A stretch of 54,339 nt of DNA from Moniliella sp. 'wahieum' (lineage: Eukaryota), in contig RSEE01000125.1 of NCBI GenBank assembly GCA_003971905.1, positions 124,001 to 178,339 on the forward strand, given 5' to 3'. The notes beneath the pieces are model-generated. The model saw only the letters and a list, made by a program, of their open reading frames with translations. It did not search any database and had not been told where the DNA came from. The first letter of the stretch is position 1, and each line of letters begins with the position of its first letter. Below, one piece after another: positions 1-54,339 of this stretch. The position numbers and the translations under genes are program-made.

Positions 1-3000
1 TCCCGCGGGGCGGTGGGCGGGGAGCAAGTCGGCTTCGGAGCGAGCGCGTAGGCGGCGCGGATGGACGCTCTGAACAAGGGTGAGAATGGTATTCTGTACC
101 ACCTTGAGCGCCTTGGCCGGGGGCAAGGGACCTTCCTCGGTCGCATGTGCCGGGACAAAGATCGCGGGCACGGCCAGGTCGGAAGAGGCAAAGAGCTGAG
201 CGATCCGTTGGGCACTAGCTTCTTGCGGTACCTCCTTGGCTGCAGGCGGCGACTCGGCCGACCCAATCCGTTCCATAACATGCGCCAGGTGCTCTTTCCA
301 CGTCTCGTGGTTCGCACGCGCCATGTTGTGAAACACTTGCAGATCTGCGCGTGCGCAAGGACAAAGGTCAGTAGTCTGGAGCAAGACGCGCGGTCCAAGC
401 CCCCGAGAGGAGGAGGAACCGAGAACCAAAACCAAAACCAAAAAGAAGACGTACCAGGAAACGCGCCTGCCAACGCTTCAAAGTGCGGCACGGCAAACAC
501 CTCCATAAAGTAAATCTGGCCGCGGGCCAGGGCAAACTCCTCGGGCAATTGACGGAGGGGAACCGAGTGGGCGGCGTACAAAGTGCCAGACATGTGGTGT
601 CCGCCGCCGCCACCGGCACGACACACGCTTGAGCGGCACTGCATCGTCGTAGCGAGCTTTCGGACGATGGACAGTCCGATTCGTCCCCTTCCACCTCGGC
701 GTCCGACTCGTCGGTTGAGCAAGAGGGACTGTCGACCTGCGCTGGCGCCGCACCCACCGTGACGGGCAACGCGCAGCCCTGCTCCAAATCACGTTGTCGT
801 GCCCACTCCCTCCGAAGCGCAACGGACCAGTGCCGGCCGATCGGAAGGCGGCGCAGCGGATTGCATATGTCACTCGACTTGAGCAAGGCGCAGCACAGAA
901 GCGTGACCTGGTCCGTGGTAAAGCACGCATCATGGCACCTGTCTCGTGGACCGAGGTGGTAGCCTCCGTCAGGTGCGGCGTCAAACTCTGCAGAGCAGAG
1001 AGGTAGTTAAAGTGCAAGGCCATGTCGGTGGAGAGGATGCACATGTGCATCAGTTCGCCCAGCCGCGTGCGCTTTTGCGCACGTCGGGGCGCACAGGGCA
1101 GAACCAAGTTGGCCAACACGTCGCTCGGCGGCGGAGGCTCGTCGTACGCGCACGCCTCAAAAATAAGAGTGTCGAGACCGTAGGCAGCATGCACTCCTCC
1201 AGCATCAGCGCGTGGTAGTTTTCCAACGGCGACTTGCCCTCGAACGCTTGGCTCAGGGGGGCCTTGCCGTTGACGAGGAATTTATTGGATAAGCCCATGT
1301 GGCCTGCATCGTGTCCAATCGCGGCAAAGAGAACCATCAGCACATCCGCTGGCTCCAGCGGGGAGCGGACAATGTGGGCAGCGGCCTGGGCCCACTGCCG
1401 GCCCATGTGGGGCACTCGCTCAATCAAGAACTGCGTGGGCGGTATGGCGCCAATCTGGACAAGAAAGTAGTAGGATGCCTGGAACACGTCAACAGCATGC
1501 ACAAAATTGTGGTAGGCCACCGCGGGGCGTAGAGGCGTCGGATCGAGTGCAAAAAGCCCGAGATGGAGGAAAGCGTGATGCCCAAGTGATCGCCCAAGGT
1601 CCGATAAGGTGGCAGGGGCGTGTCGAGGGGCGTATCGAGTCGCGGTTCCCTTCCACCGAGCGAGGCGAGATATCGTTCGGCTTCGGCTACGCTGGCAGGC
1701 ATGTAGAATGCCGTTTCAAACACCAGCTCGCACAGCATGGCCAATTCGTTCTCTTCCAACCCATGTGGCGCAAATTCCCAGGAATTGGTTAGCGCCGCCA
1801 TCTCGACCCGCGACCGAGGCATCCGCGTTCTCCGTGGCCGAGATCGGCTGCGATGCGTGCGGGGCCTAGGCCCCGTAGAATCATTACTAAATGCACGCGT
1901 CATCGCTCGTTCGGTGGGGCAGGTGAGGGTGGCGGTGGAGCTACGATGCGAGGGAGCCGAGGGAGCAGCATTAGGGATGATGGGGGGCTCCCCAACGGCA
2001 TCCAGTACCACTTCTTCTTCCTCGCCCGAAGGCGCGGCCGGCGCATCGGCCAGAGGCAATGTGTTGTGGGTAGGAGAAGGGCTGTAGGAAGCCGGCTTGG
2101 AAAAGGAGTAGGCCTCCAACCCTTTGCGCAGCTGTTCCATTGTCCCATCTGCCTCGGAGCCATGGGGGACACGTGCTGGGCCCAGCTGGGTCCCCGGTCG
2201 GAAGCGCCGCATCCGCCGTCGCTGGCCGCGGCAATTTCCTTCTTCTCCTTCTCAGCGGCGTGGAAGCAACAGGGCGTAAGCGATGCCCATCCGGCTCGGC
2301 GGGAATGCCACCTGGATCAGAAGGGGTAATGGACTGGGATGGCTCCTGGCTCGGTCCAGCTGCCAAGTCGGCCGTGCTGCCCTGCGCACCAAAGGAGAGC
2401 GGGTGGTTTCTGGCTCCGCCATACTCGTACTGGAACGCCGACAAGAGCTGGTTGATGGCAGTGGTGGCGATGGGTGCGGTGACCTGGCGCCGCCCCCGGC
2501 CTGAGGCCGGGCTGGTGGGCGTCTCGACGGCTTGAGGCGAGGTGCGGGGGGTAGTGGTGCGGCCTGCGGCCGGGACAAGAGGCGAGGCACTGGCGCGGCT
2601 GGTGGGGCGGGAGGGGATGGGGTGGGGCACTGCGTCGACTTCAACGGGCCAGGGGTGGGTGGAGACATGGCCACGAAAACTGCTTCCGCGCGAGCAGGCG
2701 GAAGGGGTGGAAGCAGAAGAGTGCAGCAGGCGCTCGTCCGAGCGAGGGTGACTGCGCAGCCTGGGCATGGGCATCGGGCTGGGGGGGTCGTCGCCAGCGG
2801 GGGAGAGACGGACGGTGCCGGCGGAGCCTACGCTGGCTGCACTGCCGCGCCGGTCGTCGAGATCGATGCCAAAGCCGAGCACGGCGGACGGGGGGCGCGT
2901 CGGGGTCGCCATGGGGGCGAGGCGGGTCTTGCGAGTCGGGGGCAGGGGGGCGGGAGCATGCTTCCATGGCCGAGGCAGCCAGCGGGAGGGGCGGAAGATG

Positions 3001-3412
3001 CGGGAGCGCAGGGGCGGGGCGCTGGGTGGCTGGGCCTGGGCCTGGGCCTGGGCCTGGGCGTGGGGCGGAGGCGGAGGCAGCGGCTGGGGCGGAGGGGAGC
3101 GGGAGCGGGAGCGGGAGGCGGAGAAGAAGGAGGGCTGGGAGGGCTTGTCGTCGCCGTGGCTGTCGCGGGTGGCGAGGCTGGTGGGAGCGCTCTCCTCGCT
3201 GGACCAAGAGCCGTGGTGCTCGGAGCCGTCGTGGCTGCTGGGGGCGGAGGAGGAGCGCGGGAGCGGGCATCGAGCAGGGCGGCGTCCCAGGCGGCGGCAG
3301 TGGCGGCGGCGGGGGGCGGGGGCTGGCGGTGGGGCTGGCGGCTGCGGTGGGTGCTGCGGCTGGTGCGGATGCTGGCGCGGGGGCTGGGCCTGGGCACGAC
3401 GGGCACCGACAT
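1..3412 (-). CDS. PDE2: Class I (HD-type) cAMP phosphodiesterase, high-affinity Pde2-like; long low-complexity N-terminus; 3' end outside window; several apparent frameshifts
   Basis: PDEase_I motifs occur in successive minus-strand frames: YHNFVHAVDVFQA, AAIGHDAGHMGLSN, SPLENYHA, ILSTDMALHF, LLKSSDICNP and GQIYF (invariant Gln). Intron 454..345 (GTACGT...TACTGAC...CAG). The start at ATG 3412 (MSVPVVPRPSP) is tentative. Confidence 0.9.
3031..3065 (+). repeat. (TGGGCC)n hexamer repeat within the PDE N-terminal coding region
   Basis: tgggcc x4 + tgggcg + tgggg. Encodes an AQ-like (or PG-like) dipeptide repeat on the minus strand and has G-quadruplex-like G tracts on the plus strand. Confidence 0.85.
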
Positions 3413-3599
3413 GGCGGGGCGGGGGAGGTGGTAGTCGGGGCGGAGGGGGGGCAGATGGACCGCACACGGCACGGCAAGCAGCACCCAAGGAAGCGAGAAG
3501 GCCAGCGTGCGGCTGCTTCGCTGTGCTGTGGGTGCGGTGGGTGCTGGGCCAGGTGACTTGGTGACGAGCCCTGGTGATGCGACGCTTCAACTGCACGCG

Positions 3600-3847
3600 T
3601 GACTAGTGAGCAATGGCCACTGACCGGTGACTGGGCCACCGCGCCTTGGCCGCAGCGACAGTGACATGTGACATGTGACGAGCGATGCATGATGCCGGCC
3701 ACACACCCGCAATGCATGACCAGAGCGGGCTGCGACCAACCACGCGTCGCCACCCCCTCGGCCTCACCCTTCGCCTTGCATGTTCAGCTGCCGCCTGCCC
3801 GCTGCCCGCTGCGCGTTGAACGTTGAACGTTGAACGTTGAACGTTGA
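3600..3847. repeat. Cluster of quasi-palindromic heptamer arrays upstream of PDE
   Basis: TGA-CTAG-TGA 3600-3609; TGA-CCGG-TGA 3621-3630; (TGACATG)2TGA 3662-3678; (TGAACGT)4TGA 3817-3847. Confidence 0.9.
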
Positions 3848-4829
3848 GAGCGGCGCCCCGCCCGGTCGGGTGTTGGGGCCAACCCCTCTCGCCCCGTGGC
3901 TGGCGCCAGGCACCCCCTCCACACTCGTCCCCTGCCCCGGCCCACCCACTGCCCCTGTGCCTGCCGCGACTCACACCGTTGGTCTGCCCGCTGCCTGCAG
4001 GCAGTGGATGGTGTGCTGGCTCTCCCCGCACACGCACTGGCCCTGTGCCCCGCCCTGGCCAACCTACCCCCCGTCCTCTGCCGTCCTGCCGCAGCCCTTT
4101 TTTCCCCTGGCCAGCCAGACTGGGGCCGCCCGGCGCAACCCCACTCGCCTCAAATTCAAATTTCAAGCCGCTGCGCTGGCCTGCTTGCACTAGTAACCGA
4201 TAACCCCGCCGACGCTGTGGCCAGCCCCGGCCAGGCTGGGCTGCCAGTTTTGTTTGGCCTCTTCTCCACCCCTCGGTTCAAACAGTTTTCTCAAATCTCT
4301 GTCTGTCTCCGCATCCAAGTTCAAACCCTGCCGCGGGCCTCGCCCCACCGCCTTGCAACACTCAGCCTGCGTACTCACCCGCTCCATCATCCGTACCGCA
4401 GTATAGATTCTTCAAGCTTCACATCTTCCAGCTCTCTGGCCATTCATGCGCACCATGCCCATCCCCTCGGTCTCGAGCTTCACATCGCCTGTGGCTGGCT
4501 TGTCCATCCCGCATCCATCCGACGGCCATGTCTGCCCACACCCCACCACGCCCCCACCCTTGGCCTTCGCTTACCATCGTCATGCATCATGCACCACTAG
4601 CATCGCTGGCCAGTGGCTAGTGGTCATCGGTCACCGGTCTCATAGTCCCAAGAAGATAGGTATCTGACACTGCCCCCCCCACACCCAGCCGAGGGGGGCA
4701 CACCAAGGCACACACGCCACACGGGTCGCACTGCCCCCCGCCCCATTCCCTGGTGCGGGCTTGAAGCTTGAGAGTTGGGATACATGGCACTCCGTACGTA
4801 CTCAGCACGATGCTAAAAGCGCGCCACAC

Positions 4830-5850
4830 GAGGTCACCAGTCACGTAGTCACTAGGTGCTAGTCACTAGTCACTCGTCACTACGTCACTCGTCCCATGGC
4901 GGCCCCGCAGCGCTCCAGCCTGCTTCAAGCTTCGGCGCTTACTAGTTGCTCTTCTGCCTGGCCCCTCGGACTCTGTGTTTGGGGCGCTCGCCACACGCGG
5001 CCACAGCTGCCGGGCGCTGCATGGGGACGCGGAAGCGTAGGGTTCCCGGTCACCCGGTTACCCCCTGCAGCACCTCCGGCCGCGTTTGGCAGCGGCAGTG
5101 GCTTGCCCGCACGCCCCTCCAGCACTCTCGGGGTCTTCCAGGGTCTCTGGCGCGCACGCGGGTGGCCAGCGTGGCTGGGCTGGTGGGTGCAGGCAGTGTG
5201 CCCCTGTGCGCCCCCTTGCGCCCAACGCATGTGATGCATGTGACATGTGGCCGGCGCATGGGATGCATGGGACGCATGATGCATGATGCATGATGTCCCC
5301 ACCACAGAATACCCGGCTCAGCGATACGTACATGCAGGGCTATGTCCCGCAGGCAAGTTTGAGGCGACGTCTCCACTCCTCTCGTTCCGTAGCCATCGCA
5401 TTTTGCCTTTTTTTTCTCGGAGCTGGCCAATCGGGTGTTTCTCGTTTCGCAAGAGACATGGGTTCACCTAAGTACGAACACGTAACGTTCAGGCGAACAC
5501 TGAGACGTTGAGAATTGAGAATGCCAAGTGAGATCTGAGAATTGAGAATTGAGAATTGGCAACTGAGAACCCCTCCCTCTCCACCGGCCACCGCACCCTC
5601 GCGTGCGAATGTGAGGGTGCTGCGAAGGTTAAGCCGATGCGGATGCAGGTTTTCTTCTCATCGATCTCACTTCTCTTCAAGCTCAAGTTCCAGCTGTCAG
5701 CGGGCTCAGCCTGCCTGAGCGCTGCTCAGGCTTAGCGCCGCTCATGCATGTCATGCATCATGTCATGTCAGGCCTGTCAGGCCTGAGCCTCAGGCCTCAC
5801 AGCTCGGGCCGGTCACCCCGGTCACCATGCATCATGCATCATGCATCATG
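4830..5850. repeat. Mosaic of heptamer arrays (TCACTAG, TGATGCA, TGAGAAT, TCAGGCC, TCATGCA)
   Basis: TCA-CTAG-TCA 4863-4872 within a degenerate GTCACT run; (TGATGCA)2TGA 5277-5293; TGAGAAT repeats about 5508-5557; (TCATGCA)2TCA 5832-5848. Confidence 0.85.
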
Positions 5851-6503
5851 GCTCTCTTCCAGATCATCCACAGTAATACGTCGCCGTTTTACGCTTCACT
5901 TATACTTCTCCACATCAGATGTATCCACCCACACACAAATGACTCTTCAAAGAGACGCGTGAGGCCTGAGGACGCGTTTGCTTTTTTACGGAATTACCAC
6001 ACACACCCTTTGAAGGAACCCTGCCTGTCCCGACCGGTTCTCTCGTGTCGAGACGTCGTATTTTCACACCATCAAAAGTCGCGCTATTCTATGGCCAGGA
6101 GGCAGGAGGTCGGAGCGTGGAGCCAAGCCTGGCCCTGCACCACCACATTGATCGAATTTCTTCAATTTTCTTCAACTCCCCTCATTGTGTAAAGGGCTGT
6201 TTTTGTTGGGGGCAGGGAAACCGACGCACGCTTCGGGCAGTTTTTAGTTGTTCGCCCCCATTTGCGTTGCAATAGCCGATTAATCCTGAGGCCTGAGGGG
6301 TGCTTTCTCTCTTCATCGTCACCTTGGACAGAGTGGAAATAGCCGGGGGCTCGCCCAACGGTGCGAACGAGATCAGGGCCGGGGAGACAATTGATAATCT
6401 TCCGGAGAATGAGGCCCACCGCATGTGTGATGGGGCCGGGGAAAAACGTGTATACATTACTGCCGCATACCGCAGCACTTTCGGGAATGGGTGTGGGAAC
6501 GGA

Positions 6504-6808
6504 TGGCGGGCACCAGCGGGTCCTAGTTTGCTGGTCATTGTCCTGGTTCCCTAAATGGGGTTGGCGTCAACGAGCAAAACACCCCCGAATGAGCAGGTCG
6601 GTTTCTATATAGGCGCAACATTTCTTCGTCCCAGTCGTAAGCTCTATCAATGATATGGTTGGCGGGCACCAGAGGGTACTGATCTCCTGGCGATTCCCCT
6701 GGTTCCTTAAGCGGGGTTGACGCTACCAAGCAGCGCACGCAAGATGAGCGGGTCGGTTTAGGCGTAGCTTTCCCTGTCCCACAGCCTTAAGCTCTGTCAA
6801 TGATATGG
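6504..6808. repeat. Diverged tandem duplication, two units of about 156 and 150 bp
   Basis: Shared anchors: TGGCGGGCACCAG at 6504 and 6660; CCTGGTTCCYTAA; ATGAGCRGGTCGGTTT; TAAGCTCTRTCAATGATATGG at 6638 and 6788. Confidence 0.85.
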
Positions 6809-8333
6809 ATGCAGAATAGAGATGAGGATCGATCGTAAACCTATAGTGTTTGTGAGAACAGGGGGGGCATGTGGTTGAACTGTGCTTTAATACGTTTTCA
6901 TTCTGAAAGGGGAGATGATATCTTGCCCGAAACGGCGGCTCTGCCAGAGAGGGATATATCATGACAAGAAATGGTTCAGCACTTTGCGACTGAAGCAACA
7001 TGCTGGGGGGGAGTCCGCATTGAGCAGAGCATGCCCACCACACCTCCACAATACCTCCCGTATAGTGACGAGTGTGCAACGGTGACCTATAATGCCCCAT
7101 CAGGCGATCGGCATCGTGGTGTATATCAAAAAAAGCTCGGTCAACCGTCGAACGTTGGTCAACGGCCTGTAGCAAGAAATGCGAAATCGGGTGTGGAGCT
7201 GGTTCAAAAAGAGCAGACGAATGAGGTTGAGGCGGAGGAAAATGAGGAGGAGGAGTACACGCCTTCGTCCCACAAATCAACCGGCTGGGCAAGTCTCTGT
7301 CATCAGCTTCTACCATACCGAAAAAAGCTCACGAGCTATTGTCAGGGTTTGGCGGATCTTGCGCTCATATCCAATTTCTTTGTTCCGAGGGTCTGGCTCT
7401 TTTCCTGTTCTTCCGCTTCGCACCATGTCCTCTGCTCTTGCTTCTTCCCCACGAGCGATTGCGACATTATTTGATCTAGTCTCGACTCTGGTCTCCACTT
7501 CCCTAGCCCCGACTGTGACAGTGGTGACCCATAATAAGAAAGACAGAAGGTCCCTTGTGTGAAATGAGGGAGGTCCCGCCAAAGTTCAACAGTGTACAGT
7601 CACATGTCATCCCCGGCGTGACGGCCTCCCCCAACATCTTCCTTTGAGTCTGGCAAGACATCCGTGAGAAGAGAAGAGGGGTGACACTTAAAGCAAAACA
7701 GAATCGTCATGTCCACCTCTCTGGCCTCATCTATTTTCCGTGCTGCTCGGTCCAGGATCACAATGATCGCAGGAACGGAAGACTAGGAAGATTGATCAAG
7801 TACAGTGGATCATGGTTTGTACACCTTTTTTGGTATAAATTCCTTCAGCACATCAGGGTTCATATGTGACTTCGTATGGCGAGTGAACATGGATAAGTTA
7901 CCTATCCGTGGACCATATATCTGGATCTGAGCAAGGCCAAAACGGTGGGCACCCATTCCCTCACTCTACTCCATGGGGCATCTAGGCCCTTGTAGTAGTG
8001 CGCACGCACGCCCCAGGAAGGGCTAAGGAAACGTTCTATGCCTAGGGCACGCAGGATACACCCATTTTTGTCTCACGCCATTTTCCATTATAGAAGAGAC
8101 TTGCTATACAAAGTCAAGATATCAGTATACTATTGCTGTTAGCCACCCTAATACAGGCCAAACGGCTTTCCATATTTTCTGCCGGAAACCATACGGAAGA
8201 GCAGAAGTGGAGCGTTAGCCAGCCGGAGAAGAGATATATAGGTGCTTCGGACCACCGAGATTGTAGTAGCGCCCACAGGCAGAAGTGTTAGGGTTCCATT
8301 CCATGGCACGCACCTGTGAAATATTTAACCCGT

Positions 8334-8347
8334 CCAATATCACGTGA
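8334..8347 (+). promoter_or_regulatory. CCAAT box abutting an ATCACGTGA E-box (bHLH/Cbf1-type) about 100 bp upstream of SmE
   Basis: CCAAT at 8334-8338 is followed directly by ATCACGTGA at 8339-8347. Motif match only. Confidence 0.3.
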
Positions 8348-8445
8348 ACCGTTACCTAATCGACAGAAATGCGTCGGGCTAATGCATCGCATCAGTTTTA
8401 GTCCCAACGCGACGCCGACGACACCCACCGACAACGAACACCGCC

Positions 8446-8756
8446 ATGTCCAGCAAACAGAAGGTGCTGGTGCAGCCCATCAACGTCATCTTCCGCCACC
8501 TGCAGGAGCAATCCCCCGTAAGGCTTTGGCTATACGACAACACCGCCTCCCGTATCGAGGGCAAAATTGCTGGGTTCGACGAGTTTATGAACGTGGTCCT
8601 CACCGACGCCTACGAAGTTCAAGTCAGTTCGGGCGAGCGTCAGCGTTTGGGTATGTTCTGTCTACTCTCCTTCGGGTTCGGATGCTGACACACAGAACAG
8701 GACGCATTCTTCTGAAAGGAAGCAACATTACCCTCATCCAACCTCTCAACGCATGA
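8446..8756 (+). CDS. SME1: Small nuclear ribonucleoprotein SmE
   Basis: VQPINVIFRHLQ...RIEGKIAGFDEFMNVVLTDAYEV...LGRILLKGSNITLIQ. Intron 8651..8700 (GTATGT...GCTGAC...AG) joins the exons in frame. Confidence 0.97.
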
Positions 8757-8964
8757 TGAGTCCCTGTCTTGTCCCCGCCGGTTTTGCAGCCCCGGCGAGG
8801 AGGTGAGCCGCTTGTCGTTCGCTCGAGACGAAGGATGGGGCGCTCAGTACTCCCTCTGGTGGCGGTATATTCTTCGCCCCCCCAAAAGACATATGTACTT
8901 GTAACTCTTCCGCCCCTCCTGCTTCTTCTGCCTGCTTTCTCGCTCTTCAAAGATAGTCGATCCA

Positions 8965-9633
8965 TTAGACGTCTGCCAGAGGCAGCGCGATACTGCCTGA
9001 ACGAGCCTGCTCGCCATATGCCAACAATCCTACATGAGGCATCACGTTCCACCGTAATACCAACGTTGTCTCGTTCACACCCCTGCATGTAGGTCAGCAT
9101 TGCAGTCGTACGCCACCCGAGAACCAAACAGCAGGATTGGAAAACGTACTTGAACGTGCGTCCTACCTCGCGCAACAGGTACTTGGCCTTGACGTGGTCC
9201 AGCACAAGATGCGCATCTTGACGGTCCTGCACAATGTGGTCCACAGCACTACTTCGTTCGACCTCCGCACCTGGCCAGGGGGAAGCGCCTTGACATCATT
9301 GGGCCTTGGCCGCAGCACACGCGTCTTTTTCTTGGGTGGCATCTCGTACACCGCACTCAGCGTGACAAACACTTGCTTCGTATTCCAGTTGAACAAGCCG
9401 CGCAAGTCGGCATCCAGCCCAAACTCGAGCGTTGCCACGTCTTGGAGCGGGCGGTGAGCATACCCATACCCCGGGCGCGCACGGAAGACTTGCAGGTCCC
9501 GCACCTCGACCGATCCGGGCAAGGGCGCGTAGCCAAATGGATAGGCCACCAGTGCGACAGCCCCCATCAAGAGAAAGAGCACGGTTGTTGCAAAGGAGGT
9601 GATGCTGTTGAAGCGCGATAATGTGCTGTGCAT
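8965..9633 (-). CDS. SPC3: Signal peptidase complex subunit SPC3 (SPC22/23)
   Basis: MHSTLSRFN, an N-terminal TM segment, DADLRGLFNWNTKQVFV, NEVVLW(D)HIV and LVLRWNVMPHVGLL. Intron 9149..9083; one apparent frameshift near 9241. Confidence 0.95.
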
Positions 9634-11509
9634 CCCCGCGATCATCCTCGTCGAAAGCGGTAGGCAGATGGGAGGCGTAGCGAGGTGGGGGACGACGGCC
9701 GACAGCCAGCCAGCATCTGGGCGGCTACGTGGCATAGTTTCAAAATTGCACGTCCCCCGTTGCATCGGACCTATTCGCAACTGCCCGCCATGCGCCCCTA
9801 CCACTGTTAGTACTTCCTCTCAACCCTCTGGGATGAGGAACTGAGTGCTCATAACGCGCACAGGCGTCAAGCGCTTGGTGACGAGGACACACACGACCTT
9901 CGTACTTTGTTGCAGTACGCGGCTGGTATGGCCTGCTCACATACCTCATGGCTCCTCGGCCTCTCCAGCCGCAAAAGAAATCCTGCTTTTACGTCGCGCC
10001 ATTGTCCCGCGCCTGGACACCCCAGGCGGCGTGGCGGGTAGGCTACGAGAGAAAGTAAGCCAGTGTAAGGCGTCGCGTACTTGTTACATAACATGGCAAC
10101 ACACTGGCTGCCAACCCGGCGACCAGTTGGGACAGCTGCATTGCCCTCACCTCCTTCCTCACACTTCCAAGCGTCCACCGGGCACACATTTGTCCTTCAT
10201 ACCGATGCTTGGCCAACGATGCATCCGTAGTCACGGGAGAGGAGCACATCCTTTGTCTCACGCTGGACCTCGACCGCTCGGTCAGAGGACACGACGCTGC
10301 CGCCGAACCTGTTGCCCGAAGGACCGAAGGGGGGAAAGGCGAAGCAGCCTGTGTTGCCAGCGGTCTGTGTGGATCCGTGACACGCATGGGTTGCGCTCAA
10401 AACCTGGGTGGGGATGTACGGCCGCAGATCGTACTAATCCGCCGTTTGAGGTGGAAGAGAGTCTACCGGGAGTGGTGAAGCCGGCCTCCGACCTACAATC
10501 GCACGCCGGGGGGTGGCCTTGGACCGGACACCTTTTTTGAAACGCGGTGTATCGTCGCAGGCCCCGCCACCGCCACTACCTTCTTGGCCAGCCCAGGCAA
10601 GATACTGACCATCCGAGGTGTGCTTTCGAACCACCCACCACCTCCATGGCCCCCTTGGCAACGACGGGAAACAAACTATCCATCACAGTCATCATGGCTT
10701 CTCCCGGGATACCCGGGATGTCCGGGATATGTTCGGCGAGACGAGAGACGGCCGTTGGCGGCGGATGGGTTGTGCTCTGAGGCATATAAGCCGACGGATG
10801 CAGCTCGGGGGCCGGTAAACAGCTAATGACTACCAAAACACCGCGTGGCCCTCTCTGGCGCCCACCCAAAGTGCACACGCTGTGTTTCCGCAAGTCCATG
10901 CAACCTGACGTGCTTGACGCCGCCTGGCGCTGACGCACCCGAGCGATGATCTAGGGTGGTCAAGCTCTTCTATCCGGTCTCGTATGCCCATCACGCACCA
11001 TCCCCCGAGAGGCAGAGGAGAAAGAGGGAAGACACCGGCCTCATCGGCCACATATACATCCCAGGGGCCGGGAGCGGAGATGATTGATTTGATCTGAGAT
11101 CTGAGAGGACAGTGAGGTTGATGAGGATCGCTGAGGCAGGTGGGGCCTGGTGGGACATGGTGGGACAGGTACGCGAGGTATGCGGCGGAGAGAGACTGCG
11201 ACGTGGGCAAGGCGGGGGGTCCCTATGAACTAGTAACTACTAGGCGTGATAACCGAGTGGGAACCGCTCCGGTGGCAGGCACGGGGGGACAGTGCGGCTA
11301 CTGTCGGCCGGCAAATTCGAGTGGTGTCCTGGCTGCTACTGGCTGAGCGCGTTTTGGGGGCGGCGGCAGCGTGGACGTGGGCGCTGCGGGCTGAGCTCCG
11401 GCAAAGGGCCATCTGCTTTGGTGCTTGCAGGCTGTACCATAAGTATCCTCCCTTTTCCCCTTCCCCCTTTCCCCCAGCACCCCCTCTCCCTCCTCATCTG
11501 CTGTCCGAC

Positions 11510-12914
11510 ATGGTCAAAGTCGCTCTGCTGTGCGTTGCTTTCCGATGCAACCCTCTCCCCCCACCACACAGGGAGAGAGGACTGTTGATTGGGGCGGAGT
11601 ATATACTGACTGCCGACCTTCTCTTGCTTTGGTCTCGCTGCGACCCAGTGGCGCGTCCGGCAACGTGGGCCAGCCGTTGGCGCTGCTGCTGAAGCAATCA
11701 CCCCACGTCTCTGAGTTGGCTCTCTACAGCCGCAACCACACCCCCGGCATTGCTGCTGATCTGTCGCATGTGCCGAGCAAAGCGCGTGTCACCGCCTTTC
11801 TGCCGACCGGCCATGGTGGGGGCTGCCTGCTGCTCTCGCAGATGCTGGGGTGGTGGTCATCTGTGCTAGTGCCGCCTTCCGGCCAGGGATGGAACGGGAA
11901 AGTCTGTTCCAGCTGAACGCAGCCATTATGGTCGAGATGGCAGAGGCGATTGCACGCTATGCGCCCCCGACCGCTCTGGTTGCCGTTGTTTCCAACCCTG
12001 TCAACTCGCTCGTCCCCATCGTAGCCGGCGTGCTGACCGCCCGAGGAAGATACGACCCGCAACGGTACGCATTTCCCTCCCGCACCCCCTCCCTCCCCCC
12101 GCGCGCGCCTATCTCTTTCTCGCTCTCTGTCCTATTAGGCTACACACCATTGTCAAGCATGCTAATGCTTTGCATCAATCAGCTTGTTTGGTGTCACCAC
12201 CCTCGATCTGTTCCGGGCCGAGACGTTCGTTGCGTCCGAAATGGACGACCCAGAGGTAGCTACTCGGGTCAAAGTCCCTGTTGTCGGGGGCCATTCGGGC
12301 AACACGATTGTGCCGTTGCTCTCGCTCTGCCAGCCAGCACTTCCGCCCTTGCCTCCAGAGGAGGAAACCCAACGGTACGTGATGCTCACCCACCGTATCC
12401 AGACAGCGGGAACCGAGGTGGTACAGGCCAAAGCGGCGGCAGCAGGGGGTTCAGCTACCCTCTCCATGGCCGCTGCCGCGGCCCGGTTGATCTTTGCTCT
12501 GATCCAGGCTCGTGCCGCGTCGCCTTCTTCTCCCTTTACAGAAGAAGGGTATGCAATGGTCGATCTCTGTCCGATCCAGACGGAGGGGACGAGGTACGCC
12601 ACCGTCTGTTTTCCCATTTGCCTCGTGCCGTACGGGAACGGATGAGGTTCTGTGCAGTGCCAATCTTACTTGATTCGGGAATTGGGAGCGTTCAGCGTAT
12701 CCTTCCGCTTCCCGATGCTTCCACGCTGCATCCGACCGAGCGGGACGCTTTGGCCCTTGCTGCGCCACGCTTGGTCCAAGATATGGATCTCGCCACACAG
12801 TGGCTTGCGTCCGCCTCCCTTTCGTCCCCGATGGGCGGGGTGGGGGTGGAATCAGCTGCGCTGGCCCACATGGCATCCGCCCCCGATTCAGCCAAGTGCG
12901 CTGTGACCGTATAG
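11510..12914 (+). CDS. Malate dehydrogenase-family (mitochondrial/glyoxysomal MDH-type fold) paralog with altered cofactor and substrate residues; no N-terminal presequence
   Basis: [61 protein letters not shown] and [13 protein letters not shown]...GSATLSMA. Introns 11530..11648 and 12065..12182; apparent frameshifts at about 11820 (G run) and about 12565. Confidence 0.93.
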
Positions 12915-13157
12915 AACAGTGTTCACTTGCCGTGCCACGGATCTGAGGAGGGACGATGGAGGGGCATGTAACGGGCTATGCGAAGGATGTTTCCTGATTT
13001 CAAGTAGAGCATGGATGGTGAGGCCAAGATAGATAAAGGCAACGTGAAAACAAAATACGACGGACGACTGGACGAGGGGATGCAGTATGGAGAAGGAGCG
13101 AAAGAAGAATGGATGAATGGAACGACGAGAGGAGATGAGATGAGGCCCGAGGAGCGG

Positions 13158-14347
13158 TCAGGTACGCTTTTTTGCTTCATCGATAGAATAGGACCCCGCT
13201 CCCATGTTGACTACGAGCAACAAGCCGCCAACGATGCTCAACGTTTGAAAGAAATCGTAGCGGAGGAAATCACGGGACGGATGGCTGGAATGTACGCTCC
13301 AAAAGTTGTTGACGGCCAAGTTGAAAAATGAGAGAAGAAGGATGAGGAAAGATGCAGACCAGCGCGCTTTGAAGCCAACTGCAACCATGACGCATGCGAC
13401 CAAGCCAAGCGGGGCAGTAAGAATGCGCAACAGCGTCCAGTTGCCGTGGCAGACAAAGCCGACAAACAAGCCGATCAGCAGGACACGGCCCGCGAGCTGC
13501 AGGTAGATGTTCTTGCTTGGTTCGGAAAGGGTGGGTAGACCAGCCAAGAGCGGGTGCCGGGATTTCTTGGAGAGCGAGTCGGAAAGACACATCAGCAACC
13601 CCCCTCCAACAGAAAAGTTGCGCAGGAAAAAATTCCAGTCCAACAGCACGCCGTACCCGATACCTTGCAAGAAGATGATGCCCCAAAGTGAACTGACAGC
13701 CGAGACGGGCACGCGGCGTGCAATGAGCAGGATAGATGCACAGACCATCACCACCACATTAACCGAGAGGAAGACATGGCCAATCCCCCAGTACATGTGT
13801 CGTTCTTGGGTGAGATAGTGAACCTGGTCAGGCCATTGGCACACGATCCGAACCGCATCTTCCAAAAAAGTCGCCACGATCAAAAAACGGCCGAGGGCCG
13901 GATGTAGGGACGTAGGGACTGAGTGTAGGCCTCGATCATGTCCTCAGTTCCGGATGACCAACGACGGAGCTGGTGAGGTAGACATGCTCCGAGGTAGCTG
14001 CGAGGTTGACGTGAACCCAAATTCAGATGATGGGGCAAAGCCGCCCGAATACGAGGCAGCGGGCGCATGCGAGAACGAATGTGGCGAGGGTGAGCATATG
14101 TGTATGCGTATGCGTTTCCATATCCGTTTTGGGATCCCAAGCCGGGCCCAGCTCCTGACCCACTGTACGACATGGGCCGGGCATGGTTGGGCCCGACGCG
14201 CCCGGATCGCGGGTGGGCGGCGTAGCTTCCGTGTGGGGCGTGCTGGGACCCAATTCTACCTGGCAAGGGACGTGTACTGACCGAGGCGTAGTGGCGGTGG
14301 CCAGGTCGCGCGCTGCGCCAGCTCCGCCGTACGTAGGCGGAGTACAT
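13158..14347 (-). CDS. ERV29: ER-derived vesicle cargo receptor Erv29/SURF4
   Basis: (GRF)LIVATFLEDAVRI, FFLRNFSVGGGLL, LAGRVLLI, DFLRYDFFQTLSIVGGLLL and a C-terminal dilysine motif SIDEAKKRT. Frameshift at about 13900; start codon uncertain. Confidence 0.93.
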
Positions 14348-14424
14348 GCTGGGGGGTGTGGTGGCGCTTCCTTCTCCCGAGGTCTGTCGCAAGCTGGGCC
14401 CGGTGGAGCGGCGCGGGAGCTTAG

Positions 14425-15552
14425 ATCATTGATCGATCATCGATCAGCGGAGCTTTTTTTTTTTTAGGCGCATGTTCCAATTTTAAGTTTCACCCCCGCG
14501 CCTAGGAAATGGCAACCCCCTCGGCCTGAGAACGTTGAAGCTTGAAGAGCACCAAGTGGGTTTGAGATCTGAGCAAAGCAAGAGGACGGCATACCGGGCG
14601 GACCACATGCCCCCGATGTCGTCTGGATATCTTTGGGCCGTTCAACACAATCAGGGTACTGCATTACGAGGTCATTGAGGTCATTGAGATCATCGAGGCA
14701 ATGCATTGATCTTGGCCTTGCTCCTCGATCCTTGGCCATCTACCGTCGACATCATCTATCGTCCCGAGCAGGGAAAGCGGAACGTCAGAGTTTTGCGCGC
14801 TGCCCGGATGATGCGGCTGGCCAGGGTGTAACAGGGGCCGCGTGCGGTGTGCACGGGGCTGCCCGTCGCTAGGGTTCCTAGGTATACTCTGAATGTTGTT
14901 GAGCCTCAGCGTACTGATACTCACCGGTCACCGGTCTCACCCGACCTGGCCCGGGCTGCCCCGGCCTGCGATCAAGCTCTTTGCGTCCAAGATCTAATCA
15001 TTCAATCCTTAAATCACCTTACATTAGGCACTGGAGGACACGTGGCACTAGCACCACGTACTTCTCCAGACAAGCCAGGCACTAGCACTACACGGCACAG
15101 GGCAGCACCAAACACGAAACACACCCCATTATGCATCATGCATACGTCATGCTTCATGTTTCAGATGTGCACGTCCAAGTCTCAGACACCAGGCCTGAGC
15201 GCCTGAGCCTCAGCGCTCAGCGCCTCAGCGCCTCAGCGCCTCCGACCGCCTCAGCGCATACGCTGGAATCGAGCAGGCCACCGGCGGGCCGCAGGCCCTC
15301 GGGCCCCACGCCTGCCGCACCAGGGGAGCAGTGTCCCTCCAGCCGAGGGAAGACTGCCCCTATCCCGGAATCGCAACACCAGCACCACGGCTGTGGACCC
15401 CAGCTGCTGCGCTCGAGCCATCAGCCACTGCTGGCTGCGACACAGGGCAGGCATGGGGCCAGTGTGCTGCTTGGTTGCCACCCCCGGGGAGGGTGCCCCA
15501 TTGGCCGGCGGCCCGGCTGAGGCCTGAGCCTGAGCCTGAGGAGGCCTGAGGC
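14425..15552. repeat. Heptamer and quasi-palindrome arrays in the intergenic region between ERV29 and the hypothetical gene
   Basis: gatcgatcatcgatca about 14430-14445; TCA-CCGG-TCA 14921-14930; TCA-GCGC-TCA 15210-15219 within (CCTCAGCG)n; TGAGGCC/TGAGCC run 15518-15552. Confidence 0.8.
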
Positions 15553-15798
15553 CGAGGTGGGGCAAACGACGGCAGCGGCGAGGCCGGGGAGGCCCTGAGC
15601 CCGAGGTGCGCATCGACGGCCTTCGGCAGCTTCGTTCCCCTAAGGCCAGGCCAGCCCCCAGCTCTGCCCTTTTCTACCCAGCCGCCCCCTTTGTCCCTGC
15701 TGCCTGTCCACCGCCATCCAGCCTGCCCGGGCGCATTCCTTCTCCCGTTTGTGTATCCTGTCTGCTCCCCTCCTTCTCTTCTCCTTGCACCACCCGCC

Positions 15799-17892
15799 AT
15801 GTCTCCTCTCCGTCGTCGTCGCCCGCCGTCCTGTCGCCCGCGCAGGCTCCCTCCCCGCTACTCGTCGCCTCGCCCGCGTCCTCGCCTTCGCCCGCGCCCC
15901 TCGCCACGGTGCTGCGCTGGCGCTGTCTGGCCCAGCTCTGTTGGCGCACCCCCGCACCCGGCCGCCATCCCCTCGGGTCGCTGCTGATGCGCCTCCGCAC
16001 CCGCCCACCGCAGCCCAGGTCCGCGCCCAGCCCCGCCGTCAACCAGTCCGCCTCATCAATCCCAATCCCCCCCTGCCGTCTCGCCGCCCCAGCCGTCCAC
16101 TCCCGTGCTTCTTCTATCCCCAAGTCTCCTCCCCCCCCACCCGCGCTACCGACGCGCCGGCGACGCTCAACCTTACCACTGCTTGTAACACTGCCGTCCC
16201 TGAGCCTGGCACTTTCTCCTCCCCTTCTCAACCGTCGAAGCGAGGTGAAGGAACTGTTGGTGTCGGACAATGCGCCTACCCGGACCAAGGACGTAATGCG
16301 CAGAGTCGAGGCCCTCTTCCCCACCACGGACGCTTCGCCCACGTCCTCTTCCATGCCAGAGTCACGATCGTTGTTGCTGGCATACTTCTTGCCACCAGGC
16401 AAGTCCTATCCGACGCGGGGTGGCAGGTATGTACGCCCTTCTCTTCCCTCGCGACGCGGAAGTCTGGGCCAGTTTGCTGCGATTGTAGGCGCCGACATTC
16501 CACAGTCAGAGTGGAACGTTGCGCTGCGAGGGCTGGTGGCCGAGTACGCGCCCAGCGATGAGGACATGGGGATCGAAAGCAAGATCCCGCCGCAACGTCT
16601 CCTGAGGCAGGTATCAACTTGCCCGCTGCATCCGGGATCACAAAGATCCCAAGTGTGGTGGCGACCCCAGCAGCTTCGCCTCGGTCGTCCCCACGGTCTG
16701 CACCTCTTCCGGGGCCTCTATCCTCTCGAAGGGACTGGGCCACTCTCTCTCTCTCTCCACATCCCCGCAATGCTGACCGGGACCTCTCCCCCTCCAGTCC
16801 TAATGGAGTGGGCGTGGGATCGGCCAAGGGCTTAGTCCCGGCATGGGGGGCGCGCTGTCTAATTCCTATGGGCGTGCACACTGAGGCAAGACCCTTCATT
16901 GCCCCTGGTCCCGCACCGGAGTTCAGCTGCTCCCCGCGCGCACTACGGTCGCGTGCGCATAGCCGTGGTTCCTCCCTGGCTAGTCCATGCCTCGGCGATT
17001 TGCACGAAGAACCCGAACCGCATGAGACCACACCTGCACCTGCCCCTCCTTCCACTGGCTCGAGCAGCGACGCCTCCTCAGGCCCCCCTTTTCTCTCTCA
17101 CTCGGCGCGCTTTGCTATGCCCAAGCACCGTAATCGTCGTCATCCCCCTCACGGTTCGGACGACGCCGTCCCCTACCTATCTCGCCATGGCGCCCGCAAC
17201 GCCACCTCTGCCACAGCCGCTCCGCCTCCTTCACAACCCAATCGGAGCCCAAGCCCACGTCCGATCGCAGGCTCCGATGGAGATGACGATGAAGATGAGT
17301 CTGAAGAACAGGACGAGGGGAAGATGAAGATGAAGATGAGATCAGGACGAAGGCGAAGTTAAAGATGAAGACCAGGACCGGGATCAAGGCAAACGTAAGG
17401 TCGAAAACCAGGGCCGTGCCTTTCCCCCGGAAAGTGACTCGGAAGAGTCGGCATCTCTGAAGTCGGATCAAGTCAATTCACCCCTCCTTCCCCCCTACCT
17501 CATGGCAAGCAAACTCGGCGCAGGCTCAATTGTACCACTGGCAACACGAACAGCAGCGGCTGTCGCGTGGCGTGCCCCCAACCCAATGGGAACCGTCGGG
17601 AAACGAGTCCGAGTCGGATCCAGGTCAGACGGAAGATACGTCGGATGAGAAGGAACTGTTTCTGGGGGGCGATGTATCGCCGGATGCGGCCTTGAGCGAC
17701 GCCCATTCGGACCCAGGGAATACCGATGCAAGTTCTACCCCGCCGGTCGCTGCGGGCGACCGTGGGAAGGACTCGCTCCCCTTTGCCGTCACCCAATTAC
17801 GCCACCTCGCACGTACCAAGTCAGTCACTTGGCCTTGGCTCGCAATCGGTACCTACCCATGTTGGTTCCTCTTGCCCCCCCACCCCACCTGA
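15799..17892 (+). CDS. Hypothetical Pro/Ser-rich protein with an acidic tract; frameshifted, no recognisable domain
   Basis: ATG in CCCGCCATG context after a pyrimidine-rich leader. Long overlapping open frames include a non-repetitive segment (EVKELLVSDNAP...SEWNVALRGLVAEY) and a DGDDDEDESEEQDE tract. Possible intron 16428..16488. Confidence 0.5.
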
Positions 17893-17899
17893 ATTTTAA

Positions 17900-19453
17900 G
17901 TGTTAGCCTTTTGTCCTCTTGCATGCCCCACCCGCCTTTCACACTGTATGATAAAAATGGGTCCACTAGGCTTTCCCTGCCCCCTTTTGTGATGGTCCTG
18001 TGAACGCTTTGGAGCGTGACTTCCTTTCCTAGGACATTATTTGTTTCCTCTCCGACTATGTTACCGTCACCTCTTTCACAGGGCGCGTATGCCTCTGTTG
18101 ATCCTGTTCTTTCGATCCTATCCGTTGATCCCATGTTTTCCCGCCGTTGATGGTGCTTTTGTTTTAAGCAAGAATTTTTCGTGAACTATCGGTTTCCTCC
18201 GTTTCCTCCTTGAATGATGTGAATTGGCTTCCAGCAATAGCTTCAGCCGCGGTTGGGTTGGGGTTGGGTTGAAGAAGGGTTCAATGGAAATGGCAGTGTG
18301 AAGGATGTATTATTTCCATAACAGTGCGATCACAAGCTGGGAGTAGGCAACGGGAAAGAAAAGACTGTGGATGGCATAGCCACAACAGTTGTATTTGATT
18401 AGCCATTGAGGATACACAGAAAGACGACAGCAGATCATTAGTCGGTCCCCGTGTATTGTCATGTGTGGAAATACACATGGATGACACATGGAATGATGAG
18501 ACATAGCTGGGATTGTAGAGAAGATCTGGTGGTCCACAACATCACAGCTTTTCTTCGTCCTCAGTTCTCTGTGTGGGGTTTTTAAATGAGAATCGAGAAA
18601 TAGTTTACAGCCCCATTGTTGGCGAGCTCGGCTCAGCTCAGCAGAATCTCGCGTAAGAAATGCTTGCTGAGCAGTAGTATTGTTGGGGAAAATGAGGTGG
18701 CAAGATCGAAGAGGTGATGATCTCGATGATGTAGGTCATTAGGGTAAATATATCGTCTTGCATGGACTGAAGGCGGAGTTGTCTGGCTTCTCTTGGACGC
18801 AACCGCGAAGATCGCCGTCAAAGTTGCGCAGTTGAAAGAAGCTACTGTGGCTTTTAGTCTGACTGATGGCGGTTGAAGCTGATCGTTGTGAGCAGCGACG
18901 CTGAGAAACACTCCATCAGTGGCTAGATATGAAAGAAGAGAACGTCGATTACCCTCGTGGACATGAATGCGCTGGGCTTATTTTGTGTGAGATGGCAAGG
19001 GAAATACCCTGAAAAGGAGAGAGAGGTCGATAGCCGGAGGATAGAGGGGAGTAGAAGGGGCTATTGTTTTGCAGTAATTCTCGCTGAAAATGAAGTGAAC
19101 AAAGGCTTGTGGATAAAAATAGAGAGTGTGAATGATGACGGTTAACACTGATGGTATGCGCCAATTCGTGAACTATATGCTTAGGAAGGATGGGGGATCT
19201 CATCATCACAGTGTAAGTGGATAGGAAACACACGCTGTGTCCATAATGTAAAAAGGAGGAGAGGGTGTATATATTGTGTCAACAGAGAGATGCGGCGGGG
19301 GGAGTAAAAAGCCTTACGCCCCTTGTGTGCATAGAAGTTGGGCTTTTTGTATCTATCATGACGGGACGAGCGTATGGAAGAGAGAGAGAGGTCGCTGCAT
19401 CTCATGGGCAAGTCCATAGTCAATGTGTATGACCAACAGCAGAGAAGCGACAT
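17900..19453 (-). pseudogene. AT-richer segment with broken hydrophobic reading frames; possible degraded membrane-protein gene
   Basis: Short hydrophobic pieces (LLTQYIHPLLLFTLW; YAIHSLFFPVAYSQLVIALLWK) are interrupted by many stops and shifts. GC is visibly lower than in the flanking genes. Confidence 0.2.
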
Positions 19454-20129
19454 TGTTGCTTTTCTCTAGAACGATGTTCAAGCGACCTTACAAAGGCCTC
19501 AGGCCTCAGAGTAGGACGACCGTCAGCGAGCGTAGGAAGGCCACACTCTGAGTCTCTTTGATATGAAAATCAAATGGATCTATCAGCACCAATTCCGTCA
19601 GCACTATCAGTACACCATATCCCGACTCAGAATTAGACCATCATTGTAATGCTGGGGCGCGCTGGGGAATGACGGTCATTAATCATTGCCTCCGTCGAAA
19701 AAGTCGGCCCTCTTTTGTGCTATTTTTTGGCGCCCCCAGCTCTGTTGGTCGTGGCGCCAACGAACCACATATGCGCCCCACCTGTTCTATGCTGATGAGG
19801 ACATCATCTTTGCGGTTCTCTAGTACTTCCGTTGACTGGCAACCTTCACAACGTTCAGATCTGAAACCTCATCAGCCTTATAGGCCCTCAGGTTCTCAGG
19901 TTTCAGGGTATATACTGTGGCATGTGAGGTATGCAGTAGGGTGAGTATTACAGAGTGCATCAGCTTGGGGAAGTGGCAACCCCCACTGCTCAGGGCCCTT
20001 GTCCTGTGTGGGCAGTTACTGGTACCTATAGCTACCCTCTGCGAACCCCCCAACCCCGCCACCAGGCTCTGCACCCTGAGTTCGGCGCTGCGGCAGCGGG
20101 AAAATGGGGCTGACATGTACACAATGCCC

Positions 20130-20363
20130 GAGGCTTGAAGCTTGATCTTGGATCATATATCATGCACCCTGCTTCAGATCTCCACAGACGTTCAGAGCTT
20201 CAGCACTTCAGCACTTCAAGCTTCAAGCTTCAGCTTCCAAACAACTGCTGCTGGGGGCACGCTTGAGATCCAGGACATGATCATCGATTATCGATTATCG
20301 ATGACATCGACCACAAGGCCCAATATCAGTATTCAATATTCAATGATCATCGATCATCGATCA
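20130..20363. repeat. Heptamer arrays (TCAAGCT, TTATCGA, TCAATAT, TCATCGA)
   Basis: (TCAAGCT)2TCA 20216-20232; TCA-ATAT-TCA 20333-20342; (TCATCGA)2TCA 20347-20363. Confidence 0.88.
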
Positions 20364-20514
20364 TCCAACACCGGGTTTTGATGGTTGTCCTCCTCGCTTC
20401 GTATCTTTTGGGTCCTTACCCTCAGGCCTAATGCGGGCCCCACACGTCCCCCGAGGCGTAAGGACCCACAGGATCCAGGGTCTTGTGCTTCTATGTACGA
20501 TGCGAATAGGCTCA

Positions 20515-20521
20515 TATATAA
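20515..20521 (+). promoter_or_regulatory. TATA box (TATATAA) upstream of the hypothetical gene at 20766
   Basis: TATATAAG is followed by a C/T-rich leader typical of fungal core promoters and 5' UTRs. Confidence 0.5.
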
Positions 20522-20765
20522 GCCCCCACACCCTTTATTTTGGTCCACAGTCCCTTCCCCTTACTCGTTGTCCCCAGTCTTTCTTATTCCCCCTCTTCCT
20601 CCCCCTCCCCCCCCACTCGTTGTAGCCCGCTCCCATCCACGCATATGCACACCAGTCTGGTCGTCCTCTGCTCCATCCAGCCTTAATCTTACCCCACCGC
20701 GCTATTCTCTTGTTGCCAGTGCAACCCCACTTTCTTCCCTAACCACACTTGCAACGCGCCCACAC

Positions 20766-21306
20766 ATGTCCGTCGATCTTACCCACGCCCCCTCGTTGCC
20801 CGCTCCCACCGCGCAGGGGGCTCAACTGCATCAACCATCACCTCGCCGGCACCAGCAGCGCCCGCAACACAACACGCCGGCCCACCATCTCCCCACAGGC
20901 ATCTCTCCCACTCCGGTGACCCCCGTCGCCAGTCGATGCCAAACATGGAGCGGGCCGGACTGCTGCCCGACGGACGCACCGCTTACCCTCGCCGCGCCTC
21001 CTTGGGCGAAATGAGCTGCACCGGAACGCGCCTCTCCCCTTCCGTCTCAGTACATCGTGGGCATCCCCCTCTGCCCTGGCCCCGCTGTCCCAGATGGAGC
21101 CACGGGAATCAACACCAACGTCCCCCTCTCACAAGCGCCACTGCCTCCGAGCAAGAAGCAAGGCCCGACGGGTCGCGCCCTGTCCTCCCCCCGTGGCAAC
21201 ATCCACGGTGCGAGTTAAGGAAGTCTCTCATCTGTCGATCCCAGGCTTGGGCCTCTACCCTGTGGAAGTGCCGGATATAACGCTCCCTCCCACCCATGGC
21301 CGGTAA
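20766..21306 (+). CDS. Hypothetical small protein (about 180 aa, frameshifted)
   Basis: A TATA box and pyrimidine leader precede the ATG. Stitched frames give MSVDLTHAPS...AYPRRASLGEM...VKEVSHLSIPGLGLYPVEVPDITLPPTHGR*. Confidence 0.45.
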
Positions 21307-21385
21307 TCAGCCACGGACGTTGCTGAAATGCACTTGAGAATGGGTGGTTGCATGTCATCCTTTTGGCTACCAGGAAGCGAATGAA

Positions 21386-21799
21386 TCAGACTTGTTGCGA
21401 TGCGGTACCAAAGCCACCGGCATAGTGTTCCGGGTCTGGGGAGGCATAGCTAAACTCTTTCTGCTCCCCCCAAAGAACTGACGGCGGATCAACTCGCCTG
21501 GCCATAAACAACGTCAGTACTCTTCTCACGCGCCAAGCAGCCTGCCATACGCACCACCTAGCATCGCTGTGACCGGAATCCAAAAGGCCAGAGAATAGTA
21601 GGGCTTGAGCTTGGGATCGGGCTTGCGGTTCCAAAAGTCCTTGAGCAGGTATCCAGCGATGGAGCGGATCGGCAGCTGCTGCCCGTACCGCCCCCTGGTA
21701 GTCAGGGTACAGCGGCCCGGGAGCCCGTTGGGACAGGGGTGGTGGGCGCGGCGCAGGCTCGCGTTTGCTCGTCGGACGCTGTTTCCGCACAGCCGGCAT
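21386..21799 (-). CDS. Small single-pass membrane protein of unknown function (about 120 aa)
   Basis: MPAVRKQ...YLLKDFWNRKPDPKLKPYYSLAFWIPVTAMLG, then intron 21554..21498 (GTGCGT...TACTGAC...CAG), then GELIRRQFFGG..EQKEFSYASPDPEHYAGGFGTASQQV*. Requires two G-run corrections. Confidence 0.6.
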   Translation of the reverse strand: MPAVRKQRPTSKREPAPRPPPLSQRAPGPLYPDYQGAVRAAAADPLHRWIPAQGLLEPQARSQAQALLFSGLLDSGHSDARWCVWQAAWRVRRVLTLFMARRVDPPSVLWGEQKEFSYASPDPEHYAGGFGTASQQV

Positions 21800-21930
21800 G
21801 ACAGTTGAGGTGGTGGCGCAGGCAACCCCACCGCGTGCTGAAGCGGTCGCCACCCGCCCTTACTATTGGGATCGCCGCCGCTGATTAATGATTCCGCCGC
21901 GGAAACCGATCCCCACACTTGGTCTCTGAT

Positions 21931-21998
21931 ACTACCACTACCACTGCCACTAACACTACCACTACCACTGTCACTACCACCACCACTACCACTACCAC
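21931..21998 (+). repeat. (ACTACC)n hexamer microsatellite in the short divergent promoter between the small TM gene and VAM6
   Basis: About 11 imperfect ACTACC units. Confidence 0.9.
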
Positions 21999-22045
21999 CC
22001 ACCGCCACCCCCTCCACCGTTCCCCTGTCATCCCCCGACATTGGC

Positions 22046-25000
22046 ATGATTGACGTGCTGTCGGCGACGGCAGTGGCCACCGCTCTGCATGAGACGCCGA
22101 CTGCGCTGCTTGCCCATGGGGACCGCCTCTATGTCGGGACTGCCTCGGGCTCCTTGCTGGTGTATGTGCCATCGGCGTCCGGCGAGACGATGCAGTTGTC
22201 CACCCAGCGGCGCGCACTCTCCCCGCGCGCCCGGCCAATCGACGCCCTCGCGATCGCTAAGGAGATTGACTGCCTCGTCGTCCTTTCGGATGCCAGCGTT
22301 TCGCTCTGTGTCCTGAGCGACCTTACCCTCGTTCCGCCCAGCCCACTTCCGCAAACACGCGGTGCTCTTGCCGTAGCTGTCGATACCTCGGTGCAGCCGC
22401 GGCGCCGACCTTCGCCTGACCTTCCGCGCTCATCTTCCGCCTGGCGCGTGGGGGACGACTCGGCCCGGTTGGCTCGGTCTTCCCGTTCTCCCCTGCAGGC
22501 TGTGGCCGGGCTGCGTGGCATGGAGACGCTGGCAGCCGAGAAAGAAGCGGAGCGGAAAGCGCTACGCGCGCGCATGCGCCACGACGAGGCATGCCGTCTC
22601 AGTGCTTCGGTAGCCGATGGGGACGACCCAGGGGCTTCGGAGCTGACCCTGGTCACTACCCTTGTGGTGGGGGTTCGGCGCAAACTCCTGTTTTTCCGCT
22701 GGGTCGATGGTCAATTTTGGGACACGCGCGAAGTCCCTCTTGCACATTCGCCGCGGTCCATTGTGCTTCCCACACCCACCACCCTCGCAGCTGCCTACAG
22801 CCTGACCGAATACACTCTTCTCGACCTTCCTCTTGCTTCTGAAAGTTCCACCTCCTCTCATCATACTGGCCAAGACGCCCAAGCCACCGATCCCTTCGCC
22901 ATTCCACCCTCCAGCGCTTCTGGCCCCTTGGTAGACTCGGCCTCCTGGCCTGCGCCTCACGACATCACCCTGCCCCCACCCGCAGAGACGGTGCCTACAG
23001 CCTCCCCTGATGGGTACGCAGGGTTTGGTGCGGCCTTGGGCCAGTTGCTCGTCCGCGCTGGGGCGAAGCAGCGCGACCCGCGCCTGGTCGTCGTGGCGGA
23101 CGACAAGTTGCTCTTCTGTCGCCGGGAGACTGGCACCTTCCTCTCCCTTGCACCTGGGAGGAAAATGGGAATGGAAAAGACGACCTGCTCTGGCCTACCG
23201 TACCCGAGACGGTCGTCGCCCTGAAGCCTTACATTCTCACCCTTTTGCCCCCTCATGGTCACGAAGCCACGGCCTCCTTGGTATCTCGGTGGGGCAGCGG
23301 AGGCGGTACCTCCCACCCCACCCATCCTGCTGGCGTCCAACTCACCTCACCTCAGACGGGGGCAGTGGTACAGGAACTGGCCTTGTCGATTGACCAAGCC
23401 GAGGCTGGCACGACGACGCTCCTCCCGCTTGCTACTGTCAACAGCAGTGCGACCAAAGCGCAGGCGTATGTGGTAGCTGTGTCTTCGGAGAGCGCGGCAG
23501 CGGAAAAGGTGGGCGCGACGATTTTCCGACTGGACTTGGTCTCGTGGGCCGAGCAGGCGGATGCGTTGGTGCGGTCGGGGGAGTACGTGGAAGCGCTGGC
23601 CCTGCTTGACAGTCTCGATCCCGCCCGTCTGCCTGATCGAGAGGAACGACGACGGCTAGTACGCACCCTGCGGGCGGTCACTCTCTTCTTGACCACCGCT
23701 ATGACGAGGCGCTATCAGACTTTATTGCGTTGGAAACCACACCTATTGTGCTGGCATTGTACCCTCCCTCGATCGCTGGCGACCTAGCCTTGCCCCCTGC
23801 CGAGTGGCTCTCCGCCTTTGGTGCACCTACCACGCCCGCCAAATACTTGGCCCGTCGTACCTCCCGGCCCCCTCGCGCGATCTCAGCACCGACCCGACCG
23901 GATCGCCATTGGCTTCGCCGTCCAGCACCCTTCCCGCTCGCTCACAGAGCATCCGACTCTCCCACTCTTTGGTCCCGGCGGACCGTACCAGCCTGGCCTC
24001 GGTCGGCAGTGGTCGAGGGTCCCTTGGGCCTGGAAGCCCCGTTGTGGCAGATGGGATGGAGGAAGGGGAGCCAGAACGAGAACGAGCACGCGCCCGGCCG
24101 CGTCGGCGTCCAAACGTGCTGCCAAGCAGCTCGACGCTCTGCAGAAGGACAAACGCCATTCACTCGATGCGCTAGGCAAGTTCCTAGCTGACCGAAGGAG
24201 GATTTACCAGTCGCTGTTGGAACGACACCCCGAGTCCCATGTGGCCCAGACCAAGTCGCAACAACATACCGATGCCTTAACTTTACGTGCCATCCCTTCT
24301 GTCCCTCTACACGCACTTTCCCTCGAGCAGCTGGCGGATGTGGCGCGGGTGGTGGACACGGCTCTGCTCAAAACCTTTCTCGAGACGAAACCGGGATTGG
24401 TGGGCTCGTTGTGTCGGTTGGAAAATTGGTGCGAGGTAGATGAGGTGGAGCAGCTCTTGTCGTCGGCAGGCAAATCGTCCGAGCTGATTGCGCTGTATGG
24501 CGGGAAGAATATGCATGCCAAGGCGCTTCAGCTGCTGCGGCAGTTTGGGGAACAAGTCACCATCGAGGAAGAGGCCGATAAGGAGGAACGGTTGGGTCCG
24601 ACGATCCGCTATCTCCAAAACCTCGACCCTAAGCATCTTCCTGTCATTTTGGAGGCGTCCCATTGGGTCTTGGAGGAAGATCCGACAATGGGACTGGAAA
24701 TCTTTACTGCCGATACGGGCAAGGTGGGCTCGTTCCGCAAAGCCTCCGTCACGGCCGATCTTCAGCAATTTGACCCCGCCTTGGCCATCCGGTACCTCGA
24801 AACCATTGTGGCTTGCGGGGAACAGGACCCAGCTCCCACGAGAAACTGATCTTTCTCTCACTAGAGCAAGCGGGCAGTATGAAGGTGGGATCCGACGAGC
24901 GCAGTGCCCTTCTCACCAAACTGCTCTTGTTTCTCAGGTCTTCTCATAGCTACCATGCCTCCCACGTTCTCGCCCGCCTGCCTGTTGCAGGCGCCCATGA

Positions 25001-25832
25001 TGTGGGCATGGTCGAGGTCCGTGCGGCCCTACTGGGACGGATGGGACATCATGCCGCTGCCTTGCACCTGTACGTTGATGTACTGCACGACCTTCCGCAG
25101 GCCGAGCGGTACTGCGAGCAGGTCTATGCCCTACCGCCCCCGCATACCCAGGCGCAGCAGGACGTGTTCCTCATCCTGCTCCAGACCTTGCTCCCACCTC
25201 CTTCGTCGTCAAGTTTAGCATCGGCCTCGGCCTCGGCCTCGGCGTCGGTGCCAATGGACTCGATTGGCTCCTTGCATTCAGGCAGGCGACGTACCGTTTC
25301 ACCTCCTGCCTCGCGGCCCACGTCACCCTTGCCCTTGCCGCGGCTGCGTTCCCCGCCGCACTCACGACAGAACAGCGCTTCTTCCTTTGGCTTTGATTCG
25401 CCCGTGGCGCCGACCGAGGAGCGGTGGACGCCGCACTTGGCGTGCTCGCCCGACACGGGCGCGCCATCGACCTGACACGCGCCTTACCGCTCGTCCCGCC
25501 CTTTGTTCCTGTCAAGCAAGTCAAGGGCTACGTTACCCATTCGCTCCGGCGCGCCGTGGCGGCGCAGGCGTCGGCGCACCTGCTGCGCTCTACCGCCGAG
25601 GCTCGGGGTGCAGCTTGACCATGCGCTGGTTGCGCTGCGCGGCCGGAGCGTGGTGATCACGGACGATTCGCGCTGTGCGCGTTGCAGTAGGAAACTCGGG
25701 ACCGTCGCGGGCTTGACGGTGAACCCAACGACGGGCGAGGTGACGCATTACTTTTGTCGTGCCGACGAGGAGGAGGAACAGCCGCGCTCCGAAGCGCAGC
25801 AGCAGCAGCACCTCCATGATCTTTATCTGTGA
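22046..25832 (+). CDS. VAM6: HOPS subunit Vam6/Vps39 (CNH domain, Vps39_1, clathrin-repeat region, Vps39_2)
   Basis: DRLYVGTASGSLLVY, LVVGVRRKLLFFRW, VVDTALLKTFLETKPGLVGSLCRLENWCEV, ELIALYGGKNMHAKALQLL, RAALLGRMGHHAAAL and C-terminal VVITDDSRCARCSRKLG...THYFC. Multiple apparent frameshifts. Confidence 0.94.
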
Positions 25833-26149
25833 GAATGGACTACCCTGCCCTGATGGTGGGCGATGCACTTGCTCTGGGACGAAGGGGTGGCTTTGCTTGG
25901 TTGGGCAGAGCAGCACCGATCGACAGAGGTGGGCCCCGTCTGCCAAAGAAAGGTCCCCTACCGCGCTGGTCCCCCCAGCAACACAACATAGGATGCAGAA
26001 CATGAAACAGATCTTTTTTTCAAAAATAAAATAGAACCCAGTGGGCTGCCTGAAGCCTGAAGCTTCGAGCAAGTCCAAGCTGGACGTCGGCACCTTTTCT
26101 GGGACGCGGCTGCTGGCCGGATGGCTTTCTGTCCTGCCTTGCTGCCACC

Positions 26150-26901
26150 ATGATTGCTACGCCGTCGACATCGCATGTCAAGCGGACAGAGTGGGAGGAG
26201 GTGTACGAGCCAGCGGAAGATACGTTTGCGCTGCTGGATGCGCTCGAGGCGGACGCTGCGTTGCTCCGCGCCCACCCGGCGCCGCTGGGGTGGAGAGGAG
26301 GGAGGGGCGGTGTGGTCAGTGCGTTTACCGCTGCGCTGCTGCCGCACAGGGGGTGGCACTGGCTACCGACCTGAATCCTGTCGCGGCCAACGTGGCGCGC
26401 AGGACGGCGGAGGCGAACCAGGCGGAACCAATGGAGGTGGTGGTCACGTCGCTGCTCACGGGCCTGGCGCCGCGGTTAAAGGGCAAGGTGGATGTGCTGC
26501 TGTTCAATCCACCCTATGTGCCCACGACGGAGGAGGAGGAACAGATGGCGCAACGCGCTGCGCCGCATGCCGACGCGCCCGCCCTGGCCGCCGCCTGGGG
26601 GGGGACAGACGGGCACCAAGCTGGTGGAGGCGCTGTTGCGGGCACGGCGCTGGCGGGGGGCGTGGCGCTGGGGGAGCTGCTGGCGCGGGGGGCGTGCTGT
26701 ACCTGGTGGCCATCAAGCAGAACGACCCGCCGGGGCTGGTGCGCCGGATGCAGCAGGGGCTGGAGGCCGAGGTACGTTGGGCGTGTGGGGGGGATGGTGG
26801 TGGTGGGGGGCTATGCTGACGGCGGGGACTAGGTTGTGTTGGCGCGCCGGGCGGGTGGGGAGCATCTGCACATCCTCCGCGCGCGCAAGCCAGGCGCATG
26901 A
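26150..26901 (+). CDS. MTQ2: eRF1 N5-glutamine methyltransferase (HemK2/N6AMT1 family)
   Basis: MIATPSTSH...EVYEPAEDTFALLDALE, ATDLNPVA and VDVLLFNPPYVPT. Intron 26772..26832, then VVLARRAGGEHLHILR. The SAM-binding motif I region is garbled by indels. Confidence 0.93.
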
Positions 26902-27312
26902 GCATGTGGGTGTTAACCCATGGATGGGAGGGCAAGGATGGGCTTACGTGATGGCCCAGCAGTGCTGAGGCTGTCTGCATTCAGTGTTAGCAGCCTTGCC
27001 TGGGCGATGCTCCGTAGCACAGGGGAAATGGGACGAAGGGCGAGGGCCAGCGCCACTGGCCATTGAACAGGACGAGGCGGGCTGGATGGAATATGCAGGG
27101 GGAGTCGATAGAGGGTGATCGAGGGATCCGCGTATCTGCCGCTGCCGAGCTGCGACAGCCGCGCTGCGCTGTTCTGCCGAGCCGCCGCGCCACTCAGGCT
27201 GGGCTGTGCTGGGCAGCAGGCCGCGTGCGATGGCACCGCCAGGACACGCACACGCGTGACCGATGGCATCGGTGATCGCGGATCCCATGCTGCTCGCTTC
27301 AGGCTTCAGGCC

Positions 27313-27347
27313 GCAGCACGCAGCACGCAGCACGCAGCACGCAGCAC
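27313..27347 (+). repeat. (GCAGCAC)5 heptamer microsatellite upstream of the PLD-like gene
   Basis: Five perfect units. Confidence 0.95.
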
Positions 27348-27436
27348 TCAGCCGGGGCTGAAACAGGCCCACCCGCCGCCCCTCCCGCCCCTTTGCACCC
27401 CCAGACCCCCCCACCCCCCCTCTCTCCGCCTGCGGG

Positions 27437-30400
27437 ATGCTGTGCCTGCCGTCGGGGCTGCATGCGCACCGCCCGCCCCATGCCGCTGCCCACGACGCCC
27501 CCCCCGCCGCCACCACGCGCCCTGCTGCCCACGCCCACCCCACCGTCATTGGCGCCGTCGCCGCCGTGCGCACCCACGCCCCCGCCGCCGCCGAGCCCCT
27601 GGCCGCCACCCTCTTCCCCCGCCCTCCCACAGCCCACGCCGCCGACCGCCGCTGGCCCATCCGCTCCGCCACCGGCCGCCGCGACGCCCACTGGGTCTGG
27701 TCCAAGGGCGCCGTGCATCCCGCCAATGCGCCCCCCGATCAGCACGAGCTCGACGCCATCTGCGACTACTTTGGCTATGCCCGCCCCTCCGCCTCCCAGC
27801 CGCTCGGCACCAGCGGACACAACAACCCCCTTCGCACCGGTCCTCCCGCCCCCAACGGCCAGCCGAGCAACACCCCAGAAGGCGTCCCGTCCCGCCTGTA
27901 TCTCATGGTACGCTCTCCGCGTCCGCTCCTACCTCGCGCCGGCTAACTTTCTCCCTCCCCCCCCCCCCCGGCAGATGCTGGCCGATGCACTGCTGCCGCT
28001 CCCACGCCACCCGATGAACGGCGTCGTCTCGCCCGCCTTGCTAGCTACCACGGGCATCGTTCCCCTTTCTATCTTTAGCACCGGCCCCGACATCATTGGC
28101 CACTACTATGACTGCATCATCTCGGCCCGCCGCGAGGTGGTGGTGATGACCAACTATTGGCAGGGCGGTCAAAACGTCAACAAAATTTCCGATGGCCTCC
28201 GCGAACTCAACCGCCGCGAGGCTGCACGCCAGCGCAACCACACCAGTCGTGCCGAGGAGGTGCACGACCCACGCGCGCCCGGGCAACCGCCCCGCAAAAG
28301 GATCGTTGTCAAGGTTATGTGGGACCGCGGTCCGCGCACGGTGGGCGACTTGTTCCGCATGCGCACCCCTGTGCCCATCTCGGAGTGGAAGGAGAATGGT
28401 CTTCCCACCCCGGACGAGGTGGAATGTCTACATATGGAGGTGCTCAACTACCATCGGCCTATCATGGGCACCTTCCATGCCAAGCTCCTGTTGGTTGACC
28501 GCCGCGTTGCCCTCGTCAACTCGAACAACATCCAAGACCGGCCCAACCTCGAGGCCATGGCCCGTCTTGAGGGCGACATTGTCAATTCGGTGTATGAGCA
28601 TGCACTTCTCTCTTGGGGCGTTGCCATGGACCCTCCGCTGCCTTGCTTAGAGGTGCCTGCGACGGCCGCCGACCCAGGAACCATGTCTTTTGCCTCTGTT
28701 TCCAGACGAAAGTCCCTCTCGGCACGACACAAGCCTCCCGTCAAGCTCGATGAAAATCCCCACGTGCCTCCAACGGAGGTACGACCGGGCCCCGCTGCGT
28801 CCGAGGACGATTTGGCACGATTGTCCAATATGACCATTATGAATCTGCGGGAACGGGCGCAACATGCTCGCGCAAGATTGCAACAAGATGCGGACGAAGC
28901 CGAGGCGGAGGAACTCAGTGGTGGCAACCACCGTCATTTGGCCGATGTGATCGCGTCCCGTCGGCGTCGGAACAGCACCTCGGTCGATGGCCAGCCATCG
29001 TCGCCCCACGACGAGGCCAAGCCCAGGTTTTCGGGGCCCCGTTCAGATGGAGAGCGACGAGGAGACGGCGTGGGATGCAGCACGTAAGGCCGGGAACCAG
29101 TGGCGCCAAAAAGTGCTCGGCGACCGCTTTTCCCGCCCTTCAACCACAGCAGGCACGTCGAGTGAAATCCCGCTCGAGGAGATCCACCATGCTTCCACGG
29201 TGCAGGCCGCACCGCCCGAAGGGGGGAGCCGAACCTTTGCAGACGTGGTGGAGTCCCTCATGCAAAAGGAAGGCATCCATCCCCCGGCTGGGCAGATGGT
29301 GCGTTGGATGCGCTAGGTATCGGTGAAAGTTCGTCCAAAAATGTAGCCCAAGAAGCAAGACGAGCCCGCGCGGCCCGACAAGGCCAAGTCCACGTCCCCA
29401 CCACGGTGCATGAGGAGGACCAGCTGTCACGCACCATGACGGCGCCCTCAACGATGACCCACGTAGCGCCTAGCGAGTGGCCGCAGACGCCGCGGTCCAA
29501 GGCGACGCTGGTGTCGTCGCCCCACGATAAGGATAAAGAGAAGGAACGAGAAGGGGGCAAGAGTGTCGGTGTGCGGAAAAGCAAACAATCTGTGCGTTCG
29601 TATGCATCCACAACTCGCGCTGGGCCACTGGACGACGCTCTGCAGCCCCACCCGGATGCGGCGCCGGGCGCCGAGGCACTGCACCATGCTGCGCTCAGCT
29701 CGCCGCCAACTCCTAGTAGCTTGCCCATTCCTGATGACGCCGACGCGGAGGATGGGCCGCCTGGTCTGCAGGGCTACCATCGTGCGCATCACGTGTCCCA
29801 CACCTTGCACCAGTCGGCTGCCGAACGCCTCAACAAGACCACGGGCCGATTGGACTTTGCCAACAACTCCAAGGTCAAAGGGGAGATCACGGCTGAGCGA
29901 CTGCACCGGATGAACCATGGGTCGGCACCAGCTGTGTCGGCGCCTGCGGTGCCCAATGGCGCGAGCGACTCGAGCTCGGACCCCACCACGGTACCTACTA
30001 CGACTACTGCGCCTACCACTGTGCCTGGCGCGTTGGACGAGGAGGAAAGTGCATCGTGTGGGTCGGGCGAGAGCGGGGCAGGTTCGATGGCACACGAAGA
30101 TGAGATTGTGTATGACCCGACGGATTTTAGTCCGTACATTTTCCATCGGCCCCACCGGCCGGTACCGATGGCATTGGTCAATCGTCGTCCGCATGGCACG
30201 CCGGGTCACTCGGACATTCGCAATCCGCAAGACGCCGCCTGGCTCGCCGGGTTCCGCTATGCCCAGCACATCTTTATCCAGACGCCGACGTTGAATGCTG
30301 CGCCGATCAAGGCTGCCGTCTTGGCTGCCGTGCAGCGCGGGGCCAAGGTCGAGCTCTGGCTTGATCTCGGCTTCAACGACAAGTCCGAGTCCATGCCGTT

Positions 30401-30794
30401 CCAGGGAGGCACGAACGAGCAGGTGGTCACGGGCATGTTTCGCTACCTCAAGTCGCATGCGCCTGAGGCACGGAAGAACTTGCATGTGTACTGGTACACG
30501 GGCAAGGACATGACCCGTCCACTCAATGCGGTGCGCAAACAACGTAATTGCCACGTGAAATTTGCTGGGTTTGATGGCCAGGTGGCCATCATGGGCTCGG
30601 GCAACCAGGATACCCAGTCTTGGTTCCATTCCCAAGAGATCAATGTCATGGTCGACGACCAGACCATCGTCCAGGAATGGATCGATGCCCTGCGCCGTAA
30701 CCAGTCCACCCACATTTACGGCCGCGTCGACGATGATGGTATCTGGCGCGGTCGCACAGGCACCCAAAAGGTCGACACGGGCAAGGAACACTGA
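27437..30794 (+). CDS. Phospholipase D/nuclease-superfamily protein with two HKD motifs and no PX/PH domain
   Basis: HAKLLLVD...NSNN (28476-28499) and HVKFAGFD...GSGNQD (30552-30575). Intron 27908..27974; frameshifts in the inter-domain linker (about 29040 and 29290). Confidence 0.88.
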
Positions 30795-30819
30795 GTACTG
30801 ATCCTGCTCACTTGATCTT

Positions 30820-31210
30820 GCCTTACTGTCCATCATCCACCATCCCACCATTCCTTGTTCCTTGTTCCTTGTTCCTTTTCCTTTTCCTTTTCCCTTCGCT
30901 CTCGCTCCCTTTTGTTTTGCATTTCCATTCTGCATCCCCCAATCCCCAATCCCCTCCCTCTTCCTCCCTTCCTTCCTTCTTCCCTTCTTCCCTTCGTCCT
31001 TCCTTTTATCCTTCTTACTGTACATTCCCCTTTCCTTTGTGCTCTTGACTGACTCACATCCGTTTTCCCTCGCACCTTGCCTACTTGGACAGCGTCGCTT
31101 CCGAAAAAACAAACCAAACAAACAACGCTTCTGCCTCCCCATCCCCATCCCCTTCTCCTTCCCCTTACCTTTATCTTTGCCCCGCGCCGGCGCTAACTTC
31201 CTCCCCCTCG
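30820..31210 (+). repeat. Long polypyrimidine low-complexity tract downstream of the PLD-like gene
   Basis: TTCCTTG, TTTTCC, CCCCAAT, TTCC and CCCCAT repeats over about 400 bp. Confidence 0.85.
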
Positions 31211-32793
31211 CTCCGCCTGAGACAGTGGGTGCAGGAAGGTGCTCCCGCAGGCTGCCTGTTCCGTTGGTACTTTGGTTGTCTGCCCTGACGACGACGATGA
31301 CGCCGGCCCAGAGCCCTACGTGCCTTCTCCCTTGGGGCGGAGCGGAGGGGGGATGGGGTGCGGCCAGGCTCCCAATTCAAATGCAATGGACGCTGAGACG
31401 AATACATAAGACGCGCTGCGAAGTGCCGCCAAGCGCCCGACCTGCTTTGTATCGCTGAGGCGTTTGGTATCTTGAGGCCCCTGCTCAAGCACAGCCTAGC
31501 GCTCCTCCGCAACTGTTGAACGTTTCGCTCCGGCTACGCAGACGCGGTTGGGTTCAAACGTTCAAATCCGGCAATCCCCGTTTGATTTCCACATCCCATG
31601 GAACTGTGACTCGCAGCGACCTGGGAAGTAGTGAGCGAGTAGGGCCGAAGCTGGAGGGTGTGATATGTGATGTGTGGGCTGTGATTTGGTGTGATAGCGT
31701 ACTGCGTCAGAGACGTAGAGGGGATGGTGGGGAATGTGAGCGGCTGAGCGTTGCAGCGGAACGTAATCATTAATCACGCATTGCGCAGGGAGGCATCATG
31801 CACCACGCGTCGCAGCGCGCGAGACGAGGGGGGAAGCTGGAAGACAGGCTGGACGCCACTTGCTCGTGCCGCTCGAGCCGCCCCCAGGTTCGGGCGATTG
31901 CAGCAAGGATGAGATCGGTGATCGGTGACCGGTGAAGATTGGCTAAGCGCCTGGCCAGCGTAAGACCGCAGCCTGCCGCGGGACGCGCTGAGCGTTCGCT
32001 GAACGCCCTGCTGCGCGCAGCCCAGCTCGGGCGTGCTGGGCACCAGCACAGTGTGCATGCGATGCTCGTCGGCTATTTGCCCGTGCCGTCCATCACATGC
32101 ATCACACCGGCTCACCCGCCCTGCCCTCCCGGGTAATAGCCTTAACTAATAGCCTTAACTGCCCGAGGTGGCTGAGGCGCTGAGGCGCTGAGGCCAGCGT
32201 CGCGTGGGCGCTTTCAGAGGCTGAGCGGCTCAGCCGCCCAGCGCGCTCAGCGCTGGCACTGGTCATGGTCAGCACAATAGCCTCATCGATCATCTCGGTG
32301 CATGCCCCTTTTCACCTTTCAAGTATCCGTGCCGGCCACCCCCACCCGACGATGCAACGCGGCACAGCCAAGAGAGCACGTACCCAAAGGAGGTCCATTT
32401 CTCTCGTTTGGCATGGGTAGTACCGTATGATACCGCGTTGACACGTTGACTCCAAGGCAGCAGGGGCACAGTGGATTGATGAGGCGAGGCGTACTTGGGT
32501 TTCATGCGACGAAACGCTAAAAAAACGGGATTGGTGATGCAATGCGAGAGATGGTCGAACGTACATTGAACGTTCAGGACACGCTCAGCGCTGAGGCTCG
32601 CATTCAACTTGAATATCCAGTGACGGTTTCAGCACGGGGGCAGTGTGGCTGGGGCGGATCAGCGTAACCAAATCTTGCGTGGCTACTAAAAAACAGATTT
32701 CTTTTTGCCGCCTTTTCCCATCAGTTCTTTTTCTTTCCCCCTGAGCCCCTCTCTCTGACCGCGCCACCACCACCACCACCCTTTCACCCTCCC

Positions 32794-34863
32794 ATGTCGA
32801 CGCCAACGGACGAAGGTGCGTCTCCGTGTTCTGGCTTCGCCCGTTGCTAGGCTAATTCTTCCCCCTCTGTCTGCATTCAGTCCACGATGCCGACTCGGTG
32901 ATGCCCCCCCACGAAACTGAGCGCAGCGGCACCAGCTCGGACAGCCCAGGCGCCGCCACCCACCTGCTTTCGCTCACCGCCGCTGAGCGCCTGGACCGGA
33001 TCCTTTATCCGCGTGACTGCTTCACCTCGGACAAGATTTACTGGGCCGACCTACCGTCCCGCCGCCGCATGCGCTGGGTCAATGCTCAGAACAACGCTGA
33101 GGCCAAGCGCGAAATTGGCGTCATCTGGCGCATGTTCAAGAACGACCCCCTTTCGCCACTCGGTGCATACTTTCAAAACTATGCCATCACCGGCCTTGGG
33201 CTCTTTGTCGAGGGCTACACTCTGTTTTCTGTCGGCAATCTCCAGCCGCTCTTCAAGATCGTCTGGCCCGAGTGCTGGAAGACATTCAAGGTCTGCAACA
33301 AAACCTGGACCGAGGCTACCGACTATCTTCAGATCATTGGCATTGTCCTCGGCCAGTTCTGTGTCGGTATCGAGTCTGACTGGATTGGTCGTCGGTTCGG
33401 CATGGTACAGAATGCACTGATCATGACGCTAGGCAGTATCATGCTGACCGCCATGTGGGGTACATCCCTCAACGGCTGGGTCATCTGCTATGCTTGGTGC
33501 CAGTTCGTCTACGGCTTTGGCGTTGGTGGAGAATATCCCATCGTCGGTACCACCTCTATGGAAAGTGGTAAGGGGATGGGTGCGGATGAGCGGGATCGCA
33601 TGCATCGTGGTCGCCGCGTGCTCCTTTCCTTCCTTATGCAAGGATGGGGACAGGTGGCGAACCAGGGGCTGCTCATCATCCTCATGCTCATCTTCCACAA
33701 CCGCTTGGGCGACACTGATTACAACAAAACCTCGACCCAGTGGACGTTCCGTGTTTCGTTTGGCATCATTGCTGCCTTTACCCTCTTCCTTGCCTACCTT
33801 CGTTTCTACCGTATCAAGGGCGTCGACGATGCGATCAAGGCCGCCAAGGCGCGGGCGGGACGACGTCAGGGTATGATCTGGTTTCCCTTAAGCTTGCCAT
33901 GGGCCATTATTGGCATCGCCTCATTGCGACTTGCCTTGGTTGGGGCGCCAACGATTTCGCCTTTTACGGCAACAAGACGTTTAGCGGTGTCTTTATCCAG
34001 ATCATCACCGCATCTGCGTCGGTTCGCCTGACTTGGCTCTACAACCTTATCAACGTGGGCGTCTCCTTGGCTGGATACTATTTGGCGGCACTGCTGATTG
34101 ACAACAAAAACTATGGGCGCAAGTGGATGCAAGCCAACGGGTTCATGATGCTCTTCATCCTCTTCCTCATTGCCGCTGCAGCGTACGAGCCGCTAACCAA
34201 GCAGGCGCAGGGGTCAAAGGATTTATGGCACTCTACTTCCTAATTGGGGTCTTCAACCAGCTCGGCAGCAACACCACCACCTTCCTCATTGCTGGTGAGT
34301 CCTACCCAGCCTCCATTCGCGCCACCGCCCATGGCATGTCCGCTGCCTGTGGCAAAATGGGCGCCTTGATTCCCGCCGCGCTCTACCCGCACATTGGTGA
34401 CCGGGCCAAGTTCTGGCTCGGGATGGGGCTAGCTGCGATGGGGTGGGTGGTCACCCTCATCTTTGTCCCAGACACGTCCGGGTTGGACCTGCGGGAGCTG
34501 GAGCGGTACTGGTCTTATGTTCGGGACGGCCGAGCGAACGATTACCACGGTGTGGCGGTGCACCCGCGCCACCTGAGCTTGTTTGAACGTGTGGTCCTCC
34601 ACCGCCATCGTACTTACAACCCCGAGCTGGATCGTCAAGCAAAGATGGACGAGATGCGCACCGCGTATGACGCTATGCGCGCCGTCAACGGGGTTAAGTT
34701 TGAGCCGTCGGACATGAGCGCCGAGCAACGTGAGTTCCTCGAGATGGAGCTTACCAGCTTCTTCAACTCGGACCGCAAACTGCGCACCCACGATGTGCTT
34801 GCCTCCCACGAAGCTGCCACCCACCCATCCAAGTTGGCAGCGCTCGAAAAGAAGTTGCATTGA
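32794..34863 (+). CDS. MFS phosphate:H+ symporter (PHS) family transporter, Pho84/Git1-related
   Basis: GLGLFVEGYTLF, SDWIGRR, GFGVGGEYP, MQGWGQ, WGANDFAFYG and NTTTFLIAGESYPASIRATAHGMSAACGKMGA. Intron 32816..32880; frameshifts at about 33855 and 34208. Confidence 0.88.
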
Positions 34864-35188
34864 TGCTTTCAAGCTTCAGCTTCGCCCTGCCGTCACCGCA
34901 CCATGTTATCTATACTTTGCTGTCCCTCTTCCATCTCATTGTACCCTTTCATTGTACCTGCCGCGCCCCCTATGACCCCATTTCTCCTCTGGCCCTGTAT
35001 TCCACAGGCTTGCGGACCATGCATTTCTGTTCCCTGTTGAAGAACCCCATGTATGTCCACTAGAGCAATAGACGAGCACGCCATTTAAGGCCAAACAATA
35101 AGGTCCGGACACTCTATGAGGTTGTGTAGTGCACAGTCGCAAACCCAAGATCATAGATTACTGTGGGCTTCATCCCTTGTCTACTGAA

Positions 35189-37447
35189 TCAAATGCCATT
35201 CCAGAGACGCTTCAAGAACGGTTGGTTGGCCATCTGCGCCTTGTGCTTGGCCTCCGCGATGCCTGCTTCGCCTTCCTTGGGATTCTCCAACGCCCGCCCG
35301 TCATTGCCCGTGCCGTCGACCGCGTTCTGGGCCTTGCCCAAGTAGTAGTTGGGCATGTACAACCCACACAGGAGCGGGACAAACGACAGGCTCAGCGCGG
35401 CAATGAACATGGGCCGCATCGTCTCGTCAAATGCGGCCATGACTTTGATCCGGTCCTCGGAGCCCCAAGGAAGGGCATGCGCCTTGGTGTAGGACGCATA
35501 CGCCGACTTGGCCACCGCAGGGGACAAGCCCTGTTTGGCCAAGTTGACCGGATAGCGGCCCGTGTAGATCGCGCTGCCCACGGCCGATCCCATCGAGGAG
35601 CCAAGTTTGGTCCAGAGCGCCAAATTGGCCATGACCATGGCCAAATCTTGGTGCGGCACCGAAGCTTGCGACGCGACGCGCGTGCCCACCACCGAGCACG
35701 CGCCGCCCAACCCAATCAAAATTTGGGTAAAGGCCAAGGCAGTGTTGTTGGCATGCGAACCGCGAGCCCAGTAGGTGATGCCCATCCCGATGATCCGCAC
35801 ACACAGGCCAAACAGTTGGATGGCCTTGTAGCGGTGGGTGTACCGCAAGCACAGACCGGCCAGAATACCAAACAAGGTCAAGGCCACCGTTTCGGTCTGG
35901 GTAAAGTAGGCCCAGCTTTGGTTCGACCACGGCTTGATCACGTACACCCAGTCGGCCCAGAACGCTGAACGGATGAAGCCAGAGACTAGATGGAAGGTGT
36001 GTCAGTCTTTGCCTTCTTTCTCAATGCAAACCTTCTTCCTCCGATACGTGATACGATCGTGAAAAAGTGGCTGCGGGCTTGGGAAGGGGGAAGGGGAGGG
36101 GGGAGATGGTACATACACATGTAGAAGATATCAATTGTAGCTGCCAAGACAAAGGTCTTGTTGCCCCAGATGCGCTTGTTGACCATGGGCGCCGGAGCGA
36201 AGAAGACCTCCCAGGCAAAGAAAAGAAGCAGAATGACAAACCCGCACACAATCATAGCGATCATGCTCGGGTTGCCCCAGCCCCCGGCTTTCTTGTTGAG
36301 CGAAAAGGGGAGAAAGATGAGCGAAAAGGCAAACCCAAGCAGGATCAGGCCCACCGCATCAATGTCCACAAAAAAGTGATACAGTTGCTTCAAACGAGAC
36401 TGGGCACTCATACGTTCCACGGCAAACGTGCCCGCTTGCTCAGCGCGCTCCATATCAATCTTGCTCATGCCCACACCCAGCTCGCCACTCGCCTTGGCTT
36501 TCATGTCGGCATAGGTGAGTGTCAAAATGACGGGCGTAACAAAGACAGGGGTGATGATGCAGAACATGCCAAAGCCCCAGCGCCAGCACCCCGAATGGTG
36601 GCGGTCGCCGAGGTGGGACACAAGTGTCCTACCATCGTCGACGCGATCCAGGGAAGGAAGAGGTAACAAAAGTCTGTCATGGCGGTCGAGAAGCCACGCC
36701 ATTCGAGTGGGGTCAAATCGGCAATCACAATTTGGGTGATGAGACTAAGTCCAGCTTGTCCAGTGGCCGTAATGACGCGTCCTACACAGAGTGCCGTGCC
36801 GGTCGGCGAAGCGGCGACAACAACGTAGCCAACAATGTAGAAGGCAATCGTCACTGTGTACGCCATTTGCCGTGAGAAGGTGTCGGCAATCTTGGCTAGG
36901 AACGGTTTGGATACGGCGGCTGCAGTACGCGTAATACAAGACGAGATGTTAGCCCTATATTGTGCTCATCATACAAACCGTATAGTGTAGGGGGATGAAG
37001 CGGAAGAAGAATACGCACTGATCACACTTTGAACCGTCGCAATGGTACCAATGTATTCGGCCGCGTCAAAGTAACTTGTGGCGAACGTAAGTAGTTTAAA
37101 GGTAGAGGATTGGTCAAACACGTAAGCCATACTGGTCAGGGCCAACGACACATAAAGCATCCATGCCATCGCTGAGCCCCGGGCAAAAACACGATTGAAG
37201 GCCTCGATGCGGTTGATTCCCTTTTGTTGATGCAAATGTGCTTCAGCCACATTGGCACGTCCAAAGTTGGGGTTGTCCTCGGGAGCGCGGTGCAGATGTT
37301 CCTCCTCTACGTCTTCGTGTCCGCCCCATTCCTTTTGGTCCTTCAAACTTTCCGAGTGAGATTCCGATCCACCGTCAAACCGGTGCGACAGGTCATTCTG
37401 CCCCATTTGCTGGACAATGGGACCAGGTGGGTTACCTTCTCCGCCAT
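35189..37447 (-). CDS. ARN/SIT-family siderophore-iron MFS transporter (Sit1/MirB-like)
   Basis: QKGINRIEAFN, AVSKPFLAKIADTFSR, IVIADLTPLEWRG, DAVGLILLG, WGNPSMIAMIVCG, QASVPHQDLA and PNYYLGKAQNAV. Introns 37018..36920 and 36116..35986. Confidence 0.92.
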
Positions 37448-37775
37448 GTTGAAGAAGAGGGAGGGAGGGAGGGACAGTGGGGATGGTGGGAAAGGTACAG
37501 GGATCTTTTCACCCTTGAGCGTCCAAGGTATATATCCTTCCACAACAGGCTTCAGTACCTGAGTACTCCTGAGCTACTACATGGCTGTCGCTTGGCTTGG
37601 GGTAACTGGATATGGGCCAGCGGGAAGCGCAGGATGAGTCTGAAGCTTCATCATGTGCGCGCCGTCATCATCGGCTGCGAGGACAAGCGGGGCCAGAGCG
37701 CACTGACAGAATGACCAAACTGTTTTGGAGAGAAAAGCATTCGTCCGCGCACACGAAGAACACAAGTCGGTTCTC

Positions 37776-38996
37776 ATCTGATTGGCAGAGTTATTCGCAC
37801 AAGAGGGACATCTTTGCTCGTCTTGGCGCTTTCCGTTACTGCTGGAGGGGATGGTGGTATGGGGCGTGTATGTGCTTTGGGTGTGCTGACTGTGAAGGCT
37901 GCCCGGCCAGTGGGCTACAATATTATTATGGGGGTGGCACTATATGCTGTACCCGCTCGGACTCTCTCCCAAGCTTGGCAAAAAGGTGAGAGAGTGAAAC
38001 CAGGGCTTGGTGTGCCCCAATGCCCAGTGGATTTAGCCGTTGTTTCTTAGCAACTACAGAAGAGGATATGCGGGCCGGAAACCACTTTGACCACACCCAA
38101 TCGCACCGGGTGACATCCCGTTGCCACATCATGGAGACTTCATCCCGGCCTTCTCACATTTCTCATCATTGTACTCTCTGTCTCGTCCTCTTCTCAGAGC
38201 CTCTCGCCGCGAAACGAGTCTCACACCGAGGGGAACAATTCACGTTTTATTCAGGCATCGCCCATCACATCATCTGCTCTCCAGCCTGTGTACGATGCGA
38301 TGTTCGTGAGGGCAGTTCACATGCACACCTTGCCGATATTTGGTGATGCGTTTCCTTCAGACACCCCGCACGAATGCCTGAGGCCTGAGGCTCAGGCCTG
38401 AGGGTTAATTGAACGGCCACGTTATACAGACGGGAGAGACCCATCAGTAATACCATAGAGTGCAGGGGATAGAGACTAGACACAGTAACGGGCGCGTGAC
38501 GATCCAGCTTGTACTTTGGGGACACTCCTCCATATCAACCCTATATCCGAAACTGGCTGACGCAAGAACGCGTACGAGAATGACAAAGGTCCACCTGGCC
38601 CTCGAGAGCTACTACTGTCAGTCTCATCGAGAGAGTAGCCCCTGTCGAGGCGGAGACGGGTTCCTGTGCCTGTGAATAAGGTACCAGGCACACTGTTGCA
38701 GACGTAGTAACTAGTAGCTAGTAACTACCCCCTCCACCGTTCCGGCTAGAGTATGAGATCCAGTGAGATCCGAGGTCTGAAAACGGACATGTGTAGGGTG
38801 AAGCCGGTGAAGGTTCTGATACAAGAGGCCCGGAAGAAGGGGAGGGCGTTACAACAAAAAGCTTGGCATTCTTTTCCGTCGACACGTGTGTTGGGGCTGA
38901 CAGTTGGTTGGTTATCAACAGGATCTACAAAAAGGAGGTAAGAAAAGAAGCTACCTGCTTTTATCCGCTTTTGTACCACAATCTGATCCATCTGAT
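37776..38996. promoter_or_regulatory. Candidate iron-responsive GATA-factor (SreA/Urbs1-type) elements upstream of the siderophore transporter
   Basis: ATCTGAT cores at 37776, 38981 and 38990; minus-strand TGATAA (plus ttatca, about 38912) and GGATAA (plus ttatcc, 38961); CCAAT on the minus strand at 37781-37785. There is no perfect ATCWGATAA. Confidence 0.3.
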
Positions 38997-39615
38997 GGGA
39001 ATTGGTCTAAGATCTAAAACCTCTCGAAATATACCCTGCCAAGAGTGAGTCATCCGTGTGGTGGATGATCGAGATGATTCCTGCCAGCCTCGGCACCACT
39101 TCACCCACTGGTTGCGATCGGCCCTGCGCACGCCACGCACAGGTGATCTGTGACATGTGAGCCTTCACCACCACCTCGTCCTTCCTGTGTATCTCTACTA
39201 TAGACTACCACCGCCTCCGCTTTCACTTTTGCAGTGTGCATATATTCCCTGTTCTGTATCAGCCAGCCCCCACTACTAGTACTTCAACTTGCACGTAGAG
39301 ACGAGCTGCTGATGGTGGCGGTGGCGCTTAGACCCTCATTCAAACGGGAGAGGCCCACAGTGGTAGCAGCCTGTGGGATGGTACATTTCCACCACGACTC
39401 GTGTAGGGTTGGGAGTCTTCGCCTTCATGACAGTCCACATTCAATCTGGCCCGCGAGCATGCAACATGGAGGACCCTAGGTTTCCCTATTCCATTTCCCC
39501 CAAGGGCCGGTCATTGTCGGGTAGCGTTCCTAATTCAATATCGTTCCGAGATTCACCATAGCTTCAACCTGTGCAATGGACACGGTGTGCATTCACATAG
39601 GAGCACCGCAAAGCG

Positions 39616-40463
39616 CTACAGCAGCACCTCCTCCAATTGGCTGGCCCATTGGCCAAACGCCGCTTCCGCCTGCTTCTGCTCGAGCGTAAACACATCCGCC
39701 TCCTCTGCAGCCTGCCGCGCCGCCATCTCCGCCGCCTGTGCACGCATGTGCGCCACCGCCACCTCGCGCTCCGTCTTGGCCAACGACAAGACATTGTGCA
39801 CCGCCTGTCCCAGCACCGGCGACGCGTACAGCTGGCCCAGCCCACGTAATCGCTCCCGACTTTCATTCGCCCATGCTTCCAGCCCGCCGTGGCGAGAAGG
39901 AAATTGCGCGGCGCTATACCGTTGGGGTTCTGGCTCGCCCCCCAGGCTCCCACTTTGCGACCGACCTGCAGGCGCGGACGGGCGCGTGGGCGGAGGGCCA
40001 GGAGGAGGACCAGGGGGAGGACCGGGCGGTGGGCCGGGGGGAGGCCGACGTCGGGGATCGGGACCACCACCTTGGTCCGAGCGGGAGCGCCGACTCGCCC
40101 CAGTGTGATGTAGATGTGGATGCAGATGTAGATGTCGGGTGGGAGCGGTCGGGGCACGAGCTCCCGTGCCCTCAGACCGACGGCCCCAGCGAGACCGATG
40201 TTCTTCGTCCCGTCTAGGACTGCGGTCTCTCCGTCGCTCGTCGTACCTGGGACGCGGCTCCCCGTCTCGGCGGGGACTGCGTCGGGGACTCCGCTCTCTC
40301 CTGCGTTCCTCGCCGTCGCGTCGAGGACTGCGCTCGCTCGGCCGCTCCTCGCCCCAAGCACGGGAAGGGCGGTCGCGCGGATCGTTCCGGTTGGGTGAGG
40401 ATGCGCGTGGGTGGCGCGGGGGGTCACGAGGCGGGCCCCAGGGTCGACGCGGGGCGGGTCCAT
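39616..40463 (-). CDS. RS/RD-rich protein with a PPPG repeat and a C-terminal coiled-coil-like segment; function unknown
   Basis: ERSPRR, RSPRRD and DRSPRRD repeats, (PPPG)4, and the helical LAKTEREVAVAHMRAQAAEMAARQAAEE. The ATG at 40463 needs a shift to join the main frame. Confidence 0.65.
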
Positions 40464-40892
40464 GGGGGCGATGGTTGTGGATGAGGCACTTGGGACTGGC
40501 GCTGCACCGAGCTGGAGGACCTTGGCCGCCTCGCAAATACGCGGAATTCCGCCCGAGGAAATCCTTACGTATGCCAGGCAGCTTCCACATTAACGTCAAC
40601 GTTCAACATTCAATTTGAGAGTACGTAACATTGGTCGTGTGTTCAATGTGCAATCATCCATGAGTTGAAACGTTCAATGCAGACCCCAATGGGGGAAATG
40701 GACCAACTCAGCCGAGCGATGGCGGCGATTATCGATTGGGCGGCAGACGGATAGATATATGGGGCGCGGGAAGCAGCACCTGCTGGTCCCGTCCGTCGGC
40801 TGGCTCTTCCTGCTGGGCGCTAGCCACCCGTATTCCATCGCTCTGTTAGATGTCCCCCCCCGAGCCATGCAGTGGAAAAGATGCAGTCGCGA

Positions 40893-43800
40893 TTAAAATG
40901 TTTGCCACCCGCCCGAATCGTGGGTGGCCTCAATCTTGCGCGCGCCACCAAGTTGGGCAGGCCATGGAGCAGCCACTGCCGCCGCAGCTCGTCGTAGCGT
41001 TCCCGGTGGAGATGCTGCGGGCGTCCCTTGCACAGCCCAATGTCCACCTCGCCATGCGAATCGAGGTAGGGCGAAAAGGTAAACGTGCCGTGTTCCTCGC
41101 ACAGGACCAGAATCACATTCGTCTTGAGTTTGAAGAACAGGCCCACCGACCCACACTCGTCCCGGTGCACGTTGCACTCGCCTCGCCCTTCGTCCGACTG
41201 GCAGCAAAACGACTGGTAGCATACCACCTCGCCACACAGCAGACATACCGCCGGGTCGGCAGGCACGTCGCCGCACCGCGCACACGGCCGCAGCTGCGTT
41301 TCCTGCAGCAACGTCGCCATGTCCGTCGGCAGGTCCACCAGCTCGTACACACCCGGGTGCTCGAGGAGCAGGATGGGCTGCTGCGGCATTCTTTCGCTCG
41401 GCAGTTGGATAGGCAAAGGCTGGAAGAGCGAAACAAAGGGCACATACGCATGCTTGATCCAGCCATCAATGATGCCCACCAAACTGGTCTGTCGACCCGA
41501 GCGCGCGGGCAGTGCCGAACTGGGCAACTCAATGTCGAGGTGGTGCATCAGACGAAGGTACTCGGATTGGGATGCCTCTGGATCGGTCGAGCCAGAATCC
41601 CGAACGGGTCCGGGACCAAATACGGCAGAACGTAGCAGCGCGGCGCGGCGCAAGAAGGGCAAAGTGTGGGTGCAGAGCAACTTGGCCAACGTATCGTCCT
41701 CCAACCGGTCCACACCGAGGGAAATGTTGCCGCGTTCGTAGCCGACGAGGCCGATGATGTTGGCCACGGTCCAGCGTACGTCGGGGAAGACCTGACGTGC
41801 GGTTTGGAGGTCGAAGGAGTCAATCCCTGCCTCGCCACGACGGAAGAGGGAACGGTAGGCGTCCCCCGAGGGCGGCCAGAGACTGGGCTGAGCCAAGCCA
41901 AAGACGAGCTGGACAAGGGCTACATAGAACATGAGGGAAATGATGTGGTCCAGCTCGGCGGGCATCACAGCAGCTGCTTCAATCAGAATGCTAACCGGGT
42001 CCCGTAGGATGAGAGGCGACCGCACGGCCTCATCCACCGTCCAATGGGGCAAAAGACGCTTGAGTAACCCTTGACGGATCACGTCCGCTCCGCCCTCGAC
42101 GGAAAGGTGCATTCGTAACCGCAAAGTGTGCAGCAAGCCCCGTAAAAGGTGCGAGGTAGCATCGTTCAGCGTCTCGACCACCGTCGTCCTCGTTGCCCGT
42201 CCACGTGAAGCAACTTCCAACATGGACAAGGTGTATCCCACCACGTCTTGCGGTAGGTAGATCTTTCGACTGGGAAGAGCCAGGATGGTACGTTCCTGCA
42301 TCCGACCCATCATGCCTTTCATCTCCTCGGCCTGCAGGTGGACCACTTTCTGAAACCGCTCCAAGGTGCCATCCATATCCTCCTCCCACAGCCCCACCTT
42401 ACCCACCGACGCAAGCGTGGGGACCGCAGGGGTTTCCGAGGCATACCAGGGGGTAAACGTGCCCGACCCACTTGATTCCTGGACATTGCCCTCACCCGCC
42501 AGCGTAGCACATCAATGTTGACCTTGCGAATCCAGTCCGGTAGGGATCGCCGGTCAGGCGTGCACGCAGGTTCCACGAGCGAGGCGGACCGATGCGAGTC
42601 GGGCAGAGGGAGGTGTGTTGCCCAACGCCTTGCACAGCGGACACTACCTCCAGCCGGTCCACATTTTCGGGAAGGCGCCTACCGTGTCCTGTGGCGCGGG
42701 CTTGGGCGTACGAGGCAAAGCACACGCTGTGCATCATGTGTCCACAGGTACTTGCGTACAGTCCAGGCCGATTGAACGAAGGAGGGAAAGCGCCTTTTGG
42801 ACGGAAAGGGTCGGGGTGGTCCCAGGTTGAGAAGTTGGACGGGGGGCCTCGTACGCGAGGAACGCCTTTCTCCCCTGCCGGCCCATCCCCACGGTCAAGC
42901 GTAAGTGGGGCAGCTACACTCTGCGCCAGACCTTCGAGATCCGTGTTGGGAAGGATGCGCATGGTGCGGCTCTGCTGGATATGAACCAACATCCCAAACG
43001 GTTCGGCCGGTGTCAGCCCCTCTTGACATAAGATGCACGAGCCATGTTTCAGCGTCACCTCATCGTCCGTCTGCAAGAGTTCAGGACCCTTGGCCTCGAC
43101 GGGTGGCACGTCCTCCGTGGGGGTGGCGGAAGGCCCCGTTTTCCTCGTCCAAGGTCCGCAACAAATTCTTCTGCTGCTGTGAAAACTTCTTCATAATCGC
43201 TGCTTGGCGCGAGCGGGCAGCCGCCCGGCGGGCCTCCAAGCGCTTCGCCTCCTTATCCTCTTCACTAGGGGTGCACGCAACGTCTTGCCCTCCGAATGGA
43301 AAATGTGAGTGAGACGGTCGAGACCACCATGGTCGTGAGCGAGTTGGACTGTCTGCTCCAAAACAAAGTTGATCTTGCCTCGAACGCTTGATGCTCGCTC
43401 GCTGTTCTCTAGTCGGCACAGGAGCAGGAGCAAACTTGCTCCACTCGCAAGAGGGTCCATCAGCTTCTGCACAAACACAGGCCCTGTGTCACCATACCCG
43501 CAGAAACGAGTTGGAGTAACGAATCCAGTAGCGACTCTGGCACGTCCTCCTCCAATTTGTTCACAGCCAACAGGGTCCCCTCTAACGCTAGTAGCAAACT
43601 GTTCGAGACGAAAATGGCGTGGAAGGCAGGTTGGTCAAAGAGGGTGCCCGGGACGATTTTGGGCGTACGCGCGGCCCAGACAGACAAGGGATTGGCGCCA
43701 TCGTCGAGTTTGCCGCCGTGAGAGTTGGCAGCGACAAAACGAGCAAGCAGAATTTCTTCGACTTTCTCACGTTGGTTGCGCGTGTAGTGGCGACAGTAAG

Positions 43801-46800
43801 GGTGCACCTCCTTGTAGCACCCATCCTTTAGTGCATAGTGCCCTTGTCCTGTCGCGCCATCCGGGGGATGGAAGTCACTCACATCAGCCAGCACGCGGTC
43901 AAAGCACGCTGCCTCCCCGAGCTCGCGTGAGACCTGGTCTTTGAGGTCGGTAAAGGTAGTGGGACCAAAGGCAAGGAAATGGACAATCTCGTATCGCACC
44001 ACCTCCTCCATGGACCAACCGCCACAGAGGGACGTGTCCATAAGCAGGTGTACCAGCAACAGAAGCGCCTCGTCCAGCATTGCTACCTTTTCCCCGCTCT
44101 CCTCTCCGTTCCTGAGAAGAGGAAGCACACCGAACCGATCCAGTAGAGTGACGAACCAGAGCTCGAGGGCAACAGGAAGCCAACCTGCAAAAGATACACA
44201 TCGTGATCGTAAAGGATATCGCGCATCTGGCTTCCGCGATAATGATGCGCTTGCGAACGGAGCGCAAACCCATTTCGCACCCACATCCCTGAACGGACCT
44301 GGGCCAGCTTGACTGCAACCCTAAGCGGGATCTCGAGGGAAGCCAAAGCATACGCCTCTCCGCCCTCGTGAGCGGGGATGAGACTTTGTCGCAAAGCGGT
44401 GAGGGAGAGGGCATGCGTGTGGCGTAGCAGCTCGGCCAGGGCCCAGTGCAGAGGGTGATGAAATGAGACGGGTTGGGAGGCCACATCAAAAGCAATCACA
44501 TGGAACGTTTCCTTTCCGAGGAAAACCGAGTGCCACTGCCACGGCCCATACGGCTTCACGGCCTGCGCCCAGTCCCACCCACCTGGGCGGCCCGGTAGGC
44601 ACATCTGGATGACACTCTGAACAGCATTTTGGAGCTGGTCAGATGAGGCGAATCGGAACGCTTCTCCGATCAGTTTGGTCATCCGACCCAAGTGCGACGA
44701 GATGTGAAAGAGAGCAATCCACTCGTCCGACTCGTATTCGAGATGCTGTCCTGTCTGACGTGTGTCAGGCGCGATTCCTTCAAAATAGGCAAGGAACGTG
44801 AGAAGGACAGTGAGGCGGTGCGGGTCTTGGGCCAGGAGACGCTGTACCCCCTCGGCACTGAGGATATAGCGCAAGTCATAGAATAGGTGGTAGCAACGCT
44901 CCGATGGAAATAGTGCCGTCATCGTCGTTTCCCTTGGTGGAAGGATCACGTTGGTTTGACCTGGCTTGAGCACCAGCAGCGCCCGAAGAAGATCAGCAAT
45001 CTTGGCAAGAAAGTTTTTGCCCGGACCAGATAGGTGGCCACCGAGGGAACACTGAATACCTGCACCGTCATGCTCGAAATGGATTGGTCCTCCTCCCTGT
45101 CCCGGAAGATGAACGTCTCGACCATACTTGCATACATAGCGGAAAAGCGGAGAGCTACACACACGTCAGCCACTGGATAAAAGGCAAGAGGAAAGGGGGA
45201 CATACCAATCTGTTTCTTGGTATCCTTAAACCCAATGCAAAGCAAAAGCAGGTCTTGCAATTCGATGCGAGCCTGCTTCGGCAACTTGTTTTCCAAAAGC
45301 AGGAGCCCATCAAGTTTGACCAAGTCGCTTGGATCAAAGAATTGCGGGGACATCTGTGGGTGAGAGATCGAGTAGAGGTGTTGCCACGGCTGCATTAGCT
45401 GATTCGTCACAAGTGTTCTCAGGACCATGGGTGCCGGAATCATGCCAGGGAGAAAGAGGGCTGCGCTACACATGTCCTTCAAATGCCGCCAGAGCAGGAA
45501 CGCGACATCTTCACCGAAAACGTCATATGCCGGCCGGATAGAGACGCCCAAATCGATGCGGGAAAAACCGCAAGCTGCAAGTAGTAGGTCAGGGACGGAG
45601 GTGGAAGTAACCAGCGCATCTCGTCCATACCGATCCACACGCTCCGCCACGCCTTTTGCCTCGCTGGTCGACCTACCCATGGTATGGGAGACGGTACGAA
45701 TGACGGTGGGGAAATCATGGTTCTCGTCGTTCCACAACAAAAGAGTAAAGAAACGGCTTTTCTCCTCGCCCCAATTCGCAGAGAAGCAGCAGAGGTAGCT
45801 TCTTCCTCCAAATCCCTAATTCCCTGGGTCGCCCTCATACGGGGAAGGCGTCCAAGGGACTGCTGCAGCAAGACCAGGGCTTCGTACGGGTCGGTACGCA
45901 CCTCCCGTGTTTGCGCCTCAGCGTCGGCCACCCATTCGGGTTCAACCCCCCACTCGGGATCGACTACCCATTCCGGGTCGGCTTGGTCTTCAAAACCCTC
46001 CCACTCCATATCGCTAGCGTCCGGAGAGATGTCAAGGGAATCTCTCATGTTGTAGAAGAAGTCGGACCCGCTGCGAGGAGGCGAGAGCGCAGGATCCGGG
46101 TCTGGGGCCGGGGAAGGGGAAGGGGCACTGGCTTGGGCGGGGGGTTGGGAGGGGAGCGCAGTCCGTTCCACTGCCTCGTTCCCAGCAGGGTTGGTAAACG
46201 ACAGAGCCGGAACTGGGTCAAAGGGATCAAGGCTGGGCATGCGGGACAGGACCCGGACGGCGCGCACTTGGGGCAAGTCAAGGGTGGTTGGGGCGTGTTC
46301 GAGAGTGTCGAGAATCAGGTCGAGCATGGCGGCAATATGAGTCTGGAATGCAGCAAGAACGGGGCGGGCATTCCCTGGAGAAGATCGGAGAGGTCGCGTT
46401 CCTGGGCTTCTGGTGGGTCGGCCTGTTCAGGAGAGGGGGAATGGTAGGTACAGCCAACAGGGAGTTTCCACGCCTCGGCGTCCGCCACAATCACAACAGC
46501 CATCACCGCCCTGGGAGATGGAGAAGACAATGTCGTGGCCCACGTGGTTGCTGGCCGAAAAGCAGGGAGCACATTGCACACATGTGTCATCGTGGCCGCA
46601 GTCGCGGCAGCGGTAGAAGGCTTCGCCCCGGCGAAAAATGTGGCCACAGGGGGTGCCCTTGCGGTCAGGGCTGTACTCAGCGCCGAGCGGAACACCGGCG
46701 GGCGCAACCGAGGCAGCGACGGCCTTCTGGGCCCCCTCTAAGCTCCATCCATGGGCGGAAAGCATGTCAAGGCAGGCGTCGGCCGAGGCTGGCGCAGCGG

Positions 46801-47141
46801 GGCTGGGCGGGAAGAGGAACTGGGCGGGGGGTTGCCGAACGGCTCGGGCACGGACGAGGTGGTCCAGAGCGCCTCGGCCATTGCTTCGGGCGCGGGGGGC
46901 ACGAAGTCCGAGGGGGCACGGCGGGAGGAGCGGCGGCGGCGGAGGTGGAGGCAGGGGGCAGCGGGATGGGCTGTGCGAGCGGATGGGAGGGCAGATAGGC
47001 GGCGAGAAAGGCGGGCAGGCTGGGCCACCGCACGTGGCCGTCGGGCTGCGTGCGCACCCGCTGGGCCGCGAGCGGCGCCCACACCTGCGCCCGGCCCGTC
47101 TGCGCTCCGCCGGCAACAAGCACGCGTTGGCCCGCCGTCAT
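40893..47141 (-). CDS. UBR1: N-end rule E3 ubiquitin ligase Ubr1
   Basis: UBR box CGHIFRRGEAFYRCRDC...CVQCAPCF...H...CCDCG; ClpS-like LWNDENHDF; VSFHHPLHW; GMWVRNG; RING region CILCQE...STCGHMMHSVC; C-terminal CLLCGEVVC...SPYLDSHGEVD. Intron 45205..45155; many apparent frameshifts. Confidence 0.96.
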
Positions 47142-47411
47142 GGAGAGAGCAGGTGGGTGGGGAGAGGCGGGGGGGTGGGATGGAATGCGATCGACACGGG
47201 TGCGATCGAATCAGGTGGTGGTGGACGCGGCGCATGTGCTGTGGATCCCCGATAGCCGTTTCACACACTCAGTCCACACTTCAAGCTTCAGCGCCTCGCG
47301 CCCTGCCGCCGCCCCGTCAGCCGCCTCTTACCTAAGCGGTGCCCCCCCCACCACCCACCGGCCGCCTCCCCCCGCCCCCCCCCCCACCGCCCCCACCACC
47401 ATCCGCCCCCC

Positions 47412-48341
47412 ATGGCCACCCCCGTGCTGGCCGCTGCCACCCCCTCCGCCCTGCGTCCAACGCCCCCACAGCCGACAGCGCCGGCATCGTCACCTTCTTC
47501 GCCGCCGCCGCCAGTCTGCCATCGACACAAACCGCCGATGCAACGCTCCTCTCGCTCCTCCTCGCCGAGCTCCCGGCCGCTCTGCGCCAGTCCACCATCG
47601 CCGCCTCCGACCGTGTCGCCCATCACACTGACCAGCTCCGAGAGGCTGGCTTCCACCACACCCTCGCAGACCCACCCGATATGGAGGTGCAGACGCTAGC
47701 TCGCCTCGACAAACTCGGCGCCCATGTTGGCGCAAACACGGCTGAGCGGTACGTGACCCTCCCCCCCTTCTTCCCCACACGCTTACCCTTCCCTCCATGG
47801 CAGACTCTGTGCGCTTCGCCCTCCTTTTGGAAGTGTGCTCGAGGTACTCAAGTTTGTCTGCAAGGATATGTGGATCCACCTCTGGGAACGACAGGTGGAT
47901 AACTTGCGTACCAACCATCGCGTACGTCCCCCCCTCCCCCTGTCCATGTCCCGCGCTCCCAATTCCTGGTGCCACTCCTCCTTGCTAACATACATGATCC
48001 AGGGTGTGTATGCTCTCCAAGTCAACCAATTTGTCCTCCTCCGCTTTCTCGGCGTCTCCTCTGGCAATGCCTTTGCCCGTCTCGCTCGGCCCCAACTTGC
48101 CTGGGCCGCGGGCGTGGTACGCGGCGCCCTAGGCCGACTCGGCGTGCCAGCTACGGTGACGGTGGATGTACTTCCTCTCCCTCCGCCCGGCGAAGAAACT
48201 GCGCCGCTGGGACACAACAAATTCCTCCCGCCCGTCCTGTTCAATGTCAAGACGTTCCCCTCTCATCCTGCGCCTGCTCCTACCGTGACCCGCGCCTCTT
48301 CCACTGCCACCTCGACACGGCCTTCCGTCCTCTCCCCTTGA
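47412..48341 (+). CDS. TRS33: TRAPP complex subunit Trs33/TRAPPC6 (Bet3 family)
   Basis: RLDKLGAHVG...ERL, LEVLKFVCKDMW...QVDNLRTNHRGVYALQ and GVVRGALGRLG. Introns 47749..47803 and 47922..48002. Confidence 0.93.
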
Positions 48342-49204
48342 CTTTCCCTTGCGCACTTTGTACCCCTCTACCCCTGTTTTCTCGTGCACATGCCCCGCAA
48401 CATGTCCAGCTAACTCTCTCGGTCTGGTATGCGTGCCGTTACCTGTTAGGAAGAACTATCACCTACGCGGCCTATGATAGAAGTAGGAAGCCGATCGGAA
48501 CGAGGAGAGGACAGTACCTTACAGCATATACTCAGAGTAATCCATTGCCCCTTTTTTTCCAGCTGGGTAATCATTTCCCCTTCCTTCCCCCCCCTTCTAT
48601 GCTTTTGGCCTGTAATGGTGGCCATTTCGACGGTTCTCACGACGCTTCTTAGCGCACGAGCTCATGGATCCGTTTTTCTTCTCCACATGTGCCGTGTACC
48701 TAACAACTACATAGCATATGCTGAAGGAGGAGTGGAATGGAGGATGTGGTTCTGAGGAGAGGTACAGGAGGCTATGAGAAGGGTAGGGCCTTATATAGAC
48801 GAGAGTACCGCGGAGCTGAGGAAGCTTCCGGGCGGATAAGGGGTGATGACTATCACGCAGGATGGCGTGATTGGGGCATCGCCCCAACAGCATACGCAAT
48901 ACGCACCGCATATGCTCATCGGTGAGACTCAGCTCGCCCAATCGTCGCCCAATTCATCCGACCCTCCAGGTTCCGCCCGTTGCCCGGTTTGTCCATTCGG
49001 CTGAGCCACGCTCCAAGCGTTTACCATTATGCGTTACGCCCAGAGCGCCGAGCCCTTTCCTGTCGCCTTGGTGTTTCAACGTTCAACTACGTTCATACCA
49101 ACAAGGAAATGTGCCAACGTGAGCTTACAAGAGAGTGGAGCAGGCCTACAAGTCACGCAGTCCTTTCGCCTTTTCCGCGTGCAGTCAATGTGGTGCACGC
49201 ATGG

Positions 49205-51880
49205 CTGCCTGAGGCCTGACATGTCATCACATGATTATGATGCTTGAAGCTTGACGCGTGACGTGACATATGACAGGGCTGCCTCGCGGTTCAGGCTGAA
49301 CAAAGAAGAGTGCCATCTGTTAACAGTATTACCGAATCTCGTAGTGCGGACGAGGGGGAACAGGGGGGGGGTGGTCACCGGTCACCTGGGGTCACTAGCT
49401 CCGTAAAGAGTATCCTGGGCAGAAAGGAGGAGAAAACGTTATTGTGACAATGAACAGGTACCGGTAAAACTATGCTGCCCCACCGCCACCCCTCCCCGAG
49501 ACGCACGCTGCGTTCAGGAATATTAGCAGGTACCCGGGGTACCGCACTACCGTACCTGCCTATACCGATGCGAGGCGGTCGAGCAGGGCACGAAATAGAC
49601 GCTTTCCGTTGTCATCAACGGTATGTACTTGCAAGAAAAGCCACACAAGGCCACAACACACTCAAACAAAAGCGAATCGGGTCTCTTGGGCCCGTTGATC
49701 GATCATATATCATAGATCATCGATCTCATCCCCATCCGTTACGCGAGTTACGTATCATCGTGCCATATAGTGGCGAAATAGTCAAGAAGACAAGGCCCCG
49801 GGAATGCCAGGGAGAACAAGACTTCAACACTCAAGTACTCCATTGAGGGCTCTCGTCCAGCGTTCTCAGCCACCTATGATAAAATGCTCAGCGCTCGCAC
49901 CCGCGCAGTCCGAACAATCCCATTCCACACCACTGCACTCTGCCATGTTTCTCCGCCCGAGTGGCAAAAAAGGGCCAGACTGTATTAGACATCGATGATG
50001 CATCGTGGGAGACGATCCATGCACAGATCACAATGCATCATGTGCATATCCCACGAGCCATGCGTCTTCTCAGTCGGTGGTGCGCAGTCTTGCGCTACTG
50101 TATTATGATCTGATCTAAGACTCCTGTGAGCGCGCGCCTGAAGCTTGAAGCGTGTAGCTTGAAGCTTGAAGCTTGAAGAACTGTGACATGTGAGACGCTT
50201 ACGGTCCTGTTGCACGGCTACTGTGAAGAGTGCTAATGCAAATAGCACACAGTAGCAAAATGCCTTCATTCGAGGCATGTGGCTGCCGATCCGTCGGTTT
50301 TGCCACCCATATACACATCGTTGCATCATACTTCCTCTCAGCCTAAGTGCCTCATCGAATGAATTGTCCGTCGTGGCAGTGCCGTAGCAAGGCAACCCAA
50401 CGATCACAGTCAACCAGTGCTTCGGCCCAACCACAGCAGCTCAATTTCAAACGGCATTTACAATGTGTGGGCGCCAATGGGGTCGGCCGGTCCGGGTGGT
50501 CGAAGTCATCGCACATGCTATATGCATCCCTCTGTCTGCTACTGCCATGTCTCGTGCCAAAGACAAGGGCAGAGTGGCTGGATATGTAACAGAGAGGGCT
50601 GTTACATACGTAACTTGGCCCGAAAAAGCCTACTCCGGCGAACCAAGGTGGACTGGTGTTGGTTTTGGTGCACCTAAGTTCGTAGCTACTTCCAAGAAGC
50701 GTTGGGCGAATATCAATCGCCTTGTAGCACCGGCCAAGAGATGTCGCATGTTTTTACCTTAGAATCTCAGAGGCCTTGGTTGGCATGATGCATGAGCCAT
50801 GAGCTCTTGAACCACCAGACGCCGAGAGAGTTTGTTTTTCTGTTTGTTCTAGCGTATCATATATCATTGCCGGTTTGGATTATATGAATGAATCACAATA
50901 AAGTGCACCGCCATGCCATGGTGGCGGTCGTGCTCTTCATCATCGAAATCACAATGCATTGCCCGTACCTGCCTTGCCTTCCCAGGGCAGCGCAGTTGTG
51001 ACCACATTGAATGTGTGCCGCAAGAGCCGAGAAGGATAAGATCTAAGAGACGACCGTAGTAGTCCGTCAAAACATGTCATGCACACTTTGAAGTATGCAT
51101 TCCAATCTATCTCTTCCCCCACGCAACAAACGGTGAAAAGCATACGTATATTTCTTCTGCATTGGGCCGCCTGTTAACAGGTGGATATAGGATAGCTCTG
51201 GATGCGGTGGCAAAAAACGGATACCCGTGGCCTTGGAAGCCTTTTTGGAACGGAAGAATGTGACATGTGACATGTGACGGCGGTGGATGCGTCCATGGAA
51301 GGCCGACACCTCGGGTGGCTTGTGCCCCCACGCCTCAGAAGCTCGTCGTCCTCGCAGGATGAGCATGATGTATGATCAACGATGCATGATATATGAACGC
51401 GTGAGTTGCCTAAGCGCCCCGTGCCTGAGTGATGGGGCCGACGAGGCTGGCACCCTGAGGAATTTCCCATTTCACACAATCAAGCCCATTTACTTTTGTG
51501 CCTGCGTTGTGTCTTCTGTGACATTGTGACATGCGGGAGCCATCACATACTATGACTTTCGTCACGCGTAACAACTGCTGCTAGAACCCAATTCTACTAC
51601 TTCTTCCTTTGCTGTTGCCAGCCTATATACCAGAAGAAGACCACGAAAAGGCGAGAGAGAGAGACCCGTGGGCATCTCGCAGGCGCCTGTCATAGCTACC
51701 ACCAGTTCTCATGCATGTAGAACGGAAGGATTAATGATCAATGATTCAAGAGATATCCACACCGGTACACCGTGTACTCATGCAACAGACGAACCAACAT
51801 ACAGATCCGAGAGTGGATGCCACGGCCGAGCACATTGTCAGCGCGATCAGCTGAGCGCATTGAGCTCAGCCTGAGCGCTC
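49205..51880. repeat. Dispersed heptamer arrays in the gene-poor tail
   Basis: TGA-CGCG-TGA 49252-49261; TCA-CCGG-TCA 49375-49384; (TGAAGCT)2TGA 50160-50176; (TGACATG)2TGA 51261-51277; TGAGCGC/TGAGC run about 51852-51881. Confidence 0.85.
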
Positions 51881-53109
51881 AGGTTGTGGGCACAGCACAG
51901 AACGTATATAGAACGCTCATCGATCATCTCAGGCACTGCGCGCAATGCGAAACGATGTGGTGTATGGAGAGAAAGCTGCTGAGTGAGTGCAGTGGACTAT
52001 AACCATCCGATGATTACTAACGTTAATGTGGGGGCAGGTTCGCAGTTCTGAGTACCGAGGCACAGTCGAGAGGACGCCGGGTAGCCAAGTACAAACCGCA
52101 AAAGGAAAAGGGGGGCGCAATAGAGGGAACACATGGCGGAGCGTATAGTAAGTGTGGCGCCCACGATCCAAGTGGGTCTCGCGTGTGCAAATTTATTGCC
52201 AACATCACACCCATGGAAATGCTTCTGAACTTGTGAAAGAGGAATCTCAGTACTCAGGGGCGAAGATGAGTGGCGATTAGAGGCGATGAGAGGCGATGAT
52301 GAGGTTCTCAGATCAGGCCAGCGTGGTTAGCGGGTATGGTCAGCACCTATATTGAGTCGTGGGAGTTGGACATTCTGAGGCCTTCTAAGGCTCCCCCTTC
52401 GCGCTTCTCTTGGTCTCCTAAGGCCTTCCCAGGATTCTACGGGTTCTTTCGGCTTCCTCCTCGCGCCGCATCAACTTTTAAGCTGATGAGAGGGCCTCAA
52501 CCATCTCATCTCACCCGTATCCAGTCCCTTCAGAGGGCCCCAGATGATCTTCGACGATCTCTTTCCCGCTAAATGCTCTTTTCCGGGTCAGGCATGCAGA
52601 CCAGGCTCACCGAGGGCACACTCCCACTCACTCCGGCCACTGCTTCGACCGCGCGTCCGTCGTAGTCGCATGCAACGACGATTATCTTGTCAGTAAGTAC
52701 ATGCGCGCACGTCTGTACCAAACACGCAGACACGAAAAAATATATCACCCCGCCTATTAATACCTTTTCTTCTAATACACACCGCACGTGCGTCATTCAT
52801 CCTTGCCTTCTCCAGACGGAGGGGGTATATCGATTGGCATTGGGGTCTGGGACCCTGCTGGTGTCGGAGGAATGGGGAGGATCGAGTTGGAGGGGCATTG
52901 TGGACGCTGGAATGAAGAGATGTGAGTGAAGTACTGAAGCTTGAAGCAGCAAGAGTCGTTTGGGTATAGTAGAGGGGAGAGATGAGACATGGTATCAGCT
53001 TAGCGCATGAGCTGCTGCCAGATATCGGGTTTCGATTACCTAAGAAACACGTTAGTTGCTCGTTGCTAGTTTATCAAGCTGCTAGCTGGGTGGCTGAACA
53101 AAGTCGCCG

Positions 53110-53820
53110 TTTCCATGTCACATGCGTGTCACAAGTTGTATGCTGCCACACAGTCACATGTCACCTTCTGTCACAGTCATCACAGTGACTAATGACTAGA
53201 AGCTAACTGCCTAAACGTATTGACTAGCGGAATGACTGAGTGACTTGACCGGTGCCGGGGACGCGTCACGTCACGCAAACCACAGTGTCCTGTCGCAATA
53301 ATAAGCTTTCCCACTCATATAGGAACAGGAACAGGTCACTAGGTCACTAGCTTCAAGCTTCACTAGTCCTAGTCAACGTTATTGTGAAGAACACCGGTCA
53401 CTGGTCACCGGCCATTGTTAGTAATTAGTAACTAGTAATCTAGTACTGGGTACGTACTCTGTAGAAAGGCTACCGGCTACCGGTTACCGGTTACCGGCAA
53501 CTAGTCACTAGCTAGTCAGTCACTCGCTTAGCGCAGCGCTGGCGCTGAACCTCACTCGTTGCTGAGCAGACCGGTGACCGTGACCTTACCAGACAGGGAT
53601 GAAATCTGAGATCTGGGAGATGGCTATGGAGCGGTGCAGAAGGGTGCCCCGACCGCCGAACCCCAGCCTGTCGTGGAAAACGCACGGAAGTACTTACTTG
53701 GGTGCAAGCTATATACGCAGGTGTTTTATTACTCGCCTGGCAGCCTGAGATCAGAACGTGTGAACGTGTGAACGTTGTGAACGCACAGATTGAATGTTCA
53801 ACGTGTTCAACGTTCAATAG
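53110..53820. repeat. Dense mosaic of quasi-palindromic heptamer arrays
   Basis: GTCAC/GTGAC, TCACTAG, TCAAGCT, TCACCGG, TAACTAG, (TACCGGY)4 53471-53497, TGAGATC and TGAACGT/TCAACGT units are packed within about 700 bp. Confidence 0.85.
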
Positions 53821-54339
53821 CATCTTTCACAGTAGACCTGCAAACGTAAGCAAGCCCCTGTAGGCTGTCCATTAACCATTGTGAGCCTGACGGACCAGGC
53901 TGCCCCCGGCTGCCCGCTGGCCAATGCTTGTTTGGATGCCAGGGGCGAGCGCGGTGGTAGGGTTTGCTGGGCCTTGGCCCTCCAGCCTCGGGCCGCACGT
54001 AGGCCTCGGCCAGCGGTTCGCCCTGGCGTACTGCATGCGTTGCCACGCCGCTGCAATCCTGAACCATGATCGGTTGATCATGCATCTTGGCACCCAGCAC
54101 ACTGATCACTGGTCATACTCAGCGTCACGCGTCACTCATCCTGCGGGTCGGATCTCAGACCTCAGACAGCCCGGCAGCACTAGGCGTACTGGCATACTGG
54201 CGGGGCTACGTACGGTTCGAACAGCCCTGGGGCCTGGGGCCTGGCTGCCCTATCTTCTGGCCCTACGCGGGGCGGAAGCGCAGCAGTGCTTGCTTGGTCC
54301 AGTACTGTGGTGCGCGTGCCGACCCTCCAGAGCGCACGG

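Follow-up and report, generated by a model that had tools for sequence, protein, structure and literature searches.

LDHs that derive from MDHs remain NAD-dependent and have gone through no cofactor switch. They provide the precedent for a duplicated malate dehydrogenase (MDH) that changes its substrate through the residue-102/R81 position, as described for the apicomplexan LDH in the available text of PMC4109310. Elsewhere in the LDH/MDH family, NADP(H) is used by the chloroplast NADP-MDH (EC 1.1.1.82; for example that of Flaveria, 1civ), which lacks the Asp at the end of strand beta-2 and carries a strictly conserved Gly there; according to the accessible part of PMC11882521, this enzyme belongs to another branch, 'Mdh type 2', as opposed to the NAD-dependent 'type 1' Mdh. 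It keeps its malate specificity, unlike what is predicted below for the protein studied here.

In the E. coli enzyme, both kinds of specificity have been altered by design. Residues 34-38 are the site of cosubstrate specificity and Arg81 is a key determinant of substrate specificity, the activity of the R81Q variant with oxaloacetate being far below that of the wild type (PMC11461317, available portion). Asp34 clashes with the 2'-phosphate of NADPH; its replacement alone (D34G) yields similar activities with NADH and NADPH, while D34G:I35R gives an NADPH activity nearly six-fold above that with NADH and a specificity shift of more than 1000-fold (PMC11882521, available portion). In a D-lactate dehydrogenase, the changes D176S:I177R:F178T lead to the use of both cofactors, as reported in the accessible text of PMC4842997. 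On the substrate side, I12V and R81A turn E. coli MDH from oxaloacetate to another 2-oxo acid, and the complete design, Ec.Mdh 7Q (I12V:R81A:M85Q:D86S:G179D + D34G:I35R), is an NADPH-dependent 2-oxo-4-hydroxybutyrate reductase, again following the available portion of PMC11882521.

Here we analysed a gene lying in the window, by which we mean the whole 54,339-nucleotide stretch of DNA under study. Its predicted product, the window protein, belongs to the same clade and scaffold as Ec.Mdh 7Q, and four of the seven engineered positions given in the accessible part of PMC11882521 are changed in both, with I to V, R to F, D to S and I to R in the window protein; the changes corresponding to I12V and I35R are identical. 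In both proteins the Asp has given way to a small uncharged residue and R81 to an uncharged one. The natural protein differs from the engineered one at 34 (Ser instead of Gly) and at 81 (Phe instead of Ala), and it keeps M85 and G179 and has Glu for D86, where Ec.Mdh 7Q carries M85Q, D86S and G179D. We propose, with a probability of roughly 0.45, that the gene encodes a neofunctionalised 2-hydroxyacid dehydrogenase that would accept NADP(H) and act on a changed substrate, and that is active or was so until very recently.

Exon structure and a frame break in exon 2

The gene could be modelled on the forward strand as four exons with the following features.

11510-11529, + strand: exon 1, ATG start, encoding MVKVAL plus 2 nt, no presequence (window sequence; homologue starts)
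11530-11648, + strand: intron 1, predicted, 119 nt, GTGCGT..CAG (joining restores the glycine-rich loop of the homologues)
11649-11820, + strand: exon 2, first part, codons from 11650, glycine-rich loop and strand beta-2 (Ldh_1_N, E 6.2e-8; PDB alignment)
11722-11748, + strand: motif L-Y-S-R-N-H-T-P-G, with AGC at 11728-11730 (Ser for Asp) and CGC at 11731-11733 (Arg for Ile)
11818-11822, + strand: G5 run and frame break (MDH homology leaves frame 1 and continues in frame 0, with one base too few)
11823-12064, + strand: exon 2, second part, frame 0, helix C, strand D, active-site loop and NPVNS (Ldh_1_N, E 3.7e-18)
11877-11882, + strand: Phe-Arg pair, TTC CGG, where homologues have Arg-Lys (E. 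coli R81-K82; gap-free alignment to homologues)
12065-12182, + strand: intron 2, 118 nt, GTACGC..CAG (removal observed in a 315-nt contig)
12183-12593, + strand: exon 3, TTLD..R, GGHSG (catalytic His codon 12292-12294) and GSATLSMA (Ldh_1_C, E 3e-21)
12594-12646, + strand: intron 3, predicted, 53 nt, GTACGC..GAG (keeps the frame; the next exon aligns gap-free to homologues)
12647-12914, + strand: exon 4, last MDH helices and an extension of about 32 residues, ending VTV; TAG at 12912-12914

The first-pass annotation of this DNA had described a protein starting MVKVALLG without a presequence. This start is borne out, being obtained across the 119-nt intron 1, and the fungal proteins P0050, P0058 and P0126 start at the same position; the open frame upstream (11237-11509) contains no other ATG. 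At the other end of the gene, the GAG acceptor of intron 3 is of a rare type, but it is the sole one that keeps the frame, and the exon following it matches the conserved [FY]F[SA]xP..L stretch of the homologues without a gap. An alternative, better-looking CAG acceptor at 12655-12657 shifts the frame and leads to a stop after 5 codons. A GTACGC..CAG intron 3 was accordingly rejected as the functional form, as it truncates the protein; it is possible if the gene is dead.

After splicing, the reading frame in this assembly carries a one-base break at 11818-11822. With P0126 as the tblastn query, two HSPs abut at window positions 11817 and 11820 and both contain query residue 64, leaving no room for an intron, so that the break itself is not an intron. 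The only in-frame rescue is the 56-nt segment 11786-11841, a cryptic intron of the form GTGTCA..CAG, whose removal would delete strand C and helix C. We rejected it as the ancestral structure, its interior encoding MDH-homologous residues and its donor being GTGTCA. In the reading we favour, the break would be an assembly error or a very recent lesion. Among the neighbouring genes, the Pfam matches run unbroken over 248 residues in SURF4 and over 434 residues in PRT6_C, and because of these long unbroken matches the assembly does not appear to be riddled with indels.

The C-terminal extension (12816-12911, + strand) of about 32 residues is rich in Ala, Ser and Gly and occurs in no aligned homologue. 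The window protein has no PTS1 or SKL-like end. From the missing presequence together with the missing SKL-like end, a cytosolic location is predicted.

Family placement and conserved residues

The protein belongs to the LDH/MDH superfamily, as judged from Pfam matches above the curated cut-offs for both domains: Ldh_1_N scored 66.4 bits (cut-off 27) and 33.2 bits on two N-terminal pieces, and Ldh_1_C scored 76.6 bits on exon 3 (cut-off 22.6). The top PDB matches (4wle, 2dfd, 1mld, 1smk, 8j5d and 1emd) are all dimeric MDHs of the mitochondrial, glyoxysomal, plastidial-NAD or E. coli type. Pfam, the PDB matches and the tree thus agree on membership of the mitochondrial/glyoxysomal-type MDH clade, to which the gene had already been assigned at first pass.

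A maximum-likelihood tree of 36 rows, made up of the 22 homologues most like the query and the named taxa in the alignment, with 107 of the 142 homologues left out, placed the window protein next to the fungal non-mitochondrial (peroxisomal/cytosolic) MDHs P0058, P0050 (Leucocoprinus) and P0123 (Collybiopsis) with support of only 89/85. Its terminal branch is long, 1.46 changes per site against a median of 0.17 (8.6 times the median), and about three times longer than those of the neighbouring fungal rows (0.5-0.6 changes per site). The amino-acid composition of the window protein deviates from that of the alignment, and its best whole-model identity is 51-52%, to P0058.

The window protein and these fungal enzymes have in common the presequence-free start, the domain order and the catalytic residues. 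Where the fungal enzymes have D-I and R-K, the window protein has S-R and F-R, and their insertion before the last strand is partly missing from it. P0058, P0126 and P0050 end in CKL, SKL and ARL, respectively, which are peroxisomal signals, whereas the window protein ends in VTV after its extension.

To describe the divergence by position, we used an alignment of 142 homologues of 295-400 residues, taken from 162 library matches with 20 shorter or longer ones excluded, and defined as near-invariant the 89 columns conserved in at least 95% of sequences. The window protein keeps 70 of these columns and changes 19, compared with a median of 0 changed columns in the other aligned sequences, among which the highest complete ones have 15 and 10. 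Changes occur in the glycine-rich loop (G to N, I to V), in the cofactor pair (D-I to S-R) and, within the active-site loop, at a glycine (G to S), at the R-K pair (now F-R) and at one aspartate (D to S). Seven of the 19 changed near-invariant columns belong to the loops for cofactor and substrate; the other twelve are spread out, most of them in the C-terminal domain, and several are glycines. The catalytic His (GGHSG), the Asp and Arg of TTLD..R, NPVNS, the second loop arginine and GSATLSMA are all retained. In particular, the His-Asp pair and the C1-carboxylate arginine expected of EC 1.1.1.37 (E. coli H177, D150 and R153) are present in GGHSG, TTLD and LFRAE. The long branch and the deviant composition fit relaxed constraint as well as they fit a new function.

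Transcription and the state of the gene

A 315-nt contig from a public sequencing run (X1), 98.7% alike to the window, joins 12063/12064 to 12182/12183 with GT..AG ends. This indicates that a near-identical relative transcribes the gene and splices out intron 2. The contig spans 11979-12063 and 12182-12410 only; the motif, the G run and intron 3 lie outside it. Three differences from the window are listed, at 12020, 12288 and 12336, and all three are synonymous third-position changes, a fourth difference being unlisted. Over the covered 313 nt, a random single-base change would be synonymous in about 27% of cases, and a transition in 34%, so three of three would arise under neutrality with a chance of roughly 2-4%, a figure that applies to the three listed substitutions and leaves the fourth aside. 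The GC3 of 0.64-0.73 resembles the values of neighbouring genes and does not tell a living gene from a dead one. Past the frame break, about 290 codons still read in the ancestral frame across two introns. An unrelated open frame of 384 codons spans the entire gene; open frames are cheap in such GC-rich DNA.

The strongest competitor of our reading is a young pseudogene, that is, an MDH duplicate that came under relaxed constraint and is now frameshifted, in which the NADP-like signature would be a by-product of decay and the transcription residual. We regard this as a serious possibility, if a less likely one than our own reading. The frame break in the G5 run, with no room for an intron and with a sole in-frame rescue (56 nt, 11786-11841) that would remove strand C and helix C, fits a pseudogene, yet the codons downstream of it, some 290 in number, have stayed in the ancestral frame over two introns. 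Decay could likewise have produced the 19 altered near-invariant columns, the lost glycines of the C-terminal domain and the terminal branch of 8.6 times the median, but every catalytic residue survives, and 7 of the 19 altered columns cluster in the cofactor and substrate loops. The intron 3 acceptor that looks best truncates the protein, and the C-terminus has no PTS1 and carries an odd extension; against these points, the relative appears to splice intron 2 correctly, with only synonymous differences at the three listed sites, and the GC3 resembles that of neighbouring genes. The unbroken domain matches of the neighbours, which speak against a generally error-prone assembly, count on the side of the pseudogene.

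The cofactor-discriminating pair

The codons at 11722-11748 are CTC TAC AGC CGC AAC CAC ACC CCC GGC and translate in the exon frame to L-Y-S-R-N-H-T-P-G, exactly as first reported. They had also been called in-frame and indel-free. They are indeed in frame with the start; the frame, however, breaks about 70 nt downstream, at 11818-11822. In a gap-free alignment of exon residues 1-53, human MDH2 (4wle, 2dfd) and pig mitochondrial MDH (1mld) have LYDIAHTPG here, and all 21 PDB matches to the N-terminal exon at E<=0.001 are named malate dehydrogenase. The Ser/Arg pair had been taken to occupy the cofactor-discriminating positions, and this assignment agrees with the residues 34-38 of E. coli MDH identified in the available portion of PMC11461317.

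The acidic residue at the end of strand beta-2 that is expected of a malate dehydrogenase EC 1.1.1.37 (E. coli D34) is Ser in the window protein. The column holds Asp in 141 of the 141 aligned full-length homologues that have the residue, and the column after it holds I, V or L in 141 of 141, where the window protein has Arg. A regular-expression count found Asp in 153 of the 162 library matches, the nine unmatched being three without the N-terminus and six that have Asp by eye. The change from Asp (GAY) to AGC takes two base changes and that from Ile (ATH) to CGC another two, making four over adjacent codons.

With Asp replaced by Ser and followed by Arg, the window enzyme should accept or prefer NADP(H). 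This prediction is reasonable because D34G:I35R at the same two positions raised NADPH specificity more than 1000-fold in the E. coli scaffold, as stated in the accessible text of PMC11882521. That the window protein, if made, accepts or prefers NADP(H) is, on the strength of this analogy, well founded but unproven.

The substrate-selecting loop

In the loop, the arginine responsible for selecting the C4 carboxylate (E. coli R81; 102 in LDH numbering), likewise expected of EC 1.1.1.37, is replaced by Phe, and the following Lys by Arg. The column of R81 is Arg in 141 of 141 homologues and that of K82 is Lys in 141 of 141. The gap-free alignment of the active-site loop shows no insertion able to re-register the arginine. 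The identity as an MDH given by the first-pass annotation is not supported here: because the equivalent of R81, invariant in all 141 homologues, is Phe, "malate dehydrogenase" is doubtful and probably the wrong name for the present function. Judged from the residues of the loop, efficient malate dehydrogenase activity with Phe in place of the C4-carboxylate arginine is unlikely, and a neutral or hydrophobic 2-oxo acid is the more likely substrate.

One could nonetheless suppose a true NADP-dependent malate dehydrogenase, in which the Arg one position after the lost arginine would bind the C4 carboxylate and oxaloacetate/malate would remain the substrate. The loop does hold an arginine beside the lost one (F-R for R-K) as well as a second loop arginine, and the S-R pair with its D34G:I35R precedent (PMC11882521, available portion) would serve this enzyme equally. 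Yet R81 is invariant in the 141 homologues, no loop insertion re-registers the arginine, and the R81Q variant is much less active than the wild type with oxaloacetate (PMC11461317, available portion), which makes this an improbable reading; partial compensation by the Arg that replaces the neighbouring Lys might occur, but is the less likely case. A functional enzyme that still prefers NAD(H), other parts of the pocket compensating for the S-R pair, is likewise improbable: losing the Asp is not enough to impose NADPH, as D34G alone gave similar activity with both cofactors, but it removes the ribose-binding carboxylate, and adding Arg at 35 in the same scaffold gave NADPH preference (PMC11882521, available portion).

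A candidate NADP(H)-accepting 2-hydroxyacid dehydrogenase

In the reading we favour, that of a neofunctionalised dehydrogenase, the locus would be a four-exon gene of a basidiomycete related to Ustilaginomycotina, with its origin among the non-mitochondrial fungal members of the mitochondrial/glyoxysomal-type MDH clade, and evolving unusually fast. The catalytic machinery, comprising the His-Asp pair, the arginines equivalent to E. coli R87 and R153 and NPVN, is retained, while both specificity determinants are altered. On the cofactor side, Ser stands in place of the beta-2 Asp, the residue that holds the adenosine ribose and repels a 2'-phosphate, and the Arg after it could bind that phosphate, so that NADP(H) would be accepted or preferred. 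On the substrate side, Phe has replaced the arginine of the loop, the partner of the C4 carboxylate of oxaloacetate; oxaloacetate/malate would then probably no longer be preferred, and the enzyme would act on an uncharged or hydrophobic 2-oxo/2-hydroxy acid instead. Without a presequence or an SKL-like end, it would presumably work in the cytosol.

A stronger form of this proposal, which we put forward tentatively and consider rather unlikely to hold in full, is that a duplicate of a peroxisomal/cytosolic MDH has made the engineers' double switch in nature, exchanging NADH for NADPH (D to S, I to R) and abandoning oxaloacetate (R to F), and would thereby be a cytosolic NADPH-dependent L-2-hydroxyacid dehydrogenase for which the mitochondrial-type MDH clade has no described parallel. 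Should the gene prove active, a core NAD-dependent MDH would here have altered its cofactor as well as its substrate in nature by exchanging a handful of residues, four of them at positions that protein engineers also chose. The LDH/MDH family would then offer a clean case of neofunctionalisation, and the protein could serve as a natural template for NADPH-dependent 2-oxoacid reductases. Should it be a pseudogene instead, it would be a caution that invariant specificity residues can decay into a textbook 'switch' signature.

Searches for relatives

The S-R/F-R variant of this known MDH clade rests on one sequence, and no orthologue of the window gene was found in the protein or metagenome searches. 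Exon 3 was compared with 5.8 billion proteins at longer lengths, where 7006 of 8000 scored candidates matched at E<=0.001 and the best 120 were all at or below 62% identity. Against 1.84 billion representatives, the same exon gave 952 matches, none of them at E<=1e-30, with identities of 42-65% among the 150 matches listed. In the search with the N-terminal exon, 42 of 65 candidates matched and none exceeded 64% identity. JGI metagenome contigs yielded at least 9 confirmed loci among at least 596 pattern matches, at identities of up to 68%, and Asp was present at all 9 MDH loci recovered. Prokaryotes were searched with a strict degenerate pattern at the DNA level, L-Y-x(second codon base C or G)-R-x4-P-G-[VI]-A-x-D-L-x-H, which looks for a non-acidic residue before Arg and is written for bacterial spacing only. 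Over one genome for each of 185,579 species it gave 3 chance matches, none of the three being an MDH.

The neighbouring SURF4 has a best identity of 65-67%, to Ustilaginomycotina, and on this ground the source is a basidiomycete to which no sequenced species in the protein library is closely related. Because the lineage is so thinly sampled (SURF4 at best 67%), the lack of orthologues says little about uniqueness. In the literature covered, to which subscription journals did not belong, we found no description of an NADP-type fungal enzyme of the mitochondrial-type MDH clade, nor of a fungal MDH paralogue neofunctionalised to such an enzyme.

Genomic neighbourhood

The genes around the locus are housekeeping genes, and no metabolic cluster hinting at a substrate was found among those in the window. 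Pfam matches identified an SPC22 signal peptidase (8627-9819, - strand), SURF4/Erv29 (13161-13943, -), a CNH+Vps39 protein (21842-24846, +), a small-domain methyltransferase (26035-26829, +), a PLD-like protein (29166-30791, +), a sugar transporter (32856-34860, +), UBR1 with zf-UBR, ClpS, winged-helix and PRT6_C domains (40823-47137, -) and a TRAPP subunit (47757-48338, +).

A sugar-transporter/MFS fragment at 36525-36965 (- strand) covers profile positions 53-149 and finds no continuation in neighbouring ORFs of at least 130 aa; it could be what is left of a gene, or a gene that has diverged strongly. The segment 2001-4000 has a GC content of 71% and holds several overlapping open frames of 250-540 codons on both strands, with no Pfam match. 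At the start of the window, a cyclic-nucleotide phosphodiesterase gene (PDEase_I, 371-1715, - strand) is split over three frames, with one frame change near 916-964. About 47 nt separate profile positions 134 and 143 at this junction, and the only in-frame GT..AG segment there is a 44-nt GTCCAC..CAG; this is a weak and very short intron, or else the window has a second frame break here, a point that bears on the indel quality of the assembly.

Follow-up and report, generated by a model that had tools for sequence, protein, structure and literature searches.

In the basidiomycete Moniliella sp. 'wahieum', a four-exon gene on the forward strand of contig RSEE01000125.1 (11510-12914 of the 54,339-nt window, meaning the whole stretch of DNA analysed here) encodes what looks like an extra, very fast-evolving malate dehydrogenase (MDH) copy; judged by its alignments, the protein is strongly diverged but falls into the MDH group of the mitochondrial/glyoxysomal/E. 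coli type. Loss of the Arg that binds the C4 carboxylate and of the Asp that selects NAD, together with retention of the catalytic set, makes a non-malate 2-oxoacid reductase preferring NADPH the most likely reading of this sequence. We place about even confidence in the gene product being a functional, neofunctionalised and probably NADPH-using 2-oxoacid reductase. The host genome is that of a smut-related fungus (Ustilaginomycotina).

The coding sequence is interrupted by three introns. Exon 1 (11510-11529) opens with the ATG and comprises six codons (MVKVAL) and two bases that begin a Leu codon; its boundary and intron 1 (11530-11648, 119 nt, GTGCGT..CAG) were inferred from sequence and codon phase and lie outside read coverage. 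No mitochondrial presequence is encoded in exon 1, and with MVKVALLGASG the protein begins in a way that resembles the fungal MDHs P0057 and P0118, which start with MVKAVVLGAAGG. Exon 2 (11649-12064) carries the N-terminal part of the Rossmann fold, the substrate loop, the NPVN motif and a frame break described below, and is followed by intron 2 (12065-12182, 118 nt, GTACGC..CAG), whose junction is present in a contig of sequencing run X1. The catalytic residues and the GGSATLSMA segment are encoded by exon 3 (12183-12593). Intron 3 (12594-12646, 53 nt, GTACGC..GAG) was inferred from phase and from the continuity of the alignment with P0053 across the junction, which lies outside read coverage, and exon 4 (12647-12914) encodes the C-terminal helices up to the stop codon TAG at 12912-12914, running about 30 residues past the usual C-terminal end of the MDH family. 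The three introns and the frame break had been overlooked in the earlier note on this DNA.

The gene product belongs to the superfamily of L-LDH and L-MDH, as both Pfam domains scored above their gathering cut-offs. Ldh_1_N (PF00056, cut-off 27) matched exon 2 on both frame pieces, at 3e-07 and 6.6e-17, with 31.0 bits on the exon 2a ORF and 62.3 bits on the exon 2b ORF, and Ldh_1_C (PF02866, cut-off 22.6) matched the exon 3 ORF with 76.2 bits (4e-21). For all three exon pieces, the top PDB matches were mitochondrial, glyoxysomal, plastidial NAD-dependent and gamma-proteobacterial MDHs, with cytosolic-type structures (1bmd, 9d2f) far weaker (E-values of 1.6e-05 to 9e-05 versus 1e-15). Identity reached 49% to P0053, the best full-length match, and 43-52% to the other matches. 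Fold and loop length are common to the gene product and the canonical NAD-dependent enzymes of this group (2DFD/4WLE, 1MLD, 1SMK, 1EMD, 6ITL), as are the catalytic His-Asp pair, the C1-binding Arg, the second loop Arg, NPVN and GSATLSMA. Relative to these enzymes, the gene product has Phe for the C4-binding Arg, Ser-Arg for Asp-Ile/Val and Asn-Val for Gly-Ile.

In the MDH of E. coli, Arg81 is the residue that holds the C4 carboxylate, and its exchange for Gln (R81Q) moves the preference towards pyruvate (PMC11461317). The corresponding loop of the Moniliella gene (11850-11921, reading frame 11301; mobile substrate loop at 11859-11909) has a TTC codon for Phe at 11877-11879, followed by CGG for Arg (11880-11882). 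HMMER alignment to the solved MDHs 8xku, 8j5d, 1smk and 1sev was gap-free across the loop and set the Phe opposite the specificity Arg (E. coli R81, LDH position 102) and the Arg opposite the MDH Lys at position 103, bearing out the earlier claim that the first loop Arg is replaced by Phe. That claim had been made subject to the Arg of FRPG not itself occupying position 102, and the ungapped alignment indeed places it at 103. The Arg102 of mitochondrial/glyoxysomal/E. coli-type MDHs (EC 1.1.1.37) is thus absent, with Phe in its place. A compensating-indel artefact in the loop was considered and rejected, as reading 11859-11900 in either of the remaining frames yields a stop or a peptide without relation to the loop.

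We then compared these two positions with those of 270 retrieved MDH-family proteins, 154 of which had a loop readable by pattern (30 more contained NPVN with an unreadable loop and were left uncounted). Arg-Lys occupied positions 102-103 in 152 of the 154, the two exceptions being P0242 (Gln-Lys) and the mis-joined prediction P0219, and the x-Arg arrangement of the Moniliella protein occurred in none. On this sequence comparison, the Phe102/Arg103 change is far outside normal variation of the MDH family.

These loop data bear directly on whether the protein could still be a malate dehydrogenase, possibly with NADP(H), in which a slight shift in loop register would bring the Arg103 of FRPG to the C4 carboxylate and leave substrate specificity largely unchanged. 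Such an enzyme would preserve the positive charge at the adjacent residue, and the loop is mobile, with neighbouring residues modulating activity: A80P raises the kcat/KM of E. coli R81Q (PMC11461317), and in apicomplexan LDH another loop residue fills the space of residue 102 (PMC9299796). However, the loop matches those of MDHs in length, its alignment shows no gap, and x-Arg is absent from all 154 readable loops. Because Lys103 is invariant among 120 canonical MDHs, Arg103 reads most simply as a conservative replacement of this Lys and not as a displaced Arg102, and the bulky Phe would be expected to occupy the carboxylate-binding spot. We therefore regard retained malate dehydrogenase activity as distinctly improbable.

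The residues required for hydride transfer and for binding of the 2-oxoacid carboxylate are in place. At 11895-11897 the loop's second Arg (E. coli Arg87, position 109) is kept, with PGMER aligned to PGMTR, and the NPVN motif (11994-12005) provides the Asn that contacts substrate and cofactor. In exon 3, TLDLFR and GGHSG match the same motifs of 6itl and 2dfd, supplying the catalytic Asp (12205-12207), the substrate-binding Arg (12214-12216) and the catalytic His (12292-12294). The earlier statement that these four elements are intact was thus confirmed by the sequence and by its alignment to sequences of solved structures.

A second change affects the predicted cofactor site. Cofactor choice in E. 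coli MDH is assigned to residues 34-38 (PMC11461317), and ungapped HMMER alignment to 4wle, 2dfd and 1mld set LYSRNHTPG of the gene product opposite LYDIAHTPG. Ser-Arg (AGC CGC, 11728-11733) hence stands at the end of beta2, where NAD-dependent MDHs have Asp and a hydrophobic residue; this NAD-selecting Asp was present in all 134 retrieved MDHs with a readable site. The cofactor change that the earlier note had reported alongside the loop change is accordingly present in the sequence at this Asp site, and the NADPH use it had attached to it is a prediction from the residues. Further upstream, the dinucleotide-binding motif GASGNVG (11650-11670) has Asn and Val in place of the family-consensus Gly and Ile (G12N, I13V), at columns conserved at 99-100% across the 120 canonical sequences.

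Across the whole protein, 71 of 85 near-invariant columns (at least 95% conserved in the 120 canonical MDHs) were retained and 14 were altered, and neither the catalytic His-Asp dyad nor the C1-carboxylate Arg is among the latter. The alterations are concentrated in two places, the cofactor loop (G12N, I13V, D34S) and, further on, the substrate loop (G81S, R84F, K85R, D92S). The number of altered columns exceeds that of every one of the 120 controls (maximum 12), a comparison that flatters the controls, which helped to define the columns. Judged from the sequence, cofactor binding could be damaged by the Gly-to-Asn change in the glycine-rich loop and the Gly-to-Ser change before the substrate loop. 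The altered glycine-rich loop and cofactor Asp, together with the extreme divergence, would suit a non-catalytic or regulatory MDH-fold protein that is kept for binding, for example as a partner subunit of a canonical MDH dimer. Yet retention of every catalytic residue is unexpected for a pseudoenzyme, and the neighbouring genes (LSM, the signal-peptidase gene SPC22, SURF4 and Vps39, with UBR1 also nearby) form a housekeeping neighbourhood that offers no link to a partner, so that we consider such a role very unlikely. Inspection of the gene context around the MDH-like gene did not reveal a biosynthetic cluster.

The assembled sequence contains a break in the reading frame of exon 2. In tblastn searches with seven canonical MDHs, the match ran in frame 1 as far as 11817 and resumed in frame 3 at 11820, leaving no space for an intron and placing a one-base shift in a run of five guanines (11818-11822), 55 bases upstream of the Phe codon. 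A tiny intron at 11818 was rejected because the alignment is continuous across 11817/11820, and the sole GT..AG candidate would remove a beta-strand and a helix. Alignments to UBR1 orthologs revealed at least four abutting or overlapping frame switches in the neighbouring UBR1 gene (45137-40940), likewise without room for introns. Since frame switches of the same type occur there, the break at the G run is probably an assembly error, an indel in the assembled contig.

Whether the break is real matters for the possibility that the gene is a decaying or recently inactivated MDH duplicate, in which constraint relaxed after duplication, drift removed the specificity Arg and the NAD-selecting Asp, and the frameshift at the G run is genuine. 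Besides the break itself, this reading draws on the 14 altered columns, on the skewed amino-acid composition and C-terminal overrun, on a terminal branch that is the longest or joint-longest in the trees, and on the failure to find an ortholog in any searched collection. Against it, frame switches of this kind riddle the conserved UBR1 gene next door, making the break what assembly noise would be expected to produce. Moreover, despite its long branch the gene has no stop, three in-phase introns and all catalytic residues, which argues for long-term coding constraint. Overall, decay appears unlikely to us, and the gene might conceivably encode a divergent enzyme that was once functional and lost its activity only very recently.

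The coding data on which this assessment is based are as follows. The coding frame contains no stop in 370 codons, whereas the two alternative frames contain 9 and 4. Single-base changes that create a stop make up 2.5% of those possible in this coding sequence, so that after as few as 0.25 substitutions per base the chance of remaining stop-free is about 1e-3. As the coding sequence is GC-rich and its alternative frames contain only these few stops, an open frame is less telling here than it would be in AT-rich DNA. All three introns have correct phases, and GC content by codon position (0.68/0.52/0.65) resembles that of SURF4, UBR1 and Vps39. In addition, in a public 315-nt contig of run X1 the segment 11979-12063 is followed by 12182-12410; the 118 nt missing between them have GT..AG ends (cut +1). 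This contig is near-identical to the locus; of its four counted differences, the three that are listed are all synonymous third-position changes (P of about 0.02 by chance) and the fourth could be non-synonymous. X1 was the one sequencing run to match (share 0.08), with no RNA source listed, and the joined contig may derive from DNA instead of RNA. The synonymous differences count against decay. The contigs of run X1 leave out 11225-11978 and with it the substrate loop and the G run, and two short X1 pieces (11184-11224 and 13239-13284) fit poorly and were disregarded. Based on the correct intron phases, the stop-free frame, the neighbour-like GC content and the spliced contig with its synonymous differences, the MDH-like gene looks alive rather than dead.

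Searches for orthologs covered several collections. With exon 3 as query against 5.8 billion proteins (90% collection), restricted to longer lengths and excluding the 74-236 aa band, no ortholog was found; the best identity was 62% and the gene's own protein was not listed. A search with exon 2b at near lengths (45-144 aa) gave 18 candidates, none of which scored. Against 1.84 billion representatives, exon 3 gave a best match of 87.9 bits, at most 66% identity and no match at E<=1e-30, in a set whose 50% clustering could mask an ortholog beneath a canonical representative. The nine longest-aligning representatives had the canonical loop wherever a loop was present. Among metagenome contigs, exon 2b had no match and exon 3 matched 28 loci, all with at most 62% identity. 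The absence of an ortholog from these collections is weak evidence.

In phylogenetic trees, the terminal branch of the gene measured 2.1-2.4 substitutions per site, about ten times the median of 0.18-0.23, and the tree analyses also flagged its skewed amino-acid composition. In a careful tree of 29 rows, the gene shared a polytomy with MDHs of animals, chlorophytes and gamma-proteobacteria, and in a quick tree of 23 rows it grouped with fungi (support 61). P0053 as its sister could not be rejected (p-AU 0.084).

Transitions from MDH to other substrates are textbook cases of neofunctionalisation, with examples in Apicomplexa, in Trichomonas, in T. cruzi and in a single biosynthetic cluster from bacteria. 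The LDH of Trichomonas vaginalis is derived from a duplicated MDH and independently lost the function of Arg102, carrying Leu at this position. To our knowledge, the cofactor Asp is unchanged in both the apicomplexan and the Trichomonas LDHs. Three further enzymes are described in the literature. Apicomplexan LDH arose from a duplicated MDH by an independent loss of Arg102 function (PMC4109310, PMC9299796) and has a five-residue loop insertion with Trp in place of residue 102 (PMC9299796), unlike the insertion-free loop of the Moniliella protein. In the aromatic L-2-hydroxyacid dehydrogenase of T. cruzi (TcAHADH), residue 102 is Ala, the loop carries no insertion, and the exchange A102R makes oxaloacetate reduction possible again (PMC9299796); the enzyme has no MDH activity (PMC9299796, PMC11461325). 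FrsC of Chromobacterium vaccinii is an MDH-derived phenylpyruvate reductase that prefers NADPH (48% relative activity with NADH) and is specific for aromatic 2-oxoacids, with an Ala-rich catalytic loop and Ser102 instead of Arg (PMC9299796).

TcAHADH is the closest analogue of the proposed way in which the Moniliella protein would work, being MDH-derived with an unextended loop and a residue other than Arg at position 102. TcAHADH differs in being a kinetoplastid enzyme of the cytosolic-type MDH clade with Ala102, whereas the Moniliella protein is of the mitochondrial/glyoxysomal type, from a basidiomycete, has Phe102 and has also changed its cofactor Asp. Descent from the cytosolic-type clade does not apply to it, as all top matches were of the mitochondrial/glyoxysomal type. 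With FrsC, the proposed enzyme would have in common its MDH origin, a non-Arg residue 102 and the NADPH preference, which is predicted from sequence here. FrsC, in contrast, has an extended specificity loop, belongs to a cytosolic-like clade and is encoded in a biosynthetic gene cluster, while the Moniliella protein has no insertion between VVVI and PGM compared to MDHs and has housekeeping neighbours. Our literature search did not find a fungal case of such a transition, nor one within the mitochondrial/glyoxysomal-type clade.

Together, the alignments and gene structure suggest how a neofunctionalised reductase would work. The gene would be transcribed and spliced from four exons into a very divergent protein of the mitochondrial/glyoxysomal/E. 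coli-type group, which would keep the machinery for hydride transfer and 2-oxoacid-carboxylate binding (His-Asp dyad, C1-binding Arg, second loop Arg and the Asn of NPVN). Phe stands where canonical enzymes have the loop Arg holding the C4 carboxylate of oxaloacetate, and Ser-Arg where they have the Asp binding the adenosine ribose of NAD. The protein would thereby act as an L-2-hydroxyacid dehydrogenase/2-oxoacid reductase with a preference for NADPH, and its preferred substrate would lack a second carboxylate and bear a small or a hydrophobic/aromatic side chain. What this analysis demonstrates is the sequence with its alignments, the exon layout and a single splice junction; catalytic competence, substrate class and cofactor preference are predicted. 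For the proposal of the earlier note, a neofunctionalised and probably NADPH-using 2-oxoacid reductase, this means that Phe102, the kept catalytic set and Ser-Arg at the Asp position have held up, while substrate and NADPH use keep the standing of predictions.

More tentatively, and with less confidence than in the general activity, the same residues would be compatible with an independent birth, within the basidiomycete mitochondrial/glyoxysomal-type MDH clade, of an NADPH-dependent reductase for hydrophobic or aromatic 2-oxoacids such as phenylpyruvate or indolepyruvate. Here a substrate switch (Arg102 to Phe, with no insertion) and a cofactor switch (Asp to Ser-Arg) would be combined in one lineage-restricted, extremely fast-evolving gene without a detectable ortholog in public protein collections. 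A practical lesson concerns the indel-noisy assembly, whose gene calls need to be treated with care. If the reading is true, the change of both substrate and cofactor residues at the same loop length would make this gene a compact natural experiment on the small number of changes needed to re-aim the MDH fold, and its product may be a candidate for an unrecognised keto-acid reduction step in the metabolism of Ustilaginomycotina.

The window DNA is eukaryotic and GC-rich, and protein matches of a UBR1 exon assign it to Ustilaginomycotina, with Tilletiaria anomala as best named match and Violaceomyces, Ustilago-group species and Malassezia next in rank. Three-frame translation of 11300-13100 and tblastn with seven canonical MDHs revealed one + strand MDH-like locus in the whole window, with its pieces in differing frames. 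The gene model comprises exon 1 (11510-11529), exon 2 (11649-12064), which holds the substrate loop, exon 3 (12183-12593) and exon 4 (12647-12914, terminated by TAG), with intron 1 at 11530-11648 (GTGCGT..CAG ends), intron 2 at 12065-12182 (GTACGC..CAG ends) and intron 3 at 12594-12646, all on the + strand. At 12815-12911 (+), the protein overruns the family end, including that of the retrieved MDH P0053, by ~30 residues, and an earlier stop is absent from every frame; this overrun could be a genuine extension or a further indel artefact. An SKL-like peroxisomal signal was not seen at the C-terminus.

The earlier note had placed a Phe (TTC, 11877-11879) at LDH position 102, which holds the first loop Arg in canonical MDHs (Arg81 in E. 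coli), and the same codon was found at these coordinates in exon 2, within the loop [24 protein letters not shown]. In agreement with this placement, a phmmer search of all PDB chains aligned exon 2b, the part of exon 2 after the frame break, without gaps through the loop to the plastidial and glyoxysomal MDHs 8xku, 8j5d, 1smk and 1sev (loop [20 protein letters not shown]). The same alignment retained the second loop Arg, as claimed, and set an Arg at position 103 opposite the Lys of solved MDHs. Likewise, TLDLFR (catalytic Asp and C1-binding Arg) and GGHSG (catalytic His) in exon 3, which had been described as intact, were in register with 6itl and 2dfd. The proposed cofactor-site change was also recovered: in an ungapped alignment, the N-terminal piece reads LYSRNHTPG versus LYDIAHTPG in human and pig mitochondrial MDH (4wle, 2dfd, 1mld), replacing the NAD-selecting Asp by Ser-Arg.

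Both changes are unusual for MDH-family proteins, of which 270 were retrieved in two protein-collection searches. Arg-Lys occupied the loop specificity site in 152 of the 154 loops that the pattern could read, a count that leaves out 30 further proteins with NPVN and an unreadable loop; the exceptions were P0242 (Gln-Lys) and P0219, a mis-joined prediction. Asp was present at the beta2 end in all 134 proteins with a readable site. P0242 (493 aa), an MDH deviant of the same type with the loop AGIAQKPGMTR and an LDH-like Gln at position 102, retains the NAD Asp and carries a long low-complexity insertion. When a conceptual protein of 371 residues, with X marking the frame break, was aligned with 120 full-length canonical MDHs, it deviated at 14 of 85 columns conserved at ≥95%, compared to 0 to 12 (median 0) for the 120 controls, a comparison that flatters the controls as they took part in defining the columns. 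Among the deviant columns are G12N and I13V, both in the glycine-rich loop, then D34S and, in the substrate loop and its surroundings, G81S, R84F, K85R and D92S.

Canonical MDHs aligned by tblastn in frame 1 to 11817 and in frame 3 from 11820 with zero query residues lost, placing a frame break, overlooked in the earlier note, in the five-G run 11818-11822. Viewed in isolation, this break would point to a pseudogene. However, the neighbouring UBR1 gene (frame-switch region 40940-45137, - strand, from ortholog protein alignments), which is strongly conserved (77% identity to the retrieved protein P0271 and 62% to Tilletiaria anomala), shows similar switches. There are at least four with abutting or overlapping pieces (45012/44985, 44176 to 44158, 43484/43481, 42643/42642) and additional ones near 42636-42448 and 43302-43117. 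Because the peptide alignments run unbroken over these switches (e.g., ...ENVDRLEVV then CPLCKALGNT), they indicate assembly indel errors at ~1-2 per kilobase. A single break in a 1.1-kb CDS matches this noise; the break is probably an assembly error, and decay of the gene appears unlikely. With single-base indels apparently this frequent, ORF-based readings of the window call for caution.

Several lines of evidence indicate past coding constraint on the MDH-like gene. The spliced frame contains 0 stops in 370 codons, compared to 9 and 4 in the other two frames. As 2.5% of single-base changes in the CDS create a stop, the frame would survive even 0.25 neutral substitutions per base in just about one case in a thousand; the terminal branch of the gene in our trees measures 2.1-2.4 amino-acid changes per site. 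Intron phases are mutually consistent, and GC content by codon position (0.68/0.52/0.65) is similar to that of SURF4, UBR1 and Vps39. In X1, the sole public sequencing run with words common to the locus, a 315-nt contig joins 11979-12063 to 12182-12410, with predicted intron 2 (GT..AG ends) precisely absent. Of its four differences, the three itemised (12020, 12288, 12336) each fall on a third codon position and are synonymous (chance ~0.02). This contig, which stops short of the loop and the G run, is either a spliced transcript, if X1 is an RNA run, or an intron-less copy from a close relative, if DNA; the exon 2/exon 3 boundary is genuine whichever applies.

Orthologs were not found with exon 3 at longer lengths in a 5.8-billion-protein collection (top identity 62%, the window's own protein being absent), with exon 2b at near lengths, by HMMER run exhaustively against 1.84 billion representatives (top 87.9 bits, 66% identity), or in two metagenome scans (closest match 62%); these searches have blind spots, and the lineage is sparsely sampled. 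The top full-length match among retrieved proteins was P0053 (49% identity, 273 bits), a canonical fungal-type MDH with 60% identity to a Leucoagaricus MDH and a possible representative of the parent-type MDH in the window's lineage. P0053 has 331 aa, ends in CKL and shares the local motifs LLLKQSP, DLSHV and ILPL with the window gene. The MDH-like gene fell in a polytomy in a first tree and grouped with fungi (support 61) in a second; a sister relation to P0053 was not rejected (p-AU 0.084). From general fungal biology, canonical MDHs are presumably present alongside it in the genome.

Pfam matches in the window place the gene among housekeeping neighbours, including an LSM-domain ORF (8383-8685, +), signal-peptidase SPC22 (8627-9819, -), SURF4 (13161-13943, -), Vps39 (~21842-24849), a sugar transporter (32898-34031) and UBR1; no biosynthetic cluster was seen around it, so context offers no clue to the substrate. 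The LSM-domain ORF lies tail-to-tail with SPC22, partly overlapping its 3' end, and SPC22 is spread over two frames (~65-nt intron or indel). Region 2001-4000, with the highest GC of the window (0.71), is occupied on both strands by long, overlapping ORFs with 0 Pfam matches (1971-3596, -; 2532-3434, +; 2641-3753, -).

For E. coli MDH, a recent review describes Arg81 as holding the oxaloacetate C4 carboxylate and Arg87 as stabilising the transition state, with R81Q moving preference towards pyruvate at reduced activity; cofactor choice is governed by residues 34-38, an extra Arg favouring the NADPH phosphate (PMC11461317). The MDH-like protein retains all parts needed for 2-oxoacid carboxylate binding and hydride transfer, has Phe in place of the positive charge recognising the second carboxylate, and has Ser-Arg in place of the NAD Asp. 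Read most simply, these residues suggest an L-2-hydroxyacid dehydrogenase that would prefer NADPH and act on a small or hydrophobic monocarboxylic substrate. The observation in the earlier note is confirmed, and its interpretation is plausible and partly supported; we give the predicted functional enzyme with altered substrate preference an even chance. Alternatively, Arg103 might rescue MDH function, but Lys103 is invariant in the 120 canonical MDHs, and Arg103 therefore looks like a conservative Lys replacement instead of a displaced Arg102, making rescue improbable. A non-catalytic role is less probable than either rescue or decay.

Among known MDH-derived enzymes, Trichomonas LDH is a comparison case, and the nearest functional analogue of the predicted dehydrogenase is T. 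cruzi AHADH. This enzyme lacks a loop insertion, carries Ala102 and has no MDH activity, and A102R regains oxaloacetate reduction (PMC9299796; PMC11461325). It belongs to the cytosolic-type clade, whereas the best matches of the MDH-like protein are all mitochondrial/glyoxysomal-type. FrsC, also MDH-derived, prefers NADPH and is phenylpyruvate-specific with an Ala-rich loop, but differs in its extended loop and biosynthetic cluster location (PMC9299796). Apicomplexan LDHs rely on a loop insertion (PMC4109310). No fungal or mitochondrial-type MDH example of such a switch was found in the open-access literature that was searched. Known from a single sequence in a noisy assembly, with no ortholog found, the MDH-like gene would be an instance of an already known event, MDH neofunctionalisation.
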